Assembly: GCA_021735655.1 (NCBI GenBank) | Contig: JAIPGM010000008.1 | Coordinates: forward strand, 1 to 64,000 | Direction of reading: 5' to 3' | Source of the DNA: Candidatus Omnitrophota bacterium | GTDB lineage: Bacteria > Omnitrophota > Gorgyraeia > Duberdicusellales > 4484-171 | Length of the DNA stretch: 64,000 bases | Shown: one piece after another, positions 1 through 64,000 of the stretch | Layout of the letters: each line of letters begins with the position of its first letter | Position numbering within the stretch: position 1 is the stretch's first letter | Made by a program: the position numbers and the translations under genes | The notes under the pieces: generated by a model | Database searches by the model: none | Seen by the model: only the letters and a program-made list of their open reading frames with translations | Told to the model about the DNA's origin: nothing

Positions 1-273
1 CTATTAGATGTCGCTGGAGTGGTTATATCGATATGGTCAGTTGCGATTCGATAACTTAGTAATGCTGATCAAAATAAGAATAGACGTTATTTGTATTTTT
101 CTTTAAAATGGGTTCTGACTTTTTGATATAGGGACCCCAGTTTTTTTATGCCTATTCCGAATAAAATTAAAGTTAATTTTACAAGGGAGTAAAAACCTTT
201 AGGTAAAATTTCTACAATCAAAATATATTTTCCCAAAAAAGCTTATTAGGTATATAATAGAAAATAATTAATT

Positions 274-1359
274 ATGTCTAAGCTAAACCCACTAGTAATC
301 GGAGATTTAACCATCAAGGTGCCAATTATCCAGGGCGGCATGGGGGTTAAAGTATCTACAGCACCCCTAGTTAGCGCAGTCGCTAATTGTCAGGCAGCTG
401 GAACAATCGCCAGCGTCGGACTTGCATACGGCACTCCTGAAAATGAATCCGATTATTTAAATGCTTCGAAGGAAGCCTTAAGAAAAGAAATCCGCAAAAG
501 CCGAGAGTTGACCTCTGGTGTTATTGGGGTAAATATAATGGTAGCTTTGACTAATTATCAGGATTTAGTTCAAGTTGCCGTAGAAGAAAAAGCTGACTTT
601 ATAGTTTCCGGAGCTGGCTTGCCTTTGAGGTTACCGGAGTTTACCAAAGGTTCTTCAATAAAATTGATTCCGATTGTTTCTTCAGCTAAAGCGACTAAAT
701 TAATAATAAAAACTTGGGTCCGTCGTTATCAACGTCTTCCCGATGCGATTGTGGTTGAAGGCCCGTTGGCTGGTGGTCATTTAGGATTTAGGTTTGAGGA
801 GTTAAACGAAAATTCAGCAGATAGTCTAGAGAGTTTAGTTAGTGATGTTATAAGGGTAACCGAGGAATATGCGAAGGAATCCAATGTAACTATACCGGTT
901 ATTGCCGGCGGAGGCATATTTGACGGTAAAGATATTGCTAAGTTTATTAAATTGGGCGCAAAGGGAGTACAAATGGCGACCCGGTTTGTTGCTACTGAAG
1001 AATGCTCTGTTGCCGATGAGTTTAAGGAACTGTATCTTAAGGCTGAAGCCGAAGATATAGTCATTATTAAAAGCCCGGTTGGCTTGCCGGGAAGAGCGAT
1101 TAAAACTTCGTTTATCGAAAAAATGGTCCGGGGAGAAAAACATCCGGTTAGTTGCCCTTATAAATGTTTAATAACTTGTGATCCAGCCACAGTACCTTAT
1201 TGTATCGCTAAGGCTTTATGTAATGCTTCAATCGGCGATTTAGATAATGCTGTCGTGTTTACTGGCAGCAATGTTTCAAAAGTTAAAGCAATTGTGCCGG
1301 TAAAACAATTAATTGATGAGCTCGTTGATGAGGCAGCTAAAGAGTTAGCATCGGGTTAG
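274..1359 (+). CDS. FMN-dependent NMO-family oxidoreductase, FabK-like (putative enoyl-ACP reductase II / nitronate monooxygenase)
   Basis: IQGGMGV, AGGHLG and IPVIAGGGI...GTRF motifs align with S. pneumoniae FabK/2-nitropropane dioxygenase TIM-barrel proteins. Confidence 0.55.
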   Translation: MSKLNPLVIGDLTIKVPIIQGGMGVKVSTAPLVSAVANCQAAGTIASVGLAYGTPENESDYLNASKEALRKEIRKSRELTSGVIGVNIMVALTNYQDLVQVAVEEKADFIVSGAGLPLRLPEFTKGSSIKLIPIVSSAKATKLIIKTWVRRYQRLPDAIVVEGPLAGGHLGFRFEELNENSADSLESLVSDVIRVTEEYAKESNVTIPVIAGGGIFDGKDIAKFIKLGAKGVQMATRFVATEECSVADEFKELYLKAEAEDIVIIKSPVGLPGRAIKTSFIEKMVRGEKHPVSCPYKCLITCDPATVPYCIAKALCNASIGDLDNAVVFTGSNVSKVKAIVPVKQLIDELVDEAAKELASG

Positions 1360-1370
1360 GGGTAAAAAGA

Positions 1371-1925
1371 GTGGTTGTATTTAATTTTTTTAAAAAATTA
1401 CTTAAGTCAAAAAAATCTAAAAAGAAAAGTCCTAGCAAAAAAGCCAAGAAGGTAACCGCTAAAAAGCCAGCTAAAAAAACTACTAAAAAATCGTCTCGGA
1501 AAGTTAAAAAAATAACTAAAGCTAAAAGCAAACCAGCTCGAAAGTTAAAGAAAAAGCTAACAAAAAAAGGTTCAAAGAAAAAGGTAAAAAAGGCCTCTGA
1601 GCCTAAATCAAAAAAGTCTTCTCATACATTTAAGAAGAAATCTCTCACTAAAGCTTTAAAAAAAATACTACCTAAGAGTAAGGGTGAAGAAGTTGGCGTT
1701 GTCACTCATTATTTTAATAAGCTTTCAGTGGGGATAATTAAATTGAAGAAGCCGCTTAAGGTTGGCGATAAGATTCATATAAAAGGCGCCCATGATGATT
1801 TCACTCAAGGTATTAAATCAATGCAGCATGACCACAAGGATATTTCTTTAGCCAAAAAAGGCTTAGAAATTGGGATTAAAGTTTCTCGACCGGTTCATGA
1901 GAATGATAAAGTTTATAAATTATAA
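1371..1925 (+). CDS. Histone H1-like lysine-rich basic protein with C-terminal globular domain
   Basis: N-terminal ~110 aa is almost pure K/A/S/P repeats (KKAKK, AKKPAKK); the C-terminal ~70 aa is non-repetitive. Confidence 0.5.
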   Translation: MVVFNFFKKLLKSKKSKKKSPSKKAKKVTAKKPAKKTTKKSSRKVKKITKAKSKPARKLKKKLTKKGSKKKVKKASEPKSKKSSHTFKKKSLTKALKKILPKSKGEEVGVVTHYFNKLSVGIIKLKKPLKVGDKIHIKGAHDDFTQGIKSMQHDHKDISLAKKGLEIGIKVSRPVHENDKVYKL

Positions 1926-2634
1926 GTATTTATTTGTCCGAATTTTAAAATTAAGTTTTAGTTTAGTTTTTAGTTTTATTTTTTTGTTGATTAGCCTAAA
2001 TTTTGTCCAAGCCGAAATAGTTTCAAAAAAGACTAAAGGGTTTGAATATTACCTTTTAGTTCCTCCTGATTATAATTCTTCTAAATCTTGGCCGTTAATC
2101 ATTGCTTTCCATCCTTCAACCGGACGCGGAAGCTCAATGCTTGATCGTTTTACTGAATCAGCAGAGAAAAAAGGTTATATTGTTGCTGGACCGAATTCAG
2201 CCAATAGTGCTTATTGGTATTTTTCAGAAAGTAAAGATGTATTCAGGATGATTGATGAGATTAAACGAGACTATTCGATTGATAATAGCCGGATATATCT
2301 TACTGGATTTTCAGCCGGTGCGATCATGACTTATTATTTAGGTCTAAAATTCCCCGAAAAATTTAGGGCGATTGCGCCTTTTTCCGGTCGTTTAAGGAAT
2401 ATGGAGCAAGAAGGATTTATTCGTTTAAGTAGAGATAAAAAACAGCAGCTTCCGGTTTTTATTCTTCATGGCAAAACCGACAATATTCTTAATATAAGCG
2501 AAGCCGTATACGCAAAAGAGAGGCTTGCTAGTTTTGGCTATGATGTTAAGCTGCGTGAGCTTAGTGGCTTAGGCCATGAGTATCCTGCCTATATAAATTG
2601 GATTATCATAAATTGGTTTGAGAAGTTAAAGTAA
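1870..2634 (+). CDS. Secreted alpha/beta-hydrolase esterase (carboxylesterase / PHB-depolymerase-like)
   Basis: Hydrophobic signal-like N-terminus, GFSAG nucleophile elbow, HGxxD-like motif; the true start is probably an internal Met (about 1897), overlapping the upstream gene in another frame. Confidence 0.55.
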   Translation: MGLKFLDRFMRMIKFINYKYLFVRILKLSFSLVFSFIFLLISLNFVQAEIVSKKTKGFEYYLLVPPDYNSSKSWPLIIAFHPSTGRGSSMLDRFTESAEKKGYIVAGPNSANSAYWYFSESKDVFRMIDEIKRDYSIDNSRIYLTGFSAGAIMTYYLGLKFPEKFRAIAPFSGRLRNMEQEGFIRLSRDKKQQLPVFILHGKTDNILNISEAVYAKERLASFGYDVKLRELSGLGHEYPAYINWIIINWFEKLK

Positions 2635-2662
2635 AGGGAAGAGTTAGCTTACGAGGCTAAGA

Positions 2663-4237
2663 ATGGAATCAATAGTCAAAGCTTTAAAGAATCCTTTGGT
2701 TGGTTTAACCCTGATTTACTTTGTTCTGGTGGTTCTCGGTGTTTCTTTTGGTGATCGAGGCTGGTATGAGCCGGACGGAGTAGCGACTTTGGCTGGTTCG
2801 CTTAACCTTTTAGAAGCTAAGCAGGGAGGGTTTTATCTTTATAATTATTACTATCAGCCGTTAAGCTATGAATTAAATCATTCTATTTTTCGAATCTTTG
2901 GTAACCCCTACTTGTTATATCTCTTGCCGGCATTGTTTGGGGCAGTTGGCGTCTGTTGTTTAGCCGGAGCGATTTTTCTGTTTTCTAAGCGGCGAATAAA
3001 TATATTTTTTAGTTTTTGTTTTTTGTTATTTTTTCCGGAAATTTTTTTTCGACTGCTTTACCCGAATTCTAGCGTATTTGCAATGGTTCTTTTTTCATTT
3101 TGTCTTTTGCTTTTGTTTCAGGAAGGTCCAAAGAGTAAGATTTATTTTTTAATTGGTATGATTTCAAGCTTAGCGTGTCTTTTTCGTTTTGATTTTATAC
3201 TTGGGCTTCCTATTTTAGCCTACCTCATTTTTCTAGCGAGTGGGAAAAGACAACCTTTGCTTTATTATTTTATCGGTAGTGTTTCGGTATTTTGTTTAGC
3301 TTATTTTTTAAATATTTTTAACCCTTTAGCAATATTAAGGGGCTATAGCTTTCATTTAGCATTAAGTCAATCGTTGAATTGGGGTAGTTTTGATTCTTGG
3401 GGGGTATTTTTTAGCATAACCAATATATTAGTTTGGGTTGCTCTGTTGGCCTATAGTCTTATTTACCTGAAGAGTTCTTTTGTCAAGAAAAGCTGGAAGT
3501 CTTTTTTTATCTTAATGCCTGGTCTTATTCTAATTTTTCCGCTTTTTAGCCGCCTTACTGCAGCACATCATTTGCTTGTTGCTATATGCTTTGGGCCGTT
3601 TGTTTTGCTTAAGGCGGTCAGTGGTTTTAGTGCCAGTCGTTTGGCCCAGAGATTTAAATTAGATTTTTCGAAAGTCATTCCGATAGTGGTTATTTTTAGT
3701 CTTTTAATGCAATTTTTATCATTTGAAATTAAAACTAAATTTCCTTACTTTAAAATTGCCAGTGCTCCAACTTATGCAGTTACTCATGATGGGCCAAGAG
3801 TTTTTGGGGCTTATTTAAAAGGGTATCTTCAAACAGCTAAGGCTAGCAAAACAGCCTATTATAGGAATGCTTTAACTTTGTCTCAGGGTATAGCTAAGGT
3901 AATTTCCGGTTCAGAGTCAGATTATCTTATTGTTGGTACAAGGAAAATGATTCCTGAGAACTATTTGCTGGCAATTAATACTTATGCCTTGGTATTCTTT
4001 TTACAGATGGCCGGATATGAGTTAAGAATAGATGAAGATACAATGTTTTTAAGGGGGCCAAATAACAAGGTTACTATCGAAAGTTTTGATTTTGTAAGAT
4101 ATCAGAATTTTGATCCTAAAAAATCGCCGAAATCCCTTAAAGTTATAAAGATACCTATTGTCTTTGGACATCCGAAGCTGCGGTCGGCAGCTTCCCAGCA
4201 ATTCTGGCGAGAGATTATTTTATCATCCCAAAAATAG
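2663..4237 (+). CDS. Polytopic integral membrane protein, possibly a GT-C-type glycosyltransferase (function uncertain)
   Basis: More than 10 predicted TM helices, aromatic-rich loops, large C-terminal soluble domain; no diagnostic motif recognised. Confidence 0.4.
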   Translation: MESIVKALKNPLVGLTLIYFVLVVLGVSFGDRGWYEPDGVATLAGSLNLLEAKQGGFYLYNYYYQPLSYELNHSIFRIFGNPYLLYLLPALFGAVGVCCLAGAIFLFSKRRINIFFSFCFLLFFPEIFFRLLYPNSSVFAMVLFSFCLLLLFQEGPKSKIYFLIGMISSLACLFRFDFILGLPILAYLIFLASGKRQPLLYYFIGSVSVFCLAYFLNIFNPLAILRGYSFHLALSQSLNWGSFDSWGVFFSITNILVWVALLAYSLIYLKSSFVKKSWKSFFILMPGLILIFPLFSRLTAAHHLLVAICFGPFVLLKAVSGFSASRLAQRFKLDFSKVIPIVVIFSLLMQFLSFEIKTKFPYFKIASAPTYAVTHDGPRVFGAYLKGYLQTAKASKTAYYRNALTLSQGIAKVISGSESDYLIVGTRKMIPENYLLAINTYALVFFLQMAGYELRIDEDTMFLRGPNNKVTIESFDFVRYQNFDPKKSPKSLKVIKIPIVFGHPKLRSAASQQFWREIILSSQK

Positions 4238-4276
4238 AAATTTCTGGTATAATTAATACCTAAAAAGGGGGGGGCT

Positions 4277-5713
4277 ATGCATGAAGAGACTAAAGAAATT
4301 ACTAGTTTAATAAGTAAAGCCGCTAGATTAGCTCGTCAAGAAAGTAGTCACGAGCCAGAGCCAGGTCTGACCAAACCAATTGAGTGGCCGGTTAACTGTT
4401 TAGTCGGCCCGGGCTTAGAGGGGGCTATAGCTTGCGAGAGTAAGATCGGCTACGTTAATGGCTCAAAGGGTTGGTTAATCTATAGAGGTTATGATATTTT
4501 TGATCTTTGCGCTCATTCTAATTTTGAAGAAGTATCTTACCTGCTCCTTTATGGACATCTTCCTTCAGTAACTCAATTTAATGGCTTTAAAGATAAGCTA
4601 ATTAAATATCGTAATATTCCTTCGACAATTCGTCTAATAGTTAATTTTCCGGTTGAGGAGATGAATGCTATGGCTGCACTTCGTTTTGGTGTTAACTTAA
4701 TGCGCCAAGAGTGTACCTCGGTCGATAGAGATAGTTACAAGACCGACGCTACGATAATTAGCGCTGATGAAGACTCTATTGCCATGGAGACTCGTCCAAA
4801 AGGCGAAAAACATGCTATCTATGAATTTGAGAGAATTGTTCGTAAAAAGGCTAAAGATGTTAGTGACGGATTGCATCCGGCAGCTGGCTATGAGTCAAGT
4901 TGGCATTTAATTTCGGGAGTAGTTTCGGTGGCCGGAGCCATTGCTCGTCTAAGACAAGGTAATCTGCCGATAGATCCCGATCTTAATTTGAGTCACGCGG
5001 CAAATCTTATTTATATGATAACTGGAAACCGCCCTAATAAAATTGAGGAGCGGATCATGGATACAGTGCTTATTTTGCATGCTGACCACGGTATTAATGC
5101 CAGTACCTTTGCTACTCTGGTTGTTTGCTCAACTCTTTCTGATATGTACTTTGCTGTTGGTTCCGGGATTGCTGCTTTGAATGGTCCTTTGCATGGTGGG
5201 GCTAATGAGCAAGTGTTGCATATGCTTAAAGAAATAGGGGGCCCCAAAAATGTAAGTAGTTGGTATGCTAAGGCTCGGTCTAAAAAGAAAAAAATTATGG
5301 GCTTTGGGCACAGAGTCTATAAAGCTTATGATCCGCGAGCACGGATTTTAGGTCCTTTGGCCGAGTATTTAGTTAATACTAAAGGCGACAGCGATATGAA
5401 AAAACTGCTCGCTACCGCGCAAAGTTTAGAAAAGGAAGTGATAACTACCTTGGGCGTTGAAAAAAAGATATTCCCCAACGTTGATTTTTATTCGGGAATT
5501 GTTTATTCTTGCTTAGGGATACCGGTAGATCTTTTTACTTCTATTTTTGCTGTTAGTCGTGTGGTTGGTTGGACGGCTCGAGCAATGGAGTATTTAGAAA
5601 ATAACAGAATTTTTAGGCCTCGGGCGATGTATACTGGTCCGTTTAACAAAAAGTATCGATCACTTGATCAACGTAGTGGTAAAGCCGGTAAGTCCAAGGT
5701 TAAGAAAAAGTAA
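4277..5713 (+). CDS. gltA: Citrate synthase
   Basis: GPLHGGANE signature, GFGHRVYK and DPR motifs, length typical of type II citrate synthase. Confidence 0.9.
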   Translation: MHEETKEITSLISKAARLARQESSHEPEPGLTKPIEWPVNCLVGPGLEGAIACESKIGYVNGSKGWLIYRGYDIFDLCAHSNFEEVSYLLLYGHLPSVTQFNGFKDKLIKYRNIPSTIRLIVNFPVEEMNAMAALRFGVNLMRQECTSVDRDSYKTDATIISADEDSIAMETRPKGEKHAIYEFERIVRKKAKDVSDGLHPAAGYESSWHLISGVVSVAGAIARLRQGNLPIDPDLNLSHAANLIYMITGNRPNKIEERIMDTVLILHADHGINASTFATLVVCSTLSDMYFAVGSGIAALNGPLHGGANEQVLHMLKEIGGPKNVSSWYAKARSKKKKIMGFGHRVYKAYDPRARILGPLAEYLVNTKGDSDMKKLLATAQSLEKEVITTLGVEKKIFPNVDFYSGIVYSCLGIPVDLFTSIFAVSRVVGWTARAMEYLENNRIFRPRAMYTGPFNKKYRSLDQRSGKAGKSKVKKK

Positions 5714-5729
5714 TTTTTGAGCCTTAGTT

Positions 5730-6134
5730 ATGAATAAAAGAAAAATAACCGGTGCGGTGATGCTTCTTTTTTCTTTTTTATGCTTAGCTTGTTCGCCGTT
5801 TGAGGTAGTTAGGCTTTTTGGGGTCGGAACAAAGCCGTTTAAAGAAAAAGGTAAAATTTACACTAAGACTATTAATAAGAGTTTTTTTGAAAGCTATGAC
5901 TTAGTAGTCGATTCTTTTGGCCAAATGCAGGCTAATTTTTATCGGGGAAGCCGCAAAGACGGATTTATTATATTTACTAATTTTAACGTTAGTTTTCCTC
6001 AAGCCAATGCATCTACTGAAGTGGCTGTTTTTTTAAGCGAGTCGGGACCAAATAATACTCAAATCCAAGTCTCGTCGCTTAATTACTCGCTTTCAGATTT
6101 TGTGGCTGAGGAGTTGTTTAAGAGTTTGGAATAA
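5730..6134 (+). CDS. Lipoprotein, hypothetical
   Basis: Signal peptide with lipobox (LCLACS); no recognisable domain. Confidence 0.45.
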   Translation: MNKRKITGAVMLLFSFLCLACSPFEVVRLFGVGTKPFKEKGKIYTKTINKSFFESYDLVVDSFGQMQANFYRGSRKDGFIIFTNFNVSFPQANASTEVAVFLSESGPNNTQIQVSSLNYSLSDFVAEELFKSLE

Positions 6135-6169
6135 TAAGTAAGTAACCAATCCATAGCTAGGAGTTAAGT

Positions 6170-6550
6170 ATGCAATGGGACGGAATTAATCGCAGACGGT
6201 TTGTTAGGGTGCAGTATCCTTTTACTGTGCATATCTATGTGCCTGGCGAACCACCGATTTCTAGCTACACCGAAGATATCAGTACCGGCGGGATAAAGGT
6301 TACCATCAAACAGGTAATTGCTAAATCAACTTTGGTTGATTTGGAAATTTACTTGAAGAGTGATCCGGTTCTTTGTAAAGGGGTGGTTTCTTGGGCGAGA
6401 GAACGTAAGAGTAAGTTTCTTGAAGATACGATCATCCATGATTTAGGGATCGAGTTTTCTGAAGTTAAAACTGGAGATAAAAGGTCGATTAAGAAACAGG
6501 TTGATGATTTGGCTAAGGCTAAGAAGGAAGATAACCAGGCAACTGAATAG
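6170..6550 (+). CDS. PilZ-domain c-di-GMP-binding protein
   Basis: RRRFVR (RxxxR) followed by DISTGG (DxSxxG) PilZ signature. Confidence 0.6.
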   Translation: MQWDGINRRRFVRVQYPFTVHIYVPGEPPISSYTEDISTGGIKVTIKQVIAKSTLVDLEIYLKSDPVLCKGVVSWARERKSKFLEDTIIHDLGIEFSEVKTGDKRSIKKQVDDLAKAKKEDNQATE

Positions 6551-6599
6551 AATTAATTTTAATTGTTTTATTTATAAGTAATATCAAGAGAGGTAAGCC

Positions 6600-6995
6600 A
6601 TGCTTAAGAAAACCGTTAAAATTCTTGTAATTGATGACGAAGAGGATTTTAGTTTTTTTCTAAAAAAGAACTTAGCTCGTCTTGATTATAAAGTTTTAGT
6701 GGCTTCGAATGGAAGAAAAGGCTTGCAGTTAGCCAGGCGTCATAAGCCAGACCTAATTTTGCTTGATGTAATGATGCCGGGAATCGATGGCTTTGAAGTT
6801 TTAAAAAGCCTAAAAACTGGCAAGGAAACTTTATCCATCCCAGTGATTATGCTTACTGGAAGAGATGATCAAGAGGCTAAACAACTAGCAGCTAGCTTAT
6901 ATAATGAGGATTATATTGTTAAGCCTGCAAATGTTGAAGAACTGCGTCTGCGGATAGAGAAGGTGTTAGACCAACGCAGGGGGCAAGAGGATTAA
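6600..6995 (+). CDS. Stand-alone response-regulator receiver (CheY-like)
   Basis: ILVIDDE...LILLDVMMPGIDG...TGRDD receiver motifs with phospho-acceptor Asp; no output domain. Confidence 0.8.
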   Translation: MLKKTVKILVIDDEEDFSFFLKKNLARLDYKVLVASNGRKGLQLARRHKPDLILLDVMMPGIDGFEVLKSLKTGKETLSIPVIMLTGRDDQEAKQLAASLYNEDYIVKPANVEELRLRIEKVLDQRRGQED

Positions 6996-7013
6996 AAGAA
7001 GGCCTAGTTTTTA

Positions 7014-7757
7014 ATGTCTAGAAGACCATTTTTTCTGTACGGTAAAAATTCAGTAGCTGAGCGACTCAAAGCCAATCCCCAAAGTATTAAGAAAATATTC
7101 CTAAAAAGTAATTTTACTGAACCGGCGATTGAGAAGCTGATTAAGCTTCGTAAGATTCCTTCCGAGCGTATAGTCCAACACAGATTAGATAAGATTAAGC
7201 CGCAGGCTCTTTTAGGGGGAATCATTGCGGAAATTGCCGATTTTGAATATGCCTATCTTGAGGATTTAATAAAAAAACCAAAAGATCAGCGGCCATCATT
7301 TATTTTTCTTGATCGAATTTTTGATCCTCAAAACTTAGGGGCAATTATTCGTACCGCAGCCTGTTTCGGTAATTTTTCTGTGGTTATACCAAAACATAAG
7401 GCCTGTGAAGTTACTGAAACTGTTTTGCATGTTGCTTGCGGTGGAGAAAACTACGTTCCAATTGTTATGGTTTCTAACCTTAGAAATGGTCTTTTGCAGT
7501 TGAAGGATGAGGGCTATTGGGCTGTTGGTGCTGCTGCTGAAGGTGGTGAAAATATTACTAAAGCCAGCTTACCTGATCCGATTTGTTTGGTTCTTGGTTC
7601 TGAAGGCAGTGGCATACGCTATGGTCTTACCAAGCACCTTGATAAGGTTATAAATATCCCAATGCAGGGAGTGGCTTTATCTTTTAACGTAACTGCTGCT
7701 TGTGCAATTCTTTGCTATGAGGTTCAACGACAGAAAGCGCTTACGGATAAGGGGTAA
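7014..7757 (+). CDS. rlmB: 23S rRNA 2'-O-ribose methyltransferase, SpoU/TrmH family (RlmB-like)
   Basis: N-terminal substrate-binding region plus SPOUT motifs LDRIFDPQNLGAIIRTA, LVLGSEGSGIR, IPMQGVALSFNVTAA. Confidence 0.8.
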   Translation: MSRRPFFLYGKNSVAERLKANPQSIKKIFLKSNFTEPAIEKLIKLRKIPSERIVQHRLDKIKPQALLGGIIAEIADFEYAYLEDLIKKPKDQRPSFIFLDRIFDPQNLGAIIRTAACFGNFSVVIPKHKACEVTETVLHVACGGENYVPIVMVSNLRNGLLQLKDEGYWAVGAAAEGGENITKASLPDPICLVLGSEGSGIRYGLTKHLDKVINIPMQGVALSFNVTAACAILCYEVQRQKALTDKG

Positions 7758-7860
7758 ATATAGTCTTTATCATGGTTTTTGTTTGGAGTTTATGGTATCA
7801 TTGGAATAGAGAATTAAATTGTAACCTGGGAAAGGTTAGTTGAATTAAGAGAGGGTCCAG

Positions 7861-8325
7861 ATGGTCAAAAAAATAATACTTTTATTAGTTATTTTTGTTT
7901 TTGGGGGTTTTTTATCCTCTGTAGGTTTCTGCCAATATGTATATTTGGACGCTAAATATGTACAGATTAAAGGACCTGTTGAGTTTAAGGAAATCGGCGT
8001 TGCCTTGAGTGAAACTGCTTGTGAACGGTTAATTGCTATTTTAGATTTAGAGGATGGCCTTGAGTTTGAGCAGGCTTTAAATTCATATGATATATTAAGA
8101 ATTGATAACTACGCTTCGGCTATTCTTCTTGACCTTAATCTTTTTGAGGGCATGGCTAAGGTTACTGTTCTTGAAGGCTTGCAGCATAAATTTTCCGGTT
8201 GGATACCTATTAGTTGGCTTGACGATAACCAGAGTCGTCCGATTCTATCTGAAAGCTATCAATTTGTTCCCTATGAGTTTACTGAAGATGGTTCGATTCC
8301 TCGCTGTCACTGGGGTTATAAATAG
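7861..8325 (+). CDS. Secreted hypothetical protein
   Basis: Signal peptide, no recognised domain. Confidence 0.4.
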   Translation: MVKKIILLLVIFVFGGFLSSVGFCQYVYLDAKYVQIKGPVEFKEIGVALSETACERLIAILDLEDGLEFEQALNSYDILRIDNYASAILLDLNLFEGMAKVTVLEGLQHKFSGWIPISWLDDNQSRPILSESYQFVPYEFTEDGSIPRCHWGYK

Positions 8326-8444
8326 ATCCGGTCCCTTTTATTTTACCTTCCTTAAAATATCTGATATAATTATTCAATTAGCTATTATTTTTTGAGTTAG
8401 TTAAAACTCACTAGAGATAATGGTTTATTGAGGGAGGTGAAGTA

Positions 8445-8810
8445 ATGCAAGTTAATTTCAAAACCGAAGAGATTAGTTTTATTGTTGATTTCAATAATTC
8501 TCGCACTGCTCAGGAGATTATCCAAAAGCTGCCGATAGAATCTGTTGTTTCAACCTGGGGAGATGAAATTTATTTCGATATTGGTTTTAAAGCTTCAGCT
8601 GAAGATGCGACTATGGAGCTTAAGGTTGGGGATGTGGCTTATTGGCCACAAGGTAAATGCCTTTGTGTATTTTTTGGACCGACCCCGGCTAGCAGCGGTT
8701 TGGCTCCGGTTCCGGCTTCTCCGGTTGTCTTGGTTGGTAAGACCAAGGTTTTACCTTTAGAGCTAAAGTCTATACAGTTAGGTGAAAGAATAACTGTAAC
8801 CCGGGGATAA
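8445..8810 (+). CDS. Small cyclophilin-like-fold protein (TM1367/DUF3830-like), function unknown
   Basis: Resembles, from memory, the uncharacterised cyclophilin-like family (WGDEIYF, YWPQGK, CVFFGP). Confidence 0.35.
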   Translation: MQVNFKTEEISFIVDFNNSRTAQEIIQKLPIESVVSTWGDEIYFDIGFKASAEDATMELKVGDVAYWPQGKCLCVFFGPTPASSGLAPVPASPVVLVGKTKVLPLELKSIQLGERITVTRG

Positions 8811-8930
8811 AAGTACTTGTTTCTTATATAATTACATATTACAATAGGGAAGTGGATTCAGTCTAATGAAAGCATTTTACAAAATCATAGTTTTATTAAA
8901 AAATCTAAGTTTCATCAAGGAGGATGAGCA

Positions 8931-10370
8931 ATGTTTGACGACAGAAGTAGAAAGTATAAGAATCAGTATGTGCCTTTAGATCCAGTCGATATTAATCTTT
9001 ACAAGCCATTTATTGGTGAAAAAGCTTTAGATGAGATTAAGTATTTAGCTCAACCGTTACAAAATAAAGTTTGGGCCAATATTAACTCTACTTTTGTTGG
9101 TGGCGGCGTAGCTGAAATGCTTCAAAGCGTGCTTCCTTTTGCCCGGGGCTTAGGTATTGATGCTCGTTGGTTTGTTATTGAGGGGAGCGATGAGTTTTTT
9201 ACGGTAACTAAGAAGTTTCACAATCTCTTACAAGGTATTGATCAGCCAATTAGTCTTGAGGAGATTTTTCACGCTTATCTTGATACGATTGATGAAAATA
9301 CCCGTAATGTTAGGGTTGTCGGACATATGGTTACCGTGCATGATCCTCAGCCGGCAGCCTTAGTTATGAACGGTAATGTTTATGGGCATATCTTATGGCG
9401 TTGTCATATAGATACCTCTAACGCCAGCCGTCGAATTTGGCGCTTTTTACTTCCTTATCTTAATCAGTTCGAGGGAGCAATCTTTACGGCTATGGAGTTT
9501 GTTCGTGAAAATCTTCATATTCCTACTTATGAGATTAGTCCTTCCATTGATCCTTTGCGCATTAAGAATAAACAACGTACCGAAAAGGAAGCTTTGAAGG
9601 TTCTAGCTGATCTTTTTAATAAGCATAATATTGATCCTAAGCGTCCGATTGTTGCTGCTGTTTCACGTTACGATATTCATAAGAACCAAAAAGGGATTAT
9701 CGAGTCCTTTAGGTTAATGAAGCAGAAAATAGCTAAAGGAATTAATCCGATTTTAATCATTATGGGTAATAGTGCAACCGATGATCCTGAGGGTAGCCAA
9801 GTTTATGAAGATATAAAAGAAGCGGTTGGAAGCGATAAGGATATTTATCTTCTTTTGAATGTTGAGAATAATGATGAGGTTGTTGGTTCGCTTATGTCGA
9901 TTGCTAATTGCTTTGTTCATATTTCAACCAAGGAAGGTTTTGGTTTAGTGGTGACTGAAGCAATGTGGCAGGGCGTTCCGGTAATTGGTAGCAAAATAGG
10001 CGGAATTCCCAAACAGGTTGTAAACGGTGTAAACGGATTTCTAACCGGACCCCATGAATATGCTCAAGTAGCTCGGGCAATGCAGGTTTTTCTAGAAAAT
10101 AAAAAAATGCGTGATGCCTTTGGTCAAAGCGCTCGCAACCATGTAGCTCAGAATTTTCTTCTTCCGCATATGCTTAAGAAAGAATTGACTTTAATGCGCT
10201 ATCACTTAGAAATTGATAATAAAATCCCTCCTTTTAGGCTTAACAAATTAACTTACAAAGAGATAAGCCAGGCGCTCTACGGCCGAACGGTTTGGCCTTT
10301 TTCAACTAATGATTTAAAGCAGCGAATTGAAGCAATTTGGGAAGGCCTTGAACCGCGGGATATGGATTAA
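8931..10370 (+). CDS. GT4-family glycosyltransferase (trehalose-synthase TreT-like)
   Basis: C-terminal GT-B domain with EX7E-type motif (STKEGFGLVVTEAM) and GSKIGGIP; N-terminal half resembles TreT-type GT1 N-domain. Confidence 0.6.
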   Translation: MFDDRSRKYKNQYVPLDPVDINLYKPFIGEKALDEIKYLAQPLQNKVWANINSTFVGGGVAEMLQSVLPFARGLGIDARWFVIEGSDEFFTVTKKFHNLLQGIDQPISLEEIFHAYLDTIDENTRNVRVVGHMVTVHDPQPAALVMNGNVYGHILWRCHIDTSNASRRIWRFLLPYLNQFEGAIFTAMEFVRENLHIPTYEISPSIDPLRIKNKQRTEKEALKVLADLFNKHNIDPKRPIVAAVSRYDIHKNQKGIIESFRLMKQKIAKGINPILIIMGNSATDDPEGSQVYEDIKEAVGSDKDIYLLLNVENNDEVVGSLMSIANCFVHISTKEGFGLVVTEAMWQGVPVIGSKIGGIPKQVVNGVNGFLTGPHEYAQVARAMQVFLENKKMRDAFGQSARNHVAQNFLLPHMLKKELTLMRYHLEIDNKIPPFRLNKLTYKEISQALYGRTVWPFSTNDLKQRIEAIWEGLEPRDMD

Positions 10371-10375
10371 AATCT

Positions 10376-10774
10376 ATGGGAAACGATATTAATGAAAAAC
10401 GTAAATATCTACGGTTGGATACGGTTAATATCGTTAAAGTTACTCTTGATCGTAAGCTAATCAAGAAACCTTCGGAATTTGTTTCAGCCTTTACTAAAAA
10501 TATCAGCGTTGAAGGCGTGTGTTTTTTGTCCGATAAGTTTTTCGAAAAGGGTAAACGCTTGCGTATTGATATGAGCCTTCCTGGAGATCCAAAACCTTTG
10601 CGCTTGAGAGGCAAAGTTTGCTGGAGCCGCTTGGTCAAAGATAAAAATAAAACTAATAAAGTTTTTGAAGTAGGGGTTGAACTCTTTACTGTTGGCGAGA
10701 GCGATTCAACTAGGTTTATGGGTTATGTTTGTCGCCATATGACCAGTCGTCTTGGTCGATATCTACATCTTTAA
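10376..10774 (+). CDS. PilZ-domain protein
   Basis: RKYLR (RxxxR) and NISVEG (NxSxxG) motifs. Confidence 0.55.
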   Translation: MGNDINEKRKYLRLDTVNIVKVTLDRKLIKKPSEFVSAFTKNISVEGVCFLSDKFFEKGKRLRIDMSLPGDPKPLRLRGKVCWSRLVKDKNKTNKVFEVGVELFTVGESDSTRFMGYVCRHMTSRLGRYLHL

Positions 10775-10780
10775 AAAGAA

Positions 10781-11587
10781 GTGATTGTTAAGTTTTTTTT
10801 CTATATCTTTGTCGGTTTAGGGGTGCTTTTTCTCTATATTAAATACATTGAGAAAAAAAGTATCTTTTTCCCCGATAAAAATATTGATTTAACTCCCGAG
10901 CGGTTCGGGCTCAGTTTTGAAGATCTCTATTTTTTAACCAGCGATAAGGTAAGACTAAACGCTTGGTTTATACCGCATCCAGAAGCTGCAAAAACAATAA
11001 TACTTTTCCACGGTAATGCCGGCAATAACTCTAATCGCTTAGAGAAGATTGCGCTTCTGCGCAAGCTAAAGATAAATATTTTTATGGTTGATTATCGTGG
11101 TTACGGAAATAGTCAAGGTATTCCTAAAGAGAAAGGAATCTATCTTGACGCCCAGGCTGCTTATGGTTATTTAGTTAACCAGCGTAAAATTAATCCTGAA
11201 GATATTGTGCTTTACGGTGAGTCTCTAGGCGGGGTAGTAGCGGTTGATTTAGCTTCCACCAAGAAAGTGGCCGGAATCATTCTCGAGGGAACATTTTCTA
11301 GCGGCCGGGATATCGGTCAGATAATTTATCCTTTTTTACCTAAGACAATATTGCCTAATATTTTTAACTCTTTGAGCAAAATATCGAAAGTTAAAGCTGA
11401 GAAACTTTTTATTCACTCTAAGGATGATCTAATAGTTCCCTTGGAATTAGGAAGGAAGCTTTATCAGGCAGCTTCTGGACCTAAAAAATTCATTACTGTG
11501 TCTGGCACCCATAATAGTGTTTTTATTGATTCGGAAAAAGAATACCTTAGAGCTTTAAGTGATTTTATTAGGGGGTTGGATGAATAA
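10781..11587 (+). CDS. Membrane-anchored alpha/beta hydrolase
   Basis: N-terminal TM helix, HGNAGN oxyanion region, GESLGG nucleophile elbow. Confidence 0.65.
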   Translation: MIVKFFFYIFVGLGVLFLYIKYIEKKSIFFPDKNIDLTPERFGLSFEDLYFLTSDKVRLNAWFIPHPEAAKTIILFHGNAGNNSNRLEKIALLRKLKINIFMVDYRGYGNSQGIPKEKGIYLDAQAAYGYLVNQRKINPEDIVLYGESLGGVVAVDLASTKKVAGIILEGTFSSGRDIGQIIYPFLPKTILPNIFNSLSKISKVKAEKLFIHSKDDLIVPLELGRKLYQAASGPKKFITVSGTHNSVFIDSEKEYLRALSDFIRGLDE

Positions 11588-11987
11588 AAGTAGAGACTTG
11601 TTAATTTATATATGTTTGTTCGGTTTTTTGGGGAGCCTAAGCGGCTGTTTATTTAGAGAAAATGTTACCAAGTTGAAAACTTTAAAAACAGTAGCTAGTA
11701 GTCAAAGGGAGATTAGAGCTTATCTTACCGAACAAGAAAATCTTTTTGAGAAGCTAGTCAGTGATTTTAAAGATAAGAAACTAAGTCTCGGGAGCTCGCT
11801 AGCGGAAATTATTGAAACTTATGGGGAACCAATAGTCTCTAAGAAAAATTTTTCTGATCCGGTTGGCCAGCGATTACTTTATCGTTATCCGAAGCGTTAT
11901 TTTAATTCTGACAAGGTCTACCTTCATTTTAATGAAAAGAAAGAACTAATTTTTTGGGAATATAAACCTTTCCAGAAAACCAACTAA
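11559..11987 (+). CDS. Lipoprotein, hypothetical
   Basis: Signal peptide with Cys (LSGCLF); overlaps upstream gene end. Confidence 0.4.
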   Translation: MILLGGWMNKSRDLLIYICLFGFLGSLSGCLFRENVTKLKTLKTVASSQREIRAYLTEQENLFEKLVSDFKDKKLSLGSSLAEIIETYGEPIVSKKNFSDPVGQRLLYRYPKRYFNSDKVYLHFNEKKELIFWEYKPFQKTN

Positions 11988-12010
11988 TTAATTTATCCCA
12001 CTTTAGCTTT

Positions 12011-12634
12011 ATGCGAAAGAAAATAATCATTAGTTTAATTGTCATCATCACGGTTTTATTGCTCGCTAAGGATCATTTTTTAAAGATGGCCATTGGTCAT
12101 TATTTTAATAAAAAGCTAGAGGTAGAATCTTCGATTGGTCAGCTGAAGCTTTCTTTTGATAGTTTGATTATCGAGGATGCTAAACTTTCCAATAAGGATT
12201 TCTTTATTCAATTACCGTACTTTAAGCTTTCATTTAACTTGTTAGAAATATTTAAAGTTAAAAAATTAAAAATTGCAACCCGAGAGGTTTCATTTAACGC
12301 TAATAATGAGAGTTTATTTTTTGAAGGTATTTTTAGTGGCAATTTTATTTTAAGGCTAGATCGAGGATCAATCAAAAAATTTAACGGCGAACTAATTAAT
12401 GAAACCGGCGGAACGATCAGGATTGAAAAGGAAGACTCACTTAAAGCTCTTCGCGGCCACCTAGACCAAGCCTCTTATCAGACCTTAATTGATGGATTTA
12501 AGAACTATCACTATAGTCGTGGTCAGATAACGATGACTAAAAAAGCCGATTCACTTTTAATCGATTTTCAGTTTAGCTCAACTGAGGCTGGTGAAAGGAA
12601 CCTTGTCGTTGACTTACATGATATTTTTCGTTGA
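12011..12634 (+). CDS. Secreted/anchored hypothetical protein
   Basis: N-terminal hydrophobic segment; no domain recognised. Confidence 0.4.
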   Translation: MRKKIIISLIVIITVLLLAKDHFLKMAIGHYFNKKLEVESSIGQLKLSFDSLIIEDAKLSNKDFFIQLPYFKLSFNLLEIFKVKKLKIATREVSFNANNESLFFEGIFSGNFILRLDRGSIKKFNGELINETGGTIRIEKEDSLKALRGHLDQASYQTLIDGFKNYHYSRGQITMTKKADSLLIDFQFSSTEAGERNLVVDLHDIFR

Positions 12635-12700
12635 CAGGAGGTGTAAAACCCTATATATTGTTGTATAAAATATAGAGTTTTCTAATTTAAGAGGTGTTAA

Positions 12701-12901
12701 GTGTCAGACAAACCTTGTGAGAAAAAAACCCAGACAATCAAAAGAACCGCAACTAATCTTGTGGTCGGGATAATTTTTATAGTTTTAGGTTTGTTAGCTA
12801 TTTTTTACTGGTGGCCAGAGTTGATTAGTTTAGTTAAGGCCGGCAGTGGCTTATTATTGATTACTGTCGGGGCAATCCTGATCATTATCGCAAAAACTTA
12901 A
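12701..12901 (+). CDS. Small two-TM membrane protein
   Basis: 66 aa, two hydrophobic helices, good spacing from the upstream promoter-like TTGACA. Confidence 0.35.
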   Translation: MSDKPCEKKTQTIKRTATNLVVGIIFIVLGLLAIFYWWPELISLVKAGSGLLLITVGAILIIIAKT

Positions 12902-12909
12902 ATTTTATT

Positions 12910-13503
12910 ATGTTAAAAAAAATATTTATTACCGGTTTAACCGCAACTATTGCTTTAGTTATTACGGTTTATGTTGTCGTCGGTTTGTTTTATTTTCTTG
13001 ATGGATTCTTAGGTAAGCCGATCAATGCTTTTGTTCATGATGCGATTGGTTTTACGATTCCTGGTTTAGGGATTGTTTTAGGTGTTTTAATTATCTTTTT
13101 TTTGGGATTAGCGATTCATCTTTTCCGAATGAAATTTTTTCGTTGGCTTTATAAGTGGCTGGTTGATTTATTTTTTAAGATACCTTTAGTGAGTAAGATT
13201 TACCTACCGGTTAAGCGGATAGTTGATTTTTTATTCTTTCCTCCGAGGAAGGATTTTAAAAGTGCGGTTTTAGTTGAATATCCCCGCAAAGGGATTTATT
13301 CTTTAGGATTTTTAACTAATGAAAATACGGTAGACTTTAAAGATCGAGGGAAAAGGAAGCTTTATAATGTTTTTATCCCTTCTTCGCCATCACCGCTTAC
13401 CGGATTTACTATCATTTTAGAAGAGAAAGAAGTAAACTTCTTGAATATCAGCGTAGAGGAAGCTTTGCGTCTAGTTGTCTCAGGGGGGTTGCTTAATCCC
13501 TAA
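12910..13503 (+). CDS. DUF502-family membrane protein
   Basis: Two N-terminal TM helices and conserved blocks (IPGLG, IPLV..IY.PVK, C-terminal VSGG) typical of DUF502. Confidence 0.55.
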   Translation: MLKKIFITGLTATIALVITVYVVVGLFYFLDGFLGKPINAFVHDAIGFTIPGLGIVLGVLIIFFLGLAIHLFRMKFFRWLYKWLVDLFFKIPLVSKIYLPVKRIVDFLFFPPRKDFKSAVLVEYPRKGIYSLGFLTNENTVDFKDRGKRKLYNVFIPSSPSPLTGFTIILEEKEVNFLNISVEEALRLVVSGGLLNP

Positions 13504-14144
13504 TGATCAAAAAGAGTCTTTTTATCTTCGATGTTGACGGAACTTTGGTTGATTCTTATTGCGCTATTGCCAGAAGTTTGAATCTTACCCGGGGAGAGTT
13601 CGGGCTGTCTTCAGTCAGTATAACTAAAATTAAAAGAAGTGTTGGTGGGGGAGATGAGATTTTCATCAATAAGTTTTTTTCAAAAAATAAAGCCCAAAAA
13701 GCGTTAAGGATTTTTCGAAAACATCATAAAACAGATTTAGTTAAATTTGCCCAATTGATGCCTGACACCAAAAGAGTACTTTCTCAGTTAAGAAAAAATA
13801 AAAAGCAGCTTGCGGTAGCTTCAAATCGTCCTTATCGTTTTACTCGGATTTTGCTTGATCAACTTAAAATTGCTAAATATTTTGACGGGGTCTGGTGCGC
13901 TGATCAAGTAAAGGCGCTTAAACCGAACCCGAAAATATTAAATACGGTTTTGGAAAAATTTTCTCGTAAAGCAAAAGAAGCAGTTTATATCGGTGATATG
14001 GATATTGATCTAGAAACAGCCAAGAGAGCTAAAATTGATGCTGTTTTTGTTCGTGGCGGTTCAAGTACTTTAAGTCAAGTAAAGGGCTATCGGAAAAAGA
14101 AGGTTATCTCGGGACTAAAGAAAATCTTAGAGCTTTATAATTAA
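13503..14144 (+). CDS. HAD-superfamily hydrolase (phosphoglycolate-phosphatase-like)
   Basis: Motif I FIFDVDGTLVDS, motif III K, motif IV GDMDID; start overlaps upstream stop. Confidence 0.7.
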   Translation: MIKKSLFIFDVDGTLVDSYCAIARSLNLTRGEFGLSSVSITKIKRSVGGGDEIFINKFFSKNKAQKALRIFRKHHKTDLVKFAQLMPDTKRVLSQLRKNKKQLAVASNRPYRFTRILLDQLKIAKYFDGVWCADQVKALKPNPKILNTVLEKFSRKAKEAVYIGDMDIDLETAKRAKIDAVFVRGGSSTLSQVKGYRKKKVISGLKKILELYN

Positions 14145-14157
14145 TTTAAGTAATTCT

Positions 14158-17100
14158 ATGTCTAAACAGTACTTACTTGATCCTGACGGAAGTTTTCACA
14201 TAAAAGACTATAATCAGGCTTATCCTTTTTCTAACTTTCTGCCGGGCATCTCTGGAGCCTGGGGTATTCCGTTATGGGTTTTTTATGTAAATCGGGGTCA
14301 GGGAGTAGTTAGTTTTGGGATTAAGAATAAAGATCATTCTATCGCCGAATTTTTTCCGGCCAACAAAGCTTATTCTTTTGTCTCTTCCTTGGGGTTTCGT
14401 ACTTTTATTAAATCTGGTTCTTCTTTCTATGAGCCGTTTGGAGTTCATTCAGCCCAAGGCAAGGCCCAGGATATGGTAATTAAGAGTGACTCCTTTAGAA
14501 TTGAAGAGTCTAATCCTAAATTAGGCTTAAAAACATCGGTTCGTTATTTTACCCTTAGTAATACCCCGGTTGGCGGATTGGTGCGGGTGTTTACGATAAA
14601 AAATAGTTCGAAAAAAAATATCAGCTTGGATGTCCTTGATGGGCTAGCTCGAATTATTCCTTTTGGGACAACTCAAGGTTTTTTGAAAGAGATGTCTCGA
14701 ACCCTTGAGGCCTGGATGCAGTCAAGCTATCAGCGCAAGCTAGCTATTTTCCGCCTGATCGTTGATCCCCGCGACGTAAGTCACACTAAATACATTGAAG
14801 GAGCAAATTTTAACTACTCTTTTTATGAGACCGCCGGCAAAAAAATCCATCCTAGAATAGTTGTCGATCCGGTTGAAGTATTTAATCATGAGACTTCACT
14901 TAATTTACCGGTAAACTTTTTAAGCAATAATTTTAAGGCTGTATCTGGGAAAGTAATCCGCGGTAAAACTCCCTGTGCTTTTAGTCATTTTAAATGGAAG
15001 CTGGCTCCGGGCCAGGAGAGAGTTCTTTATAGTATTTTTGGTTCAAGCCCTCAGCTAGATCCGATTAGGAAGTTCAGCCTTTCCTTGAGTGCAGCTTTTC
15101 TAAAAGCTAAGGAAAAGGAAAATGAGCAAATAGTTGAATCGATAAAACAGAAAGCCTTAACTGTATCAAATCTAAAGAGTTTTGACCATTACATTCAAAA
15201 TAGCTACTTGGATAATGTTTTGCGTGGCGGCTATCCATATTGTGCAACTAAAAACAGCCAAGATAAGGCTAAGAGTATTTATTATATTTATTCACGAAAA
15301 CATGGAGACCTAGAGCGTGATTATAATAATTTTCAGGTCTTGCCGACTAATTTTTCTGAGGGCGAAGCTAACTATCGGGATATAAATCAAAATCGTCGCA
15401 GCGACTTATTCTTTGAGCCGGCCCTATTAGATAAGAATTTGATTTATTTTCTTAATTTTATTAAGATTGACGGTTACAACCCTTTGCTGGTAAGGGGTGA
15501 GAAATTGCGTCTTAGTAAACTAGGCGCTAAAGATCTGACAGATAAATTTTCAATCAAAAGTATACGGGTATCACATCTTTTACTTCGCGGATTTTATTTG
15601 GGCGAGTTATTTTCCTTATTGGCTGAAGAAAAGATAAATTTAAAAAATAGAGATAAGTTTTTAGAAAGTCTACTCATTAAGGCCGAGCGTAAACCCCAAG
15701 GCGCTCACACTGAAGGTTATTGGATTGATCACTGGCATTATAATTTAGATTTGATCGAGAGCTTTTTGTATTTTTATCCTGATCGGATTAAAAGTTTGTC
15801 GTTGAAAAAAGAGTTTTCCTTTTGGGATGATGAATATCGGATCAGGCCGCGTAATCGGCGCTATGTTGTTCGCTCTGGTAAAGTCTACCAGGGAGAGAGT
15901 ATTGAAGCGATTAAGGAAAAAAGAACCTTAGTCAGAAAGAGAAAAGATTATAAATACTTTTTAAGAACAAGCAAAGGGAAGGTTTACAAGACTAATCTAG
16001 TAACTAAGTTGCTTAGTATTATTTTAAATAAGTCGGCTACGCTTGATTCTCATGGTATTGGTATTGAGATGGAGGCTGATAAGCCGGGTTGGTGTGATTC
16101 ACTCAACGGCCTTCCGGCTCTTTTTGGTTCTTCAATCTGTGAAACTTTAGCTCTGAAGCGGGCTGTTGAAATTCTATTAAAAATATCCAAAAGCCTAAGA
16201 ACTGAAGGTACAAGTCAGGTAGCCTGTGCTTACGAACTAAGTTCTTTTTTAAAAAAGATTAAGGGTTTGCTTGATCTACCGCAAGGCAAAGCAAACTTTG
16301 ACTATAAGTTTTGGGATAAGAGCAACTCAATCAAAGAAGACTTCCGGCAAAAGACCTTTTTTACTGTTAGCGGCCGGGAAGTTAAACTTTCCTTAGTGGT
16401 CCTAGAGGCATTTTTAAATAAATTGACTAAGAAGCTAGATAGGTCAATTGAGAAGGCTAAAGATAAAAAAACTGGATTAATTAGCACTTATTTTACTTAT
16501 GAGGTTACCAAGTATAAACCGTGCAATAAGTATCATGTTTTTCCTTTAGCTTTTAATAAGAATCCTTTGCCTTTGTTTCTTGAGGGGGTAGTGCATCTCT
16601 TAAGGGATAAAGGTTTAAAGAGTATTTATCAGAAAGTAAAGAGTTCTGAACTTTTTGATAAGAACTTAAAGATGTATCGTTTGAATGCATCACTTAAAGA
16701 TCAATCTTTAGAGGTTGGTAGAAGCCGGGCTTTTGCTCCGGGTTGGCTTGAGAATGAATCAATTTGGCTACATATGGAATATAAATATTTGCTAGAGTTA
16801 TTAAAGAATGGGTTATACAAAGAATTTTTTAATGATTTTAAGAGTTGCGGAGTTTGCTTTTTTGATCCTAAAAAATACGGAAGAAGTACTCTTGAAAACT
16901 CTTCGTTTATAGTTTCAAGTAGTTATCCAGACAAAGATCTTTGGGCTAGAGGTTTCATTGCTCGCCTAAGCGGGGCAACTGCTGAAATACTAAATATTTG
17001 GGCTCTGCTTTGTTTGGGTGATAGGCCATTTTTTGTTAATCGTGAGAAGAAGCTCTGCTTTTCACCAAGGCCGATTTTAAGGGGTGAGTTTTTTACTACT

Positions 17101-17364
17101 AAGAAAGAAACAGTTAACCTTGCCGGTAAATTAGTGGTTTTCCCTAAGGATACTTTTAGCTTTAAGTTGTTTTCAAACACCTTGGTTACCTATCATAATC
17201 CCAACCGAAGAGATACCTTTGGCTCAAAAGCCAAAGTTAAGAAAATAGTGGTCAGCTTGGCTGGTCGGAAAGTCACTATTCTTTCAGAGGCTGTGCCCTT
17301 TTCTTTGAGTGAAGACATTCGCCGGGGCAAGGCCGACCAGATCGAGGTTCACCTTGAGACTTGA
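14158..17364 (+). CDS. Large (1068 aa) cytoplasmic hypothetical protein, possibly a glycoside hydrolase/phosphorylase-like (alpha/alpha)6 enzyme
   Basis: Long uninterrupted ORF without TM segments; acidic/aromatic stretches (DHWHYNLD, GWCDSLNG, WLENESIW) vaguely reminiscent of six-hairpin glycosidases; assignment speculative. Confidence 0.35.
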   Translation: MSKQYLLDPDGSFHIKDYNQAYPFSNFLPGISGAWGIPLWVFYVNRGQGVVSFGIKNKDHSIAEFFPANKAYSFVSSLGFRTFIKSGSSFYEPFGVHSAQGKAQDMVIKSDSFRIEESNPKLGLKTSVRYFTLSNTPVGGLVRVFTIKNSSKKNISLDVLDGLARIIPFGTTQGFLKEMSRTLEAWMQSSYQRKLAIFRLIVDPRDVSHTKYIEGANFNYSFYETAGKKIHPRIVVDPVEVFNHETSLNLPVNFLSNNFKAVSGKVIRGKTPCAFSHFKWKLAPGQERVLYSIFGSSPQLDPIRKFSLSLSAAFLKAKEKENEQIVESIKQKALTVSNLKSFDHYIQNSYLDNVLRGGYPYCATKNSQDKAKSIYYIYSRKHGDLERDYNNFQVLPTNFSEGEANYRDINQNRRSDLFFEPALLDKNLIYFLNFIKIDGYNPLLVRGEKLRLSKLGAKDLTDKFSIKSIRVSHLLLRGFYLGELFSLLAEEKINLKNRDKFLESLLIKAERKPQGAHTEGYWIDHWHYNLDLIESFLYFYPDRIKSLSLKKEFSFWDDEYRIRPRNRRYVVRSGKVYQGESIEAIKEKRTLVRKRKDYKYFLRTSKGKVYKTNLVTKLLSIILNKSATLDSHGIGIEMEADKPGWCDSLNGLPALFGSSICETLALKRAVEILLKISKSLRTEGTSQVACAYELSSFLKKIKGLLDLPQGKANFDYKFWDKSNSIKEDFRQKTFFTVSGREVKLSLVVLEAFLNKLTKKLDRSIEKAKDKKTGLISTYFTYEVTKYKPCNKYHVFPLAFNKNPLPLFLEGVVHLLRDKGLKSIYQKVKSSELFDKNLKMYRLNASLKDQSLEVGRSRAFAPGWLENESIWLHMEYKYLLELLKNGLYKEFFNDFKSCGVCFFDPKKYGRSTLENSSFIVSSSYPDKDLWARGFIARLSGATAEILNIWALLCLGDRPFFVNREKKLCFSPRPILRGEFFTTKKETVNLAGKLVVFPKDTFSFKLFSNTLVTYHNPNRRDTFGSKAKVKKIVVSLAGRKVTILSEAVPFSLSEDIRRGKADQIEVHLET

Positions 17365-17761
17365 AATCATAACTCATTGATAAACAACATCTTATGTTAG
17401 GGGCAAATTTTTAAGAAAAGCCTTGACAATAGGGTTAATATTTGATAAAAGTTTTATAGGTTGTTTATTTGCAATATCTTACATCAGAAGGCTTTAAAAG
17501 ATACCCTTTGATGTAGGTTAATGGTCTTTGACAGGGTGATCAATTGTTGAAGTTTTCTTATCCTTAATATGTGGCTATAACTAAATTAGGTTATACCGTC
17601 CGCGGCAGTCTTAAGCCAGGCGAAAAAGGAGGTGATGCAAAAAACTTAGAGCCGGAGATTGTCAAAAACAGTGGATGATATAACTATAGATTTGCCAATA
17701 ACAAGGGTTGAAAACCTTGTAGTATAGATCATTAGATTTTTAAGAAAAAAGGAGGACGTGA

Positions 17762-19144
17762 ATGAGTAGAAAGTTATTAATCGCTATTGCAGTTATGTCA
17801 GTGGCCTTAGTCGGCACTAGCTTTGCTGCTGTAGAGAATATCAAAGTAAGCGGAGATATCAATTCCCAGGCTGTTGCTAGAGATTTGGGTTTAGGCGGCG
17901 CTCCGGGATCACCAGATGGTGCTACTGATACTCTTAGAGCTGATGGCGAACATTTCTTGTTTTCGCAAGTAAGACTTCGCTTTGATGCTGACTTAACCGA
18001 AGGCGTGTCTGCAGTAGTAGCTTTGATTAATGAGAAATTATGGGGCACAGAGGATTCTTCGACTACTGATGATGTCGATTTAGATTTAGCCTATGTAACT
18101 CTAAAAGAGTTTATGTATGAACCTCTTACTTTAATTGTTGGTCGTCAAAACCTACGTTATGGTAATGGTTTGATAGTTGGCGATCCTGATACTAATCAGG
18201 TTGCTGCTAACAGCGTGGCTGCTTTTGGTGATTTATCAAAGAAGAAGTCATTTGATGCCATAAGAGCTATTTTAGATTTTTCTCCCTACACTATCGATGT
18301 AGTATATGCTGCCATTGATGAAAATACGCTTTACCAAAAAGATGGCGAAAATCTTTACGGTATTAATGTAGCTTACAGTTGGAACTCTTACAATGGTATC
18401 ACTGAAGCCTATGCTTTTTATCGTGATAGCACTAACAATACTGAAGATATTGAAAATGAAGATGATGTATTGACATTGGGAGTTAGATCTCAAGCAGATG
18501 TAAATGATAATTTGACTTTAGGTCTAGAAGTTGCTCATCAGTCTGGTTCTTATCAAACTGGACTTACACAGACATCAAGTGCCACTGATTCCGTAAAAAG
18601 AGATGCTTGGGCAGTTCAAGCTATTAGTGAGTATAGATTCTTAAATGACTACAATTCAAAAGTAGGTTTAATCTATGCTTATTTAACTGGTGAAGGTCCA
18701 ACAACTGGCGAAGATGGTGAACATAACGGTTGGAATCCAATGTATGAAGATCAAGCTATCGGTGAGTTAGCCAATCTCTTTCTTGCTAACACTGGTTTCC
18801 AGTATATTTGTGCTACTGGTTCAATGATGCCTAGAGAAGATTTAACCATCGGTGGATCTTATCTTTATGCTTATGCAACTGCACCTTTGGCCGCTACTTC
18901 TGGTTCTCAGAACTTAGCTACAATTACTGGTGCAGCAGGTGGTCCTATAGCTGGTAACGTTTACGATATCGAGCGTAACAATAGAGACCTAGCTCATGAA
19001 ATTGATGTTTATGCTATTTTTGATTACACCGAAGATGTACAGATTAACATGAACACAGCATTTTTGTTACCAGGTGGAGCATTTGCCTGGCAAAATAATC
19101 AGCCTGCTTACTCTTTAAGAATTGGCATGAATGTAGACTTCTAA
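17762..19144 (+). CDS. Outer-membrane beta-barrel (porin-like) protein
   Basis: Signal peptide (..TSFA-AVE), alternating amphipathic beta-strand pattern, C-terminal ...RIGMNVDF with terminal Phe typical of BAM substrates. Confidence 0.55.
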   Translation: MSRKLLIAIAVMSVALVGTSFAAVENIKVSGDINSQAVARDLGLGGAPGSPDGATDTLRADGEHFLFSQVRLRFDADLTEGVSAVVALINEKLWGTEDSSTTDDVDLDLAYVTLKEFMYEPLTLIVGRQNLRYGNGLIVGDPDTNQVAANSVAAFGDLSKKKSFDAIRAILDFSPYTIDVVYAAIDENTLYQKDGENLYGINVAYSWNSYNGITEAYAFYRDSTNNTEDIENEDDVLTLGVRSQADVNDNLTLGLEVAHQSGSYQTGLTQTSSATDSVKRDAWAVQAISEYRFLNDYNSKVGLIYAYLTGEGPTTGEDGEHNGWNPMYEDQAIGELANLFLANTGFQYICATGSMMPREDLTIGGSYLYAYATAPLAATSGSQNLATITGAAGGPIAGNVYDIERNNRDLAHEIDVYAIFDYTEDVQINMNTAFLLPGGAFAWQNNQPAYSLRIGMNVDF

Positions 19145-19170
19145 GTTAGAACAAATTAAGTTTGATAATA

Positions 19171-19208
19171 AACCCCACACCTAATTAGGTGTGGGGTTTT
19201 TCTTTTTA
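19171..19208 (+). terminator. Rho-independent terminator
   Basis: CCCCACACC-TAATTA-GGTGTGGGG hairpin followed by TTTTTCTTTTT. Confidence 0.7.
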
Positions 19209-19273
19209 GTCAGGTATTCAAGCGGCCGCCTTATGGTGCTATTTTTTTAGATTGTTTACATTGCAATATTTAT

Positions 19274-21169
19274 ATGTTATTATATTTAGGGAGACTCATG
19301 AAGAAGATATTTTTTTTAATATTAATTGTTTTTATTGCTTTAGCTACTTATAGTAATTTGGTTTTTGCCCAAGATAGCCAAACTGCTAAAGAACTTGCCA
19401 CTGAAGGACTGCTTAAAGAAAGAATCTCTGCCTTGTATGAAAAAGCAGTTTCTTTTTATAATCAAGATAAACTTAAAGAAGCTGACGAGTTATTGATTAA
19501 TATTCTTAAGGTTGATCCTTTGCATGAGGGGGCAAGCCTGTATTTATATGAAAAGATTCCTGACCGTATAGCTAGCCGAAAAGCCCAAGAAAAAGATTTA
19601 AAAATACAAGAAGAACTTGCCCGTAAGAGACCGACAAAGGAAAACATTGATGCGTTATATAAAAAGACAGTTACCTTATATAAGAAGAATGATTTAAATA
19701 GAGCTAAGGAGTTTTTTGGTAAGGTTCTTGAGCTTGATCCAAATCATAAGGGGGCGAAACTTTATCTAGATAAAAAGATTCCCGATAGAATCGAAGCCGA
19801 AAAACAACAAGAAAAAGATCGTCTAAAGAATGCGAATAAAGAAAAAGTAGATTCTTTATATAAAAAAGCTAAAGTTTTTTATGATAATGGTCAACTAGAT
19901 AGGGCTAGCGATATGTGCTATCAAATATTTGAGCTTGATCCTGACCATAAAGGGGCAAAGGTTTATTTGCGCGAGAAGATCCCTAATAAAATTGAGCTGG
20001 CTAAGCAGATTGAGGAGCGCAAAGCCACAGAGTCAGAGCAAGAAGCTGAGACAGAAAGAGAAAAGGCTTTAAAGGAAAAGATTAAGTCCCTTTATAAGCA
20101 GGGAGTTTCCTCATACAATAAAGATGAGCTAGGTTCGGCCAAGTATTTTTTTGGCCAGGTCCTTGAGCTTGATCCTGATAATTCAAATGCCAAGAAGTAT
20201 CTCCAAGAGAAGATTCCAGATAAGATTGAATTATCGGCTCTTGAAGCAAAATATCGTTTAGAACTCCAAAAAGAGGAGGAAATTTCAGAAAGAGCTCGCC
20301 AAGAACAATTTGTTAAGGAAGAAGCTAGGATTGAGGAAACGACTAGAATTTATAAAGAGCAAATTGCTGAAGGTAAAGTCCAGACCATTAATGTCCAAGA
20401 GAGCGTAGAGGATATCCCAATAGACATTCCAATTGGCGATGAAAAAGATTTAACTGAGATTGAAAATGAGGCTAGTCAGGAGCAGTTTATTAAACAGGAA
20501 GCGATTGTTGAGGAGAAAACTAAGATTTATCAAGAGCAAATTGCTAATAGCGAGGTTTCAGTTCAAGAGGTTCAAGAAGAAGAAAAAAAGCCTATTGAAA
20601 ATAAACCAGTTGCAGTTAATAGTGCGATCGAAGAAGAAATACCTATTGATAAATATGCATCGGTTGACAGTAGCCAATATGAGTATCTTGTAAGCACCGG
20701 CGATAGCTTAGAGATATCTTTATATGGTGAACCGGACATGAAACAGGTAACTAAAGTATCTGAGGAAGGGTTGATAACCTACCCTTTTTTGGGCTCAATT
20801 AAGGTGAAGGATCTTAACGCCAGAGAGATTGAGGAAAAGATTGCTGGTTTATTAGGCGAAGAATATTTTGTAGATCCACAGGTAACGGTTGTAATTAAGG
20901 TGCATGCTAAGTTTAATATTTTAGGAGAAGTGAGGCGACCGGGAAGTTATGAAATTAGCGGCCCAACGACCGTAATCGATGCTATCTCTGTAGCTGGAGG
21001 ATTTACTGACATAGCCAATAAGAATGGTGTGAAAGTTGTTAGGAAGGATGGAGATCGAAACAAGGTTATTAAGGTTCCGGTACACCGTATTTTAAAAACC
21101 GGCGACAGCTCAAAGAATATCTACTTAAAGAAAGGGGATACGATCGTAGTCCCTGAATCTTTCTTCTAG
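19274..21169 (+). CDS. Polysaccharide export protein (Wza-like Poly_export + SLBB domains) with long N-terminal TPR-like/coiled repeat region
   Basis: Signal peptide; four ~55-aa repeats each ending LELDPxHKGAKxYLxxKIPDxIE; two QEQFxKEEAxIEExTxIYxEQIA repeats; C-terminal ~190 aa matches Wza/KpsD periplasmic export domain (SLEISLYGEPD..., ILGEVRRPGSY, PTTVIDAISVAGG). Confidence 0.65.
   Translation: MLLYLGRLMKKIFFLILIVFIALATYSNLVFAQDSQTAKELATEGLLKERISALYEKAVSFYNQDKLKEADELLINILKVDPLHEGASLYLYEKIPDRIASRKAQEKDLKIQEELARKRPTKENIDALYKKTVTLYKKNDLNRAKEFFGKVLELDPNHKGAKLYLDKKIPDRIEAEKQQEKDRLKNANKEKVDSLYKKAKVFYDNGQLDRASDMCYQIFELDPDHKGAKVYLREKIPNKIELAKQIEERKATESEQEAETEREKALKEKIKSLYKQGVSSYNKDELGSAKYFFGQVLELDPDNSNAKKYLQEKIPDKIELSALEAKYRLELQKEEEISERARQEQFVKEEARIEETTRIYKEQIAEGKVQTINVQESVEDIPIDIPIGDEKDLTEIENEASQEQFIKQEAIVEEKTKIYQEQIANSEVSVQEVQEEEKKPIENKPVAVNSAIEEEIPIDKYASVDSSQYEYLVSTGDSLEISLYGEPDMKQVTKVSEEGLITYPFLGSIKVKDLNAREIEEKIAGLLGEEYFVDPQVTVVIKVHAKFNILGEVRRPGSYEISGPTTVIDAISVAGGFTDIANKNGVKVVRKDGDRNKVIKVPVHRILKTGDSSKNIYLKKGDTIVVPESFF
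19430..20240 (+). repeat. In-frame tandem DNA repeats (4 units, ~165 bp) encoding the TPR-like modules
   Basis: Recurring cttgagcttgatcc(t/a)ga(c/t)cataa(g/a)gggc(g/a)aa...aagat(t/c)cc blocks at about 19730, 19930 and 20160. Confidence 0.7.
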
Positions 21170-21197
21170 CCTTCCGATTTTTAAAATACCTTATCAA

Positions 21198-21920
21198 ATG
21201 AAAGAAGAAATTAATATTCCTTCGAAATTCACTACAAGAGTATTCTTTATGCAGCATATTGCTCCTTATAGCTATGTGAGAAAGTTTTCGGTGGATAAGT
21301 TAGTTCTAGACGCAGGCACGTCAACCGGTTATGGAGCCTTTTATTTATCACAAGTAGCTAAGTTATCTGTAGGTATGGATATTAATCCTGAAGCAATTTG
21401 CGAAGCACAGAAAAATTATTTTAGAGATAATTTGAAATATTTAACCGGTAATGTATTAGAGATGCAGTTTCCAAATGAGCATTTTGATATTATTATTTCA
21501 TCACAGGTGGTTGAACATATCGAGCTGGACAAGTTAGATACTTATCTTTCGGAAATTTACCGAGTGCTAAAGAAGGATGGGATATTTTTTGTGAACACCT
21601 TAAATTTATTGCGAAATCTTAAAGGTCGGAGCATCGAAGATTATGATAAAAACCCTCATCACGTAAAAGAATTTAGGTCCGAAGAGCTCAGAGAGTTTCT
21701 TTTGAGACGCTTTCCTAGGGTTGAAATTTTAGGCTCCCGTAGAGGCTTACGTCACAATGTTTATCATCTTTTTAAGAAAAGCGGCATATTTAAAAATGCG
21801 CCGGACAGTCTTAATCCTCTTAAAAGATTTTATGAAAACAAAATCAGCGTAGATGATTTTAGGTATTCATCTTCCAATCTAGATAAGTCTATAGATTTAC
21901 TGGGTGTGTGCAGAAAGTAG
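21198..21920 (+). CDS. Class I SAM-dependent methyltransferase
   Basis: Motif I VLDAGTSTGYG, acidic motif II, Methyltransf_11-like spacing. Confidence 0.65.
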   Translation: MKEEINIPSKFTTRVFFMQHIAPYSYVRKFSVDKLVLDAGTSTGYGAFYLSQVAKLSVGMDINPEAICEAQKNYFRDNLKYLTGNVLEMQFPNEHFDIIISSQVVEHIELDKLDTYLSEIYRVLKKDGIFFVNTLNLLRNLKGRSIEDYDKNPHHVKEFRSEELREFLLRRFPRVEILGSRRGLRHNVYHLFKKSGIFKNAPDSLNPLKRFYENKISVDDFRYSSSNLDKSIDLLGVCRK

Positions 21921-21943
21921 AATTTATAGCGTTATTTGTCTAT

Positions 21944-21980
21944 CAGCCCCGTATCTTTAGAGTGCGGGGTTTTTATTTAC
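21944..21980 (+). terminator. Rho-independent terminator
   Basis: CAGCCCCG...CGGGG hairpin followed by TTTTTATTT. Confidence 0.5.
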
Positions 21981-22045
21981 AAATTAGAGGAATTACCTTA
22001 TAATTAACTTTTAATATTAAGTCATTAAATAATCAAGGGGGCTAG

Positions 22046-22372
22046 ATGAAAGATCAAAAATTTTCTCAAGAAGAAATTAAAGATGGTGCGCCGTTTGCAG
22101 CGCTTTCCTATGTGGGGATTCTTTGGATTTTAACTTTTATCCTAAAAAAAGATAATGCTTTTGCCAGATTTCATGCCCGTCAGGGAATAGTTATCTCAGT
22201 AGGACTTTTAGGCTCGTTGCCATTTTTGACAGTTCCGATTCTTGGTCGGATATTTGGGCTGTTATCGTTAATTTTAGTTGTCGCTTCTATCTATGGAGCA
22301 GTACTTTCACTTACTGGAAAGACCGATAAAATCTACCTGATAAGCGACATAGCCAAAAGGTTGGTGGTTTAA
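22046..22372 (+). CDS. Small membrane protein (DUF4870-like)
   Basis: Two to three TM helices, AALSYVGILW pattern. Confidence 0.4.
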   Translation: MKDQKFSQEEIKDGAPFAALSYVGILWILTFILKKDNAFARFHARQGIVISVGLLGSLPFLTVPILGRIFGLLSLILVVASIYGAVLSLTGKTDKIYLISDIAKRLVV

Positions 22373-23083
22373 ATGAAAAAGAAAGCTGTCTCTGAAAAAA
22401 CAGCCCATTTGAATAAAGGAGCTAAGACAACCTTTGAAGATAATTTTATCAGTTCAGATACTTGGCGTATTTTTAGGATTATGAGTGAGTTTGTTGATGG
22501 CTTTGAAGGTCTGTCTCGAATTAAACGTGGGGTAACTCTATTTGGTTCCAAGTGTACTCCTAAAAAACATCCTTATTATAAATGCGCAGTTGATACGGCT
22601 TATCTTTTAGCAAAAAATAACTATAGCATCATTACTGGTGCTGGAGCCGGAATAATGGAGGCAGCTAATAAAGGTGCAGCTAAGGCCGGAGGAGTTTCAG
22701 TTGGTCTTAATATTCTTATTCCTCAGGAGCAGATGCCAAACCCTTACATAAACTATCTGATGGAGTTTAAGTATTTCTTTGTCCGTAAAGTTATGTTCAC
22801 TAAATATTCTTATGCCTCAGTAGTTTTTCCCGGAGGTTTCGGAACTTTAGATGAACTTTTTGAAACCTTAAGCTTAATCCAAGCTCGAAGAATTGAGCCC
22901 ATACCGCTTATTTTAGTTGATGAAGATTATTGGGGTGGTATGCTTAGCTGGATAAAAGAGCGTTTGTTAAAAGGCGGCGCAATCGACCGAAGAGATACTA
23001 AGTTATTTAAGGTAGTGAATACTCCTAAAGAGGTGCTTTCGTCGATAAAAGAGTTTTACCAAGGTAAAAGAGGCTGGAAATAA
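22373..23083 (+). CDS. LOG-family protein (cytokinin riboside 5'-monophosphate phosphoribohydrolase-like, TIGR00730)
   Basis: VTLFGS..., ITGAGAGIMEAANKGA, PGGFGTLDELFE motifs. Confidence 0.8.
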   Translation: MKKKAVSEKTAHLNKGAKTTFEDNFISSDTWRIFRIMSEFVDGFEGLSRIKRGVTLFGSKCTPKKHPYYKCAVDTAYLLAKNNYSIITGAGAGIMEAANKGAAKAGGVSVGLNILIPQEQMPNPYINYLMEFKYFFVRKVMFTKYSYASVVFPGGFGTLDELFETLSLIQARRIEPIPLILVDEDYWGGMLSWIKERLLKGGAIDRRDTKLFKVVNTPKEVLSSIKEFYQGKRGWK

Positions 23084-23087
23084 AAAA

Positions 23088-23387
23088 ATGAAGGGATTTG
23101 TTCGTATTTGGAACGAAGTTGACCTTCAAGACATTGAAAAGAGCCTTATTGTGGTCGGTGATCTTAGTAGCGAGTGTTTTTGTTGCCACAAATTAGGAAT
23201 TGAGTTAAAGAGCCGCAACTGTCCCGATTGTGGGGCATTTTTTAAGTATATGGGCTTTCGTCGGAAGGTCCAACCTAACTTCCTCAAACGGATCAAAGAA
23301 GAGCAACCAAGGCTAATTCTGATTGATTTTGACGACCTTAAGCGGGCTATCGGCAATCGTGATGCTCGCAAACTTCTTGATATCTGA
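23088..23387 (+). CDS. Hypothetical protein with CxxC...CPDC zinc-ribbon-like motif
   Basis: CFCCHK ... CPDCG cysteine pairs. Confidence 0.35.
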   Translation: MKGFVRIWNEVDLQDIEKSLIVVGDLSSECFCCHKLGIELKSRNCPDCGAFFKYMGFRRKVQPNFLKRIKEEQPRLILIDFDDLKRAIGNRDARKLLDI

Positions 23388-23525
23388 AAAAATTTACAGT
23401 CACTCCTTAATCTGCTAATTTTTTAATATTTTTCATTCACAAACCCTAATTTTTGCGCTAAAATACTGTATAGCATAAGTTTAGTATAACTGCGATAACT
23501 GCGATAACTGTTAACAGGAGGAAAA

Positions 23526-23714
23526 ATGAGTGGTGAAATTTTAACTGTTGGCGATGTCTGTGAATATTTGAAGATACCACGTTCAACCCTTTATAAGCTT
23601 TCTAAAGATAAGATTATCCCGGCTTTTAGGGTTGGTCGGCACTGGCGTTTTCAAAAGGAAAAGATTGAAGCCTGGTTGGAGGGGCAAACTAGCGAAAAGG
23701 TTAGTCGGCAATAA
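23526..23714 (+). CDS. Excisionase/MerR-superfamily helix-turn-helix DNA-binding protein
   Basis: LTVGDVCEYLKIPRSTLYKL..IPAFRVGRHWRFQKEKIEAWL matches excisionase-family HTH (TIGR01764-like); first gene of the lipid operon. Confidence 0.65.
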   Translation: MSGEILTVGDVCEYLKIPRSTLYKLSKDKIIPAFRVGRHWRFQKEKIEAWLEGQTSEKVSRQ

Positions 23715-23715
23715 T

Positions 23716-24312
23716 ATGTGGTATTGGGTTTTTAAGCATATATTTTGGATTTTATTCACTGTCCTTTTTAGGCTTAAGGTAGAGGGTTTAGATAATTTAC
23801 CGCAAAAGACAAATTTTATCTTAGCGGCTAATCATGCTAGTTTTTTAGACCCGCCTTGTATTATGGCTGGTATCCCAATGAGGGTTTATCCGATTGCCGC
23901 AAGACATCTTTATAAGGTAGGATTAGTTGGCTGGTTTTTAAGAAAAATAAATGCTTTTTCAGCCGGAGGATCATCAAGCCTGGCAGTTAAACTGTTAATG
24001 GAAGGCAAGAATGTTGGTTTATCTCCAGAAGGAAAAATCAGTCTTAATGGTCAACTTAATGAATTTAGAAGAGGGGTAGCTTTGTTAGCGGCAAAAACCG
24101 GTCGGCCGGTTGTTCCTTGCGCTATTTTTGGTGCTTACGAGGCTCTTCCTTATGAAGCTAAATTTCCTAAATTATTTTCACCAATTAAACTAAAGATAGG
24201 CAAACCAGTGTATCTTTTAAAGGAGTTTGATGATGAGATTGACCCTATCTATCTGCGCGAAGGTACTTTTAAGATTCAAAATACAATAAAGGAGTTACTT
24301 AATGAAGAATAA
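23716..24312 (+). CDS. 1-acyl-sn-glycerol-3-phosphate acyltransferase-family (PlsC-like) acyltransferase
   Basis: NHASFLDP (HxxxxD) and SPEGKIS motifs; start taken at the internal Met right after the upstream stop (track ORF 23632 overlaps the HTH gene). Confidence 0.7.
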   Translation: MWYWVFKHIFWILFTVLFRLKVEGLDNLPQKTNFILAANHASFLDPPCIMAGIPMRVYPIAARHLYKVGLVGWFLRKINAFSAGGSSSLAVKLLMEGKNVGLSPEGKISLNGQLNEFRRGVALLAAKTGRPVVPCAIFGAYEALPYEAKFPKLFSPIKLKIGKPVYLLKEFDDEIDPIYLREGTFKIQNTIKELLNEE

Positions 24313-25888
24313 GGGTTTAGTAAAAATAATTGTTTCTCGGACCATACCAGCCGATATTCCTAGTATAGTTCGGGCCCTAAGCAAAGTTGAAGAATTCCCT
24401 GAATATATAGCGACAATTAAACAGGCCTCAATAATAGAAAAATCCCGTAACAAGATGAAAACGAAATGGCTTGTTCAGGTTGACCATGTCCCAATAAGTT
24501 GGATAGAGGAAGACACTTTAAATCTTATAAAAAATACGATTACTTTTAAAGCCGTCGAAGGGGATTTGCAAGAATTTAAGGGGGAGTGGAAGTTTCAGGC
24601 TAAGCCTGAAGGAACCTTGGTTACTGTGACTGCTTATTTAAGAATCGACATACCAGCGATAAAAGATTTCGTTAATACTTATGTAGAAAAGATGCTAGTT
24701 AAGAATTTTACGGCGATATTAAAAGGTATCGAGAAGCGTTTAATTTCAATAAGATATAAAGGCCAGGGAAAAGATGAGATTAAAAAGATAGCCGGATTTG
24801 GAATCATTGGCCATTTGTATAATTTTTATCATTTGGAAAAGTGCCTTAAGATGCTCAACCCTGACTTTAAGATGCCTTCACGAGAATTTTTGGGAAATCT
24901 GTTTAACGTTACTCCTTCGTTCAAGCTTTACGATATAGTAGACTTTAAGTCTAAATCCGGAGGTAGCGTTGATGGATGTTTCATTGTTGCCACTTTTATT
25001 CCTGATTTAATTGAAAAAGATATCTGGTCGATATTTTCGAAGGTGGTCCGGGCCTGTAAGATTGCTGAGAAACACGGGGTTGGTATAGTTACCTTAGGTG
25101 GCTTTACTTCGATTGTTGCCGAGCGGATTGGTCAGGCAATTAGTGAACAGGTTAACGTTCCGATTACCACTGGAAATACCTTTACTGCCGCAATGACCTT
25201 AGAAGGAGTTTATCGGGCGGTTAGAGCTTTAAATTTAGATATTGGTTCGTTAAAGGTAGCTATCGTTGGCGGGACCGGAGACATTGGAAGTGCTTGTGCT
25301 CGAGTTTTAGCTGATCAGGTCAAACAATTGTCTATAACTGGTAGGACCAAAGCTAATTTAAAACAGCTTAAACAAGAACTTAGCAAAAAGCATAAAGCCA
25401 GGATAGTTGCAACTACTAATAATAAAAAGGCAGTAAGTGATGCTGATGTAATTATTGCTGCAGCTAGTGCTACCGAGTCAATACTTTCGATAGATTGGTT
25501 TAAGCCAGGGGCGATAATTTGCGATGTCGGCTACCCAAAGAATATTTCTTATGCCCAGACCGAAAGAGATGATATTCTTATTTTTTCTGGAGGTCTAGCT
25601 CGGAGCCCTAGTTCAATTAAGCTTCCGATTGATTTAGGCTTACCGAACTCGGAAGTTATCTATGGTTGTTTTGCTGAGGCGATTATTTTGTCTTTAGAAA
25701 AGCGTTATGAAAACTACAGTTTTGGTCGGGGAAATATTACTCCTGAGAAAATTAAAGAAATAAAAGAGCTAGGAGAAAAACACGGCTTTGAAGTTTCCCG
25801 ATTCTGGTGGGGTGACAGGCTGCTCGATCAAGCGGCTATCGACAGAATAAAAGAAAGAGTTAATCTTGGAAAAGAACAACTAATATAA
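24302..25888 (+). CDS. Fusion: N-terminal SRPBCC (START/polyketide-cyclase-like) domain + C-terminal acyl-ACP reductase (cyanobacterial AAR family, aldehyde-forming)
   Basis: C-terminal 340 aa align block-by-block with the Synechococcus AAR sequence as recalled (GIIGHL, GIVTLGGFTSI, TTGNTFTA, VAIVGGTGDIGSA, GYPKN, GCFAEAIILSLE, NYSFGRGNIT..I..LGEKHGF); N-terminal 150 aa has SRPBCC-like pattern. Confidence 0.65.
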   Translation: MKNKGLVKIIVSRTIPADIPSIVRALSKVEEFPEYIATIKQASIIEKSRNKMKTKWLVQVDHVPISWIEEDTLNLIKNTITFKAVEGDLQEFKGEWKFQAKPEGTLVTVTAYLRIDIPAIKDFVNTYVEKMLVKNFTAILKGIEKRLISIRYKGQGKDEIKKIAGFGIIGHLYNFYHLEKCLKMLNPDFKMPSREFLGNLFNVTPSFKLYDIVDFKSKSGGSVDGCFIVATFIPDLIEKDIWSIFSKVVRACKIAEKHGVGIVTLGGFTSIVAERIGQAISEQVNVPITTGNTFTAAMTLEGVYRAVRALNLDIGSLKVAIVGGTGDIGSACARVLADQVKQLSITGRTKANLKQLKQELSKKHKARIVATTNNKKAVSDADVIIAAASATESILSIDWFKPGAIICDVGYPKNISYAQTERDDILIFSGGLARSPSSIKLPIDLGLPNSEVIYGCFAEAIILSLEKRYENYSFGRGNITPEKIKEIKELGEKHGFEVSRFWWGDRLLDQAAIDRIKERVNLGKEQLI

Positions 25889-25898
25889 GCTAAAGTTT

Positions 25899-26897
25899 AT
25901 GAAAGTGCTAGTTACCGGAGCTGACGGGTTTTTAGGTTCAAATCTGATTAGGCATTTGCTTGTTGCCGGGCATAAGGTTAAGGCCTTGATCCACAGTGAT
26001 AAGGATTACGATGCTTTAAGCGGGCTTAAGGTTGATAAGTTAAAAGGCGACGTCCTTAGTCCAAAGTCGATTGATAAGGCAATGGCTGGGATTGATGCTG
26101 TATTCCATCTAGCCTCTTTATATAAGTTTTATCCTTGGTGGCAGAAAAAGGCTGGTCAGATCTATAAAGTAAATGTTCAAGGCACAAGAAATGTTTTAAA
26201 AGCCGCCAAAAAAAACAATATCAAACGTTTTATTTTTACCAGCAGTATTGCTTCTTTAGGTAAACAGCTTGGTAAAAAACCGAGCGACGAAACAACCGTG
26301 CTTAATCTAAAAAGTAGAATTAGTCACTATGCCCGTTCAAAAGTATTAGCTGAAAATGAAGTTTTGAGTTTTGTCAGACAAGGCTTACCGGCAATAATTT
26401 TAAATCCAGCAGCTTTAATCGGTGAACGTGATTTTAAGCCAACCCCAACCGGTCAGATGATTATAGATTTTTTAAATCATAAGCTTCCGGTGACTTTTAA
26501 TGGGATGATACCGTTGGCTGATGTTGATGATGTAGCTAGGGCTCACCTGGTAGCTCTTGATAGGGGTAGAGTCGGTGAGCGTTATATTCTTTGTAATAAT
26601 CGGGCCTATCCTTTGAAGGAGTTATTTTATTTAGTTGAGCAAATATCCGGAGTTTCTGCTCCGCGGTTAAAGATACCTTATCCTTTGTTAATGAGTTTTC
26701 TTTATTTTGATGAGGTTTTTTCTTATTTTTTAAAGAAAAGACCGCTTTTATCGAGCTCGGCGGCAAGATTTTTCCGCCGGGCAACGGTATTTGATAATAG
26801 TAAGGCAGCCAGGGAGTTGAGTTATGCGACCACTCCGATTACTACTAGTTTAGAAAAGGCCGTTAACTGGTATAAGGAAAATAGCTATGTCCAATAA
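25899..26897 (+). CDS. NAD(P)-dependent epimerase/dehydratase-family (extended SDR, 3beta-HSD-like) reductase
   Basis: VLVTGADGFLGSNL Rossmann motif, YxxSK (YARSK) active site. Confidence 0.7.
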   Translation: MKVLVTGADGFLGSNLIRHLLVAGHKVKALIHSDKDYDALSGLKVDKLKGDVLSPKSIDKAMAGIDAVFHLASLYKFYPWWQKKAGQIYKVNVQGTRNVLKAAKKNNIKRFIFTSSIASLGKQLGKKPSDETTVLNLKSRISHYARSKVLAENEVLSFVRQGLPAIILNPAALIGERDFKPTPTGQMIIDFLNHKLPVTFNGMIPLADVDDVARAHLVALDRGRVGERYILCNNRAYPLKELFYLVEQISGVSAPRLKIPYPLLMSFLYFDEVFSYFLKKRPLLSSSAARFFRRATVFDNSKAARELSYATTPITTSLEKAVNWYKENSYVQ

Positions 26898-26959
26898 TAA
26901 CAATTATAAGCTATCAAATATTTATTGGCTTAGCTTGATCAAGTAGTTAAATAAGCAAT

Positions 26960-29083
26960 ATGTTAGATCTGATTTTTAATCCAGCTAATTATTATTGGAA
27001 TCCTCATGCGGTTCTCTATCATTTAGTAGGAATTCTTACTTTGCTTGAGGGCATTTTTATTTTTAGTCAGAATCGTAAATCCTTAGTAAATTTAGCCTAT
27101 GGCCTTAGTTGTTTATCAGTTGCTCTTTGGCTTACCGGAACCGGCATGGCTTTAAACAGTAAACTTGAACTAACTGCTTTAATTTGGACCAGGACTTATT
27201 TCTTTTTAGGAGTAATATTTAATACTCCTTCGATATACTTTTTTTCAGTTGCTTGGCAGAAATCGCTTTTTCCTCAAGAGGAAAACAAAAAAATAAAAAT
27301 AGTAATTTTTAACTTTCTTTGCGGTTTGGGGTTCTATATTTTTTGTCTTAACTCTAATCTTTTTATCCAGGGTTTCTGGAATCATTCCTGGGGGTTTTAC
27401 CCTAAGGCCGGCAGTCTTTATTTTATTTTTGTCGGTTGGGTTTATGCTTTGATGATGCTTATGTTGTTTAATTTCATCCAGGTTTACCGCAAGGGGGGTG
27501 ATCCGGTTATAAAAAAACAAGCTAAATTAATGATTATTGCTTTTTCGATTGGCTACCTGGGCACAGCCGAGTTTTTGATGGACTATGGATTTACTCTTTA
27601 TTTTTTAGCCTTTATTCCGGTGTTTATCTGTATTACTATTGTCGGTTACAGCGTTATTCGCTATCGGACTATGGATATTGAAACGGTAATCCATAAGACC
27701 GCTTTATGGATTTTTTCTTATTCGCTTATTGCGGCTCCGATATTTTTTCTCTATAACGGGCTGTCTGAGAAGATTGAGAGTTCTAACTTATTGTTGTTTA
27801 TTTTTTGGACAGCTAGTTTTTTGGCGGTTACCGTTTATTTACGGTTAATTCAACCAAAAATTGATCATTTTTTCCAAAGACGTAAAGCTAATTTGGAAGA
27901 CATTTCTAGTGAATTTACCAAAAATCTTGTCCATTTAAAGGGTCTTAATCAGCTAATCGAACGCATCAAAGAAACAATCACTAATGCTTTTTATCCGCAG
28001 AATATCGATATTTTAATCTATGGCCAGGATGATGAAAGATATCAAGATGAGCCATTTTTGCTTTGGTTGGTTAAGAATGACAAAATTGCCTATCGTGATT
28101 TTATTGAAATCGATCCGGCTTATTCAGCAATTCGTAGCGATGCCAGAAAATATTTCGACTCAGTAGCCGCAGCGGTAGTTGTTCCTTTAGTTTTAAATGA
28201 ACGTCTTTTGGGGGTAATTAATTTAACCAGAAAATCAAACCTAAAACGCTACGCTGCCGTAGATTTTAATTTTTTACGTCTGCTGAAAAACCAGTCGGCA
28301 ATTGCTATATCTAACTCTTTAGTTTATGAGAACATTGAAGAGCAGGTTAAAAGGCGGACTGAGGAGTTAGTTGAGGTGCAGAAGCAATTGATTCAGGCTG
28401 GAAAATTAGCTACTGTTGGTACTTTGGCTGGAGGAGTAGCTCATGAGATAAATAATCCTTTGGCGGCAATTTTAACTAATGCTCAGATGTTGCTTATGTC
28501 ACCGGATGAGCTCAATGTTGAGGAGGCCCGTGAATCATTAGAGTTAATCGAAGAGGCGACCAAGCGTTGTCGAACCATCGTCAGAAAATTAATGACCTAT
28601 GCTCGAAAACCAGTAGAATCAACAACAATTTCTAAAATAAACCTTATTGATGTTGTCAATAAGGTGAAAGCCTTCCTTGATTATCAGTTTAAGCAGGAAA
28701 ATATTCAAATAGTTGTCGTTGCTGAAACTAGCAACTATCCGGTAGTCGGCAATCAGAATGAGTTAGAGCAGGTGGTAACCAATATAGTTTTAAATGCCAA
28801 GGATGCTACGAAGCGGGTTAAAAAAAGCGGCATTATAGATATATCGTTAATGAGCAATGATGGTTGGATAAGGCTGGATATCAAAGATCAAGGCTCTGGC
28901 ATTTCAAAAGACCATGCTTTAAAGATTTTTGACCCCTTTTTTACTACTAAAGACGTAGGAAAGGGGTTAGGTTTGGGTCTTTCAATATCACAGTCGATCA
29001 TTGAGAAGTATAAGGGTTCGATTTTTTTTCATTCTCAGGAAGGTGAGGGCACTATTTTTACCATAAATCTGCCTGAGGCCTGA
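26960..29083 (+). CDS. Multi-TM sensor histidine kinase (7-8 TM, GAF-like, HisKA, HATPase_c)
   Basis: N-terminal ~300 aa polytopic; H-box GGVAHEINNPL; N, G1, G2 boxes (NAKDAT, DQGSGI, GLGLGLSIS). Confidence 0.8.
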   Translation: MLDLIFNPANYYWNPHAVLYHLVGILTLLEGIFIFSQNRKSLVNLAYGLSCLSVALWLTGTGMALNSKLELTALIWTRTYFFLGVIFNTPSIYFFSVAWQKSLFPQEENKKIKIVIFNFLCGLGFYIFCLNSNLFIQGFWNHSWGFYPKAGSLYFIFVGWVYALMMLMLFNFIQVYRKGGDPVIKKQAKLMIIAFSIGYLGTAEFLMDYGFTLYFLAFIPVFICITIVGYSVIRYRTMDIETVIHKTALWIFSYSLIAAPIFFLYNGLSEKIESSNLLLFIFWTASFLAVTVYLRLIQPKIDHFFQRRKANLEDISSEFTKNLVHLKGLNQLIERIKETITNAFYPQNIDILIYGQDDERYQDEPFLLWLVKNDKIAYRDFIEIDPAYSAIRSDARKYFDSVAAAVVVPLVLNERLLGVINLTRKSNLKRYAAVDFNFLRLLKNQSAIAISNSLVYENIEEQVKRRTEELVEVQKQLIQAGKLATVGTLAGGVAHEINNPLAAILTNAQMLLMSPDELNVEEARESLELIEEATKRCRTIVRKLMTYARKPVESTTISKINLIDVVNKVKAFLDYQFKQENIQIVVVAETSNYPVVGNQNELEQVVTNIVLNAKDATKRVKKSGIIDISLMSNDGWIRLDIKDQGSGISKDHALKIFDPFFTTKDVGKGLGLGLSISQSIIEKYKGSIFFHSQEGEGTIFTINLPEA

Positions 29084-29144
29084 TAGGCTTGGTCTTTATG
29101 CGGTTTTAGTATATAATGTATAGATTATAGAAAAAGGTAATAAA

Positions 29145-29591
29145 ATGAATGATTTTTGGGATGTAAATAAAATAAAGAAGGTTTTACCTAAAGACTATCC
29201 TTTTCTTTTTATCGATCGGGTAGTTGAGATTGATTTGGTTGAAAAAAGGATAAAAGGCCTAAAAAATATAACCGTTAATGAGCATTTCTTTTCAAACCAC
29301 TTTCCTGGTAAACCAATTATACCAGGGGCAATTCTGGTTGAGGCAGCCTATCAGGCGAGTATTATTCTTTGTGTTGCTCTTGGTGAGGATAGCCAGTTTA
29401 AGATCGATTACTGTTTAGATAAGGTAGAGGCCAGTTTTTTTAGTAAGGTTAGAGCCGGAGATCAACTTATTTTAGAGGCCAAAGCCGAGAAACTAACAGC
29501 TAAAACAGCAGCAGTCAGAGTGGTTGTTTCAGTAAGTGACAATAAGTGTGCCGAGTTAACTGTTTTTTTAAAGCTAAATAAAGGGGGCTAA
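29145..29591 (+). CDS. FabZ-like beta-hydroxyacyl-ACP dehydratase
   Basis: LPKDYPFLFIDRV...NEHFFSNHFPGKPIIPGAILVEA hotdog/FabZ signature. Confidence 0.8.
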   Translation: MNDFWDVNKIKKVLPKDYPFLFIDRVVEIDLVEKRIKGLKNITVNEHFFSNHFPGKPIIPGAILVEAAYQASIILCVALGEDSQFKIDYCLDKVEASFFSKVRAGDQLILEAKAEKLTAKTAAVRVVVSVSDNKCAELTVFLKLNKGG

Positions 29592-29592
29592 G

Positions 29593-29970
29593 ATGGTTAA
29601 AAGAATTTTAATTATTGAAGATGAACAGATAATAACTAAAAGTTTACAGCGTTTGCTAAAAAAAGAAGGTTATCAGGTAGAGATTTCTAATAACGGGGCA
29701 GATGCTCTTGAGAAAATAAAGGCTGGAGAGTTTAATTTAATAGTCAGCGACATTAGAATGCCAGATATGGATGGCATTGAGACAATTAAAGCTATTCGAA
29801 AGTCTCTCACCGAGCAGGGCAAGCCTTTGATTCCTGAGATATTAATTACCGGTTATGCTGATGAGTCTAAATATCAGGAAGCTTTGGAGCTAAAAGTTGC
29901 CGATTACCTCTATAAACCTTTTGACATTAAAGATTTCCTAGAGGCAGTTAGGAGAAATATCAATGCTTAA
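29593..29970 (+). CDS. Stand-alone CheY-like response regulator
   Basis: ILIIEDE, DIRMPDMDG, receiver fold, no output domain; overlaps fabG start. Confidence 0.8.
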   Translation: MVKRILIIEDEQIITKSLQRLLKKEGYQVEISNNGADALEKIKAGEFNLIVSDIRMPDMDGIETIKAIRKSLTEQGKPLIPEILITGYADESKYQEALELKVADYLYKPFDIKDFLEAVRRNINA

Positions 29971-30700
29971 AGGAAAAACTGCAATTATTAGCGGAGCCAG
30001 CCGTGGCATTGGCCGGGCTATTGCAATGAAATTAGCCACCGAAGGTGCAAATATATCTTTTAGTTATTTAAACAGCAAAGTTGCTGCTGATAAATTAGAA
30101 AATGAGATCAATTCGCTGGGTGTAAAAGCTAAGGGCTATCAATTAGATATAAAGGATTTTGACTCAGTAAGTAAGTGGGTCAGTGATACTAAGGAAAGTT
30201 TCGGTGGTTTAGACATCATAGTTAATAATGCCGGAATTATTATTGATAAAGCTCTGGCCTTGATGGAACACTCAGATTGGAAGAGTGTTTTAGATACTAA
30301 TTTAGGCGGTTTATTTAACTTAACCCGGGCAGCAATTATAACTTTAATAAAACAAAGGTCCGGTCAAATTATTAACATTACTTCGGTAACCGGAATGGTC
30401 GGGATGGCTCGTCAGACGAATTATGCGGCAACTAAGGCCGGAATCATCGGCTTTACCAAGTCTTTGGCCAGAGAAGTTGGTTCTTATAATATAAGAGTTA
30501 ATGCGATTGCTCCGGGCTTTATTGAAACTGATATGCTCAGCGGCCTAAAAGATAAATATCGAGAAGATGTCACTCAACAAATTCCTTTGCGGCGGTTTGG
30601 CAAGCCTGAAGAAGTCGCTGGTTTGGTAAGTTTTTTGGCTAGTGAAAAAGCAGACTATATTACCGGCCAGGTAATAGTTGTTGATGGCGGGATGACTTAA
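29963..30700 (+). CDS. fabG: 3-oxoacyl-ACP reductase (FabG-type SDR)
   Basis: TAIISGASRGIGRAIA, NNAG, YAATKAG (YxxxK) motifs. Confidence 0.85.
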   Translation: MLKGKTAIISGASRGIGRAIAMKLATEGANISFSYLNSKVAADKLENEINSLGVKAKGYQLDIKDFDSVSKWVSDTKESFGGLDIIVNNAGIIIDKALALMEHSDWKSVLDTNLGGLFNLTRAAIITLIKQRSGQIINITSVTGMVGMARQTNYAATKAGIIGFTKSLAREVGSYNIRVNAIAPGFIETDMLSGLKDKYREDVTQQIPLRRFGKPEEVAGLVSFLASEKADYITGQVIVVDGGMT

Positions 30701-30703
30701 TTT

Positions 30704-31936
30704 ATGGATAAAACTGTTGTTGTAACTGGAGTCGGCGTACTTTCTCCAAACGGGATTGGCAAAGCTGCTTTTTGGCAGGCCTTAAAAGATGGTAAGTCGG
30801 GAATTAAGCCGATTACTATTTTTAATCCTGGTTTTTTTAAGAGTAAACAAGCCGGAGAGATATCTGATTTTAAGGCTGAGGAGTTTTTAGGGACAAAAGG
30901 ACTTCAAAATACCGATCGAGCTACTAAATTAGTTTGTTCAGCCTCAAAGTTGGCCCTGGAGGATTCAGAGTTAAATATCACTGAGCGAAACACCGACAAT
31001 ATTGGAGTAGTTACCGGGACCACACTTTCATTATGGAATATTGCTGAATTGAGTCGGGAAATGGTTGAAGACGGCCCGCAATTTGTTACTGCCGGAATTT
31101 TTCCCGGAACTACCATAAATAGCGCATCGAGCCAGATATCAATTCGTCATAAGATTAAAGGTTTTAATACTACGATTTCAACCGGCTATACTGCGAGCCT
31201 AGATGCTCTTAAATATGCTACAAATTTCATTAAGCTTGGCCGAGCAAAGGCAGTTTTAGTCGCTGGAGTTGAAGGTTTAACTTTTGCCGGGTTTACTGGT
31301 TTTTATAAGATTGGTTTTTTAGCCGGCATAAAGGGGGAGGAAATATCCTGTCCTTTTGATAAAAGAAGGAATGGAATCGTTTTAGCTGAGGCAGCAGTAG
31401 TTTTAGTTGTTGAAGATGCTGAGCACGCTGAGGCCAGAGGAGCTAAGATTTATGCTGAGCTAGCTGCCATTGAGAATTCATTTGATGCTTTTCGGGCTGC
31501 TAAATATGAGCCTCAGGCTAGTGGTTTAAAAAGAACGATGCTTAAAGCTTTAAAGTCAGCTAAGCTGCATGGGGAAGATATTGATTATGTTTCTTCAGCG
31601 GCTAATTCAGTTCCTCAGCAGGATGCTTTAGAGACTATGGCAATAAAGGAAGTTTTTAATATTTATGCTGAGAAGACTCCGGTAAGCGCAATTAAGTCAA
31701 TGGTTGGTGAGTCGGTGAGTGCCGGAGGAATCATGCAACTGACAGCCGCTTTAGGTTCCCTTGAAGAAGGGTTTATCCCGCCGACAATAAATTATCGAGA
31801 AAAAGATCCTGAATGTGACCTTGACTACGTAGTTAATCAGGCTAGATCGCAAGAAGTAAACAATATATTAGTGAATAATTTTGGTCCTGGCGGCAATAAT
31901 GCCACGGTTGTCGTCAAAAAATACGGAGGTGTATAG
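30704..31936 (+). CDS. Ketosynthase-like protein lacking the catalytic Cys-His-His triad (chain-length-factor-like KS partner)
   Basis: Thiolase/KS fold throughout, but ISTGYTASL replaces the xTACSS Cys motif, SSAANSVPQ replaces HGTGT and KSMVGESVSAGG replaces GHxxGAAG. Confidence 0.7.
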   Translation: MDKTVVVTGVGVLSPNGIGKAAFWQALKDGKSGIKPITIFNPGFFKSKQAGEISDFKAEEFLGTKGLQNTDRATKLVCSASKLALEDSELNITERNTDNIGVVTGTTLSLWNIAELSREMVEDGPQFVTAGIFPGTTINSASSQISIRHKIKGFNTTISTGYTASLDALKYATNFIKLGRAKAVLVAGVEGLTFAGFTGFYKIGFLAGIKGEEISCPFDKRRNGIVLAEAAVVLVVEDAEHAEARGAKIYAELAAIENSFDAFRAAKYEPQASGLKRTMLKALKSAKLHGEDIDYVSSAANSVPQQDALETMAIKEVFNIYAEKTPVSAIKSMVGESVSAGGIMQLTAALGSLEEGFIPPTINYREKDPECDLDYVVNQARSQEVNNILVNNFGPGGNNATVVVKKYGGV

Positions 31937-32187
31937 TGGTACCCGAAGATTTAGGAAAACAAATTAAGGATATAGTCGCAAGAGTTATTGAAATTGAGCT
32001 TGATCAGGTTACTCCCGATGCTGACTTTATTAATGATTTGGGAGTAGATTCTTTGAAGGCAATTGAGATTACCGGAGCCATTGAGAAAGCCTTTCGGGTA
32101 GTTGTGCCGGAAGAAAAGATTCGTGATATTCGCACCCTTAACCAGGCGATCAGTTTAACTCAGCAGCTGCTCCAAGCAAAAGGATAA
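31936..32187 (+). CDS. Acyl carrier protein
   Basis: 83 aa, DLGVDSL phosphopantetheine-attachment motif. Confidence 0.75.
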   Translation: MVPEDLGKQIKDIVARVIEIELDQVTPDADFINDLGVDSLKAIEITGAIEKAFRVVVPEEKIRDIRTLNQAISLTQQLLQAKG

Positions 32188-32189
32188 GA

Positions 32190-32639
32190 TTGAAAATGAC
32201 TTGGGATAAAGAAAAAGTAAAGTCTATTCTGCCGCAAAGAGAACCTTTTTTATTTATTGATGAGGTAATTGAGGTAGATGAAGGTAAAAGAATAGTTGCT
32301 AAGAAGTATCTTGATCCTAAAGCTGATTTTTTCAAGGGGCATTTTCCCGGTAATCCGGTTATGCCTGGGGTTTTAACTATTGAAGCTATGGCTCAGGCGG
32401 CAATATTAGTTTATTCAACCGCAAAACCAGAAATAGCCAAGAAGAGGCCAGATTATTATTTTGGTAGCGTTAAGGCAAAGTTTAAATTGCCAGTTTTTCC
32501 TAATGAAACATTAATTTTAGAGGCCGAAATTATTAAAGTTACTGATTTTGGCGGAGTAGTAGATACAATTGCCAGAGTAAAAGATAAAGTAGTAGCTCAA
32601 GCAAGCAGTACTTTTGGGGTGAAGTTGAGAGATGAATAA
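32190..32639 (+). CDS. FabZ-like beta-hydroxyacyl-ACP dehydratase (second copy)
   Basis: LPQREPFLFIDEV...FFKGHFPGNPVMPGVLTIEAMAQ. Confidence 0.8.
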   Translation: MKMTWDKEKVKSILPQREPFLFIDEVIEVDEGKRIVAKKYLDPKADFFKGHFPGNPVMPGVLTIEAMAQAAILVYSTAKPEIAKKRPDYYFGSVKAKFKLPVFPNETLILEAEIIKVTDFGGVVDTIARVKDKVVAQASSTFGVKLRDE

Positions 32640-33852
32640 CGATAGACGAGTAGTGGTAACTGGTATTGGGGTAATCTCAGCAGTTGGTAATGGCAAAGAG
32701 ACTTTCTGGAAAGCAATCAAGGAGGGAAAGTCCGGAATAAGCGAAATTACTTCAATGGATACTTCAGTTTATAAGTGCCACTTAGGTGGTGAGGTGAAGG
32801 ATTTTAATCCTGAAGAGTTTATTCCTAAGCGGAGAATAAAATTTCTTGGGAGATCTTCTCAACTAGCCATAGCTGCATCAAGTCTCGCTTTAAAAGATGC
32901 TAAGCTTGACTATAAAAGCACTGAAAGAAAGGAAATGGGGGTTATTGTTGGGACAACTACTGGCGAACGACCCTTGGAGGAGCTTTTAGCCTCTTGGGCT
33001 AAGGGTGGCTTTAAAGATGTTGACCGGGCAAAAGTATTTCAAGCCACAGTGAATAATATTTCGGCTAATGTTGGAATAGAGTTTAAGGCTCGAGGGGTAA
33101 ATTATCTTATTCCTACGGCTTGCGCTGCCGGAAATTACGCAATCGGTTGTGGATTTGATTTAATTAGAAGTGGGGATTTAAACTTTGCTTTAGTTGGCGG
33201 AGCCGATGCTTTTTCTAAATTTGCTTTTACCGGGTTTCAAAGGATTTATGCTATGAGCCCTGACTTTATGCGTCCTTTTGATAAAAATAGAAGAGGGATG
33301 ATGCAGGGGGAAGGTTCGGGAATGCTTCTCCTAGAGTCTTACAAATCAGCTAAGAAAAGAGGTGCTGATATCTATGCTGAGGTTTTAGGCTATGGCTTAT
33401 CTTGTGATGCTTATCATGCGACAGCACCTGATCCAAAAGGAATAGCTAAAGTTATGGAGAAGGCCTTAGCTGAGACCGGCCTAACCTATAAAGATGTAGA
33501 TTATATTTGTGCTCATGGAACCGGAACCGGTCCAAATGATAAGGCCGAGTGCATAGGTATTAAGGCGGTTTTTAAAGAACGCTCTAAAGAGATTATGGTT
33601 AGTTCAATAAAATCTATGCTTGGTCATGCTATGGGGGCAGCTTCGGCAATTGAAGCAGCTGCTTGTTGCCTAGCGGTCAAAGATGATATCGCGCCGCCAA
33701 CCATAAACTATGAGACCCCTGATCCTGATTGTGACATAGATTGTGTCCCGAATAAAGCCAGAAAGGCAAAGATTAATGTAGCCCTTAATAATGGTTTTGC
33801 TTTTGGCGGTAACAATGCCTGCGTGGTTATTAAAAAAATAGAAGATGCCTAA
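32632..33852 (+). CDS. Beta-ketoacyl-ACP synthase II-type (FabF-like), catalytically intact
   Basis: PTACAAGNYAIG (Cys), CAHGTGTGPND (His), KSMLGHAMGAAS (His), C-terminal NGFAFGGNNA. Confidence 0.85.
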   Translation: MNNDRRVVVTGIGVISAVGNGKETFWKAIKEGKSGISEITSMDTSVYKCHLGGEVKDFNPEEFIPKRRIKFLGRSSQLAIAASSLALKDAKLDYKSTERKEMGVIVGTTTGERPLEELLASWAKGGFKDVDRAKVFQATVNNISANVGIEFKARGVNYLIPTACAAGNYAIGCGFDLIRSGDLNFALVGGADAFSKFAFTGFQRIYAMSPDFMRPFDKNRRGMMQGEGSGMLLLESYKSAKKRGADIYAEVLGYGLSCDAYHATAPDPKGIAKVMEKALAETGLTYKDVDYICAHGTGTGPNDKAECIGIKAVFKERSKEIMVSSIKSMLGHAMGAASAIEAAACCLAVKDDIAPPTINYETPDPDCDIDCVPNKARKAKINVALNNGFAFGGNNACVVIKKIEDA

Positions 33853-35326
33853 TAAATATGACGTTATAGTTATTGGCGCTGGGATCGGCGGATTAACTGC
33901 TGCTGCCATACTAGCCAGAAATGGCAAAAAGGTGTTGGTTTTGGAGAAGAATCCTATAGCCGGAGGTTATGCGGTTAATTTTAAGAGGGGTGAGTTTGAG
34001 TTTGATGCTTCTTTACATTTGCTAAACGGGTTTTTTCCTGGAAAACCAACTTATCACTTTTTGCAATTAGCCGGAATTGATAATAAAGTAACTTTTTTAA
34101 AACCCGAATATCTTTATCGTTCAGTTTTTCCGGATTACGATATCAGAGTGCCACAATGTGACCCTAAAGCCTATATTAATATTTTAGCTAAATATTTTCC
34201 TAAAGATAAGCCCAAGCTTGAAGAATTATTTAGTTTGATGTATCGTATATTTTGTCGAATTCAAGATATCGAAGGTGACAAAATATCACCGGCTGAGTTA
34301 ACTGGTTATATCGGTAAGACCCATCAAGATGTTTTAGATGAATTCAAAATTAGTAATCAGCTGGCCGCTTTAATATCACAAGTTTGGCCTTTTATTGGTA
34401 CCCCGCCGTCTCAGCTTCCTTTTTTAGTTTTTTTGTCATCTTTCAGTGATTTTATTTACAATGGTGGATATTATCCGAAAGGCGGCGGCCAAGCAATTTC
34501 AGATGCTTTGGTTGATGTAATTTGTGAGAACCAAGGAGAAGTTATTTTCAAAGAAAAGGTTAGCAAAATTCTTATCGAAGGTAATTCAGCGTATGGTTTA
34601 GTGGACCAATTCGGTAATGAGTTTTTTGCCAAAGAAATAATTTCAAACATTGATGCTAATTTTCTTTTCGGTGAGTTGATTGAAAATAAATATTTGCCTA
34701 GTGATTTTTTAGATAAAGTTTCTCGTTTTAAGCCATCAATTTCGGCTTTCCAGGTTTACTTAGGTTTAGATATCGAAGCAGGCAAACTCGCTATAAACGA
34801 CTATACTATATTTTCTAATCCTGACTATGACTTATCTAAACAATATCAAGAATCTTTGGTTAATAATGTTGAGGTGGTTCCTATAGAAATAAGTTTTCAT
34901 AACTCTCTGTTTGATTCTGGCTTTCCTAAATCAAGCACTTTGAGTATAGTTTCTTTGGCCGGCTATGATTTTTGGCAAAATCTATCAAAACAAGAATATG
35001 CGGTAAAAAAGAAAAAATTGGCCGATATTTTAATTAAGCGAGCTGAAGACTTTATTCCTGGTTTATCGGGAAGGATTAAATTGATTAATATAGCTACGCC
35101 AATTACTATGGAGCGTTATACCGGGAATTCAGCTGGTGCTATTTATGGTTGGAGCCAAACTATGGATCAATATGGTTCAAAGAGGATGCGGCAGAATACA
35201 CCAATTGATAATCTTTTTCTTGTTGGAGCCTGGACTAGACCAGCAGGAGGAGTTTCTGGGGCAATGCAATCCGGAGCAATGGTATCGAAAAAAATCCTAA
35301 TTAATGCAGCTAATGTCAAAAAATAA
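33845..35326 (+). CDS. FAD/NAD(P)-dependent oxidoreductase of the phytoene-desaturase (CrtI/amine-oxidase) family
   Basis: YDVIVIGAGIGGLTAAAILARNGKKVLVLEKN dinucleotide-binding motif, GGYA, C-terminal GAWTRPAGGVSGA. Confidence 0.7.
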   Translation: MPNKYDVIVIGAGIGGLTAAAILARNGKKVLVLEKNPIAGGYAVNFKRGEFEFDASLHLLNGFFPGKPTYHFLQLAGIDNKVTFLKPEYLYRSVFPDYDIRVPQCDPKAYINILAKYFPKDKPKLEELFSLMYRIFCRIQDIEGDKISPAELTGYIGKTHQDVLDEFKISNQLAALISQVWPFIGTPPSQLPFLVFLSSFSDFIYNGGYYPKGGGQAISDALVDVICENQGEVIFKEKVSKILIEGNSAYGLVDQFGNEFFAKEIISNIDANFLFGELIENKYLPSDFLDKVSRFKPSISAFQVYLGLDIEAGKLAINDYTIFSNPDYDLSKQYQESLVNNVEVVPIEISFHNSLFDSGFPKSSTLSIVSLAGYDFWQNLSKQEYAVKKKKLADILIKRAEDFIPGLSGRIKLINIATPITMERYTGNSAGAIYGWSQTMDQYGSKRMRQNTPIDNLFLVGAWTRPAGGVSGAMQSGAMVSKKILINAANVKK

Positions 35327-36623
35327 AAGAATTGTTGTTACTGGATTGGGTCCTTTGTCAGCCATTGGTATGGGCAAGGAGGCTTTATGGAAGTCTGTTT
35401 TAGCAGAAAAGACGGGATTGACTTTAGAAAAATACAGTATCAATGGTCAGGAATTGGGTGACTATTATGCCCATCGGATCAAAGATTTTGATATTAACGA
35501 TTTTAATATTGATAAAAATATTTTGGAAGATATTAAGGCTTGGAAAGAGCAAGCTAATCCCATCGATCTTTTTTATCTTTTGGCTGTAGTTAAGTTAGCT
35601 CTGAGTGATTCCAAAATAAACTATACTAATAGAGCTGAAACAGAAAGATTAGGGTTGATAGTAACGCATGAGAATCCTGGCCTAGACCAATTCTATGAAG
35701 AAGTCATAAACGAGTCTTATGATTTTCTAGTAAAGGGTAATAATAGTGTAATTTCTCGGAAGGATTATTTTCAAGAATTTTATCGAAAATTCGCCAAACG
35801 CGGTTACGAACTCCAGACTTTTATGCCGCTTTTTCATTTAGCTAAAGTTTTTAATATCCATAATTACTCTATATTCTTATGCAATGCTTGTGCTTCGGGT
35901 TTATTTGCCGTCGAGGCAGCCGCTGATATTATTAAAAGTGGTAAATGTAACACAGTTGTGGTTGCCGGGTCAGATTGTACCAGTATTTTTAAATATCTTT
36001 GGTTCAAAGGATTAGATATGTATGCTGAAGATGGTAAGATAAAGCCCTTTGCTAAAAATAGGAATGGTTTTGTTACTGGCGATGGTGGAGCTGGCATCGT
36101 ATTAGAAGATTTATATAGCGCGTTAGAAAGAGGCGCTCATATTTATGCTGAATATTTAGGAGGAGGATTTCATTTAGAGGGTTGGAAAGTTGCTATGCCG
36201 GAGATAAACGGTGATTCATACAAAAAAGCTATCATGCAATCTTTGCAAAGAAGTGATGTTCCAAAAGAGGCAATCGATTTACTTGTACCTCATGGCGTGG
36301 GAACTACGGCTGCCGATTATTATGAGGCAAAGGCTATTACGAGTATATTTGGTAAAAATTGTAAAAAACCTTTAATGGCAGCTTTGAAGCCTTATATCGG
36401 CCATAATTTGGGAAGCACAGCCCTATTGGAATTAGCAATTTCAATATTAGCTTTAGAGAATAATTATTTACCAAAAACACTCAATCTTACCGAAGTTGAT
36501 CCAAAATTAGGAGTTAATTTAGTGACTACTTCTAAAGCTTATGATATGCGAACATTGATGAAGACAGCTTGTGGATTTGCCGGTTACAATGGTTCAGTTA
36601 TTCTAAAAAAATATACTAAATGA
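35304..36623 (+). CDS. Third ketosynthase (divergent KS with intact Cys/His/His)
   Basis: CNACASGLFAV, VPHGVGTTAAD, YIGHNLGSTA motifs; longer N-terminal region than FabF. Confidence 0.7.
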   Translation: MQLMSKNKRIVVTGLGPLSAIGMGKEALWKSVLAEKTGLTLEKYSINGQELGDYYAHRIKDFDINDFNIDKNILEDIKAWKEQANPIDLFYLLAVVKLALSDSKINYTNRAETERLGLIVTHENPGLDQFYEEVINESYDFLVKGNNSVISRKDYFQEFYRKFAKRGYELQTFMPLFHLAKVFNIHNYSIFLCNACASGLFAVEAAADIIKSGKCNTVVVAGSDCTSIFKYLWFKGLDMYAEDGKIKPFAKNRNGFVTGDGGAGIVLEDLYSALERGAHIYAEYLGGGFHLEGWKVAMPEINGDSYKKAIMQSLQRSDVPKEAIDLLVPHGVGTTAADYYEAKAITSIFGKNCKKPLMAALKPYIGHNLGSTALLELAISILALENNYLPKTLNLTEVDPKLGVNLVTTSKAYDMRTLMKTACGFAGYNGSVILKKYTK

Positions 36624-38812
36624 TAGTTTTTAATCTTTTTACAATTTCAGGCTTACTAACTGGAATTACTTGCTCTTTCTTGGCGGTTATTTTACTTATT
36701 TTTGGTCGGGTAAAAGAAGTTAAGCTGACTCGTTTATGGATGATTTTCAACACTGTTGTTGCTCTTTGGGATTTTAGTTTATTTTTTATTGGTCAAGCGA
36801 CAAATAGTTTAGTTGCTTTTGATCGGTGGAGGCTAGCTCATGTACCGGGCTTACTTATAGCCCCGCTTTTTTTACATGTTATTTATGTGTTTTGTGGTAT
36901 TCAGCGACGTAAGTTTTTGGTTTTTTCCTATTTAGCCGCATTAACCTATATAGTTTTAGACTCTTTTAATTTATTAAGCTATACGACCCAATTAATTTTT
37001 GGGGCGTTTTACTATATTAAACCGATTGGTCCGCAATACACTGCATTTGCTACTCTTTGGCTTTATATCATTGCACACTCTTTGTTTGTTTTGTTTCGTT
37101 TCTATAGAACTGCTTCTGGCCATAAGAAAAACCAAGCTTTATATTTTTTAATTGTAATGCTAGTTGGATTTAGCGGGGGATCAACCCATTTTATTACCGC
37201 AATCGCTTTTTCTAAAGGTATTCAAATATATCCTTTTGGGCAATTAGGTGTAGCTTTGTATTGTATAGTAGCTACTTACGCTATCCTTAAATACCGCCTT
37301 ATGGATGTTAGAATATTTGTTTCCCGGGCCGCGGCTTTTCTCATTAGTTATCCTTTCTTTTTGAGTATTCCTTTTATTTTTGCTTATAGGACGCAAGTAG
37401 AGCTTCATTCTTTGATGGGTGCTAATTGGTGGCTTGTGCCGGCTGGTTTAATTATCTTTTTTTCCAGTTTATCACCGATAGCCTATAGCCAATTAAAAAT
37501 TAGGATGGAGGAAAAGCTTCTGGCGGATCAGAAGCGTTACCAAAAATTACTACTTCAGGCAGCAAGTGGTATGGCTACTGAGCATAATTTGAATAAACTT
37601 TCAAAACTCATTGTTTATATTGTTAAGCGGGCGGTAAAGGTAGAATTTGCGACTATTTTTATCGATGATAAAAATGATGGGGTTTACCGGATGAAAGCTT
37701 TTCGGGATACACAACGGGAAGCGCCATTTGCAAATGTGACCTTTCTTTATGAGCACTCTTTTATTAGATATCTAGCTAAGCATAGCGAACCTTGCATTTA
37801 TGAAGAGTTACCAGAAGAGATTAGGGCTTCTTTGGGGGCATTTTCTAGCGCAGCTTTAGTTATACCTTCAGCTGTTCAAGATGAGCTTTTAGGTTTTGTT
37901 ATTCTAGGGGCAAAGCTTAATAAACAACCCTATAGTGATGACGATGTAAATGTTTTTAAGATTCTTTCGCATCAAGCAGCCTTGGCTATTGAGAATAGTT
38001 TATTTCTAGAGGAAACTAAACAGGCACAGGAGAAGATATTTGCTGCCGAGAAGCTAGCTTCAATCGGTGGCATGGCTGACGGAGTGGCCCATCAGATTAA
38101 AAATCGTCTTAATCAATTTTCAGTAGCTAGTGGTGAGTTAAAGTATGAAATAAAAGATTATTTAGCCAAGCATCCGGCGATTACTAAAAATAATAAGGAT
38201 TTGAAGAAAACCCTTAAATATCTTACTGAAATAGCCGACTCTCTCATAAATAATGTAAAGCGTACTGATGGGATAGTTAAGGGAATCCTTAACTTTGCCC
38301 GAGTGGAAGAGACCAGCACTTTTTTCTCTCAGTTTTCTTTAAAAGAGGTAATTGATTTGTCTGCCGAACTATTAAAGATAAAACATGAGATTTTCGAAGC
38401 TCCTTTGGATATTAAGCTAGGTTCTTCAGATACTGTTTATGGTATAAAATCTCAAATTACCGAGGCGGTTTATAACTTATTAGATAATGCTTATGAAGCT
38501 ACTCAGGAGAAGAGAGCTCTCATGACCAAAGAAGGTAGGGATGGTTTTAATCCTCTAATTAAGATTAAGTTAACTCATAAGGCAGGCGTAAATTTGCTTG
38601 AAATTTCCGACAATGGTATTGGGATGAGAGATGAAGATAAAGCGAAAGTGTTTGCACCCTTTTTTACTACCAAATCGTCTTATAAATCAGGAACTGGAAT
38701 CGGGGTGTATGTTGTTAAGCGTATGATTGAAGAGAATCATAAGGGCAAGGTTCACTTTAGTTCCACTTACATGGAGGGAACTAAATTTTTTGTAGAATTG
38801 CCAAAAAAATGA
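36620..38812 (+). CDS. Multi-TM sensor histidine kinase (paralog of 26960..29083)
   Basis: Polytopic N-terminus, GAF-like middle, H-box GVAHQIKNRL, HATPase_c G-boxes (DNGIGM, GTGIGV). Confidence 0.8.
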   Translation: MIVFNLFTISGLLTGITCSFLAVILLIFGRVKEVKLTRLWMIFNTVVALWDFSLFFIGQATNSLVAFDRWRLAHVPGLLIAPLFLHVIYVFCGIQRRKFLVFSYLAALTYIVLDSFNLLSYTTQLIFGAFYYIKPIGPQYTAFATLWLYIIAHSLFVLFRFYRTASGHKKNQALYFLIVMLVGFSGGSTHFITAIAFSKGIQIYPFGQLGVALYCIVATYAILKYRLMDVRIFVSRAAAFLISYPFFLSIPFIFAYRTQVELHSLMGANWWLVPAGLIIFFSSLSPIAYSQLKIRMEEKLLADQKRYQKLLLQAASGMATEHNLNKLSKLIVYIVKRAVKVEFATIFIDDKNDGVYRMKAFRDTQREAPFANVTFLYEHSFIRYLAKHSEPCIYEELPEEIRASLGAFSSAALVIPSAVQDELLGFVILGAKLNKQPYSDDDVNVFKILSHQAALAIENSLFLEETKQAQEKIFAAEKLASIGGMADGVAHQIKNRLNQFSVASGELKYEIKDYLAKHPAITKNNKDLKKTLKYLTEIADSLINNVKRTDGIVKGILNFARVEETSTFFSQFSLKEVIDLSAELLKIKHEIFEAPLDIKLGSSDTVYGIKSQITEAVYNLLDNAYEATQEKRALMTKEGRDGFNPLIKIKLTHKAGVNLLEISDNGIGMRDEDKAKVFAPFFTTKSSYKSGTGIGVYVVKRMIEENHKGKVHFSSTYMEGTKFFVELPKK

Positions 38813-38949
38813 TAAGATAAATGGTATATCCCTCGCGCCTAAATATTCGAAAAATTTCTACGATATTTTTCGAAGGCGCTTCGGGATCAATTCTAATGAG
38901 ACTGTAATTTTTCTCAATCAATGAGAAAAATTACATAGTCGAATTATCA

Positions 38950-39327
38950 TTGAGGAGGTACAATATGAATAAAGTTTTAATAGTTGATGATGAAGTCGAA
39001 ATTACCGAGTTTCTATGCAATTTTTTGAATCGTTTTGATATAGTTAATGAAAGAGCTTCTGATGCCAAAACTGCTTTAGATAAGTTTAACAAATTAAAGC
39101 CTAACTGGGTTTTATTGGACATAAAGATGCCGGGCATGGATGGGTTTGAGTTGTTGGCAGAGTTTAAAAAAATAAACTCAAACATAAAGGCAATGATGAT
39201 TACTGGAAAAGATGACAAGGAATCGCAAGATCGCGCTAAAAAGTTAGGAGCCCTAGATTACATTTTTAAGCCTTTGGATTTAGATGAATTACATCAGAAA
39301 ATTAAAACTCATATTCTTAAAAAATAA
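38950..39327 (+). CDS. Stand-alone CheY-like response regulator
   Basis: VLIVDDE, LLDIKMPGMDG, receiver domain only. Confidence 0.8.
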   Translation: MRRYNMNKVLIVDDEVEITEFLCNFLNRFDIVNERASDAKTALDKFNKLKPNWVLLDIKMPGMDGFELLAEFKKINSNIKAMMITGKDDKESQDRAKKLGALDYIFKPLDLDELHQKIKTHILKK

Positions 39328-39338
39328 TTTAGAATAAG

Positions 39339-40526
39339 ATGCCGAAAAAAAAGAAACCTGACTATGGAAAAGGCTTAGAACAAGCTGCTAAGCAGATGAT
39401 TCTAATCCGCCGGGTGGATACTCTGATTAAGCTCATTTTACGAAGCATTATCAAAAATATAAAAGTTGAGCATGCTGGCCTTCTTTTGTATGATAAGTCA
39501 AAAGATGCTTATATAGTTACTGTTTCTAGGGGGAAGGGCGGAATAAAGATACCGGCCGGCCTTACTAAGATAAGCAAAGGTAATGCATTGGTCAGATACT
39601 TTACTGATAAAAAACTAAGAATTTTTGGTGAGCAACCCCTTATTTTGGAAAAAATAAGTGCTTATCTTAATTCTGAAAGGCCTAAAGGTACTAAAAATTT
39701 AAGAATTTTTTTAAGGGACGTAATCTTTCAGCTCTCACTTTATAATGCTAGAGCTTGCATTGCCGGGTTTTTTAGAGAAGAGTTAATATTTATTCTTTTT
39801 TTAGGTCGAAAGATTAATCTCAAACGATTTAATCAAGACGAGTTAGGATTTTTATCAGTTTTAAGTTCAGATGCAGTAATGGCTATTCAGAATGCCTGGT
39901 ACTTTCAGGATTTAGATAAACAGCTTCACAAAAACAAGAATTTATTTTTACAGACTGTTATGGCTTTAGCCACAGCGATTGAAGCTAAGGATAAATATAC
40001 TTCCGGTCATACCGAGCGGGTATCGCACTACTCTTTGCTTATAGCTCAAGAGATAAAAGCAGTGCGCAGTAATGCCCAAAAAGATTGGGATAGATTTTCA
40101 GAGGATTTGAGAATAGCCTCATTACTTCACGATATTGGTAAAATTGGCCTTCGCGAAGGAGTACTCAATAAGGAAGGTATTTTAACTGACGAGGAAAGAA
40201 GCGAGATGCAACGGCATCCTTTAGTTGGGTCGTCAATATTGAATCAAGTTGATGAATTTCAAGATCCTATTTTGGGGGTGAAGTATCATCATGAGCGATA
40301 CGATGGCAAGGGCTATCCTGAGGGTTTAAAGGGAAACAAAATACCTTTGATAGCTCAGATAATTGCCGTTGCTGATACTTATGACGCTATGACTTCCGAT
40401 CGTCCTTACAGAAGAGGGATGTCTAAGAAGCAGGCTATACAGGAGATTCGCAAGAACAAGGCTAAGCAATTTTCTCCTTTGGTGGTCGATGCTTTTTTAA
40501 AACTTTACAAAGAGGGAAAGATATAG
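39339..40526 (+). CDS. GAF-domain HD-GYP phosphodiesterase (c-di-GMP)
   Basis: HD motif LLHDIGKIGL, HHERYDGKGYPEGL (HD-GYP signature), N-terminal GAF-like region. Confidence 0.75.
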   Translation: MPKKKKPDYGKGLEQAAKQMILIRRVDTLIKLILRSIIKNIKVEHAGLLLYDKSKDAYIVTVSRGKGGIKIPAGLTKISKGNALVRYFTDKKLRIFGEQPLILEKISAYLNSERPKGTKNLRIFLRDVIFQLSLYNARACIAGFFREELIFILFLGRKINLKRFNQDELGFLSVLSSDAVMAIQNAWYFQDLDKQLHKNKNLFLQTVMALATAIEAKDKYTSGHTERVSHYSLLIAQEIKAVRSNAQKDWDRFSEDLRIASLLHDIGKIGLREGVLNKEGILTDEERSEMQRHPLVGSSILNQVDEFQDPILGVKYHHERYDGKGYPEGLKGNKIPLIAQIIAVADTYDAMTSDRPYRRGMSKKQAIQEIRKNKAKQFSPLVVDAFLKLYKEGKI

Positions 40527-40540
40527 TTTCGTTGTATAGA

Positions 40541-42109
40541 TTAGTTTTTATTCATCCCGCTTATTAAAGTGGGATATTTTTTTCGGAGAGGTCGCATAGC
40601 CCGGTCGAGTGCGCGTGTTTGGAGTACACGTAGGCCCTTTGGGTCTCCAGGGTTCGAATCCCTGCCTCTCCGCCATTTTTGAGAGCGGGCAATTTTGGCA
40701 ACTATACTGAACGGCTCGGACCAATAAAATGAAAGGTTTTTGTCTTTCAAAGTATGGTTCGAGCCGTTTGTTTTTAAAAAATCCCTTTTTTGCGACAGGT
40801 TTCCTTGCCAAGCGACAGAACCGGCTAAATTGCAAGAGGTAATGAAGTTTTTAGAGAGTTCGAGCCAGCCGCCGCTTTGTTTCTCTATCTCGCCAAGCCT
40901 TTCCTGTAAATCTTTCTTTTCATTGAGCAATTTAGCCTTCTTATGCTGATATTCTTCCTGCGATATATCACGCTCAACATATAAATCAATAAGCCTTTCT
41001 ATTTTGCCGTCAATTGAGCTAAGTTTATCTTGTAATTGGCGAGATAGAGAAAAAGAGGCTTTGCGATTAATCTCGGCTAATTCATCAAGGCGGTTAAAAA
41101 TAACATCTTTACCATTATCAGGGATAAACACCTGCATTAAGGCTTTATTAACTTGCTCAAGCAAAGCCTCTTCTCGAAGAAACTTTTGCGAACAACGCCT
41201 GATTTTCTTGGTACAACGATAATAAATATGGCCTTTTTGCATTTCAGCGGTAATTGAGCCACCGCACTCACTGCATTTAATAAAGCCTCGAAAGGCAAAT
41301 TTAACTTGGTTACGCTGTTGCGGCCGAGTTTTTCGGGATAATACCTCTTGGCACCTATCAAAAAGTTTCTTCGAGATGAGCGGCGGATGGCTGCCTTCAT
41401 ACATTTCGCCTTTAAACCTGATAACCCCATAGTAAAAAGGATTTTGCAACAGCCTTGCAAGTTTACTCTTATGGACAGGCTTGCCCTTTCTGCCGATTAA
41501 ACCCCAGGTTTTAACCTCCTGCATAAGCTCATAAAGTGAAAAGTTACCCGTGGCGTAAACTTCAAAAATTTTCTTAATATATGGAGAACGTTCAGCATCA
41601 GGAATAATAACTCTGGTTTTACGGTCATTAACATAACCTAAAGGAGCATAAATAGGCCATACGCCACGGCGTAGCTTTTCACGCATACCACGCCTAATAT
41701 TCTCGGAAAGATTATCTATATAATACTTAGATTGTCCAAAAGCGATAGAGAGCATAAACTTACCTTGAGCAGTGTTATCAAAGCGGTAAGTAGGAAAACG
41801 TAAGTCTTTTATAACCCCTAAATCAACCAAATAGATAATCTTACCACCATCAAGAGAGTTTCGGGCAAGCCTGTCCGGATGCCATGCCAAAATACCATCG
41901 GCATTACCACTTTCTAACTGCTGCAAAACAAACTCGAAGATAGGCCGTCCGGGACACTTGGCTGATTTGGCTTCCGAAAATTCATCAACCACAAAGAGGG
42001 ATTCTTTCTTGGCATATTCGCGCAACTCGTTTATTTGGGACTCAATACTAAGGACCTGCCTATCTTCGGCATCAGTAGATTTCCTGGCATATAAAAGATA
42101 TTTTGGCAT
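40541..42109 (-). CDS. Large serine recombinase (resolvase/integrase family)
   Basis: N-terminal resolvase catalytic domain (LYARKSTD...SIESQ nucleophile Ser), recombinase domain, zinc ribbon (CSECGG...YYRC), coiled-coil; the last ~45 codons run antisense through tRNA-Ser, so the tail includes the RDSNP translation of the T-arm. Confidence 0.85.
   Translation of the reverse strand: MPKYLLYARKSTDAEDRQVLSIESQINELREYAKKESLFVVDEFSEAKSAKCPGRPIFEFVLQQLESGNADGILAWHPDRLARNSLDGGKIIYLVDLGVIKDLRFPTYRFDNTAQGKFMLSIAFGQSKYYIDNLSENIRRGMREKLRRGVWPIYAPLGYVNDRKTRVIIPDAERSPYIKKIFEVYATGNFSLYELMQEVKTWGLIGRKGKPVHKSKLARLLQNPFYYGVIRFKGEMYEGSHPPLISKKLFDRCQEVLSRKTRPQQRNQVKFAFRGFIKCSECGGSITAEMQKGHIYYRCTKKIRRCSQKFLREEALLEQVNKALMQVFIPDNGKDVIFNRLDELAEINRKASFSLSRQLQDKLSSIDGKIERLIDLYVERDISQEEYQHKKAKLLNEKKDLQERLGEIEKQSGGWLELSKNFITSCNLAGSVAWQGNLSQKRDFLKTNGSNHTLKDKNLSFYWSEPFSIVAKIARSQKWRRGRDSNPGDPKGLRVLQTRALDRAMRPLRKKYPTLISGMNKN
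40585..40675 (+). tRNA. tRNA-Ser (anticodon GGA), class II with long variable arm
   Basis: Hand-folded: acceptor GGAGAGG/CCTCTCC, anticodon stem CGTGT/ACACG with loop TTGGAGT, variable-arm hairpin GGCCC-TTT-GGGTC, T-arm CAGGG-TTCGAAT-CCCTG, encoded CCA. Confidence 0.75.
40670..40702. repeat. 33-bp perfect inverted repeat, left copy (abuts and includes the tRNA-Ser CCA end)
   Basis: ccgccatttttgagagcgggcaattttggcaac; exact reverse complement at 42243..42275. Confidence 0.85.
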
Positions 42110-42242
42110 GGCTTAAACCTCCCTCTAAGGTTCTGTCGCTTGGCAAAGATGATTTCAGAGATTCTAAGCAAATCTCAGAAATTAGATTAGCGACACCGCA
42201 GGTGGAGCAAAGGAAACCTGGAAGCAAAAAAGTTGATTTTTT

Positions 42243-42275
42243 GTTGCCAAAATTGCCCGCTCTCAAAAATGGCGG
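42243..42275. repeat. 33-bp perfect inverted repeat, right copy
   Basis: gttgccaaaattgcccgctctcaaaaatggcgg; with the left copy it brackets only the recombinase gene. Confidence 0.85.
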
Positions 42276-42456
42276 TGTATAGGGGACGCAGTCCGAACCT
42301 TTTATGCAGCCGAAGGTGGTATTTAATGCCTATGAATTCGGCTGCTGTCTCCCTTATCGGCCCACGTGGGCCGATAAGGCATCCCTGCGGCCTCTCCCTC
42401 GCAAAAATCTATATATTTTTAATGCGGCGGCGGAAAATTTTTTTATTTTTTGTAAA
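42273..42456. repeat. 184-bp structured repeat element, copy A
   Basis: About 93% identical to the reverse complement of 48970..49153; contains a perfect 14-bp hairpin CCTTATCGGCCCAC/GTGGGCCGATAAGG and a 9-bp stem GCAGCCGAA/TTCGGCTGC; differences concentrate in a loop. Confidence 0.8.
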
Positions 42457-42730
42457 TAAGGAGTTTTTGCTCGGGTTCGGCCGCACCCCTTGCCACCTTT
42501 GTTAACATTGCGTATTTAATTATATGATATGGTGTTGATTAAGGCAAGTCATTTCCATCTTGGCAGGGTTTTCCTTATTCTGGTAGCCAGTGGCAAGGGG
42601 GCAGCCTCATCGTGGTGAAAGCCTGGCGTGGTTGGCGGTCTGTTCCGCCCCGCCTATACGGCGTGGCTTGGTGGTTATTGGAAAGTCTTCCTCAAACGCC
42701 TGCCTTCCGGCAGGCTTAGGCTTTCAGCCT

Positions 42731-42762
42731 AAAAATAAGAAAAGCCTGCTCTTCAGGCAGGC
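42731..42762 (-). terminator. Rho-independent terminator for the - strand cargo operon
   Basis: - strand GCCTGCCTGAAGAGCAGGC hairpin followed by TTTTCTTATTTTT. Confidence 0.55.
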
Positions 42763-42866
42763 GCTTTCGTCAGTCTTTTATTCCGCAGTAGCGGAATAAA
42801 AAATATACGACACAATCAATAAAAGATTTAAAAAAGTAAAATAAAAATAGGTAGGCTTAATTCGAA

Positions 42867-43079
42867 TTATGCTAATCCGTAATAATATATCTCTTGGCAA
42901 GGCTCTATCTCTTCCGTCTCTTCCTTTATTCTAGCATAAGGAAGGGAATTCTCATCTATTGGGGCATATTTACCTTCTTTAGTAAGGCAAAGAAACTCAA
43001 TTAATTCCTTCTCTTTTTCATCTTTTTTAGCATATCTTTCCTTATTTCTCATAATCTCACCGCCCGAATTATACCACAT
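42867..43079 (-). CDS. Small acidic hypothetical protein
   Basis: 70-aa ORF directly downstream of and co-oriented with the protease gene. Confidence 0.35.
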   Translation of the reverse strand: MWYNSGGEIMRNKERYAKKDEKEKELIEFLCLTKEGKYAPIDENSLPYARIKEETEEIEPCQEIYYYGLA

Positions 43080-43102
43080 CTTATAGACTTATTCAAGTAA
43101 AC

Positions 43103-44305
43103 TTACTCAAGTACCTTTTTGCCGATTTTTACCTCTAAATCATTCCTTATCCCACTCATATTTATTTCATAACCACAACTACATTTAAGTTTATTATCTT
43201 TCGGAAATGGGATACAACCTTTCTTCTTATAATCTTCATCAATCTTGGGATTGTGTGTGAACTTAGCATATATTTTATGCACTTTACCACATTTAGGACA
43301 CTTAGTATTTATTTCAACAACATCAGGTAATTTAGGCAAACTAGGTATTTTTAGTGGGGCGCTCATTGCGACAGCTTGTTTAAGCAACTTATCATCTTGA
43401 GTAGCAAAAATTTTATATGTAGAACTCGTAGTAAACAACAATCTGCAAACCGTCTGAATTCTGCAGACAATATCTTTTAACACAGGATCATCATCTACTC
43501 TAGTTATCTTTAGCTTTATGCTTTCAAGATCGTCTATCTTTATTGATCTACCATGTGAACGCCATTTACCATGATTTATTAACTCATCTACTATTTCTTT
43601 TGCTCTCTGCGCCTTCATTTCTTCTGTTACTTGAATCTTGTTGGTTTCTGTTTCTTTCCAATTTCTGAATTTATATTTTTTAAGCCACTCAACCACTAAA
43701 TCTTCAGCAAACTTAAGTGAGTGATAGACTCCTTTTAACTCACCAGGGCTTATTTGAGCTACCATAATGGCATCAAAAGGATTAAGTTTCCCTTTATTTT
43801 CGGCTTCCTTCTGTTTCTCATTTACCCACTCAATATAATCAAAAGCCGACATAGCACTTCTGCCGATTTTCATTTGGGCATCTATTGGCCCTAAACTACC
43901 TGTTTTAGTCATAAGAATTTCATCTCCGGACAAAACCATTATAGTACCAGCGCTCTTTGCTTCACCTGAAACAACAAAAGACACCCCGTCAAAATGAGAC
44001 CGTAAGTAATTTACTATTTCCTCAGCAGCCTCACCACTCCCACCAGGTGTTTCTAAATAAATATCAATCTTAGACGAATTTTCCTTATTTCGTAATACAT
44101 CAGCTATCATATAATAATCTTCTTGAGAAAGAGCTATATCAGGAATTGGTTTACCGATAGCGCTTGCAAATACTAATAAAAAGGAATCTCGCTTTTTATT
44201 ATATTTAGATATTAAAGCCATCAATTCTTTCTCTAATTCTTGCGCGCTTAACCTTTTGTTTATATATTCGGTCATTAAACTCATGAAATATCTCCTTAAA
44301 AACAA
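43103..44305 (-). CDS. ClpP-fold serine peptidase of the S49/SDH (SppA-like) family with C-terminal zinc-ribbon
   Basis: YLETPGGSGEAAEEI...SGEAKSAGTIMVLSGDEILM..GSLGPIDAQ resembles the SDH/SppA active-site region; C-terminal CPKCG...CSCG. Confidence 0.55.
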   Translation of the reverse strand: MFLRRYFMSLMTEYINKRLSAQELEKELMALISKYNKKRDSFLLVFASAIGKPIPDIALSQEDYYMIADVLRNKENSSKIDIYLETPGGSGEAAEEIVNYLRSHFDGVSFVVSGEAKSAGTIMVLSGDEILMTKTGSLGPIDAQMKIGRSAMSAFDYIEWVNEKQKEAENKGKLNPFDAIMVAQISPGELKGVYHSLKFAEDLVVEWLKKYKFRNWKETETNKIQVTEEMKAQRAKEIVDELINHGKWRSHGRSIKIDDLESIKLKITRVDDDPVLKDIVCRIQTVCRLLFTTSSTYKIFATQDDKLLKQAVAMSAPLKIPSLPKLPDVVEINTKCPKCGKVHKIYAKFTHNPKIDEDYKKKGCIPFPKDNKLKCSCGYEINMSGIRNDLEVKIGKKVLE

Positions 44306-44575
44306 TTATGTTTTTATACCTTTCAAATTCCCATTGGAGACTTATTTTATCGCAACTTTACTTTTTTTCAACATAAGATTTATACTAAAAATGAGCCCCC
44401 ACTCTTACAGGTGGGGAACTCCCACAAGCTTAGATATATATCTTTGTTATAAAAAAGTCTCTACTCATCAGACAGGCGTCTTCGTCAACCTTATATTCCG
44501 CAGCAGCGGAATATTCCTATATATACCCCGCCCATTAATGACGGTATTAATTATGCTTTGCATTCATATTTGTAA

Positions 44576-45361
44576 TTATTCAAATTCAAGTCTCACAGAA
44601 GCTTTATCACATTTTTTATCACATTTATAACAATTACAATTAGAAGTGTACCACTCAATATTTTTTCGTTCTCCAGGTTTTAATGGCTCACTTCCGATAG
44701 CGTATGTATAATCAGTATTAACTACTTTACCATATTCATTTTTATAGGTAATATGAAATTTAACATTTGTTACTGGTATTTGCGAACCATTATAAATTGT
44801 AGCCTTGCCTTCTACGCTATTTGAGTAACTTGAACCAAACGACCAATCTTCAATTATAACTTTCTGTTTCGCTTCTTCAAGTAACTCATGTTTTTCCATA
44901 TCAGACTTTGAATCATCAGATATATTGTTAAGTTTGGCGTCCGCTACAAACCCATAACTGTCAGAAATCTGCCACTCTGAAAATTTTTTTCTGACGATAA
45001 AAATAGGCTTCCGTTCGAGCTTCATTCCAAAGGCGTTAATTGTCGAGCCATAAACTTGAATCCAATATTTATCCTTTTCTTTTTTTAATGTTTTTAATTT
45101 CCATTTCTCAATTTTAAAATAAGAATATTTTCCCACTAAAAATAGATTTATAGAATAACTCGTATCAAAATATTTTGAAATTTGTTCTAAATCTTGTTCA
45201 TTTAAATATTTTAAAGCAAGATTGACAGTCTTTTCTCCATTATTACTAAAGAGACTATCAATTCCTATTTTTATTGTTTCCCTATTAAAATACCCTAATA
45301 ATATAACAGCTAGTAAGAGAATAAAAATAACGATATGTTTAGCGCTTACATTAATTGTCAT
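44576..45361 (-). CDS. Membrane-anchored/secreted hypothetical protein with Cys-rich C-terminus
   Basis: N-terminal signal anchor; CNCYKCDKKCDK tail. Confidence 0.4.
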   Translation of the reverse strand: MTINVSAKHIVIFILLLAVILLGYFNRETIKIGIDSLFSNNGEKTVNLALKYLNEQDLEQISKYFDTSYSINLFLVGKYSYFKIEKWKLKTLKKEKDKYWIQVYGSTINAFGMKLERKPIFIVRKKFSEWQISDSYGFVADAKLNNISDDSKSDMEKHELLEEAKQKVIIEDWSFGSSYSNSVEGKATIYNGSQIPVTNVKFHITYKNEYGKVVNTDYTYAIGSEPLKPGERKNIEWYTSNCNCYKCDKKCDKASVRLEFE

Positions 45362-45423
45362 TAAATCACTCCTACATTTCTACATTTAATTATAATCTAT
45401 TTAACTTTCTAATAACTAACTTT

Positions 45424-45627
45424 CTATTTTTTATAATTCCAGTCCGTCATTTTATCACTTATGTATTGCTTTAGCTTTTGGTCAAAAATAATCATCATTT
45501 TAGCTTTTGAGTTTTCAGCTAAATCGGCGATTTCTTGAAAAATATTATCAATATCTGAGTTTACTTCTTCAATAATATTCTTGATCTTTTCGCTGTTGTA
45601 GCCTAGATTCATAAGGAATGAGTGCAA
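45424..45627 (-). CDS. Small hypothetical protein
   Basis: 67-aa ORF, co-oriented. Confidence 0.3.
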   Translation of the reverse strand: MHSFLMNLGYNSEKIKNIIEEVNSDIDNIFQEIADLAENSKAKMMIIFDQKLKQYISDKMTDWNYKK

Positions 45628-45771
45628 TAAATTCTCTGTTTCGCTTTTGACAAAATCAGGCCTTTCATCTAACCAGCCTTATTCAAATATATTAAACCAT
45701 CTTTCCGAAATATCCATTTGCTCTCTCATATTATCATCTTTTCATGCTAACATTTTATATTGCCTTACAGG

Positions 45772-45969
45772 TTATTCCAAACAGTTTTTTAGTTTGTTTA
45801 CGCCTACCTGCGCTTTACAGAAAGGACATATTATGCAATTTTTGTCGCTATTGAACAGCTTCTTTAAATTCTCTCGGGCAATCATTTCTTCACAATAAGG
45901 GCATTTAAGAAATTCGGAATCCATGAAACCAAAAAACCCGCCAATGAATTTAGGGTCAATAAAACTCAT
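45772..45969 (-). CDS. Small zinc-ribbon protein
   Basis: CPYCEE...CIICPFC; start overlaps the stop of the upstream HEPN-like gene (ATGA). Confidence 0.4.
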   Translation of the reverse strand: MSFIDPKFIGGFFGFMDSEFLKCPYCEEMIARENLKKLFNSDKNCIICPFCKAQVGVNKLKNCLE

Positions 45970-46529
45970 TGAGTATGGATGCTCTTTTTATTCTTTATCC
46001 AGTCAGATGGAATTTTCCCATAGAGCCTATATATTTCAAGAATTAATCCTTGAACTGTTTCTAAAACACAATATACCGCCCGTGATTCGGGCCATCCCAT
46101 AATAGGTTTAGTGTCATCTGATACGTTCAAATGAACAAGGGCATTTCGTATATTTCTAGCTTCTTTGAAGTCGTTCATTAGATTTCTACTTATATTTTTA
46201 CCATTACAAATTTTTGGAATCCACCTTTGCAATTTTTTTCCCAATGAAACAAATCTTTCTTTTCTTTCTCCTGTAAGGAATTCCTGCTTTTGTTTTGGCA
46301 AAACTTCATTATTTGATACGTATTCTTGAGCAAATTCATTTATAATAGCTTCCAATGCTGTAAAAGCAAAAAGAATAGAAGCAGCCGAAAATCTTCTATA
46401 TTTTAACCTGCCATCTTCTGGTTTAATTTCTTCCGTTCCAAGTGCAGGCATCCCTTGAAATTCTTCATTCATTCTTTCTGCAAAATATTTAGCGTCATTT
46501 AAAAATAATTCGTGCCAATAGTTCCACAT
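45966..46529 (-). CDS. HEPN-like (Rx4H) domain protein, Abi-like
   Basis: Alpha-helical 187-aa protein with ARNIRNALVHL (R-x4-H) motif near the C-terminus. Confidence 0.35.
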   Translation of the reverse strand: MWNYWHELFLNDAKYFAERMNEEFQGMPALGTEEIKPEDGRLKYRRFSAASILFAFTALEAIINEFAQEYVSNNEVLPKQKQEFLTGERKERFVSLGKKLQRWIPKICNGKNISRNLMNDFKEARNIRNALVHLNVSDDTKPIMGWPESRAVYCVLETVQGLILEIYRLYGKIPSDWIKNKKSIHTQ

Positions 46530-46702
46530 TATTTTAGTCGATACGGGTCATTACAAATTTAGTAAAAATAACGCTAAAGCGTAGTATTAAACCTAGAATC
46601 CACCCAGAAATTCCATTTCATTTAAAAACCATATTATTTGTTAAGTTTTATTACGCAATTTTGATAATTAGCTAACCATCTATTCAATCAGTTTACGCCA
46701 AA

Positions 46703-47803
46703 TCACAAATAAGTGCTAATTAACTTTGACAATTCACCCCTATCTATTAACTTTATATTATTAGAACTCGCCAACTTTATAGCCGAACGAGTAAACTCAT
46801 TCGTTGTAATTACCATACCTTTATCTGCTTTGTAATGCTTAATTGCCGCAACAACTTCCTGCACTCCTCTATTAGTTACTTTATTATTATATCGTTTTGC
46901 CTGCACTACGATTTTTTCTCCGAATTTTTCAACAACTAAATCTGCCCCTTGATCGCCAGACAACTTTGTATTTTCTACCTTATATCCCATTTTTTTAAAA
47001 AGTATATTTAGAAAATTTTCAAATTCATATCCTGTAGCTGAATCTAAATCGTATATCGTTAAAGGTTGATGCTGGCTATTGTTCAGTTGTTTTTCAAAAT
47101 GTTCAAGCTTTAGCTTTTGCCTTAATTCATCTATTCGCTGCCTCAACACTTCTTTATCAACAGGATAATGTTTCTCCTGTAATAGACGTTGAAAAGAATC
47201 CATATAAAGCAAGTAGTTTTCACCACATAACTCCAGAAAACGCTTTAAAAAAGATTCTATTCCATCAGGATTATTATGCATCATCTTAGCTTTGAAATTC
47301 ATATAATTCTGTTTATCTAATTCACTATCTATTAAACCCCTTAATTCTTCAATATCAAAATTAAAACCTTTTTCAGCCATCAAATCTCTCAAGGTATTAA
47401 GTTCTTCACCGGGTATATTAAGGCTGCAAGAAGTATAGTTGTGTTTTGCTGAAAAGTTTTTTATATATTTGTAACTTTCACTGGAAAGCAACCTTTCTCC
47501 CTCTTTCTTAAATTCTTGTAATGCAAATTGTCTATTTATACGCCATACAATCCATGACACCAATGAAACAAATAATAGTAGAAAGAAAGGTATTGGAAAT
47601 GTTCCGACCAGAGCTATAACTAAAATTCCAACCAAAATTGCAATTGCTGTTACCTTTCCTATATTATCATCCAAAACATTCAAAACGTCCTTCCAGTTTG
47701 AACCTGGCAAATCACACAACTTGATTCGTACAAAGATAGCACTGGCAATAATTCCGGAAAAAATTCCTATATATGCTAAAATATTTTGAGAAATTGAATC
47801 CAT
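46703..47803 (-). CDS. Membrane-anchored restriction-endonuclease-like protein (N-terminal TM helices + C-terminal Mrr_cat domain)
   Basis: C-terminus aligns with Mrr catalytic domain: LFKKMGYKV...SGDQGADLVV...VVQAKRY...GVQEVVAAI...KGMVITTNEFT..AIKLA. Confidence 0.6.
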   Translation of the reverse strand: MDSISQNILAYIGIFSGIIASAIFVRIKLCDLPGSNWKDVLNVLDDNIGKVTAIAILVGILVIALVGTFPIPFFLLLFVSLVSWIVWRINRQFALQEFKKEGERLLSSESYKYIKNFSAKHNYTSCSLNIPGEELNTLRDLMAEKGFNFDIEELRGLIDSELDKQNYMNFKAKMMHNNPDGIESFLKRFLELCGENYLLYMDSFQRLLQEKHYPVDKEVLRQRIDELRQKLKLEHFEKQLNNSQHQPLTIYDLDSATGYEFENFLNILFKKMGYKVENTKLSGDQGADLVVEKFGEKIVVQAKRYNNKVTNRGVQEVVAAIKHYKADKGMVITTNEFTRSAIKLASSNNIKLIDRGELSKLISTYL

Positions 47804-47917
47804 ATTTTTATCCTAAATAATATTCAAAATCACCTGCATTCTATCAATTTAAGCGAATTTTTGCAAGATTTCTAGTTTATCGAGCAGCTTAAACCAATCC
47901 GCCTAAAAATACAAAAA

Positions 47918-47960
47918 ACCTTCGCCATTTCTAACGAAGGTTTTCTTTCTTTTAGCGTCC
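47918..47960 (-). terminator. Bidirectional-looking rho-independent terminator
   Basis: CCTTCGCCATTTCTAACGAAGG hairpin with T-runs on both sides. Confidence 0.5.
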
Positions 47961-48087
47961 TGGATTTAGTCCTTCCAACACGGGACTTTTGCCTGATTGT
48001 CATTTTCAATATAGCTCTGGTTTCTGATTGTGTCAAGGGAAAAAGTCGTTGCTATTCGCTACCCGCCTATCTTATTATCCATTTTAT

Positions 48088-48573
48088 CTAATTATTATTC
48101 GATATTTCAGATTGTGGGAAAGTTACTGGAATAGAAAATTTCACTCTATGGATTGATCCTGTATTTTGCTCTGAAGAACCAGTAGCTTTGCCACCAGCTT
48201 TGACTGTGTAAATTTTGGCAGTTGCATTGATTTCTGCAGAAGAATTCTGATTTTCATTAATCGTTAAAGCTACATCAAATTCTATTGCTTCCATATAGCG
48301 AAGCTTATAATCTTGTTGCTTCCTCTCTTTTAAGGTATTTCCGACAAAGCCATAAACAGGATTTATCTCTCCGCCCGTTTCTTTAGTTTTTTCTTGTGCG
48401 TTTTTGATCCCGTGAAATATTTGCGATAAGGTTTCGGAAATAAAATCTTGTAATTTCATGTTTACTCCTTTTCGTTTTTGTTTTTTGTTTCGAATGGCAA
48501 TAATAAAACTTCCTAAAAAAATAATGAAAGCACCGATTGAAATACTTATAATGATGTTACTTTTTTCCACCAT
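48088..48573 (-). CDS. Single-TM membrane protein, hypothetical
   Basis: N-terminal TM helix plus soluble domain; no motif recognised. Confidence 0.4.
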   Translation of the reverse strand: MVEKSNIIISISIGAFIIFLGSFIIAIRNKKQKRKGVNMKLQDFISETLSQIFHGIKNAQEKTKETGGEINPVYGFVGNTLKERKQQDYKLRYMEAIEFDVALTINENQNSSAEINATAKIYTVKAGGKATGSSEQNTGSIHRVKFSIPVTFPQSEISNNN

Positions 48574-48620
48574 ATTTTTTATTTATAAATTTATTTTTTC
48601 AACTAGCATTAATGAATTCA

Positions 48621-48827
48621 TTAATAAACCAATTCGTTCACCTTAACGTTAAGAACCTTAGCAATTTTCAAAAGAGTTTTAATTGTGGGGTTATCATTTT
48701 TTCCCACTTCTATTTTCGCAAGGGTAGTATGAGTGACATCAGCAAGCTTAGATAACTTATCTTGAGATAGCCCCTGTATTTTTCGTAACTTCTTTATTCT
48801 TTTCCCAATTTTTGCTGCACTTGACAT
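48621..48827 (-). CDS. XRE-family (Cro/C1-type) HTH transcriptional regulator
   Basis: LRKIQGLSQDKLSKLADVTHTTLAKIEVG... Confidence 0.75.
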   Translation of the reverse strand: MSSAAKIGKRIKKLRKIQGLSQDKLSKLADVTHTTLAKIEVGKNDNPTIKTLLKIAKVLNVKVNELVY

Positions 48828-48969
48828 TTGGTATTATATTGTTACAATTATATTCTATGGATAATACTACCTAAAACTTACTTATATTTTAGCAATTTTG
48901 ACATCTTTTGCAAGATTTTTGCATGATAATGCTTTATATAGACAACACCGCGGAAAAATTGAAAATTCG

Positions 48970-49153
48970 TTTACAAAAAATAAAAAAATTTTCCGCCGCC
49001 GCATTAAAAATATATAGATTTTTGCGAGGGAGAGGCCGCAGGGATGCCTTATCGGCCCACGTGGGCCGATAAGGAAGACAGCAGCCGAATTCATAGGCGT
49101 TAGCGAGCACCTTCGGCTGTGTAAAAGGTTCGGACTGCGTCCCCTATACACCG
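48970..49153. repeat. 184-bp structured repeat element, copy B (inverted), immediately upstream of pilin A
   Basis: See copy A; ends 58 bp before the ATG of the pilin gene at 49212. Confidence 0.8.
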
Positions 49154-49211
49154 TTTTTACATCTACCACCTACCTATTCCAAAACTAACTCAATAGTGAT
49201 ATAATCTAACT

Positions 49212-49760
49212 ATGAGAAGAGGATTTACCTTAATCGAACTAATCGTAGTCATTGCTATTATTGCTATCTTAGCAGCAATCATTGCCCCTAATGCTTTTAA
49301 GGCTATTGAGAAGGCGAAGGTCGCTAGAGCAATTTCGGATTTCAAAACAATAAAAACAGCCTCAATATCTCTTTACGCTGATACCGGAAAATGGCCTGAT
49401 ACGAATTGGGGTGATACCCGAATTAAAGATAGCGGTTTATTTATTGATAACGGAGCAAGTTGGGATGGTCCATATTTAGAGAAAAATCCTGAACCGCATC
49501 CTTGGGGAGGAAGGTATATATTTGAAAGTGAAGATGACTGGGCTAAAAGTCCCACAGAGCCTGCTAATGGAATTGATGAATCGCTTATTGATTTTGAAGA
49601 TTACTGTATTTCTGGATCTGCAACAGGCTGTCCTGTTCCAGATAGCGCAGCAAAGAGAATTGATGAAGCAGTAGACGACGGGAATACTTCCTGGGGCGAA
49701 TTTCGCCACGGTGGCGATACCTTGTGGCTTTTAGTCTGGGATGCTTTTGAGCAACCATAG
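49212..49760 (+). CDS. Type IV pilin / T2SS GspG-like pseudopilin (paralog A)
   Basis: Prepilin N-terminus MRRG|FTLIELIVVIAIIAILAAIIAPNAF with Glu+5; WDGPY, PWGG and DDG motifs as in GspG-type pilins. Confidence 0.7.
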   Translation: MRRGFTLIELIVVIAIIAILAAIIAPNAFKAIEKAKVARAISDFKTIKTASISLYADTGKWPDTNWGDTRIKDSGLFIDNGASWDGPYLEKNPEPHPWGGRYIFESEDDWAKSPTEPANGIDESLIDFEDYCISGSATGCPVPDSAAKRIDEAVDDGNTSWGEFRHGGDTLWLLVWDAFEQP

Positions 49761-49930
49761 TTTTTATTGAAGATTATTTGAATAGCGCTAATTAATTCTA
49801 TCTATAAATCAATTCAGCTGACCACTAATCCCCACCAACCCATTTTTCCCTTGTGCCCAAATTGTGCCTGTTTCGATTCAAGTCCTTGCAATTACTTGCC
49901 TTTGAACCTTTAGTTTGTTAAACTATTTAC

Positions 49931-51313
49931 ATGCGAAAAGTATTATTCCTACTTGCTTTATTGTTAGTATTTTCCCAGCTAGCCTATTCTGAAATCATTA
50001 CTTTAAAAAATGGTAAGACCATTGATGCTCCTATCTTAGAGAGGGCAGAGGAGTATATTAAGGTTAACATTGGAGGTGTTGGGGTTAAGTATTATATGGA
50101 TGAAATAGACAGCGTCGGAAAGGATAAAAGTTTATTTAAAAATAATTATTCAAAAAAAACACCTTCTGAAATTTATAATGAAAACGCAAGTGCTGTAGTA
50201 ATGGTCGGCGCTAAAGGTTTTTTTGACACAGGGTTTAGTATTGGCGTCGGTTCAGTAATTAGTCAGGATGGCTTAGTTGTTACAAATTATCATGTATTAG
50301 GTGATTCTAATGATGTATCGATCGCCTTTGATAATGGTTCAATTTCTAAAGCAATATCTGTGGCAACTTTTGACCCAATACGTGATTTCTGCATTTTAAA
50401 AGTTAAAGGCAGTGATTTGCAGGGTGTTGAACTTGGAGATAGCGATAATCTTAAGAAGGGTGAAGCCTTAACCGTCATAACTATTGACAGTAATGATAAG
50501 CATAAAATAATGACAGGAAAGTATCTTTATCAACTAGTTGACTTAGGTAGTCGTTATTTAATGGCCGAAATTCCAACTGGCGAAGAAGGAAATAGCGGTT
50601 CACCAGTTTTTAATGAATGCGGAAAGGTTATCGGAATTTACACAAGAGGAGATCCGGAATCAAATTTAGCAAGTATTATACCTATAAATGACATAAAAGA
50701 ATATTTAAATGTGGATAAAAATTTAACTATGCATGAATTTAAGAACCTTTCGGATCAAGCTGTAGTCCTATCAACTAAAGGAAAAGTTTTTATGTTGAGA
50801 GGGGAATACCAAAAGGCCTTGGATTATTTTTATCAGGCCTTAAGTATAAATCCAGAGTGTTCATTGGCAAGTTTGGTTCTTGCTCAAGTTTACATTAAAA
50901 TGCATGAATTTTATAAAGCAGCTAATGAAATAAACAAAATTATACAAAGGTTTCCTGATGAAGTGCACCATTATATGACAATTGCTGAAATTTATAGAAA
51001 AAATTTTATGTGGGATGATTTTTTGATAGCCGTTAACAAAGCTATAGAAGTTGATCCTAGGTATAGTGATGCATATGCAGAGCTTAGTCTGTATTATTAT
51101 ATAGTGGGAAAGAGTATTGATAGGGCAATTGTTGAGGCTAAAAAGTGTATAAGTTTTAAACCAAGCAATTGCACCGCTCTTACTATTTTAATAGAAATTT
51201 ATGGGCAAAAAAATGATTGCGTTTTAGTAAAAAAATACCGAAAACAAATGGAAGATTACGGGTGTGAGATTACTAAAGAAGAAACTATTCAGGCGATTCA
51301 GAGCTGTCGATAG
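49931..51313 (+). CDS. Secreted trypsin-like (S1/Trypsin_2) serine protease with C-terminal TPR repeats
   Basis: Signal peptide; TNYHVL (His), D, GNSGSPVF (Ser) catalytic motifs; about 5 TPR-like repeats after residue 270. Confidence 0.65.
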   Translation: MRKVLFLLALLLVFSQLAYSEIITLKNGKTIDAPILERAEEYIKVNIGGVGVKYYMDEIDSVGKDKSLFKNNYSKKTPSEIYNENASAVVMVGAKGFFDTGFSIGVGSVISQDGLVVTNYHVLGDSNDVSIAFDNGSISKAISVATFDPIRDFCILKVKGSDLQGVELGDSDNLKKGEALTVITIDSNDKHKIMTGKYLYQLVDLGSRYLMAEIPTGEEGNSGSPVFNECGKVIGIYTRGDPESNLASIIPINDIKEYLNVDKNLTMHEFKNLSDQAVVLSTKGKVFMLRGEYQKALDYFYQALSINPECSLASLVLAQVYIKMHEFYKAANEINKIIQRFPDEVHHYMTIAEIYRKNFMWDDFLIAVNKAIEVDPRYSDAYAELSLYYYIVGKSIDRAIVEAKKCISFKPSNCTALTILIEIYGQKNDCVLVKKYRKQMEDYGCEITKEETIQAIQSCR

Positions 51314-51529
51314 GTATTTATTATGTGTGCCCCAATCGTGCCCATCTAAAGCGAAACCACAGGATAATAGACGAAAGCAGAAGATAACAGGTAGAATCAT
51401 TTTTTTCCTAAAACTCACCGTCAACACTGCATAATCATTGATAAATAAAGAGTATTTAAATTACATCTAATAGAATCCCTGCTTTTTTGTTTTATATCTA
51501 CCATCTACCCTATTCCAAAATTATTCCAA

Positions 51530-52189
51530 GTGTGGTACAATCTAACCGTTGCAATAGAATTAGAATATAATTTAAAAATGTTTAAGAGTATTGTTAAAGA
51601 GTTAAGGCATCATGCTCCGTTTACTTTTTTAGGAGCTTTCTTGGGAATCGTTTTTATGTTTTTATTTCGTAATATTTCTCAGGAAGCTTCACATGATCTT
51701 TTTTATGTTTTTCACCCCCTACATGTATTATTAAGTGCTTTAGCTACAGCTTCAATGTATAAATTACATACTTGCCCCAAAGGTAAAGGCCCTTGCAATT
51801 TACCACTTTTGCTTGTAGTTGGTTATTTCGGTGCCATTGGCGTTGCCACTTTCAGTGATTCATTAATGCCTTATTTTGGGGAATTTTTACTGAAAATGCC
51901 TTATCGAGAAATGCATATAGGTTTTGTTGAGAAATGGTGGTTAGTGTCAGCGGTAGCAATAGTCGGTGTTATTATCGCTTGTTTTAATCCTTCGACAAAG
52001 TTTCCTCATGCGGCCCATGTATTGATTAGTACTTGGGCATCTTTGTTCCATATTATGATGGCTTCTGGCGGGAGTATTAGCTGGGTGGTGTATATTGGGA
52101 TATTTTTGTTTTTATTCCTTGCGGTGTGGCTTCCGTGTTGCATTAGTGATATCGTTTTCCCGCTTTTATTTGTAAAAAGAAAAACATAG
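51530..52189 (+). CDS. Polytopic membrane protein, hypothetical
   Basis: 5-6 TM helices; no recognised motif. Confidence 0.4.
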   Translation: MWYNLTVAIELEYNLKMFKSIVKELRHHAPFTFLGAFLGIVFMFLFRNISQEASHDLFYVFHPLHVLLSALATASMYKLHTCPKGKGPCNLPLLLVVGYFGAIGVATFSDSLMPYFGEFLLKMPYREMHIGFVEKWWLVSAVAIVGVIIACFNPSTKFPHAAHVLISTWASLFHIMMASGGSISWVVYIGIFLFLFLAVWLPCCISDIVFPLLFVKRKT

Positions 52190-52345
52190 CTCTTTCCCGT
52201 AAATAATTTCTATAATTAGTCAAGAAAAATCTTATAAATTTTGTAAATTTATAATTAAAAAAGTTTGCAAAGTTAGATTAATATTGTTAAAATATTCGAT
52301 CTTACGGAATTTATAAATTATTTTTTTAAAAAAAAGGGGGCCACG

Positions 52346-52858
52346 ATGAAAGATAGCTATCCATATTTCAGGGATCCGCGAGCTTTGGAAGAAATCAGAA
52401 AACATAAATGGATTGAAAGCCAAAAACAGAATCAGGAAGTCAGCTTTGCCACAGCTGCCTTAGATTGGATTAACAACTATGGTGCTCAGTGGAAAGAAAT
52501 TCATGCTGACGAGAGTAAGGATAATCGTATTTTTATTGAACAGAGGAAGTATCGCCGGTTCAGGTTAACTCAGCTTATTAAATTGGTGAAAGATAATATT
52601 ACTTTTTTAGCCGAAGGCATTAATATTAGTTTTTTTGGTTTGACTTGCCGGGCTAGAAAATTCTTACCGGTAGGTAGTGTGATGGATGTTTATGTGCCGA
52701 TTGAGCAGAAAAGCGGAGAAAAGATTATCTGCAGAGGCACAGTAGAGAGGGCTATCCAAGTTAAATTGGAAAATTATGAGGTATTTTTAAAGTTTGGTCC
52801 AGATTGTCAGAGGCAGATAGAAAATTGCGAATATTTTAGGGGCCAAGCGGCGGCATAA
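52346..52858 (+). CDS. PilZ-domain protein with N-terminal helical domain
   Basis: RKYRRFR (RxxxR) and NISFFG (NxSxxG) in the C-terminal half. Confidence 0.5.
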   Translation: MKDSYPYFRDPRALEEIRKHKWIESQKQNQEVSFATAALDWINNYGAQWKEIHADESKDNRIFIEQRKYRRFRLTQLIKLVKDNITFLAEGINISFFGLTCRARKFLPVGSVMDVYVPIEQKSGEKIICRGTVERAIQVKLENYEVFLKFGPDCQRQIENCEYFRGQAAA

Positions 52859-52926
52859 TAAAAAAAAGAAATTTCTTTTTTTTATTTTATTCGAAGCGGC
52901 ATTTTACTTGTAAAGTAAACCCTGTC

Positions 52927-54489
52927 GTGTTAAAATTTACCATCATGAAAGGCATTCTTTATTGTCGAGATATTTCTTCAAATAAATCAAAATCGCTCTT
53001 CTTTCCCCACAAAACCACCACTAAATTACAAGATGTCTATGCTTCTGACTGTCCTTTGGTCATTTTTGACGAAAAATTTATCAAAAAAAGTAAAAAGTTA
53101 GATAATTCGCGCCTTAAAAGTAAGGTTTGTTTTGTGCATTTTACCCAAGAGCATAAGGATAATTTAAAAATAGTTAAACAGCTTGGTTTTTTTGATTACT
53201 TTAGTGATCAAGATTCAAAGAGTTTTGTTTCTTTCAAGTTTCTAAGGGCCGAGAAGCTAATTAAACTTAATCGAAAGGTGTATAGCCTAGAGAAACAAGT
53301 TAATAAAAAAGATGCTGAAATCGAAAACATCACTTTGATCGATCCGATAACCGGGTGTTATAACTGGCGGTATCTTTCAAACCGGATAACTCAGGAAATT
53401 AATCGAGCTCGTCGACATTTCTACAGCATTTCTTTTATTGCTGTCGATATTGATCATTTTACCAGGATCAATGAACTCTATGGCGTAAAAGTAGCCGATA
53501 CGATTATTAAGGAATTTGTCGGTATTTTAGGCAAAGCATTGCGGACTGAGGACATTCTGGCCCGCTGGCGAGAGGATGAGTTTTTTATTATTGCGCCTCA
53601 CTTAGAAGCCAAAGATAGCTATATGGTTGCTAAAAGAATAGGCGAGAAAATTAGCACACATAAGTTTAAATATCATAAAGTTGCGATATGTCTAAAGGCT
53701 AGTTTAGGCGTTACCACTTCTCCTGAAGATCATATCTTTAGTGTTCGCGATATTGTTAATACTTTGAATGGTTGTTTAGCTTCGGCTAAACGGAAGGGGG
53801 GCAACACGATTGTTTTATATTCTCAGGCAGATACTACCTTGGCGCCGGAAAAGCACAAGAAGGCTAATACGTCTGAATTACAGGGTAAAATAGACAAGAT
53901 GAACAAGGTGATGAATCGAGATTTGCTTGATACTATTTATGGGTTTGCTAGGACAATCGAGGCAAAAGATTCTTACACCGGAAAACATGTAGAATATACT
54001 GCTGGTTTGGCCGAAGAAGTTGCAAAAGCCTTACGGTTATCAACCAAAGAAGTGGAAGATGTTAGGCATGCTGCGGTTTTGCATGATTTAGGAAAGATTG
54101 CTATCGATAAAAGCATTCTTTCTAAAGCAGGTAGCCTTAGTCCCGAAGAAAGGGAGTCGATTAGGACTCATCCGGCTATTGCTGCAGAGATTTTACGCGA
54201 GATACATGGTCTCAGAGGGGCTATCCCGGCGATTCTTTATCATCATGAGCGTTATGATGGAAAGGGCTATCCTTTGGGGTTAAAGGGCGATGATATACCT
54301 TTAAATGCTCGGATAGTTGCCGTTGCTGATGTCTATCAGGCGCTTATCTCTGATCGGCCGTATCGTAAAGCTTATGTTAAGAAAAAGGCTTTAGAGATTA
54401 TTAAATCAGAGGCTGGCAAACAGTTTGATCCTAAAATAGTAAGAATGTTTTTACGAATTATCAAGAGGATCGATGCGCAAGAAAGATGA
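52927..54489 (+). CDS. Degenerate GGDEF domain + HD-GYP phosphodiesterase
   Basis: GGDEF fold with RWREDEFFI in place of GG(D/E)EF; HD motif LHDLGKIAI; HHERYDGKGYPLGL HD-GYP signature. Confidence 0.7.
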   Translation: MLKFTIMKGILYCRDISSNKSKSLFFPHKTTTKLQDVYASDCPLVIFDEKFIKKSKKLDNSRLKSKVCFVHFTQEHKDNLKIVKQLGFFDYFSDQDSKSFVSFKFLRAEKLIKLNRKVYSLEKQVNKKDAEIENITLIDPITGCYNWRYLSNRITQEINRARRHFYSISFIAVDIDHFTRINELYGVKVADTIIKEFVGILGKALRTEDILARWREDEFFIIAPHLEAKDSYMVAKRIGEKISTHKFKYHKVAICLKASLGVTTSPEDHIFSVRDIVNTLNGCLASAKRKGGNTIVLYSQADTTLAPEKHKKANTSELQGKIDKMNKVMNRDLLDTIYGFARTIEAKDSYTGKHVEYTAGLAEEVAKALRLSTKEVEDVRHAAVLHDLGKIAIDKSILSKAGSLSPEERESIRTHPAIAAEILREIHGLRGAIPAILYHHERYDGKGYPLGLKGDDIPLNARIVAVADVYQALISDRPYRKAYVKKKALEIIKSEAGKQFDPKIVRMFLRIIKRIDAQER

Positions 54490-54931
54490 AGCCTACATGT
54501 ATGAAGCTCTCAAACAGGCTCACTATGCATTTGATGAAGATGAGGTGCCGGTGGGGGCAGTTATTGTTTGTAACGATAGAATAATCGCTAGAAGCTACAA
54601 CCAGGTCGAAAAATTAAAAGATCCTACCGCTCATGCTGAGATGATTGCTATTACTCAAGCGGCAAGTTTTTTAAAATCAAAGTGGCTTAAAAAATGTTCT
54701 TTGTATGTTACGATAGAGCCGTGTTCGATGTGTGCCGGAGCCTTAGTCTTAAGTCGCATCGATAAGGTTGTTTTTGGCGCAAAAGATCCAAAGACTGGAG
54801 CTTTCGGGTCAAAGCTAGATGTAAATGCCTTAAGTCTTAATCATAAGTTAAAAGTTAAAAATGGTATTTTGGAGAATGAATGTGCCATGATTTTACAGGA
54901 TTTTTTTAAAATTAAGAGGGAGACAAAATGA
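54473..54931 (+). CDS. tadA: tRNA-specific adenosine deaminase
   Basis: HAEMIAI and PCSMCAGAL zinc-binding deaminase motifs, ~150 aa. Confidence 0.85.
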   Translation: MRKKDEAYMYEALKQAHYAFDEDEVPVGAVIVCNDRIIARSYNQVEKLKDPTAHAEMIAITQAASFLKSKWLKKCSLYVTIEPCSMCAGALVLSRIDKVVFGAKDPKTGAFGSKLDVNALSLNHKLKVKNGILENECAMILQDFFKIKRETK

Positions 54932-55587
54932 GTATGAAGAGCCTTAGGGTAATTTTTATTACTATCGTAGTTTTTGTTTTTTCTTTAGAATATGCTCAAG
55001 CTCGTAACCGTCAGGGTGGCGGTAGCTCATCAGGCTCAGGTTATACTCCAAGAACTCGCACCAAGGTGAGTTCTCAGTCGTCACAAAAGAATAGCAATAA
55101 AGATAAGAGCAAAAGTGTTAATAAAGAAGAGGGGAGTGAATCTTTGAAGTGGGGAAAGTCAGATGATTCGATAAAGGTAAAGTCAAATCCTCAGCAGAAG
55201 GAAAATATACTAAAGCTTAAAGAAGATGCAAAAGCGATTAAAGATAAATCAAATATAACCCAAGATCAGAAGGATAAAATAAAGTCTGATTTTTCAGCTA
55301 TTATGGATGGCGCACAAAAACCCAGCGAGGAATCAGTTAATAATCTGGTTGGTGATCTTACCAGGGCAGCAGAAGACGGTAAGCTAGGCCCAAAGGAGGC
55401 TATGAAAATTTCTGAAAGTGTTTCTGGGGTTTTAGAGAGTGCAAATATATCTGAAGAAGAAGTTTGGGCGCTTAAAAAAGATGTTGAGGCTGTTGCTGAG
55501 GCCTCTAACCTTAATCAGCAAGACACAGACTTAATAATAGCTGACGTTGAGGCTATCATTGATACAGCTAGAGCTAATAGTAAGTAG
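54928..55587 (+). CDS. Secreted low-complexity (S/K/D/E-rich) hypothetical protein
   Basis: Signal peptide; internal imperfect repeats. Confidence 0.4.
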   Translation: MSMKSLRVIFITIVVFVFSLEYAQARNRQGGGSSSGSGYTPRTRTKVSSQSSQKNSNKDKSKSVNKEEGSESLKWGKSDDSIKVKSNPQQKENILKLKEDAKAIKDKSNITQDQKDKIKSDFSAIMDGAQKPSEESVNNLVGDLTRAAEDGKLGPKEAMKISESVSGVLESANISEEEVWALKKDVEAVAEASNLNQQDTDLIIADVEAIIDTARANSK

Positions 55588-55606
55588 TAAGTGTATGAGG
55601 TACCCT

Positions 55607-56176
55607 ATGAAAAAATCATTTACCCTAATCGAACTAATTGTAGTTATTGCAATCATTGCCATTCTTGCCGCAATCATCGCCCCAAATGCTTTTAAAGCTG
55701 TTGAGAAGGCGAAGATTTCTGAAGCAATAGCCGATGTTAAAACTTACAAAACTGCCATTGGTACCTTATATGCTGATACCGGACATTGGGTAGTAGAAGG
55801 CGCTGTTCCTCCCCTAGGTGACATTATCTATCCAGATTCTGCTAATAATGATTTAATAACTAATCTTAATGGTTATTTTGGTTGGGATGGACCTTATGTT
55901 CAAAAGATTAAAGCCAAAAATCCCTGGAAGGGTTGGTATGTTTTTCAATCTAATGATGTCGCAAGAGGTTTACAATCAGAAATTTGGCTTGATTTTGAAG
56001 ATGCTTGTTATCCGCTAGAGGGTAGTGTCAGCCTTGATTGCCCTATACCGGATAAAGCCAAAAATAAAATAGATGCTACCATTGACGATGGAGATCCCTC
56101 GGACGGAAATGTACAAGAAGGACTAGGAGGGTCAGCCGGTGATTTTTCTTGGTTTTTAGTTTGGGATGCATACTAA
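55607..56176 (+). CDS. Type IV pilin / GspG-like pseudopilin (paralog B)
   Basis: MKKS|FTLIELIVVIAIIAILAAIIAPNAF (Ser at -1), GWDGPY, NPWKGWY, KIDATIDDG; start placed at the internal Met of track ORF 55547. Confidence 0.7.
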   Translation: MKKSFTLIELIVVIAIIAILAAIIAPNAFKAVEKAKISEAIADVKTYKTAIGTLYADTGHWVVEGAVPPLGDIIYPDSANNDLITNLNGYFGWDGPYVQKIKAKNPWKGWYVFQSNDVARGLQSEIWLDFEDACYPLEGSVSLDCPIPDKAKNKIDATIDDGDPSDGNVQEGLGGSAGDFSWFLVWDAY

Positions 56177-56224
56177 GTTGTAACTACCTAACGGTTAATC
56201 TACTTTCTAACCTCTTTGCGAAAT

Positions 56225-56510
56225 TTATCAAAAATGCTATGATTAAAAATCATTAATAGAGGGGGGTGCCGAGCTCGGTTTAAGGCGGCGGTTTGCTAAA
56301 CCTTTTCGACTCTTTTTCAATAAACTTAATCCTTTTTCAATTTATCCTCTAAAATATTAACTTTTCATACTTATTGCTGTTTGTAGGAATTTTGTATGCT
56401 TATATCTGTTTGACTATTTTTTGGACACCGACCCCCATCCCTTCCAATTTGGTCGCAGATATAGTTATAAGGACTGTTTTTGGTGCCTGAATTAGATTTT
56501 GGGAAGCCCG
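56225..56510 (+). repeat. ~290-bp direct repeat unit R1: tRNA-type promoter + 5' fragment of tRNA-Ser(GCU) + conserved leader
   Basis: Shares TATGATT -10, the first ~44 nt of the tRNA at 58750 (gaggggggtgccgagctcggtttaaggcggcggtttgctaaacc) and ~200 bp of downstream sequence with R2. Confidence 0.75.
56259..56302 (+). pseudogene. Truncated tRNA-Ser(GCU) 5' fragment (acceptor to anticodon arm only)
   Basis: Near-identical to 58750..58793 but diverges after the anticodon stem; no T-arm or CCA. Confidence 0.7.
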
Positions 56511-56595
56511 TTCTGAAACCGTTTTTACAAAGAGGCATTTTTGCTGTTATAGTGGTCCTTTTTAGGTGTTATACTTTAATGATAGGTTTAATTGT

Positions 56596-57297
56596 ATGAA
56601 GAAAAATATTTTTTCCTTAATAATTTACCTTTGTTTGTCTTTGGCTTCGGTAACGGTTTATGCTGGTCCTTTTGAGAAATTGACTAGTAGTGGAAGACCA
56701 TCCGTTAACTCAGGCCAAAATAAGTCAACTCAAGCATCACATCCACCTGCCAGAAGTAATCGTTTACTTGAAAGGAGTTCAACAAAAGCACAAAGTCCAA
56801 AAACAGCAATTAAGGTAAAAGGAGGCTTGGGGGGTTCTAGTTTTAGGCATACAGTTCAGGAAGGGCTTAATAAAGTATCTAAAGTGCATCCGGAATTGCT
56901 CGATGCGAAGGGTGTTGTCATACTTCGTGAGAAACTAGAGCCTGGCGAAGCTATGCGGGCCTATACTGCGGAGAATTTAATAGCTGTGTCACCCCGAACC
57001 GCTTCGGAAGATAATAAGTACCTTTTTGCTGCAGCTTTGGGGCATGAGTTAGATCACGTATTAAATCCTCAAAAAGGTGAGGTTTTAGATCAACAGGGAC
57101 GCATAAAACTGAAAGTGGCGGTAGCTATGGAAAAACGAGCTATCGGCAAGGAAATAGATATTCTTTCTGCGTACTTAGAAGTAGCCAGTAAAAAAGACCG
57201 TGAGATAATGCAACTGCGGATAAATTTCCTGAAAGCTGCGGATGGGACGCATAATAAGGAAAGGTATGAAAGGCTTGGCATTCCTTTTGTCGATTAG
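56596..57297 (+). CDS. Secreted protein with HExxH (GHELDH) zinc-metallopeptidase-like motif
   Basis: Signal peptide from the internal Met (MKKNIFS..VYA); HELDH motif; otherwise unrecognised. Confidence 0.4.
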   Translation: MKKNIFSLIIYLCLSLASVTVYAGPFEKLTSSGRPSVNSGQNKSTQASHPPARSNRLLERSSTKAQSPKTAIKVKGGLGGSSFRHTVQEGLNKVSKVHPELLDAKGVVILREKLEPGEAMRAYTAENLIAVSPRTASEDNKYLFAAALGHELDHVLNPQKGEVLDQQGRIKLKVAVAMEKRAIGKEIDILSAYLEVASKKDREIMQLRINFLKAADGTHNKERYERLGIPFVD

Positions 57298-57404
57298 CGG
57301 TAATGTAAAATAAGTCTGACTTTATTTTTTTCTGACCCTCATCCCAATTGACACATTTTTCTTATTCGACCAATTCCTATCAAAGTAGTATCTATTTTCT
57401 TTTC

Positions 57405-57715
57405 AAAACTTACCAAAAATGCTATAATTAAAAATCATTAATAGATGAGGGGTGGCCGAGCTCGGTTTAAGGCGGCGGTTTGCTAAACCTCCATAGTCCT
57501 TTTTCAATAACCCAATAAATTCAATCCTTTTTTAATTTATCTTCTAAAGTATTAACTTTTTATACTTACCGCTGTTTGTAGGAATCTTGCATGTTTGTAT
57601 CTGTTTGGCTATTTTTTGGACATTTTCTGGTCACCGACCCTTACTCTTTCTGACTTGGTTATGGGTATAGTTATAAGGGCTATTTTCGGCACTTGAAGTA
57701 AATTTTGGAAAAATC
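57405..57715 (+). repeat. ~310-bp direct repeat unit R2 (second promoter + tRNA-Ser 5' fragment + leader), immediately upstream of pilin C
   Basis: Also shares ~70 bp upstream of the promoter (aattgacacattt...atcaaagta) with the intact tRNA-Ser(GCU) locus at 58640. Confidence 0.75.
57447..57489 (+). pseudogene. Truncated tRNA-Ser(GCU) 5' fragment
   Basis: gaggggtggccgagctcggtttaaggcggcggtttgctaaacc then divergence. Confidence 0.7.
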
Positions 57716-57752
57716 TATTTTTAGTGGTAAAATATTCCAAAGGAGGTATTTT

Positions 57753-58337
57753 ATGAAAAAATCATTTACTTTAATCGAGTTAATCGTAGTAATCGCTATA
57801 ATTGCTATCTTAGCAGCAATCATCGCTCCCAATGCATTTAAGGCTATTGATAAAGCAAAAGTTTCAGCTAGCCTGGCTTATGCAAAGAACATAAAAACAG
57901 CAATTTTGTCTTTGTATTCCGATACTGGGCATTTTTCGGGATGGGTGGCCGGCATGACGGCTGGTCAATATAATTATGTGAAACTTGACGATGATTATAA
58001 CCCTAGTTGGCAGCCTAGCAATTTATTGAGTGATGAATCTGGTTGGACTGGTTGGGATGGTCCCTATATGGAGCAACTGACAGGTCGACATCGATGGGGC
58101 GGAACTATCATGCTTCTCTATTATCCTATTCCAGCATCTTGGGCTAATGGTCTTGGTCTTTATCGTTGGTTTCCGTGCTATGGGAATTCAGCTAATAATT
58201 GTGGAGTATCTGAGACGAATTTAAAGAAAATAGATGCTACCGTAGATGATGGTGTACCTACCACTGGTAACCATAGAGTCTATTATGACGCCACGTATTC
58301 ACAATGGTATTCGCTAGAAACGTTAATTAACTTCTAA
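57753..58337 (+). CDS. Type IV pilin / GspG-like pseudopilin (paralog C)
   Basis: MKKS|FTLIELIVVIAIIAILAAIIAPNAF, GWDGPY, RWGG, KIDATVDDG; start at the internal Met of track ORF 57705. Confidence 0.7.
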   Translation: MKKSFTLIELIVVIAIIAILAAIIAPNAFKAIDKAKVSASLAYAKNIKTAILSLYSDTGHFSGWVAGMTAGQYNYVKLDDDYNPSWQPSNLLSDESGWTGWDGPYMEQLTGRHRWGGTIMLLYYPIPASWANGLGLYRWFPCYGNSANNCGVSETNLKKIDATVDDGVPTTGNHRVYYDATYSQWYSLETLINF

Positions 58338-58409
58338 TGATAGGTTCAGTCGATAGCGGTAAAGAGGAAAATATAGGTTTTTGTTTAATAACTAGGGGAG
58401 ATTGTTAAC

Positions 58410-58535
58410 ATGAGAATATTTTTATTATTAGCTATAGTTGCGATAATGGCTTGTTCTTCGCAAGATAAGAGGTCACCGGTGGATCAATTAGAACCAGAGC
58501 TCATTGACCCTGCGGCTGGGCTTGACAATATGTAA
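58410..58535 (+). CDS. Possible 41-aa lipoprotein (below the ORF-track size cut-off)
   Basis: MRIFLLLAIVAIMAC-SSQ lipobox-type signal, GGGGAG RBS 8 nt upstream. Confidence 0.3.
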   Translation: MRIFLLLAIVAIMACSSQDKRSPVDQLEPELIDPAAGLDNM

Positions 58536-58699
58536 CCTTAGAATAACATTAAAGGTATGATGTCTTTAATGAACCAACGGTTTCTTTATACCTTCTTTTT
58601 AACTATAGTATTAAAGATATTTTAGGAAAACTTTTTAGCCTAATTGACACATTCTTTTCTATTTGACCAAGTCTTATCAAAGTATGATCCATCTTCTAA

Positions 58700-58735
58700 A
58701 TTCTTTCCAAAATTAACCAAAAATGTTATAATTGA
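58700..58735 (+). promoter_or_regulatory. Promoter of tRNA-Ser(GCU)
   Basis: TATAAT at 58726..58731, 18 nt before the tRNA 5' end, AT-rich upstream; the same promoter block is duplicated in R1 and R2. Confidence 0.45.
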
Positions 58736-58749
58736 AAATCATTAATAGA

Positions 58750-58845
58750 GGAGGGGTGGCCGAGCTCGGTTTAAGGCGGCGGTTTGCTAAACCGTTGTAC
58801 AGGTGAAAACCCGTACCTGGGGTTCAAATCCCCACCCCTCCGCCA
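58750..58845 (+). tRNA. tRNA-Ser (anticodon GCU), class II
   Basis: Acceptor GGAGGGG/CCCCTCC, anticodon stem GCGGT/ACCGT with loop TTGCTAA, long variable-arm hairpin, T-arm TGGGG-TTCAAAT-CCCCA, encoded CCA. Confidence 0.8.
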
Positions 58846-58861
58846 GTTTTATAATAAATAA

Positions 58862-59818
58862 ATGGAAATACTACTTAATAGCCTAATTTTTATAGTCGGT
58901 CTTGCTATATTAATAATCAGCTCTGACTGGCTTATCCAGGGTTCAATTAAATTATCTAGCCTTCTAAGATTAACCCCTTTATTTGTAGGATTAGTTCTAG
59001 TCGCTTTTGGTACATCTACTCCTGAAGCTGGAGTTGGAATAGTCGCCGCCATAAGAAATTATAAAGAGATAGCCTTGGGCAATGTTATCGGAAGCAATAT
59101 TTGCAATATTGGGTTGATTTTGGGTCTATGTGCTTTCGTTAGGCCGTTAAAGATAAATAAGTCTATTCTTAGAAGAGAGTTTCCCTTTATGCTTCTTGCT
59201 ACGGTTTCACTTTTTTTAATGAGTCGGGATTTATTAATTAGCCGGCTTGACGGATTAATATTTATATTTGGCTTTATTGCTTTTTTAGTTTTTTCATATA
59301 AAGGAGCAAGGCAGTCTTTTATCGGCGATGAGATAAATAATTTTAAATTTAAAGGTTTGTTTAAGAGATACAATTCACCTATTGCAATCACCGTTTTATC
59401 GCTAATTTCAATTTTAGGCATAGCTATTGGAGCAAAGCTTATGGTTGATAAAGGAGTGGTCTTAGCAAATATTTTTGGGGTGAAGCCTTGGTTGATTGCA
59501 ATTACTGTTTTTGCCGTTGGCACTTCGCTTCCTGAATTAGCGGCATCATTGACTGCGGCTTTGAAGAAAGCGCCTTCAATTAGTGTTGGCAATATCGTCG
59601 GAAGCAATATTTTTAACATTTTACTGATTTTAGGGGTGGTTTCTTTAATCAGACCGATACAGCTAGAGGCTTCAATGCTAAAGTTTGAATTTCCGGTTTT
59701 GCTTATTTTTAGCTTTACCCTTCTTATCATGATGAAAACTAGGCACCAAATAAGCCGTTGGGAAGGGCTGTCGTTATTTTTAGGCTATATTGGTTTTATT
59801 TTTTTATTGATTCACTAA
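58862..59818 (+). CDS. Na+/Ca2+ exchanger-family (CaCA, YrbG-like) membrane protein
   Basis: Two alpha-repeats GTSTPEAGV and GTSLPELAA, GNVIGSNI motifs, ~10 TM helices. Confidence 0.8.
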   Translation: MEILLNSLIFIVGLAILIISSDWLIQGSIKLSSLLRLTPLFVGLVLVAFGTSTPEAGVGIVAAIRNYKEIALGNVIGSNICNIGLILGLCAFVRPLKINKSILRREFPFMLLATVSLFLMSRDLLISRLDGLIFIFGFIAFLVFSYKGARQSFIGDEINNFKFKGLFKRYNSPIAITVLSLISILGIAIGAKLMVDKGVVLANIFGVKPWLIAITVFAVGTSLPELAASLTAALKKAPSISVGNIVGSNIFNILLILGVVSLIRPIQLEASMLKFEFPVLLIFSFTLLIMMKTRHQISRWEGLSLFLGYIGFIFLLIH

Positions 59819-59845
59819 TTTATAATAACCAAAAGGAGGTAGCGG

Positions 59846-60406
59846 ATGTTAGGAGGTATATTGATATTTTTAGGAGTTTTAGTGTTTTTGGTCGTTATCT
59901 GGGTTATCGGTTCTTATAACGGCGTAATAACTTTAAGAAATAGTGTGGATAATGCTTGGGCTCAAATCGATGTCCAGCTTACCCGGAGACATGATCTTAT
60001 ACCTAATTTGGTAAAAACGGCTAAAGGTTACCTAACTCATGAAAAAGAAACCCTTGAGAATGTAATAAAGGCCCGTACTCAGGCAACTCAGGCTACCGCA
60101 GTTAAAGACAAACAGGCGGCCGAGAACTTTTTAACCAGCACCCTGCGCTCTTTATTTGCTGTTGTTGAGCGATATCCTGATCTTAAGGCTAATCAGAGCA
60201 TGCTCAAGCTTCATGAAGAGATAACTTCAACTGAAAACCGGATTGCTTTTGCCCGGCAGTTTTACAATGATGAGACAATGAGGCACAATACCTTAATTCA
60301 GCAATTTCCGGTTAATTTAATTGCCAGTAGTTTTAACTTTAGCAATAAAGAGTTATTCGAAATCGAGGATACGTCTCACAAGGAAGTTCCCGAAGTAAAT
60401 CTTTAA
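59846..60406 (+). CDS. LemA-family membrane protein
   Basis: N-terminal TM helix then YNGVITLRNSVDNAWAQIDVQLTRRHDLIPNLV, characteristic of LemA. Confidence 0.8.
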   Translation: MLGGILIFLGVLVFLVVIWVIGSYNGVITLRNSVDNAWAQIDVQLTRRHDLIPNLVKTAKGYLTHEKETLENVIKARTQATQATAVKDKQAAENFLTSTLRSLFAVVERYPDLKANQSMLKLHEEITSTENRIAFARQFYNDETMRHNTLIQQFPVNLIASSFNFSNKELFEIEDTSHKEVPEVNL

Positions 60407-60421
60407 TTTTCTTACCTAAAA

Positions 60422-62059
60422 ATGGCCTATTCATTTATCCAGATCGAGAGGGAGAAATCCCGTTTTATCTTCGTTCTGATTGCCATCCTGATAGCTATCT
60501 ACTTTTTTACCTCTTGGACAGTATGGTTTTTTGTTAAAAACTACTACCGCTATCGGTTTTATAGCGAAGCCCAAACTGGTCTATATATCCCTACTTTGAT
60601 TGAAACCGGCATTGTTTTTTTAATTGCTCTTTCAGCGGCATTATTGCATTTTTACATTTCAACCGCTGATATGCTGGTTAGATCATTTGAGGTTTTAGGA
60701 GCAAAGCCTTTGGATTTAAACTATTCCAAGCATCGGATGCTCAGAAATATAATTGATGAGGTTTCGATAGCTATGGGTGGGGTTAGTATCAACGGTTGTG
60801 TGGTTAATAGTGCCAGTTGCAATGCTTTTACGATTAGTAATTTTAGCGGTTTTGCCTACATCGGTGTAACTGAAGGTTTACTTTCTAAGTTAAATCGCAG
60901 CCAGTTAGAAGCTGTAATTGGCCATGAGGCAGCTCACATCGTGAGAGGAGATACCCAGATAGTTACGACTGCCTGTTCAGTTTTCGGGATTTATGAAGGC
61001 TTAATGGTTGGGATAAGAGAGAGTGTTTTAAGAGTAAGGAGCTCAGCAGCCCTGCTTGGAGTTTTTATTTATTTGATTTTATCTATTGTCCATATTCTTA
61101 ATAAGATAATCGTGTCTTCTATTTCTAAACAGAAAGAATTTCGAGCTGATGCGGTTGCGGTTAAACTTACCCGTGATCCATTAGCTTTGGCTCAGAGTCT
61201 ATATATTATTTCAAAGCGTTGGCATGGTGAGAATACAAAGGTCGTTGGACTGTCCTCGTTGTTTATTGTTAGTCCAGTTGGCTCAAGCCTTAGTGGTTTT
61301 TCAACTCATCCTCCGATAGAGGAAAGAATCGGTATATTGTTGAATATGGCTCATGCTGACAAATCTGCTCTTGAGAGCATGGTTAACAATCTAAAACCAG
61401 AAATTAAGGCTGCCCGTAGGGATTTTAAGCAGATGGCTAAGAAAAGTAAACTTTTAAAAAATCATGAAAGCTGGTTTGCCTTTAAGGATCAGAGTTGGCA
61501 AGGTCCTTTTTTATTTGTAGAGCTTGCGTCTCTTGGGTGGCTTAAACCGGATCATTTAATTCGTCGCCACGGTGCAATCCAAGCAAAACCAGCCTATGAG
61601 GATAGTAGATTAATGCCTTTATTTAGGCCGCACGAGGATCAGCTACACAGCCGTTTTTCTTGTCCTTACTGCTATCACGGATTAGATGCAACTAAATATG
61701 AAGGGGCAGATGTCTATAAGTGCTATCTTTGTAAGGGTAGGCTTCTTACAAGAGATGAATTAAATAAGGTATTAATTAGAGAAGATCGGGATTTTTCTCA
61801 AGATATTATTTCGCAGGCCGAGCTAGCCTTAGCTGAGAAAAAAGAGCGTTTTAAGCGTATTCGAGAAATAAAAACTCCTTTGGTAATAAATTGTCCGAAT
61901 TGTTTTCGAAAAATGCGCCGTAAACTTTTTAGTCATTATGCTCCGGTTGAGGTGGATGAGTGTGGTTGGTGCGCTAGCATATGGCTTGACTATGATGAGC
62001 TTGAGATAATTCAGTCTATCTATGATCGACTTCCCAATAAAGACCAGATAATATATTAG
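60422..62059 (+). CDS. Membrane zinc metallopeptidase (M48/HtpX-like HExxH) with two C-terminal zinc-ribbon modules
   Basis: TM helices; VIGHEAAHIVRGD (HExxH); CPYCYHG...CYLCKG and CPNCFRK...CGWC ribbons; LemA neighbour is a common pairing. Confidence 0.55.
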   Translation: MAYSFIQIEREKSRFIFVLIAILIAIYFFTSWTVWFFVKNYYRYRFYSEAQTGLYIPTLIETGIVFLIALSAALLHFYISTADMLVRSFEVLGAKPLDLNYSKHRMLRNIIDEVSIAMGGVSINGCVVNSASCNAFTISNFSGFAYIGVTEGLLSKLNRSQLEAVIGHEAAHIVRGDTQIVTTACSVFGIYEGLMVGIRESVLRVRSSAALLGVFIYLILSIVHILNKIIVSSISKQKEFRADAVAVKLTRDPLALAQSLYIISKRWHGENTKVVGLSSLFIVSPVGSSLSGFSTHPPIEERIGILLNMAHADKSALESMVNNLKPEIKAARRDFKQMAKKSKLLKNHESWFAFKDQSWQGPFLFVELASLGWLKPDHLIRRHGAIQAKPAYEDSRLMPLFRPHEDQLHSRFSCPYCYHGLDATKYEGADVYKCYLCKGRLLTRDELNKVLIREDRDFSQDIISQAELALAEKKERFKRIREIKTPLVINCPNCFRKMRRKLFSHYAPVEVDECGWCASIWLDYDELEIIQSIYDRLPNKDQIIY

Positions 62060-62145
62060 TTATTTTAAATGTTAAGTTCAGTTGACTTAAAGATAATATC
62101 AAGGTATACTAATTTCGCTTTTTTAAACTAACCTTTAATACAATC

Positions 62146-63873
62146 ATGGAGTATTTAGCTTTTGCTTTAAAATATCGGCCGCAAAACTTTGAACAAGTTA
62201 TCGGCCAAGAGCACATTGTTGTTTCTTTGCGAAACGCAATCCTAAAAGATCGAGTTTCTCACGCCTATATTTTTAGCGGTCCCCGAGGAATCGGTAAAAC
62301 TTCTCTAGCCCGAATTTTTGCAAAATCTTTAAACTGTGCCGAAGGCCCAACAGCTAAGCCTTGTGGAAAGTGCCCAAGTTGTTTAGCGATTACTAAGGGT
62401 AAGTCTTTAGATATCATCGAAATAGATGGGGCCTCAAACCGAGGCATAGACGAGATAAGAACCTTAAGAGAGAATGTAAAGCTTTCTCCGGCCGGATCAA
62501 GATATAAGATTTATATTATCGATGAAGTTCACATGCTTACCCAAGAGGCTTTTAATGCTCTTTTAAAGACCTTGGAGGAGCCGCCGCCACATGTAAAATT
62601 TATCTTTGCAACTACCCATCCACATAAAATATTACCAACGATTCTTTCGCGTTGTCAAAAGTTCCAGTTTAACCTTATTGCTTTAGAGAATATTGTTGCT
62701 AAGTTAAGAATAATTGCTAAAAGCGAGAAGATCAAAATTGAGGATAGTCTTTTATATACGATTGGCCGGGCCGCTGCCGGAAGTATAAGAGATGCTGAGA
62801 GCTTGTTTGATCAGCTGGCACCGGTAGTGCTTGAGAAAGGCTCGCTCAAAGATGTTTTTTCCTTTTTAGGAATAATTGATGAGGAAAGTTTAAATAAAGC
62901 ACTTAAGGCACTTTTAGATAAAGATATTGAGAGTTGTTTAGAGTTTATCGATCGATTAGCTAAAGATGGGAAAGATTTAGGAATATTTTTAAATGCTTTC
63001 ATTGAACATTTACGCAATTTACTTTTAGCTAAGGTAAGTTCGAGGACTTTTCAGGATTTAAGTGATGTTTCTCCCCAGAGTAAGGATTTTATTATTGAGC
63101 TTGCAAAGACAATTACAACTTTTGAAGTTTTAAGGGCGATTGATCTACTTATTGAAGCAAAGGATATTTCAAAGCGTCTTAACACGGTGAGAATTCCTTT
63201 GGAGTTAGCCTTAATAAGGTATTCGCATCAAGAAGAGTCAGAAGAGGTCCAGCCTCAAGCTCCTAAAAAAATCAATAAGCCTGATTTGCCTAAGAGCAAT
63301 GAGCCTCCGAACTCGACGATAGAAGGCTTAGATAGTATAGATTTTGAGGATGACGATGAACCGGTAAAGAGTAACAGCCAGGATGACAAGAAAGAAGACA
63401 TAATGGATATCGATCAAGACGATGCCCCACAGGATAATACTTTATTGCAGCCAATGTTGACTAAATGGCAGCAGATGATTGCTTATATGCAGAAAAAAAG
63501 AGCAGCCATTGCTTCGCATCTTACTTTTGCTCAGCCGATATCTTCTAAGGGTCGTTGCGTAACAATTGCTTTTTCACCGGCTGACTATTTTCATAAAGAG
63601 ATCGTTGAAAGCGCTAAGAATGTAAAGTTTATCGAAGCGGCAATTGCACATTTTATTAGTCAATCTCCGGGGGTAAAATTTATTCTTCGAGATCTTCCAG
63701 ATAGACCGAAGATTAAATCGGCTCCCGATTTAGCTGAAAGCGAAAATAGTAAACAAAACACTGATGGTAGCGAAAAAGCGAAACCTTCCCAAGCAGTTTC
63801 CGGGGATGATGATGCTTTTTTAAACAATCTTTTAGATACTTTTGACGGAAAATTTCACAGTGAGGATCAATGA
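62146..63873 (+). CDS. dnaX: DNA polymerase III subunit gamma/tau
   Basis: LKYRPQNFEQVIGQEHI, GPRGIGKTS Walker A, IIDEVHML Walker B, SRC motif, acidic low-complexity C-terminus. Confidence 0.9.
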   Translation: MEYLAFALKYRPQNFEQVIGQEHIVVSLRNAILKDRVSHAYIFSGPRGIGKTSLARIFAKSLNCAEGPTAKPCGKCPSCLAITKGKSLDIIEIDGASNRGIDEIRTLRENVKLSPAGSRYKIYIIDEVHMLTQEAFNALLKTLEEPPPHVKFIFATTHPHKILPTILSRCQKFQFNLIALENIVAKLRIIAKSEKIKIEDSLLYTIGRAAAGSIRDAESLFDQLAPVVLEKGSLKDVFSFLGIIDEESLNKALKALLDKDIESCLEFIDRLAKDGKDLGIFLNAFIEHLRNLLLAKVSSRTFQDLSDVSPQSKDFIIELAKTITTFEVLRAIDLLIEAKDISKRLNTVRIPLELALIRYSHQEESEEVQPQAPKKINKPDLPKSNEPPNSTIEGLDSIDFEDDDEPVKSNSQDDKKEDIMDIDQDDAPQDNTLLQPMLTKWQQMIAYMQKKRAAIASHLTFAQPISSKGRCVTIAFSPADYFHKEIVESAKNVKFIEAAIAHFISQSPGVKFILRDLPDRPKIKSAPDLAESENSKQNTDGSEKAKPSQAVSGDDDAFLNNLLDTFDGKFHSEDQ

Positions 63874-64000
63874 GTTTTAGTAGAATTTTTAATGAGTTAG
63901 TAAAGAGCTTTTCGCGTTTTCCCGGAGTTGGCCGCCGGAGCGCTGAAAGAATAGTTTTCCATGTTTTAAAGATGAAGCCTAATGACATTAAAGAGTTAAC
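63870..64000 (+). CDS. recR: Recombination protein RecR (5' fragment, truncated by window end)
   Basis: MSFSRIFNELVKSFSRFPGVGRRSAERIVFHVL helix-hairpin-helix N-terminus; ATG overlaps the dnaX stop (ATGA). Confidence 0.65.
   Translation, partial: MSFSRIFNELVKSFSRFPGVGRRSAERIVFHVLKMKPNDIKEL

Follow-up and report, generated by a model that had tools for sequence, protein, structure and literature searches.

Several described systems resemble parts of the locus analysed here. SCC-type cassettes are moved by the large serine recombinases CcrA/B. In the PH1510/PH1511 pair, the C-terminal region of the partner is the substrate of the protease. In CBASS, the metallopeptidase CapP, of the ImmA/IrrE type, is encoded next to CapH. 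Our locus lies in positions 1-64,000 of contig JAIPGM010000008.1 of a Candidatus Omnitrophota bacterium (GCA_021735655.1), and this whole 64,000-nt stretch is called the window below. An earlier note had taken a block of minus-strand genes in it for one candidate defence/abortive-infection module. We propose instead, with a probability of about 0.7, that a large serine recombinase and ~6.5 kb of cargo, enclosed by a duplicated and inverted non-coding element of ~200 nt, form a mosaic islet of independently acquired and independently transcribed units rather than a single system.

The islet would span ~40.7 to 49.2 kb and appears to be small, accessory and mobile, adjoining a tRNA-Ser(GGA) gene (40585..40675, plus strand; ARAGORN, and 47.1 bits with the Rfam tRNA model). 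A repeat search showed that the 3′ end of this tRNA gene and the 27 nt downstream of it recur inverted at 42243-42275, as the right arm of a perfect 33-nt inverted repeat whose left arm lies at 40670-40702. Together with a second inverted block of 21 nt (40802-40822 and 42129-42149), this repeat brackets the recombinase gene (40541..42109, minus strand), the final ~50 codons of which cover the 33-nt repeat and the strand antisense to the tRNA. The protein contains Resolvase (2e-20), Recombinase (6e-15) and Zn_ribbon_recom (6.9e-10) domains and matches the phrog_95 integrase over aa 1-472 (4.8e-82). It is CcrB/XisF-like but remains far under the equivalog cut-offs used (108 vs 900 bits for CcrB, 90 vs 375 bits for XisF). 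Between 43 and 49 kb the GC content goes down to 0.29-0.35 and the GC skew becomes negative, which, beside the recombinase, bears out the island-like character ascribed earlier to the cargo. Moreover, every cargo protein is a singleton 90% cluster. We looked for an empty site and found none, and no att sites could be defined; the boundaries and the mobility of the islet are therefore deduced.

The cargo lies between two inverted repeats of 184 nt, 96% complementary (42273-42456 and 48970-49153), so that its described position between inverted repeats, beside a tRNA-linked recombinase, is confirmed. As two copies of the repeat core arose in 0 of 100 shuffles, the repeats are not due to chance. 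They belong to a structured non-coding element of ~220 nt, whose full copy (42271..42489, minus strand; covariance model R1, 203 bits) bounds the cargo on its 3′ side; the recombinase start lies 164 nt downstream of this copy. The hairpin of the element shows compensatory changes, with fold z-scores of -3.5 and -4.2. The second copy, found with R1 (175 bits) and by repeat search, is partial and inverted (48933..49155, plus strand); its 184 nt are 96% identical to the left copy, a pilin-like gene follows 58 nt downstream of it, and it lacks the upstream 'GAGCAAAAA' block common to the other copies. The element has homologs in L008, L095, L098 and L100, and in three of these other metagenomic loci it adjoins defence cargo of differing kinds: L100 has a pair of RM genes beside it, L095 has MNT/HEPN and a fragment of type III RM, and L008 has the protease cassette described below. 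Next to the full copy, 3′ of the cassette, a GC-rich non-coding stretch (42490..42866), 75% identical to L015 2294-2477, contains a sub-threshold RAGATH-32 match (42663-42738, plus strand) and a terminator-like hairpin (42762-42744, minus strand).

The cargo genes all lie on the minus strand, and an ORF check recovered those listed before at the same positions; the domain types named then were likewise found again. The block opens with a 68-aa XRE-family HTH regulator (48621..48827; HTH_3, E=5.7e-16), whose matches to the PADLOC models HTH_VI, capH (1.8e-11) and C-protein are at the domain level only. It is followed by TM161 (48088..48573), which is 161 aa long, has a single TM segment at its N-terminus and matches no family, and for which no relative was found in IMG/VR. 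A terminator-like hairpin with a 15-bp stem (47913..47946, minus strand) separates these two genes from that of a membrane-anchored Mrr-family nuclease (46703..47803), here called Mrr-TM. This protein, with hydrophobic segments at aa ~7-30 and 51-90, consists of two to three TM helices, a helical middle domain of ~150 aa and an Mrr_cat domain (aa 253-362, E=2.9e-35) in which the catalytic D...QxK is invariant in the family. The NCBI annotation covers only 166 aa; however, homologs align from aa 44, and the long ORF is therefore real. The PADLOC models mREase_IV and PDC-S02 match the nuclease domain only (aa ~225-365, E 2e-17 to 3e-13), and relatives exist in which TPR repeats take the place of the TM region. 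Mrr-TM may act as a membrane-held type IV or solo restriction nuclease.

The next gene (45966..46529) encodes a 187-aa protein of HEPN fold, with an Rx4H motif (R128, H133) that is invariant among its relatives. It is a near-orphan: a search of 1.84 billion representatives yielded just 12 relatives, all very distant, and none of the Pfam HEPN families reaches its cut-off. Its stop overlaps by 4 nt the start of a 65-aa Zn-ribbon protein (45772..45969; CPYC...CPFC, a CxxC...CxxC pattern with weak zinc-finger matches), and by this overlap the two genes are predicted to be translationally coupled, as had been proposed. At the two distant HEPN loci inspected, no Zn-ribbon neighbour was present. The HEPN protein could be an RNase toxin and the Zn-ribbon protein its small cognate partner, of the toxin-antitoxin or abortive-infection type. 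A doubtful 67-aa gene with a TTG start (45424..45627), absent from the protein collection and with weak coiled-coil-type matches only, precedes TM261 (44576..45361), a 261-aa protein with one N-terminal TM segment, a Cys-rich C-terminus and no family match. A terminator-like hairpin follows TM261 (44417-44396, minus strand).

The last two genes form an autonomous, uncharacterised cassette found across Bacteria and Archaea, for which we found no published characterisation. The first encodes an SDH-type, ClpP-fold serine protease with a C-terminal Zn ribbon (43103..44284, the ORF extending to 44305), as judged from profiles and homolog alignment; the true start is likely M8, which gives 393 aa. 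It scores 51.9 bits with SDH_protease (cut-off 31.3) and 65.5 bits with the NCBIfam SDH equivalog, below the 250-bit cut-off, and it matches phrog_11747 (3.6e-53). Among solved structures it comes closest, at E~1e-4, to ClpP and to the 1510-N/NfeD protease that processes stomatin; beyond these it has a helical region of ~100 aa and a Com-like Zn ribbon. It has 2,629 homologs. In aligned homologs the C-terminal CxxC...CxC is invariant, and K110, S111, D135, D149, H244, K249 and the candidate zinc ligands C329, C332, C368 and C370 are near-invariant. At least 97% of the sequences retain S111 in GEAKSAG, H244, D135/D149 and the four cysteines, and such candidate catalytic and zinc-binding residues predict an active enzyme. 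Column identity across phyla averages 78%, which is odd for fast-evolving defence genes and could signal another conserved role.

The second gene encodes a 61-aa acidic partner (42867..43052). An ORF of 53-72 aa with the partner motif directly follows the protease gene, at a median gap of ~19 nt, in every genome locus with readable downstream sequence; this pairing was scored in the 80 species-level genome loci. In an alignment of 72 sequences the partner has a median pI of 5.5, and it ends in a conserved C-terminal motif, [YF]Y[SG][VIL][SR]. Protease and partner identities correlate pairwise (r=0.86, 66 loci). The cassette is bracketed by two 53-nt direct repeats, 83% identical (42746..42798 and 44461-44513), without further copies in the window. 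It is 46-86% identical across Omnitrophota, Planctomycetota, Deltaproteobacteria, Firmicutes, Bacteroidota, CPR and methanogenic archaea and is present on a Leptospira interrogans plasmid; the protease occurs in prophages and in 13 IMG/VR contigs, near integrases, CI-like repressors and genes for lysis or tails. This distribution shows that the cassette is mobile and accessory. Its commonest neighbours are DNA methyltransferase/RM genes, integrases, resolvases, AAA_21 and NB-ARC proteins. The enrichment in RM neighbours is qualitative, DNA methyltransferases making up ~9 of 121 flanking ORFs and many other neighbours being housekeeping genes. In the most likely mechanism, the acidic protein would be the dedicated ligand of the protease, docking through its conserved aromatic C-terminal tail and either inhibiting the enzyme or serving it as substrate ("bait"). 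If the partner were lost or displaced, for example on infection or element loss, the freed protease could cleave a conserved cellular or invader target.

Does the block act as one module? The rival view of a single lineage-specific abortive-infection system, in which infection is sensed through the membrane proteins and Mrr, HEPN and the protease are joint effectors under the XRE regulator, would account for genes that are co-directional, tightly packed between inverted repeats and headed by a regulator. We consider it very improbable. When all cargo proteins were searched by tblastn within 8 kb on either side of the 80 protease loci, just the small partner and a single generic XRE match were recovered, and Mrr-TM, HEPN, the Zn-ribbon ORF, TM161 and TM261 were found at 0 of 80. 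Three Mrr-TM homologs inspected are solo genes beside metabolic, RM/IS110 or T4SS genes, with no shared neighbours. The earlier note had made its module depend on gene co-occurrence beyond this island, and none was seen wherever components had homologs, that is, for the protease cassette and Mrr-TM. Four genes have few or no relatives (HEPN, the Zn-ribbon ORF, TM161 and TM261), and a link among these orphans or near-orphans is compatible with the co-occurrence data. Candidate terminators that follow TM161, TM261 and the partner gene also argue against one system, with the reservation that neither terminators (7 vs 6.5 expected from shuffles) nor promoters (40 vs 32.5) are enriched. Furthermore, the cassette has its own direct repeats, and in a related Omnitrophota genome it sits in other surroundings, still accompanied by its upstream region and a downstream hairpin. 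No PADLOC system model matches; in agreement with the previous opinion that no named system fits, the hits are at the domain level (ZorD Mrr domain, PDC-S02, capH-like HTH, RTasHEPN). The cargo is thus best read as at least four independent units. These would be the XRE regulator with TM161, the stand-alone Mrr-TM nuclease, the HEPN and Zn-ribbon pair, TM261 and the protease cassette. Of the claim of a defence module, the typical defence or toxin-antitoxin families (Mrr, HEPN, XRE) stand, whereas the single module is not supported.

A defence role is itself suggested by family membership and neighbourhood. The cargo could instead be accessory or addiction genes hitch-hiking on a recombinase-driven element, with stabilisers of the toxin-antitoxin type, a regulatory protease and a membrane nuclease that serves to take up or turn over DNA, the cassette serving element or host physiology, for example by partner proteolysis as NfeD cleaves stomatin. 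This is unlikely, although the unusual conservation of the protease, its kinship with NfeD and ClpP, its many housekeeping neighbours and a literature search that found no experimental defence data all speak for it. Against this, the cassette has a patchy phyletic spread and crosses domains at high identity, it is found repeatedly next to integrases, repressors or RM genes and also on a plasmid, its vicinity holds no stomatin or membrane partner, and Mrr and HEPN are hallmark conflict-system domains. Slightly more doubtful is an invertible, phase-variable 6.5-kb segment, flipped by the serine recombinase or by homologous recombination between the 184-nt repeats. Such an inversion would switch the expression of the cargo, of the recombinase and pilin-like genes at its flanks, or of both. 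The nearly identical inverted arms, an adjoining recombinase itself set between inverted blocks, and the outward orientation of both elements, judged from homologous copies, towards the recombinase and pilin-like genes would fit; short-read assemblies also break at these repeats. However, a single orientation is seen in the available data, the element is single-copy at the cargo boundary in other genomes, and phrog_95, CcrB/XisF-like recombinases are usually integrases or excisionases, not invertases. Besides, a flip would leave the internal organisation of the cargo unchanged.

The mosaic islet can be set against known systems unit by unit. A regulator-protease pair on the CapH/CapP (CBASS) model, suggested by a capH-matching XRE and a protease in one island, was rejected: the protease is a ClpP-fold serine enzyme, it lies 4 kb from the XRE gene, and 79 of the 80 other genomes have no XRE neighbour. 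Mrr-TM shares with E. coli Mrr/type IV restriction enzymes and PDC-S02 a C-terminal Mrr_cat with D...QxK in a stand-alone gene; in contrast to E. coli Mrr, its N-terminus is made of TM helices and a helical domain instead of the Mrr_N winged-helix DNA-binding domain. The HEPN pair recalls HEPN-MNT toxins and the HEPN domains of AbiA/AbiV by its Rx4H and its small coupled partner gene, which here encodes a Zn-ribbon protein and not an MNT nucleotidyltransferase. With NfeD (1510-N)/stomatin and the S49/SDH proteases, including phage prohead proteases, the cassette shares the ClpP fold and the G-x-A-x-S-A-G nucleophile motif and, as in NfeD/stomatin, the protease gene lies beside a dedicated partner. 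Unlike NfeD, the protease has neither membrane domain nor stomatin, the partner being a soluble acidic protein of ~60 aa, and unlike prohead proteases it has no capsid genes beside it. As for the whole islet, its differences from integrative defence islets at tRNA-linked hotspots, carried by recombinase-driven elements such as SCC, are that neither att sites nor an empty site could be defined and that its cargo sits between inverted rather than direct copies of a structured non-coding element. The likeness lies in a recombinase beside a tRNA gene, in low-GC cargo of unrelated nuclease, toxin-antitoxin-like and regulator genes, and in a conserved boundary element next to which the cargo changes from genome to genome.

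All of the ORFs named in the earlier note are present in the window, and the window proteins are identical to NCBI entries (for example MCF7908543.1). The surroundings that it described for the cargo, between inverted repeats and next to a tRNA-linked recombinase, were also recovered. The 6.5 kb of minus-strand cargo is enclosed by a 184-nt inverted repeat with 96% complementary arms (42273-42456 and 48970-49153), and beside it lie a tRNA-Ser(GGA) gene (40585-40675, plus strand) and the gene of a large serine recombinase (40541-42109, minus strand). The recombinase combines Resolvase, Recombinase and Zn_ribbon_recom domains, matches the phrog_95 integrase at 4.8e-82 and stands at the edge of the element, as is characteristic of integrative elements with a large serine recombinase. 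Its ORF continues for about 50 codons through a 33-nt repeat and the antisense of the tRNA. This repeat, made of the tRNA-Ser 3' end plus 27 nt, is a perfect inverted one (40670-40702 and 42243-42275) and flanks the recombinase gene on both sides, as does a 21-nt inverted block (40802-40822 and 42129-42149), one copy of which is directly upstream of the recombinase ribosome-binding site. The region from 43 to 49 kb has a GC content of 0.29-0.35 and a negative GC skew, the reverse of that in the remaining window. Exact-protein look-ups with the flanking genes, in search of an empty site, returned the source lineage only, with contig breaks at the tRNA, and the repeats at the islet, checked as possible attL and attR, are inverted and not direct. 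Independent short-read Logan assemblies of the same lineage, namely L119 (SRR12088349_14647) and a 6,573-nt contig with the cargo, break exactly at the tRNA and 33-nt repeat and at the 184-nt repeats. Therefore, the orientation of the cargo in the published MAG depends on repeat resolution. A flip of the cargo between the 184-nt arms is possible; no inversion was seen in the data. An integron-like array was rejected as a description of the region: there is no tyrosine integrase, a 53-nt repeat found within the cargo occurs in two copies only, and the recombinase is a serine enzyme.

Is this cargo one system? The earlier note had read it as a candidate defence module. Co-occurrence of the genes, which the note had itself named as a check, fails wherever it could be assessed, that is, at the protease loci and in the contexts of the membrane-anchored Mrr nuclease. 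A tblastn search of all cargo proteins against 80 protease loci, each with 8 kb on either side, gave one generic match to the XRE regulator (48621-48827) and no homolog of the Mrr nuclease (46703-47803), the HEPN protein (45966-46529), the Zn-ribbon ORF (45772-45969), the two membrane proteins TM161 (48088-48573) and TM261 (44576-45361) or the 67-aa ORF (45424-45627). Terminator-like hairpins lie 3' of TM161 (47946-47913, 15-bp stem), of TM261 (44417-44396) and of the small gene that follows the protease (42762-42744), in a scan that overall showed no enrichment of such hairpins over shuffled sequences. Every cargo protein is a singleton 90% cluster. The view that the block corresponds to no named anti-phage system holds: no system-specific model of PADLOC v2.0.0 was matched by co-located genes, and the matches obtained were at the level of domains (the ZorD Mrr domain, PDC-S02, mREase_IV, the HTH of capH/C-protein, and RTasHEPN at 3.9e-4). 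For the protease the same collection holds no specific model and gave one weak partial match (HEC-02B, E 0.0032), and it returned nothing for the protease's small partner, TM161 or TM261. PDC-S02 appears in the searchable literature in survey lists only. These results lead us to see the block as a mosaic, with no fewer than four or five independent units. What remains of the earlier reading is accessory defence-type cargo on a recombinase-linked islet; the single system does not. Overall, the locus is of an ordinary kind, a small islet with unrelated defence-type genes linked to a recombinase, and listing it as a new multi-gene system would be wrong.

The XRE regulator is a solid call (HTH_3 at 5.7e-16). 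The pairing of a HEPN-like Rx4H protein with a Zn-ribbon protein is also borne out, the stop codon of the HEPN gene being overlapped by 4 nt by the 65-aa Zn-ribbon ORF. The 187-aa HEPN protein shows the four-helix up-down bundle and the Rx4-6H motif of its class, with E60, N64, R128 and H133 invariant in an alignment of 13 sequences. It stays below the cut-offs of the curated families (HEPN_RiboL-PSP, 18.9 versus 28.4 bits; HEPN_Apea, 16.1 versus 24.4 bits), and RiboL-PSP is matched by only 2 of 13 relatives. Among 5.8 billion proteins the only homolog was the protein itself; HMMER, run in full on 1.84 billion representatives, yielded 12 weak relatives, and the alignment profile had no match among PDB sequences. 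A single-sequence AlphaFold model (pLDDT 42) was unusable and the rerun used the alignment. At two distant HEPN relatives the Zn-ribbon neighbour is absent. TM161 has no Pfam match even at E<=10; its C-terminal half (IEFDVALT...HRVKFSIPV) may resemble the 'Trypco2' effector-associated domain.

The unusual fusion of an Mrr_cat domain behind a transmembrane region was confirmed: the domain covers aa 253-362 of 366 (2.9e-35; 121.3 bits for a cut-off of 21), and hydrophobic segments occupy aa 7-30 and 51-90. The catalytic D...(Q/E)xK signature is present as D288, Q301 and K303, invariant in 11 family members. No Mrr_N winged-helix domain was matched, the N-terminus consisting of transmembrane helices and a helical domain. 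The family comprises proteins of about 320-345 aa at 40-47% identity, which have in common two conserved transmembrane helices, a helical middle domain and the invariant D...QxK; in some relatives TPR repeats replace the transmembrane region. The NCBI entry for this gene (MCF7908541.1) covers just its C-terminal 166 aa. As homologs align to the 366-aa ORF from aa 44, the N-terminal portion with its transmembrane and helical parts is genuine and is missing from the public annotation. Three homolog contexts have no neighbours in common: one has restriction-modification (RM) genes and IS110, one belongs to central metabolism and one is beside T4SS genes. This gene points to a family of membrane-anchored Mrr nucleases with a variable N-terminal module, either transmembrane or TPR.

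The left 184-nt arm belongs to a longer element of about 220 nt (42271-42489, minus strand) that lies 164 nt ahead of the recombinase gene. In metagenomes, a pattern scan recovered true homologs in four loci (L008 11570-11786, L095 3270-3480, L100 2412-2628 and L098 260-470). The element follows the protease cassette in L008, L113 and L114, a methyltransferase and restriction-enzyme pair in L100, and an MNT/HEPN pair with a type III restriction fragment in L095. In L008, L095, L100 and the window it lies 3' of variable defence-type cargo and in the same orientation; the L098 contig (1.1 kb) has no called cargo upstream of it. Within the element, the core GCGAnGGnGAGGnCGCAnGGATG is invariant and precedes a hairpin that covaries. 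Pairing in the central hairpin is kept by compensatory changes, the presence of a few U-G pairs speaks for the strand given here, and the element folds more stably than shuffled sequences (z -3.4 to -4.2). The right copy in the window (48933-49155, plus strand) sits 58 nt in front of a pilin-like gene; the upstream block is missing from it, and it has the look of an incomplete duplicate in inverted orientation. When the other 80 protease loci were searched with a covariance model, no additional copy turned up, and therefore the element belongs to certain lineages or hotspots and not to the cassette. The idea that the 184-nt repeat belongs to the cassette was rejected on account of this absence and of the different cargo that it follows in L095 and L100. 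Inspection of the sequences also excluded a small protein-coding gene with its own Shine-Dalgarno sequence and ATG, the reading frame not being kept between copies. As for known small RNAs (6S, SRP, the tmRNA 3' end, tRNA-like molecules), Rfam gave no support and comparison by eye was unconvincing. Scans of IMG/VR for the element, TM161 and TM261 returned nothing. The element could be a small RNA, a leader, the end of an element or a recombination substrate. As a companion of variable defence cargo, it may represent a small RNA or a hotspot marker that is new in kind, and it could help to find defence hotspots in uncultured lineages.

The most informative piece of the locus is the protease cassette (42867-44284, minus strand), which is widespread, exceptionally conserved and found across domains of life. 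The call of a ClpP-fold protease of the S49/SDH type with a C-terminal zinc ribbon is borne out by Pfam: the protein (43103-44284) scores 51.9 bits against PF01972 (cut-off 31.3), and it ends with CxxC...CxC. It matches phrog_11747 at 3.6e-53 but stays below the cut-off of the NCBIfam model Clp_like_SDH (NF047768; 65.5 versus 250 bits); NCBI gives some homologs the name 'SDH family Clp fold serine proteinase'. Since homologs begin at M8 of the 400-aa ORF, the protein has 393 aa. Mean column identity is 78% over 17 sequences from different phyla, and in 66 species-level loci conservation is at least 97% for K110, S111 (in GEAKSAG), D135, D149, H244 and K249 as well as for the four cysteines of the Zn ribbon. 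The nucleophilic serine and the His/Asp partners of an SDH protease are thus in place (S111, H244, D135, D149). Solved structures come no closer than the stomatin-specific NfeD/1510-N protease and ClpP (E~1e-4). Directly downstream, at every locus with readable sequence, is an ORF of 53-72 aa (42867-43052, minus strand, in the window), which is the sole constant neighbour. Its product, an acidic protein of about 60 aa, carries the motif ..LL.FL..TKEGKYA.I[DE].SSL.Y.R.KE, followed by an acidic stretch and a C-terminal [YF]Y[SG][VIL][SR]. Over the 66 species-level loci the pairwise identities of the protease are correlated with those of the partner (r=0.86), and the median gap between the genes is about 19 nt; the two are therefore inherited as a unit, and they share this layout of two adjacent co-oriented genes with type II toxin-antitoxin systems.

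Homologs of the protease number 2,629 at E<=1e-3. A scan of one genome per species gave 119 relatives, of which 80 loci were kept (L015-L094; the cassette loci listed are these, the window copy, L120 and L124-L136). Identity over the 80 loci is 46-86%, and the hosts include Omnitrophota, Planctomycetota, Deltaproteobacteria, Nitrospirota, Firmicutes, Bacteroidota, Spirochaetota, CPR phyla and several methanogenic and other archaea. Among 121 flanking ORFs the top families are N6_Mtase (5), N6_N4_Mtase (4), Eco57I (4) and MmeI (3), while phage integrase, resolvase, AAA_21, NB-ARC and FtsK occur twice each; housekeeping genes are also found. Individual loci illustrate this variety: the cassette begins 2 nt past an MmeI-type enzyme and adjoins a PLD-SNF2 helicase in L005, adjoins a ParE-like pair and a tmRNA in L001, and stands alone between two tRNAs in L008. 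A plasmid of Leptospira interrogans N116 carries one complete cassette (WP_060684609.1 and WP_060684610.1) near Rpn and RelB genes; Clostridium thermobutyricum and Akkermansia also have homologs. The 13 IMG/VR contigs with the cassette protease often have it about 1-2 kb or less from the contig end, with integrases, CI-like repressors, endolysins and tail, portal or terminase genes among its neighbours; INPHARED phage genomes have only partial relatives, at 30% identity or less. Adjacency to a tRNA was rejected as a general property, most of 40 scanned loci having no tRNA nearby. A tmRNA gene, which is a classic site of island integration, lies 0.6-2.5 kb from the cassette in several genomes (L001 11973-12361, L015 4502-4873, L059 10964-11313); the window has none.

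Other non-coding features surround the cassette. A 53-nt direct repeat, 83% identical and with a hairpin inside, encloses it in the window (42746-42798 and 44461-44513), and in L001, a related locus in Omnitrophota, the repeat is present once, 3' of the cassette. A GC-rich non-coding stretch of about 190 nt 3' of the cassette (42464-42650) is 75% identical to L015 2294-2477, in a second Omnitrophota genome. No Rfam family reached its gathering threshold in the region, the only notable match being RAGATH-32 (42663-42738, plus strand), which at 32.6 bits is below the threshold of 41.8 (E 9e-6 with 441 nt searched). The cargo genes are on the other strand, and both hairpins of the match are at the same time candidate terminators on the minus strand. 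Rfam searches of L001, L005 and L008 returned tRNA and tmRNA only, and nothing relevant on RAGATH-32 was found in the searchable literature.

The most novel interpretation of the cassette, to which we give a probability of about 40%, is tentative: the protease and its partner would form an undescribed, self-contained two-gene conflict system, a protease-based toxin-antitoxin or abortive infection system that moves between Bacteria, CPR and Archaea via prophages, plasmids and islets. The searchable literature holds nothing relevant on the cassette pair, on SDH/ClpP-like proteases in defence or on PF01972. In the NfeD-stomatin pair, the C-terminal region of the operon partner is the substrate. 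By analogy with that pair and with the logic of toxin-antitoxin and abortive infection systems, the partner is most likely a dedicated inhibitor or bait of the protease, docking via its aromatic C-terminal tail, and the zinc ribbon is probably a sensing or nucleic-acid-binding appendage. Because the hosts are as distant as Bacteroidota and methanogens, the target would have to be self-contained or universally conserved. If the cassette is a protease-based toxin-antitoxin or defence module at work in Bacteria as well as Archaea, it probably targets its own partner or a protein that is universally conserved, and prokaryotic immunity would gain a new effector logic.

How does this cassette compare with known systems? 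The CapH/CapP analogy was rejected as a model. The cassette protease does not fit a ClpP-like prohead maturation protease of a phage; head-maturation models match it weakly and over aa 66-147 only. The window contains no structural genes. Moreover, a prohead protease adjoins portal, scaffold and capsid genes, whereas the genome neighbours of the cassette protease are RM, integrase and housekeeping genes.

Follow-up and report, generated by a model that had tools for sequence, protein, structure and literature searches.

Three members of an expanded Omnitrophota type IV pilin family lie within tRNA-bounded insertions

Three pilin genes, here called A, B and C, are encoded in a 64,000-nucleotide stretch of a Candidatus Omnitrophota genome (contig JAIPGM010000008.1, positions 1 to 64,000; the window), and all three are situated within tRNA-bounded insertions. 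The features of the two regions concerned are as follows.

40585..40675, + strand: tRNA-Ser(GGA) (ARAGORN), 92% identical to the tRNA of the related locus L011
40676..49153, - strand: 8.5-kb island between tRNA-Ser(GGA) and pilin A, absent in L011
49177..49205, + strand: promoter-like element of pilin A (TTCCAA, 17-nt spacer, TGATATAAT)
49212..49760, + strand: pilin A, ORF of 182 aa, leader MRRG, Gly at -1; Pfam N_methyl and T2SSG above cut-off
49931..51313, + strand: trypsin-like protease with TPR repeats (Pfam), 3' of pilin A and within its tRNA-bounded unit
51473..51546, + strand: degenerate tRNA-Ser(GGA) 3'-end remnant (GAATCCCTGC) and post-tRNA promoter repeat (repeat family D8)
54916..58749, + strand: lineage-specific 3.8-kb insertion between a TadA-like deaminase gene and tRNA-Ser(GCT), from comparison with the related loci L134 and L122
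54928..55587, + strand: ORF219, predicted secreted Ser/Lys-rich protein, first gene of the 3.8-kb insertion
55607..56176, + strand: pilin B, ORF of 189 aa, leader MKKS, Ser at -1 (Pfam)
56198..56305, + strand: truncated copy 1, promoter and 5' part of tRNA-Ser(GCT) (tRNA part 56262-56305; repeat families D2 and D6; BLAST)
56306..56505, + strand: left-arm region 1, common to 57493-57711 (repeat families D3 and D5)
56596..57297, + strand: ORF243, cargo of the first unit, with signal peptide and HELDH (HExxH) motif
57383..57492, + strand: truncated copy 2, promoter and 5' part of tRNA-Ser(GCT) (tRNA part 57447-57492; BLAST)
57493..57711, + strand: left-arm region 2, directly upstream of pilin C
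57753..58337, + strand: pilin C, ORF of 194 aa, leader MKKS, Ser at -1 (Pfam)
58687..58845, + strand: intact tRNA-Ser(GCT) with promoter (tRNA 58750-58845; ARAGORN; Rfam tRNA 53.7 bits)

The three genes are complete ORFs, each with a class III (prepilin) N-terminus. Mature residues +1 to +27 (FTLIELIVVIAIIAILAAIIAPNAFKA) are identical at 27/27 positions, which bears out the near-identical signal and helix described in a first-pass annotation of this DNA, and its assignment of Gly at -1 to pilin A (MRRG before F) and Ser to B and C (MKKS before F) can be read directly in the sequence. A back-translated FTLIELI pattern, for which 0.97 matches per window are expected by chance, matched without mismatch at A, B and C only, with two more matches at two mismatches. 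The head domains are 45% (A-B), 36% (A-C) and 33% (B-C) identical and share one common fold, so that the earlier description of the C-terminal domains as essentially unrelated does not hold. The core motifs it named (WDGPY, PWxG and IDxxxDDG) do form conserved columns when 60 family sequences are aligned, together with a Cys pair and an acidic loop. Translation of B and C was assigned to ATG 55607 and ATG 57753, each with GAGG/GGAGG in front (the ribosome-binding site GGAGG in pilin C) and in agreement with Met at -4 in 71/120 family homologues; the upstream TTG starts of the mechanical ORF list were rejected on these grounds. Only 20 nt separate the end of ORF219 from the start of pilin B. 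The promoter-like element of pilin A stops 6 nt before the ATG and a Shine-Dalgarno sequence is absent, which suggests a leaderless mRNA. This element is similar to the tRNA-Ser(GCT) promoter, and its AGTGATATAATCTAACTATG is kept in L011.

In L011, an orthologue of pilin A (85% head-domain identity) begins 48 nt after tRNA-Ser(GGA). In the window, pilin A is now parted from that tRNA by the 8.5-kb island, which encodes a large serine recombinase (40541-42109), a ClpP-like protease, Mrr and an HTH protein (Pfam) and carries 184-nt inverted repeats (42273-42456 and 48970-49153; 96%) as well as a perfect 33-nt pair (40670-40702 and 42243-42275). The GC skew flips across this island. The right boundary of the pilin A unit is the tRNA remnant at 51473..51546, which is matched by L011 10690-10796 (BLAST). 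The tRNA-bounded setting of all three pilins had been missed in the first-pass annotation.

The 3.8-kb insertion consists of ORF219 (no Pfam match, and no homologue in the fetched loci), pilin B, ORF243 (no significant Pfam match), pilin C and the two truncated tRNA copies. The site is empty in L134 (82% nucleotide identity) and L122 (70%, with synteny on either side), where the deaminase gene is followed by tRNA-Ser(GCT) within ~60-100 nt. With the intact gene included, the promoter and tRNA 5' half occur three times. Truncated copy 1, which neither ARAGORN nor Rfam recognised as a tRNA, stops 3 nt past the anticodon loop, and the left-arm regions that follow the two copies are 77% identical over ~199 nt, with a distal block also present in the related loci L013 and L017. 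The promoter of the intact gene is unlike the ancestral spacer of L134 and L122. These observations may be explained by serial integrations at the tRNA-Ser(GCT) anticodon loop, with every unit supplying a promoter and tRNA 5' half of its own. Similarly, pilin A would belong to a unit at the 3' flank of tRNA-Ser(GGA).

A different explanation is that the repeats are local duplications of a strong promoter/leader module, taken over to drive neighbouring genes, and not scars of mobile cassettes. Within the truncated copies the sigma-70-like promoter in front of ORF243 and of pilin C is indeed still intact, no recombinase gene was found inside the tRNA-linked pilin units, the ancestral spacer and tRNA 5' half that serial insertion predicts beside the deaminase gene were not found at the left end of the insertion, and a metagenome scan with a tRNA 24-mer returned single intact tRNAs and no further arrays. 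Searches with the arm motifs gave no viral matches either. However, the breakpoint is identical in both truncated copies, and their identity to the intact promoter and 5' half (80% for copy 1, 92% for copy 2; family D4) gives an age order that fits serial insertion. Furthermore, the cargo genes of separate units are unrelated, the empty sites in two relatives are clean, and the architecture recurs at tRNA-Phe in two other genomes (L013 and L017) with homologous arms and differing cargo (protease versus pilin), the L013 cargo being a homologue of the trypsin-like protease downstream of pilin A. The promoter-module explanation is thus considered improbable. Partial tRNA repeats also flank pilins at tRNA-Glu (L008) and tRNA-Ser (L011), and a pilin start lies at most 70 nt downstream of a tRNA in three cases against 0.05 expected (P=2e-5). 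Mobility of the tRNA-linked units is suggested by these sequence comparisons.

Ser at -1 had been regarded as a peculiarity of pilins B and C; it is the commonest -1 residue across the Omnitrophota family. Of 120 homologues, 60 have S at this position, 35 G, 9 A, 5 V, 3 N and 8 another residue, with F, H, T, C and L among the rarer ones. Small residues thus occupy 87% of -1 positions (Ser > Gly > Ala), and ~13% of family members have a residue there that is bulky or beta-branched (V, H, Y, F, L, N, T, C). We know of no characterised prepilin peptidase that accepts the latter. Entropy in the same homologues is 2.03 bits at -1 and 0-0.8 bits, mostly below 0.4, from +1 to +25, and on a 170-tip tree the -1 residue has changed state at least 60 times. 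In a set of loci independent of the 120 homologues, Gly was present at -1 in 26/80 Omnitrophota-type pilin-like ORFs versus 94/99 (95%) of those from Firmicutes and other loci (Fisher p=5e-20). The Omnitrophota -1 residue is free of the Gly constraint, its mostly small side chains pointing to a relaxed but real small-residue rule. Gly is enriched in pilins adjoining pilB (10/14, versus 13/55 orphan copies; p=0.0013), so the -1 residue may tune the processing efficiency of each paralog.

No T2SSE, T2SSF, Peptidase_A24, PilM-Q or secretin was detected in the window when its large ORFs were compared with Pfam, in line with the first-pass annotation. Such genes are known from the loci of relatives. 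In L005 the pilus operon comprises genes for PilD and PilB, a tandem run of five family pilins with S, S, S, A and G at -1, minor pilins, one of which has Thr at that position, and PilC and PilM. PilD homologues are present in L005, L007 and L013, and the L013 contig carries five pilins with Y, V, S, S and G at -1 in addition to its PilD gene. The two Pfam domains of prepilin peptidases are both present in all 120 best database matches, and those with a named source are from Omnitrophota without exception. Within these matches, GLGDVDF is found in 112/120, IPYLPYL in 117/120 and both CxxC pairs in 119/120; GLGDVDF replaces GGGDVKL in this clade. Ruminococcus PilDs also depart from the canonical GxGDxKL (ELGDTLL/ELGDTIL), yet their pilins all have Gly at -1, and the link between the motif change and -1 specificity is a correlation only. 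Ser, Gly and Ala at -1 would be accepted by the clade-specific prepilin peptidase of Omnitrophota, and Ser(-1) pilins are accordingly predicted to be cleaved.

Alternatively, pilins without Gly at -1 (B, C and most orphans) might stay uncleaved and never enter a filament, remaining bitopic inner-membrane proteins with a periplasmic head that could serve as binding proteins, decoys or dominant-negative regulators of pilus assembly. The earlier statement that Ser at -1 is poorly cleaved does hold where it has been tried experimentally: S. sanguinis PilE1 is still processed with the G-1A substitution but not with G-1S, which is dominant-negative (PMC6497953), and equivalent results for P. aeruginosa, with bulkier residues abolishing processing, are among the work cited within that paper. 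The variability at -1 equals that of leader positions, as expected of an unselected site, and the V, H, Y, F or L of some members and the higher frequency of Gly beside pilB point the same way. However, Phe+1, Glu+5 and the whole helix, which serve methylation and filament packing and would be needless in a simple membrane anchor, are almost invariant. Ser and Ala pilins also lie directly 3' of pilB in L005, and minor-pilin-like ORFs of Omnitrophota loci have S, T, A or Y at -1, with Ser present among those of pilus operons. The predominance of small residues agrees with the published PilFind motif, which permits [GAS] at -1 (PMC3244431), and with archaeal PibD sites with A, G or S (PMC4371748). 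Cleavage by a relaxed peptidase is thus preferred, and a lack of processing of the non-Gly pilins is unlikely.

The family is large. Database searches returned 722 homologues, most of the named ones carrying an Omnitrophica annotation, and pilin B is 100% identical to a protein (P0001) annotated in a Candidatus Omnitrophica MAG. At least 406 family relatives were confirmed among species-representative genomes, with at least 21 scattered copies in the related MAG JAHKAJ01 and at least 11 in CAZFML01; relatives are multi-copy, the opposite of the single-copy pilins that had been named as evidence against a variable or specialised set. An AlphaFold2 model of pilin B (pLDDT 92.3) has the pilin fold, and its top Foldseek matches are Clostridioides difficile PilA1 (TM 0.63-0.65 normalised to the 6t8s target) and PilW, both at probability 1.0, followed by GspG. 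Pfam and NCBIfam pilin families match A, B and C, and Pfam PilW_C matches occur across the family. A, B and C thus belong to a type IV pilin family of the major type that is greatly expanded across the uncultured phylum Omnitrophota, which upholds the first-pass view of divergent GspG/PilA-type paralogs built on one N-terminal helix.

It is quite unlikely that they are instead major pseudopilins of a type II secretion system, although P0001 is named 'type II secretion system protein GspG' at NCBI, TIGR01710 (GspG) is the best NCBIfam match, and the class III signal, WxGPY and PWG motifs and small alpha-beta head recall GspG (TIGR01710, PF08334). The TIGR01710 scores (67, 46 and 41 bits) all fall below the 88.85 cut-off, among solved structures the nearest folds are those of Clostridioides type IV pilins, a gsp operon context is lacking, and the heads are larger (~150 aa). 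Family members accompany PilB, PilC and PilM in relatives' operons, clusters that published surveys class as type IVa pili (PMC10066038). At least 21 copies per genome are also unlike a single gspG. The acidic C-terminal loop recalls the calcium site of GspG.

The first-pass annotation had proposed an antigenically variable or functionally specialised set. Over the 81 nt that encode the N-terminal peptide, A, B and C differ by 10-18 synonymous changes, their longest identical runs are 11-23 nt, and there are no gene-conversion tracts between them. Each is closer to relatives in other genomes than to the other two, and their paralogy is therefore old. Antigenic or phase variation, in which gene conversion over the common 5' region would swap head segments, on the model of Neisseria pilE/pilS, might be suggested by the identical N-terminal peptide with divergent heads and by a recombinase island whose 184-nt inverted repeats stop 58 nt upstream of pilin A, but it is already largely refuted and very improbable, given this synonymous divergence, the old paralogy, complete genes each with its own translation signals, and the lack within the window of the silent, promoterless partial copies and shared DNA tracts that the Neisseria system requires. 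A functionally specialised set, with divergent heads on an invariant helix, is the most reasonable reading.

The best structural matches, C. difficile PilA1 and the minor pilin PilW, and their Firmicutes relatives offer one comparison. Moorella, Desulfofundulus and Clostridium pilins have the same N-terminus (FTLVELLVVIAII..APNAFKAIEK), with tandem copies inside pilB/pilT/pilD operons. In Firmicutes pilins the leaders are longer and position -1 is Gly, rarely Ala, whereas the Omnitrophota pilins have mostly Ser, leaders of 3-5 residues and a mostly dispersed arrangement. The best functional analogue is Haloferax volcanii PilA1-PilA6, six pilin genes with an almost fully conserved hydrophobic domain, none beside assembly genes: one machine, many dispersed subunits and a relaxed -1. 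That system is archaeal and its peptidase lacks a methyltransferase domain, whereas Omnitrophota PilD has the bacterial two-domain architecture, and the pilin families are analogous, not homologous. For the insertions, comparable cases are tRNA-integrated genomic islands, CIMEs (tandem accretion of non-autonomous elements) and the P. aeruginosa pilA-tRNA-Thr variable locus. Features in common with these are partial tRNA direct repeats as bounds, relatives in which the site is empty, the stacking of several units at a single tRNA, and pilin genes as variable cargo beside a tRNA. However, usual tRNA islands duplicate the 3' end, whereas at tRNA-Ser(GCT) and tRNA-Phe the promoter and 5' half to the anticodon loop are duplicated, and the Omnitrophota units are only 0.9-2.3 kb, with one or two genes and no integrase.

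The mature N-terminal helix of a pilin is the part that touches the assembly machinery and is packed in the filament core. Since this helix is almost invariant and the heads have diverged, the family pilins would be interchangeable or co-polymerising subunits of one type IVa pilus machine, with PilB, PilC, PilM and PilD presumably encoded elsewhere in the source genome. The scatter of the copies would follow from their carriage as small units without a recombinase gene, inserted in or beside tRNA genes. Taken as a whole, the explanation by an expanded pilin family, one shared machine, a relaxed -1 position and mobile tRNA-linked units is given a probability of roughly 0.65. In our reading, A, B and C are probably alternative pilus subunits on mobile cassettes. 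If this is true, a shared machine supplied with many pilins would give the cell alternative pilus surfaces.

Three prepilin-type open reading frames had been reported by the first-pass annotation, with Gly at -1 (the residue just before the prepilin cleavage site) in one and Ser in the other two, and both points are borne out by the ORF list of the window and the translated products:

Pilin A: 49212-49760, plus strand, Gly(-1)
Pilin B: 55607-56176, plus strand, Ser(-1)
Pilin C: 57753-58337, plus strand, Ser(-1)

A degenerate DNA pattern for FTLIELI, for which about one loose match per window is expected by chance, matched at 0 mismatches exactly these three genes. The starts of pilins B and C are ATG 55607 and ATG 57753, preceded by GAGG and GGAGG, respectively, and agree with the commonest arrangement among homologues, in which Met stands at -4. 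All three products comprise M(R/K)(R/K)x followed, across the cleavage site, by FTLIELIVVIAIIAILAAIIAPNAF, giving a short basic leader, ~21 hydrophobic residues, Phe at +1 (the first mature residue) and Glu at +5, and are identical from +1 to +27. The motifs WDGPY, PWGG/KG and K(R)IDA..DDG, named in the same annotation, are indeed conserved columns of the family, as are a nearly invariant Cys pair and an acidic D-x3-DDG loop (family alignment). However, the globular C-terminal domains (heads), which had been described as essentially unrelated, share 33-45% pairwise identity and are therefore divergent but homologous.

The pilin B product has a 100% identical counterpart in a Candidatus Omnitrophica MAG (69.9-kb contig) and 722 homologues at E<=1e-5, of which those with names are mostly annotated as Omnitrophica. 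At least 406 relatives were confirmed in species-representative genomes, and scattered copies number at least 21 in the MAG JAHKAJ01 and at least 11 in CAZFML01. Pilins A, B and C thus represent, at one locality, an expansion that extends over the genome, and the finding as framed by the first-pass annotation is ordinary for the phylum. A pilin A orthologue in JAHKAJ01 has 85% head identity, and the nearest relatives of B and C (50-55%) are found in other genomes; as these are closer than the relatives within this genome, the paralogy is old. Exact-protein look-ups found no record of the database proteins P0058 and P0105 or of the pilin C product, which is not recorded on other contigs, and a look-up of P0002 gave only an IS110/Imm53 context. 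The same N-terminus is present in Firmicutes relatives (Moorella, Desulfofundulus, Clostridium) as tandem copies inside pilB/pilT/pilD operons.

All taxonomy is that of the MAG labels. Omnitrophota-type pilins were present in fetched loci labelled 'uncultured Planctomycetia' (L004-L007, L009, L012, L029, L031) or Atribacterota (L019, L021, L032), and in L005, the locus checked, the PilD (label 'uncultured Planctomycetia') is 54-63% identical to Omnitrophota proteins. Such labels on Omnitrophota-type genes are probably label errors or bin contamination. In another locus (L001, 5180-6980), 1 kb separates an orphan family pilin (a copy not adjacent to pilB) with Val(-1) from ComEA-like and ComEC-like genes downstream of it, and a PilT-like ATPase is 10 kb away, a context that hints at a DNA-uptake link for some family members.

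A repeat search identified one module, composed of a sigma-70-like promoter and the 5' part of tRNA-Ser(GCT), at three positions around pilins B and C:

56198-56305: promoter and tRNA-Ser(GCT) 5' part, truncated copy 1
57383-57492: promoter and tRNA-Ser(GCT) 5' part, truncated copy 2
58687-58796: promoter and tRNA-Ser(GCT) 5' part, the only copy that continues into an intact tRNA

All three modules extend through ...GGTTTGCTAAACC, 3 nt beyond the anticodon loop, and this breakpoint is common to all. Downstream of each truncated copy are a ~200-nt shared arm and, beyond it, an unrelated cargo gene, ORF243 after copy 1 and pilin C after copy 2. When metagenomes were scanned with a 24-mer from the anticodon arm of tRNA-Ser(GCT), 54 loci were retrieved. 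All were single tRNAs with no pilins nearby, and no further arrays were seen, but the scan supplied two relatives with an empty site. In these two syntenic relatives, L134 (82% nucleotide identity) and L122 (70% identity, collinear over the stretch between the membrane protein and PilZ genes and dnaX), tRNA-Ser(GCT) lies within ~60-100 nt downstream of the TadA-like deaminase gene. These empty sites show that the whole segment at 54.9-58.75 kb (ORF219, pilin B, ORF243 and pilin C) is a lineage-specific insertion. The tRNA-Ser(GCT) promoter in the window is unlike the ancestral spacer. Decay has gone further in copy 1 than in copy 2, which would be the order if each new unit went in at the intact tRNA gene.

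The 1.2-1.3-kb units in the window hold a cargo ORF only, with no element-encoded integrase. Two viral-contig scans with the arm motifs gave no match, and Rfam found nothing meaningful on the repeat arms (one chance snoRNA match, E=0.54). Three genomes have a conserved non-coding block, GTATAGTTATAAGGACTGTTTTTGG, at the distal end of their cassette arms (window 56459-56483 and 57665-57689; locus L013 10946-10970; locus L017 ~5690-5720), and an extended -10 element (TGnTATAAT) follows it 40-75 nt further downstream. This block had no Rfam match and was rejected as a general pilin-upstream motif, with only 3 matches at <=4 mismatches, counted over the window plus the 83 loci fetched first. Genes for c-di-GMP signalling are dense in the window (6170-6550, 39339-40526, 52346-52858 and 52927-54489; two PilZ, one HD-GYP and one GGDEF-HD-GYP). 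Those between the pilins (PilZ, GGDEF-HD-GYP) were rejected as evidence of a functional link because they are ancestral neighbours that also occur in relatives without the pilins, so that their adjacency is probably coincidental.

The same architecture was observed in other genomes. In L013 an intact tRNA-Phe is accompanied by a second, 100% identical stretch of its first 37 nt, which ends at the anticodon and has a similar upstream promoter region; between the two are an arm and a trypsin-like cargo gene. In L017 a decayed tRNA-Phe 5' half is accompanied by a homologous arm with a pilin as cargo, and in L008 the order is tRNA-Glu, a pilin, a 53-nt copy of tRNA nt 23-75 and another pilin. In L011 the pilin A orthologue starts 48 nt after tRNA-Ser(GGA); behind it lie 20 nt copied from the tRNA 3' end, then the same promoter and another pilin gene. 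A pilin start <=70 nt downstream of a tRNA was observed 3 times (0.05 expected).

In the window, tRNA-Ser(GGA) is separated from pilin A by an inserted 8.5-kb island (40541-49153) that is absent from L011. Its genes encode a large serine recombinase (40541-42109), a ClpP/SDH-like protease, Mrr and an HTH protein. The recombinase is the sole one in the window, has a 23%-identical homologue near two pilins in locus L022, and its 3' end overlaps tRNA-Ser(GGA) on the opposite strand. This tRNA (40585-40675) was called by ARAGORN, is 92% identical to that of L011, and went unreported by an Rfam gathering-threshold scan of the window. The island bears unusual repeats: 184-nt inverted repeats, 96% identical (42273-42456 / 48970-49153), with a perfect 28-bp palindrome, CCTTATCGGCCCACGTGGGCCGATAAGG, in each arm, and a perfect inverted pair of 33 nt (40670-40702 / 42243-42275), between whose halves the recombinase gene lies; these repeats could represent an invertible segment or an att-site rearrangement. 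A degenerate tRNA-Ser(GGA) 3' end (51473-51482) and a promoter repeat follow the trypsin-TPR gene, and the structured GC-rich region upstream of pilin A had no Rfam match. A trypsin-like secreted protease recurs beside orphan pilins, at 49931-51313 in the window (with TPR repeats) and at 11035-12500 in L013 (the cargo of the tRNA-Phe-bounded unit).

Elsewhere in the window, two FabA-like dehydratases, a ketoreductase, three ketosynthase-like genes and a flavin amine-oxidase-type oxidoreductase are clustered at 29145-36623, with a response regulator interleaved and histidine kinases flanking. This cluster is syntenic with L011 and resembles an aryl-polyene or unusual-lipid biosynthesis locus. 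Two large ORFs, 2663-4237 (524 aa) and 14158-17364 (1068 aa), had no Pfam match at E<=1e-5.

Judging from its sequence context, pilin A appears to have a leaderless mRNA that starts from a tRNA-like promoter. Pilin C and ORF243 lie behind captured tRNA promoters, and pilin B, which starts 20 nt after ORF219, is presumably co-transcribed with it. Scanning 48.6-58.9 kb for sigma-70 promoters and for terminators was uninformative, with 40 promoter-like sites (31.5 expected) and 3 terminator-like sites (8.6 expected).

The tRNA modules could be local promoter duplications instead of cassette scars, a less likely reading kept in play by the lack of an ancestral 5' half where the insertion begins on the left and by the lack of a recombinase inside the units. 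The cassette reading draws on partial-tRNA direct repeats at unit boundaries, seen in the window and analogously in L008, L011, L013 and L017, and on empty sites in relatives (L134 and L122, and L011 without the 8.5-kb island). These comparisons show that pilins A, B and C reside in tRNA-bounded insertions that relatives lack.

In the textbook view, Gly(-1) is a near-universal need for bacterial prepilin processing. Among the best 120 of the 722 homologues, the residue at -1 was Ser in 60, Gly in 35, Ala in 9, Val in 5, Asn in 3 and another residue in eight. The entropy at this position was 2.03 bits, as in leader positions, and from +1 to +25 it was 0-0.8 bits (mostly <0.4). Counts by group were obtained from a second, independent locus set.

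Residue at -1 by locus type and gene context
Omnitrophota-type loci, orphan family pilins: Gly 13/55; rest S 30, A 6, V 2, F, T, Y, H
Omnitrophota-type loci, pilB-adjacent family pilins: Gly 10/14; rest S 3, A 1
Omnitrophota-type loci, other pilin-like ORFs: Gly 3/11; rest S 5, T, Y, A
Firmicutes and other loci, family pilins: Gly 14/16; rest A 2
Firmicutes and other loci, other pilin-like ORFs: Gly 80/83; rest A 3

Gly(-1) was rarer in Omnitrophota-type loci than in the rest (Fisher p=5e-20) and, within the Omnitrophota type, was commoner beside pilB than in orphans (p=0.0013). On a rough neighbour-joining tree of 170 members, the state at -1 changed at least 60 times. In the L005 locus, a genuine pilus operon, PilD, PilB, minor pilins, PilC and PilM are encoded together with five family pilins in tandem, which have S, S, S, A and G at -1; one minor pilin has Thr there. 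These counts and the L005 operon argue that Ser(-1) is the norm of the lineage and not a defect of pilins B and C, and -1 in the Omnitrophota family is, as judged from the sequences, unconstrained and mostly a small residue. The earlier premise that most prepilin peptidases cleave Ser(-1) poorly is supported by experiments in other bacteria (PMC6497953). In S. sanguinis, G-1A was processed and G-1S was not, and P. aeruginosa PilD was blocked by bulky -1 residues (PMC6497953). Pilins B and C depart from a strict Gly(-1) rule, and A, B and C all match the PilFind motif [GAS]-x4-[DE], which already permits Gly, Ala or Ser at -1 (PMC3244431). Listed archaeal PibD sites have Ala, Gly or Ser there (PMC4371748).

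PilD homologues were identified by tblastn with Firmicutes PilD queries in Omnitrophota-type loci L005 (2731-3555), L007 (7745-8557) and L013 (2-799), the last on one contig with five pilins whose -1 residues are Y, V, S, S and G. The best 120 database matches to the L005 PilD (P0121-P0240) all have both bifunctional prepilin peptidase Pfam domains (120/120), and every source-named member is from Omnitrophota. They form a tight clade that retains the four Cys and both catalytic Asp, with GLGDVDF in place of GGGDVKL in 112/120 and IPYLPYL in place of IPFGPF in 117/120. The spacing of the two Asp motifs is 85-95 residues, which on alignment with Firmicutes PilDs reflects a ~25-30-residue insertion between the catalytic Asp. 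A PilD candidate picked by sequence pattern in locus L014 gave no Pfam match and was rejected. These differences correlate with relaxed substrates across the sequences compared, a correlation and not proof of cause. Ruminococcus PilDs also deviate (ELGDTLL/ELGDTIL), yet their pilins are all Gly(-1). The Omnitrophota PilD may accept Ser, Ala and perhaps more at P1, and because Gly is retained mainly by the operon-linked pilin, the -1 residue may tune processing efficiency. A less likely reading is that pilins without Gly(-1) are unprocessed membrane-anchored proteins; it applies especially to the ~13% of members with bulky -1 residues. The sequences show a pilin family spread across Omnitrophota, whose helix is invariant and whose heads vary, together with a clade-specific PilD.

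N_methyl (PF07963) scored 28-33 bits in A, B and C (cut-off 21.2), and TIGR02532 was above 16.3 in all three. The Pfam family T2SSG exceeded its cut-off only for A (25.4 vs 21), with 16.6 for B and no match for C, and the best NCBIfam match was GspG TIGR01710 (A 67.0, B 45.9, C 41.2 bits). Despite this match, a GspG role in type II secretion fails both the family cut-off and the context test, as all scores are below the curated 88.85 bits and the window has no GspD, E, F or H-K. Family members in relatives have instead a PilB-PilC-PilM operon context, with PilD, PilB, PilC and PilM adjoining. The absence of pilus assembly genes from the window, as first annotated, was confirmed by Pfam scans of large ORFs. 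A confident AlphaFold2 model of pilin B (60-sequence alignment; pLDDT 92.3) has a 52-residue N-terminal helix (residues 7-58) and a four-stranded sheet. It agrees with the pilin fold, in which a long N-terminal helix lies on an antiparallel sheet and a C-terminal disulfide is usual; the Cys pair of the family is nearly invariant. Foldseek against the PDB ranked C. difficile PilA1 and PilW at the top (probability 1.0 to PilA1 structures) and GspG pseudopilins next; in a profile search of PDB sequences, matches to many pilins were restricted to the N-terminal helix. The sub-cut-off GspG scores and this fold ranking identify A, B and C as type IV pilins of PilA1/PilW/GspG-like kind, not certified GspG, and Firmicutes PilA1/PilW-type pilins are the closest homologues. 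ComGC-type competence pilins were rejected (27-31 bits, far under the 75-bit cut-off).

An antigenically variable pilin set, one of the two readings first proposed, was not borne out when the N-terminal coding region was compared, since no conversion tracts were found. The 81 nt encoding 27 identical residues differ at 13 (A-B), 10 (A-C) and 18 (B-C) positions, all differing codons are synonymous, mostly at the third position, and the longest identical runs are 11-23 nt. This pattern points to purifying selection on the peptide, not gene conversion, as the source of the shared N-terminus. Neisseria-type (pilE/pilS) antigenic variation is essentially excluded: the window holds no silent promoterless partial copies with shared conversion tracts, and A, B and C each form a complete ORF that has start signals.

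In function the nearest analogue is the H. volcanii PilA1-6 set, dispersed pilins with one conserved hydrophobic domain, any one of which can serve as the major subunit (PMC4371748). The Omnitrophota paralogs may be subunits that replace one another or co-polymerise in a single type IVa pilus machine whose genes lie elsewhere, and the units may be, or may formerly have been, mobilised in trans by site-specific recombinases. A tentative overall reading, to which a probability of about 0.3 is assigned, is an integron-like economy of surface-protein genes in Omnitrophota. Small recombinase-less cassettes, with a pilin, secreted protease or other exported protein as cargo, would insert serially into tRNA genes, often in the anticodon loop, each bringing its own promoter and 5' half and so keeping the tRNA functional. 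A per-genome library of 20+ alternative subunits would plug into one machine via the invariant helix, and a GLGDVDF-clade PilD freed from the need for Gly(-1) would make this library usable.

Published Omnitrophota surveys report type IVa pilus clusters, with no mention of the -1 residue or of tRNA cassettes. Two leads deserve pursuit: the tRNA-5'-half cassettes, and the combination of a distinct peptidase with a departure from Gly(-1) throughout the phylum. Gly-strict pilin predictors would miss most pilins of this lineage. What sets P1 specificity in GxGD-type prepilin peptidases could be studied here as a natural experiment, since a Ser majority goes together with a peptidase clade that is distinct and easy to clone. 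In the single-gene units bounded by tRNAs, it is the 5' half of the tRNA that is duplicated and not the 3' end; if mobile, such units would be an unusual form of integrative element. Omnitrophota are ultra-small and probably host-attached or predatory cells in which type IV pili are thought to be central (PMC10066038). Their host range and attachment could therefore be directly affected by a large, mobile set of alternative pilus subunits.

Follow-up and report, generated by a model that had tools for sequence, protein, structure and literature searches.

The 64-kb stretch of Candidatus Omnitrophota DNA analysed here (hereafter the window) carries a tRNA-Ser(GCU) gene behind a series of pilin and secreted-protein genes. 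ARAGORN found one intact tRNA-Ser(GCU), which scores 53.7 bits against the Rfam tRNA model. Repeat search, MAFFT alignment and BLAST revealed three direct copies of a unit composed of the promoter and the 5' part of this tRNA (R1, R2 and R3), of which only the last continues into the whole tRNA (58750-58845). The two fragments lie 1.3 and 2.5 kb upstream of the intact tRNA, all on the plus strand. Each truncated copy is followed by a homologous leader of about 200 nt and then by unrelated genes. The features are listed below; the boundaries of the two putative cassettes, A and B, were set by the homology breaks.

55607-56176, plus strand: pilin B, a prepilin-type gene (Pfam N_methyl) just upstream of P1
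56198-56302, plus strand: R1, promoter and tRNA 5' part (tRNA part 56261-56302, 42 nt; -10 element TATGAT)
56198-56260, plus strand: P1, displaced copy of the tRNA promoter (TTGCGA-16-TATGAT with TG, 56216-56243)
56261-56302, plus strand: frag1, 5' part of tRNA-Ser(GCU), 42 nt, ending ...GCTAAACC
56303-57489, plus strand: putative cassette A, 1187 bp (leader1, HExxH ORF, upstream region, P2, frag2)
56303-56595, plus strand: leader1, a candidate att-arm; part conserved with leader2, 56318-56505
56596-57297, plus strand: HExxH ORF, 233 aa, candidate cargo of cassette A (motif HELDH, read from the translation)
about 57336-57489, plus strand: R2, promoter and tRNA 5' part (tRNA part 57446-57489, 44 nt; -10 element TATAAT)
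57336-57445, plus strand: up2 and P2, copy of the upstream region and promoter (TTTTCA-17-TATAAT with TG, 57400-57428)
57446-57489, plus strand: frag2, 5' part of tRNA-Ser(GCU), 44 nt, ending ...GCTAAACC
57490-58793, plus strand: putative cassette B, 1304 bp (leader2, pilin C, 41-aa ORF, upstream region, P3, undamaged tRNA 5' half)
57490-57752, plus strand: leader2; conserved part, 57513-57711
57753-58337, plus strand: pilin C, candidate cargo of cassette B (prepilin-type N-terminal methylation domain, Pfam N_methyl)
58410-58535, plus strand: 41-aa ORF, a putative second cargo of cassette B (lipoprotein-like signal …AIMAC|SS)
about 58639-58793 and onward, plus strand: R3, the intact locus, promoter and tRNA 5' part
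58639-58749, plus strand: up3 and P3, present promoter of the tRNA (TTTCCA-17-TATAAT with TG, 58704-58732)
58750-58845, plus strand: intact tRNA-Ser(GCU)

The original prediction of repeats made of the promoter and the 5' half of the tRNA is borne out by these alignments, the copied tRNA part being 42 and 44 nt long. The copies match one another with BLAST E-values of 1e-30 to 1e-70, and the matches are therefore far beyond chance. An exact block of 34-35 nt, GCCGAGCTCGGTTTAAGGCGGCGGTTTGCTAAACC, is common to all three, and the homology of all three ends at one base (...GCTAAACC), after tRNA position 41. The break falls within the anticodon stem, on its 3' strand and 3 nt after the end of the 7-nt loop. 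An extra stretch upstream of the promoter (57336/57343-57387 and 58639-58686) is common to R2 and the intact locus and absent from R1; the prediction had described this stretch in R2, but gave it about 70 bp, whereas we find about 45-55 nt. It had also correctly recognized the leader of about 200 bp in both repeats, in which 56318-56505 and 57513-57711 align, and the placement of the HExxH ORF and pilin C 3' of the repeats. No further copy of the unit or of the leader was detected by BLAST elsewhere in the 64-kb window. Older, decayed 5' fragments were sought between tadA and R1, inside the cassettes and in three related loci (L064, L002 and L045), and nothing rose above the level of shuffled sequence.

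The two leaders are 88% identical over their best 110 nt and 73-77% identical overall. Apart from one 27-nt match, they have no significant homolog elsewhere in the window or in any related locus, which fits imported DNA. That match joins the distal end of the leader to 45123-45149 on the minus strand. Several other identities for the leader were considered and set aside. As a structured RNA or riboswitch it finds no support, since Rfam matched only the tRNA and the leaders show no more folding stability than shuffled sequence does (z = +0.59 for leader1 and +1.04 for leader2). On the plus strand, a short shared peptide-like stretch has no start codon and its frame is lost at an 11-nt indel, and the minus-strand ORFs have no family matches. 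Nor do the leaders resemble a decayed copy of the upstream or promoter region, with which local alignments score no better than with shuffles. The anticodon stem contains the motif C[GT]GTTTG and each leader has two copies of it, a pattern that arm-type repeats might produce; it is only a lead, given that these are two homologous leaders in AT-rich DNA.

The genes behind the leaders have nothing in common. The HExxH ORF begins with a hydrophobic, signal-like segment and is predicted to encode a secreted protein. This protein is an orphan, as it retrieved only itself among 5.8 billion clusters and 1.84 billion representatives; it has no Pfam, NCBIfam or PHROG match, and its single-sequence AlphaFold model reaches a pLDDT of only 41. 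Pilin C has more than 1300 homologs in Omnitrophota, the nearest of which (P0003) is 58% identical; no contig carrying P0003 was located. The 41-aa ORF has no family matches. The presumed cargo of the two units, an ORFan in A and a pilin with a lipoprotein-like ORF in B, is thus not homologous, while the ends are conserved, the leaders at 73-88% identity and the segments made of the upstream region, promoter and fragment at 80-98%. The GC content of the cassettes is 31-42%, as compared to 37% for the genome, so base composition gives no foreign signal.

Given that both displaced promoters retain their -35 and -10 elements with the TG extension (a TGnTATAAT-type -10), and that no terminator-like site separates them from the downstream genes, which have the same orientation, read-through into the cargo genes is possible, judging from the sequence. 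One could go further and regard the promoter, 5' tRNA half and leader, some 300-400 bp in all, as a regulatory module that was copied in front of secreted-protein and pilin genes and selected for strong expression or for a tRNA-half-like leader RNA, with an integration origin that is incidental or absent. Outside the tRNA, the proximal promoter core is the part best conserved among all copies and L064, which would agree with this. We nevertheless consider such a module decidedly improbable. The leaders have neither a stable or conserved fold nor an Rfam match, the truncated tRNA copies bear damaging changes, and without a 3' half their acceptor and T arms cannot form. Each cargo gene has a nearer promoter-like site (56524-56553 and 57705-57733). 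The unit precedes no other gene in the window, pilins A and B included, and the relatives express their pilins without it. A regulatory role also leaves the break exactly at the anticodon stem unexplained.

The relatives reveal what the locus looks like without these units. The L064, L066 and L065 loci, syntenic with the window over 39-64 kb at about 76% nucleotide identity, display the order pilin, upstream region and promoter, single tRNA-Ser(GCU), antiporter, and lack both the leader and a second promoter-tRNA copy. In five others (L054, L042, L006, L009 and L055), tadA lies 55-125 bp from the tRNA. Cassettes A and B are absent from the same site in the relatives examined. Because L064 also has a pilin gene immediately ahead of its promoter and tRNA, pilin B probably belonged to the locus before any insertion. 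The orthology of pilin B or C to the L064 pilin was uninformative in this regard, as all pairs are 39-47% identical.

The divergence among the copies is uneven. Over a 62-nt promoter segment, R1, R2, R3 and L064 are all 79-81% identical pairwise; P1 resembles P2, P3 and the L064 promoter to the same degree, with about 80% identity, and up2 with P2 is homologous to L064 9769-9891. The promoter copies of the window therefore differ among themselves (about 80%) as much as from another species. The tRNA parts, in contrast to these flanks, are 93-98% identical (Fisher p = 0.003 and 0.0003). Frag1 differs from the intact 5' half by one indel and one substitution in the acceptor/D region (42/44 identical), and frag2 by the change of G1 to T (43/44 identical). 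The star-like divergence of the promoters, together with the conservation of the tRNA parts, fits 5' halves that were under selection in separate cassette lineages. On sequence grounds, this pattern does not fit a recent local duplication.

An older local origin deserves consideration in this context. A single ancestral rearrangement may have divided or copied the tRNA and given rise to a promoter, 5' fragment, leader and gene; unequal crossing-over between promoter copies would then have led to a local tandem duplication of this unit, after which the cargo of one copy was replaced and the copies drifted apart. Copies by descent would have the same breakpoint and a homologous leader, as the truncated units do; direct repeats of about 100 bp can support unequal crossing-over; and neither an integrase nor other family members were found in the searches made. 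Still, we regard this course of events as unlikely. The cargo genes are unrelated, and the explanation therefore needs an extra replacement event. The promoter and leader copies are 20-27% diverged, as between species, and the relatives L064 and L066 are single-copy. Neutral drift after such a duplication would not be expected to leave non-functional tRNA fragments at 93-98% identity within flanks at about 80%, and gene conversion confined to 44 nt would have to be assumed. A local tandem segmental duplication should moreover show full-length homology and uniform divergence, and neither is found.

Building on the observed layout of the repeats, their shared breakpoint, the unoccupied sites in the relatives and the divergence pattern, we propose with moderate confidence that the anticodon stem-loop of tRNA-Ser(GCU) received two integrase-less cassettes one after the other, A and B, each in reversed, 5'-restoring polarity. 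The exchange would be a site-specific recombination around 58776-58793. In agreement with this, a 5' half that is broken at the same nucleotide and followed by unrelated DNA is also present in L016, an unrelated GC-rich contig. In the circular intermediate, the right end of the cassette, with its upstream region, promoter and 5' half, would abut the leader and create an attP-like segment of about 400 bp. Integration would link the promoter and 5' half of the cassette to the resident 3' half, so that the tRNA stays functional, while the previous promoter and 5' half would be displaced upstream and then decay. As a side effect, the displaced tRNA promoter would be directed at the next cassette, whose leader and cargo it may help to express. 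The 5' half that is joined to the 3' half, which comes from cassette B and is part of the present working tRNA, is undamaged; R2 carries the change of G1 to T, and R1 an indel and a substitution. Damage grows with distance from the intact gene, suggesting that the copies farther from it are older. The most plausible order would thus begin with P1 and frag1 as the resident copy behind pilin B, continue with the arrival of cassette A with the HExxH ORFan, and end with that of cassette B with pilin C and the small lipoprotein-like ORF. The place of R1 as the resident copy is only inferred, because R1 lacks the "up" segment of about 55 nt common to L064, R2 and R3. The recombinase would have acted in trans, either encoded by a helper element or itself since lost by decay, as in cis-mobilizable elements (CIMEs). 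Of the two explanations offered originally, the single copy without a leader in the relatives favors unusual recombination into the 5' part of the tRNA gene; the canonical anticodon stem-loop break, the conserved ends around unrelated cargo and the species-level divergence of the copies also favor such a recombination footprint.

The order of the cassettes depends on a metagenome (MAG) assembly. Conceivably, A and B stem from different strains or from extrachromosomal circles and were chained through the shared block of 34-35 nt. The independent Logan k-mer assembly of the same run, SRR12088349, does break inside this block: its contigs L152 (49240-56297), L058 (56274-57476, matched at 100%) and L001 (58764-63856) all end there, and no Logan contig with cassette B was retrieved. 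A normal read is, however, longer than the exact block, which on either side has copy-specific bases no more than 10 nt away, so the order can be resolved, and only the undamaged 5' half is assembled onto the 3' half, as the correct order predicts. We therefore consider an artefact or strain chimera highly improbable. All pieces have both ends within the 5' half of the tRNA, so any true arrangement puts the cassettes at this tRNA. An origin in different strains would not overturn the conclusion that cassettes inserted at the anticodon stem. Neither an excised form nor a strain devoid of one of the cassettes was encountered.

Serial insertion at a tRNA gene in this polarity has forerunners. Islands in tRNA genes (tDNAs) with reversed target polarity were reportedly described by Zhao and Williams (2002, J Bacteriol 184:859). 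The original prediction rightly held that integrase scars normally leave 3' tRNA fragments, yet 5' fragments are documented (PMC4383910, PMC6563490). In Islander, 159 of 3919 islands leave 5' tDNA fragments, 2083 of 3919 are anticodon-centred and 125 tandem arrays are recorded; the anticodon loop with its symmetrical flanking stem is one standard att position (PMC4383910). Recombination at the 5'-distal position is called "considerably less frequent" in a paper that cites Zhao & Williams 2002 (PMC6563490). Integration leaving 5' fragments, tandem tDNA arrays and integrase-less att-flanked elements are thus each precedented (PMC4383910, PMC6563490, PMC5704250, bioRxiv 10.1101/2020.12.28.424599). 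The present locus resembles the 5'-fragment islands in its intact tDNA with direct 5' fragments upstream in the same orientation, its break in the anticodon stem-loop, its replaced gene part apparently supplied by the element and its unoccupied sites in relatives. It departs from the Islander definition, whose filters would discard it, in that no tyrosine integrase was found and the cassettes, at 1187 and 1304 bp, fall short of the 2-200 kb range. The units of 1.19 and 1.30 kb differ further from such islands in having just one or two cargo genes and in bringing about 110 nt of upstream sequence with the tRNA promoter and a non-tRNA arm of about 200 nt. The reversed polarity is accordingly known but rare.

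CIMEs are likewise att-flanked, devoid of integration and transfer genes and arranged in tandem at a target gene (PMC5704250), and newer arrivals integrate at the site holding the gene end (Pavlovic 2004, Bellanger 2011, reviewed in PMC5704250). Cassettes A and B are similarly bounded by attL/attR-like repeats of the promoter and 5' half and contain no recombinase. Described CIMEs, however, derive from ICEs or IMEs by decay, occupy the 3' end of their target gene and have an identified cognate integrase in a neighboring element, whereas A and B have 5' polarity, are minimal to a similar extent and lack a visible partner element. In the Tycheposon arrays of Prochlorococcus (bioRxiv 10.1101/2020.12.28.424599), successive integrations at one tRNA gene also leave only partial tRNA copies between elements, older elements are pushed inward and cargo-only remnants stay; those elements measure several kb and have tyrosine recombinases and replication modules, neither of which occurs here.

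Each cassette contains cargo ORFs only, without a recombinase. No tyrosine integrase (Phage_integrase) was found among the ORFs of the window of at least 180 aa that have a Pfam match, nor among the leader ORFs; several window ORFs, such as those of 524 and 1068 aa, gave no Pfam match. The only recombinase found in the window is a large serine recombinase (40541-42109) at the other tRNA-Ser gene, which finds no support as the cassette recombinase, its att-like flanking repeats being located at the 3' end of that gene and having no similarity to the cassette ends. No cognate integrase-bearing element with the same att specificity was detected in the window or in the other loci compared. Outside these loci, the pattern TTTGCTAAACC-N55-85-GCTGTTTGTAGG returned 0 matches in JGI metagenomes. 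Two leader patterns gave 82 chance 15-mer matches without extended similarity and 0 matches, respectively, in viral contigs, and BLAST against phages and plasmids matched only the pilin N-terminus. The cassette "family" accordingly rests on two copies in one genome, as a third member was not found.

Integron cassettes and pdif (Xer) modules are small, promoter-dependent units of one or two genes that are stacked at one site without a recombinase of their own. The functional analogy is that a resident promoter ahead of the array drives their cargo, as it potentially does here. The present locus differs in that it has no IntI, attC, attI or dif-like 11-6-11 site, and the search for a tyrosine recombinase was negative; its cassettes end in tRNA-promoter repeats and not in attC-like imperfect palindromes, and what each of them brings is a promoter with part of a gene instead of a folded attC. 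Membership in either class is not supported. A more speculative proposal, which we consider quite unlikely, is that the units belong to an undescribed integron-like cassette system of Omnitrophota, stacked by a recombinase in trans. The mobile form would then be a minimal recombinase-less circle that combines the tRNA promoter and 5' half with one or two genes for surface or secreted proteins, and each insertion would give the tRNA a fresh promoter and hand the displaced strong promoter to the new cargo. If so, these host-dependent nanobacteria would have a means of reshuffling their pilins and their secreted effectors.

In Omnitrophota, pili are believed to serve in host-cell attachment (PMC10066038). 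A site at a tRNA gene where pilin and secreted-protein genes gather would be one possible route to surface variation. If the serial insertion of A and B is correct, the reversed, 5'-restoring integration into tRNA genes is usable by very small, recombinase-free, single-gene cassettes, which must then bring the promoter for the tRNA that they repair. Standard island finders demand an integrase and at least 2 kb and thus miss such units by design, so the class could be under-counted. If the locus is instead a one-off scar, it is an ordinary though uncommon footprint of mobile DNA.

The promoter and the 5' part of tRNA-Ser(GCU) are present in three direct copies in the window (R1, R2 and R3; BLAST E-values from 1e-30 to 1e-70), the third of which belongs to the intact locus.

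58750-58845, + strand: intact tRNA-Ser(GCU), the sole intact copy (ARAGORN)
56198-56302, + strand: R1, with its tRNA part at 56261-56302 (repeat finding, alignment, BLAST)
About 57336-57489, + strand: R2, with its tRNA part at 57446-57489 (same methods)
From about 58639, + strand: R3, the third copy, at the intact locus (same methods)
56216-56243, 57400-57428 and 58704-58732, + strand: TGnTATAAT-type promoter sites P1, P2 and P3, one per copy (promoter scan)

The original prediction had described these repeats accurately. An exact 34-35-nt block is common to all three copies, and in the alignment their similarity ends at one identical nucleotide, after ...GCTAAACC. This breakpoint is tRNA position 41; it lies in the anticodon stem, on its 3' strand, 3 nt beyond the anticodon loop. 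Upstream, an extra ~45-55 nt, absent from R1, is common to R2 and the intact locus. The truncated tRNA parts of R1 and R2 (frag1 and frag2) are followed by homologous leaders, leader1 at 56318-56505 and leader2 at 57513-57711, whose identity is 73-77% across their length and reaches 88% in the best-matching 110 nt; unrelated genes come after the two leaders. A break after the same ...GCTAAACC is also seen in an unrelated contig from a GC-rich organism (L016, 323-364), where a sigma-70-like promoter and a tRNA-Ser(GCU) 5' half give way to unrelated DNA; the sole sign of a phage origin for this contig is a weak PHROG match of one ORF.

Cutting at the common breakpoint delimits two cassettes, with the following contents.

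56303-57489, + strand: cassette A, 1187 bp, composed of leader1, the HExxH ORF, the upstream region up2, P2 and frag2
57490-58793, + strand: cassette B, 1304 bp, composed of leader2, pilin C, a small ORF, the upstream region up3, P3 and the tRNA 5' half
56596-57297, + strand: HExxH ORF, 233 aa, with an HELDH motif, after R1
57753-58337, + strand: pilin C, after R2
58410-58535, + strand: lipoprotein-like ORF, 41 aa, 3' of pilin C

The cassettes have homologous ends and non-homologous cargo, and neither has room for a recombinase gene or any trace of one. Pilin C falls within a very large Omnitrophota pilin family, its nearest relative being 58% identical. The HExxH protein matched only itself in 5.8 billion clusters, had no detectable homologue in 1.84 billion representatives (exhaustive phmmer search) and belongs to no Pfam, NCBIfam or PHROG family; judged by these searches it is a true orphan. 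Its single-sequence structure prediction was unusable (pLDDT 41).

Proteins of the window itself occur on an NCBI Omnitrophota MAG contig and in Logan assemblies of run SRR12088349. When GTDB genomes were scanned for exact matches to the tRNA 5' half, two Candidatus Omnitrophota MAGs were hit, and syntenic loci were found by scanning metagenomes with a 26-mer of the tRNA, followed by BLAST. The most useful comparator is a 74-kb JGI contig (L064), which is ~76% identical at the nucleotide level and syntenic with window 39-64 kb. On the 5' side of its tRNA lie tadA, a 278-aa protein, a PilB/PilZ ATPase, two pilins, and an upstream region with promoter (9769-9891) clearly homologous to that of the window; a single tRNA-Ser(GCU), an antiporter, LemA, an M48 peptidase and DnaX follow. 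Two further contigs (L066, L065) have the identical arrangement. In five others (L054, L042, L006, L009, L055) only 55-125 bp separate the stop codon of tadA from the tRNA, and one of them, L054, is 82% identical to the window over the GGDEF/HD and tadA genes. None of these relatives carries a second promoter/5'-half copy or a leader-like sequence; the single-copy state in the clade is therefore a pilin gene with the promoter and tRNA behind it. The window, in comparison, has two additional units that separate the promoter/5' half from the 3' half.

The stretch from tadA to tRNA-Ser(GCU) forms a variable hotspot in Omnitrophota, as seen by comparing window 54931-58750 with nine contigs (L054, L042, L006, L009, L055, L052, L002, L045, L064). 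It spans 55-270 bp in six relatives, ~2 kb in L002 (a PilZ protein and small ORFs), 3.8 kb in the window, ~3.9 kb in L064 (the PilB ATPase and two pilins) and ~4.3 kb in L045. The promoter region common to the window and L064 bears no relation to the native sequence upstream in L054 and L042. L045 contains another 5'-side duplication at tRNA-Ser(GCU) (4640-5135): the native-type upstream hairpin region and the first ~10-20 nt of the tRNA are repeated 448 bp upstream, with a small GIY-YIG nuclease gene (4785-5054) between the two copies.

The divergence of the copies bears on how the extra units arose. In the 62 nt that precede the tRNA start, pairwise identity among R1, R2, R3 and the L064 orthologue is 79-81%, and the copies in this one genome are therefore as distant as two species. 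The leaders are 73% identical, whereas the tRNA parts are 93-98% identical (tRNA part versus flank, Fisher test: p = 0.003 for R1-R2 and 0.0003 for R2-R3). The damage is graded, from none in the 5' half that continues into the 3' half, through a G1 to T change in frag2, which would unpair the first acceptor base pair, to an indel and a substitution in frag1. A recent local duplication is not expected to leave this pattern, and an old one should have left a trace in L064 as well. The pattern is expected if each 5' half, needed to restore a working tRNA at integration, stayed functional in its own cassette lineage and began to decay only once displaced by the next arrival.

The breakpoint lies at the classic anticodon stem-loop att position of tDNA islands. 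In the Islander survey, 2083 of 3919 islands are anticodon-centred and 159 of the 3919 leave a fragment of the tRNA 5' end; tandem arrays number 125 (PMC4383910). On these grounds, we lean towards two site-specific integrations, one after the other and in reversed polarity, as the origin of the locus. In a circular cassette, the upstream region, promoter and 5' half would form an attP-like segment next to the leader. By recombining in the anticodon stem-loop, the cassette would attach its own promoter and 5' half to the 3' half already present and displace the previous promoter/5'-half copy upstream. An element that replaces the 5' side has to bring a promoter, as these cassettes do. Since they lack a recombinase, they would depend on one supplied in trans, as satellites, or be decayed elements like CIMEs (PMC5704250), and their stacking resembles the tycheposon arrays at Prochlorococcus tRNAs (bioRxiv 10.1101/2020.12.28.424599). 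Integration into tDNA leaving 5' fragments, here in tandem, is a rare but already documented kind of event. What is unusual is that the units are minimal (1.2-1.3 kb), lack an integrase, carry promoters and bring cargo genes for a pilin or a secreted protein, in a phylum that has received little study.

Of the two alternatives originally proposed, unusual recombination into the 5' part of the tRNA is better supported, by the common breakpoint, the single-copy relatives and the divergence and damage pattern. The other, a regulatory duplication driving genes from the tRNA promoter, may be a consequence of the insertion. The displaced promoters are intact by consensus and directed into leader and cargo, with no terminator-like site in between, so that read-through into the cargo is plausible and might itself belong to the way the cassettes function. 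As the main explanation, however, this reading is countered by a closer promoter-like site before each cargo gene (56524-56553 and 57705-57733) and by leaders with neither a stable fold (z +0.59 and +1.04) nor an Rfam match or a conserved ORF; moreover, the fragments cannot form acceptor and T arms because the 3' half is missing. A 27-nt stretch closing leader2 (57711-57737), which takes in the proximal promoter-like -10 of pilin C, matches 45123-45149 on the - strand at 26/27 positions (BLAST E 3e-6), within an AT-rich ORF of the large serine recombinase (LSR) island, on the opposite strand.

Several points limit the integration reading. Pfam searches found no integrase among the window ORFs of at least 180 aa that matched a Pfam family, and the sole recombinase found is the LSR at the other tRNA-Ser gene, whose flanking repeats are unrelated to the cassette ends. 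A third cassette was found in none of the collections covered by exact-pattern or BLAST searches, which have limited sensitivity. R1 lacks the upstream segment and is therefore a putative resident copy only. The Logan assembly of SRR12088349 contains the window sequence at 100%, but in pieces ending inside the shared block.

49240-56297: Logan piece L152
56274-57476: Logan piece L058
58764-63856: Logan piece L001

The A-then-B order thus depends on the MAG assembler, and the damage gradient supports the last position for cassette B. Both cassettes are at this tRNA under any path through the pieces.

The second tRNA-Ser gene adjoins a larger island.

40585-40675: tRNA-Ser(GGA) (ARAGORN)

This gene scores below the Rfam tRNA gathering score in a whole-window scan. 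Directly after it starts a ~10.9-kb island (40676-~51550) containing the LSR, a ClpP/SDH-like protease, a HEPN protein, an Mrr endonuclease, an XRE regulator, pilin A (49212-49760) and a trypsin/TPR protease; in L064 only ~520 bp of unrelated sequence separates the same flanking genes. The LSR ORF (40541-42109, - strand) runs antisense through the entire tRNA gene and is bracketed by a perfect 33-nt inverted repeat (40670-40702 and 42243-42275), the left arm overlapping the tRNA 3' end. L045 encodes an LSR (5126-6929) 63% identical to that of the window, with the same geometry at tRNA-Ser(GCU) and an inverted copy of its C-terminal coding region, and a tRNA-like 3' fragment forms the end of yet another LSR, in L059. 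According to the 2014 Islander paper, tyrosine integrases were the only ones then known to target tDNAs (PMC4383910).

A GC-rich 184-nt inverted repeat (42273-42456 and 48970-49153; 96% complementary), which contains the palindrome CCTTATCGGCCCACGTGGGCCGATAAGG and has no Rfam match, encloses 6.5 kb of the island; its left arm abuts the LSR repeat and its right arm stops 60 nt short of pilin A. The repeat may delimit an invertible segment or consist of two copies of a small element. Pilin A and the trypsin/TPR protease are bracketed by a promoter-like 53-nt direct repeat (49173-49225 and 51509-51561; 72% identity), the right copy lying where L064 homology resumes; the window would contain two instances of a pilin-bearing block lying between copies of a promoter.
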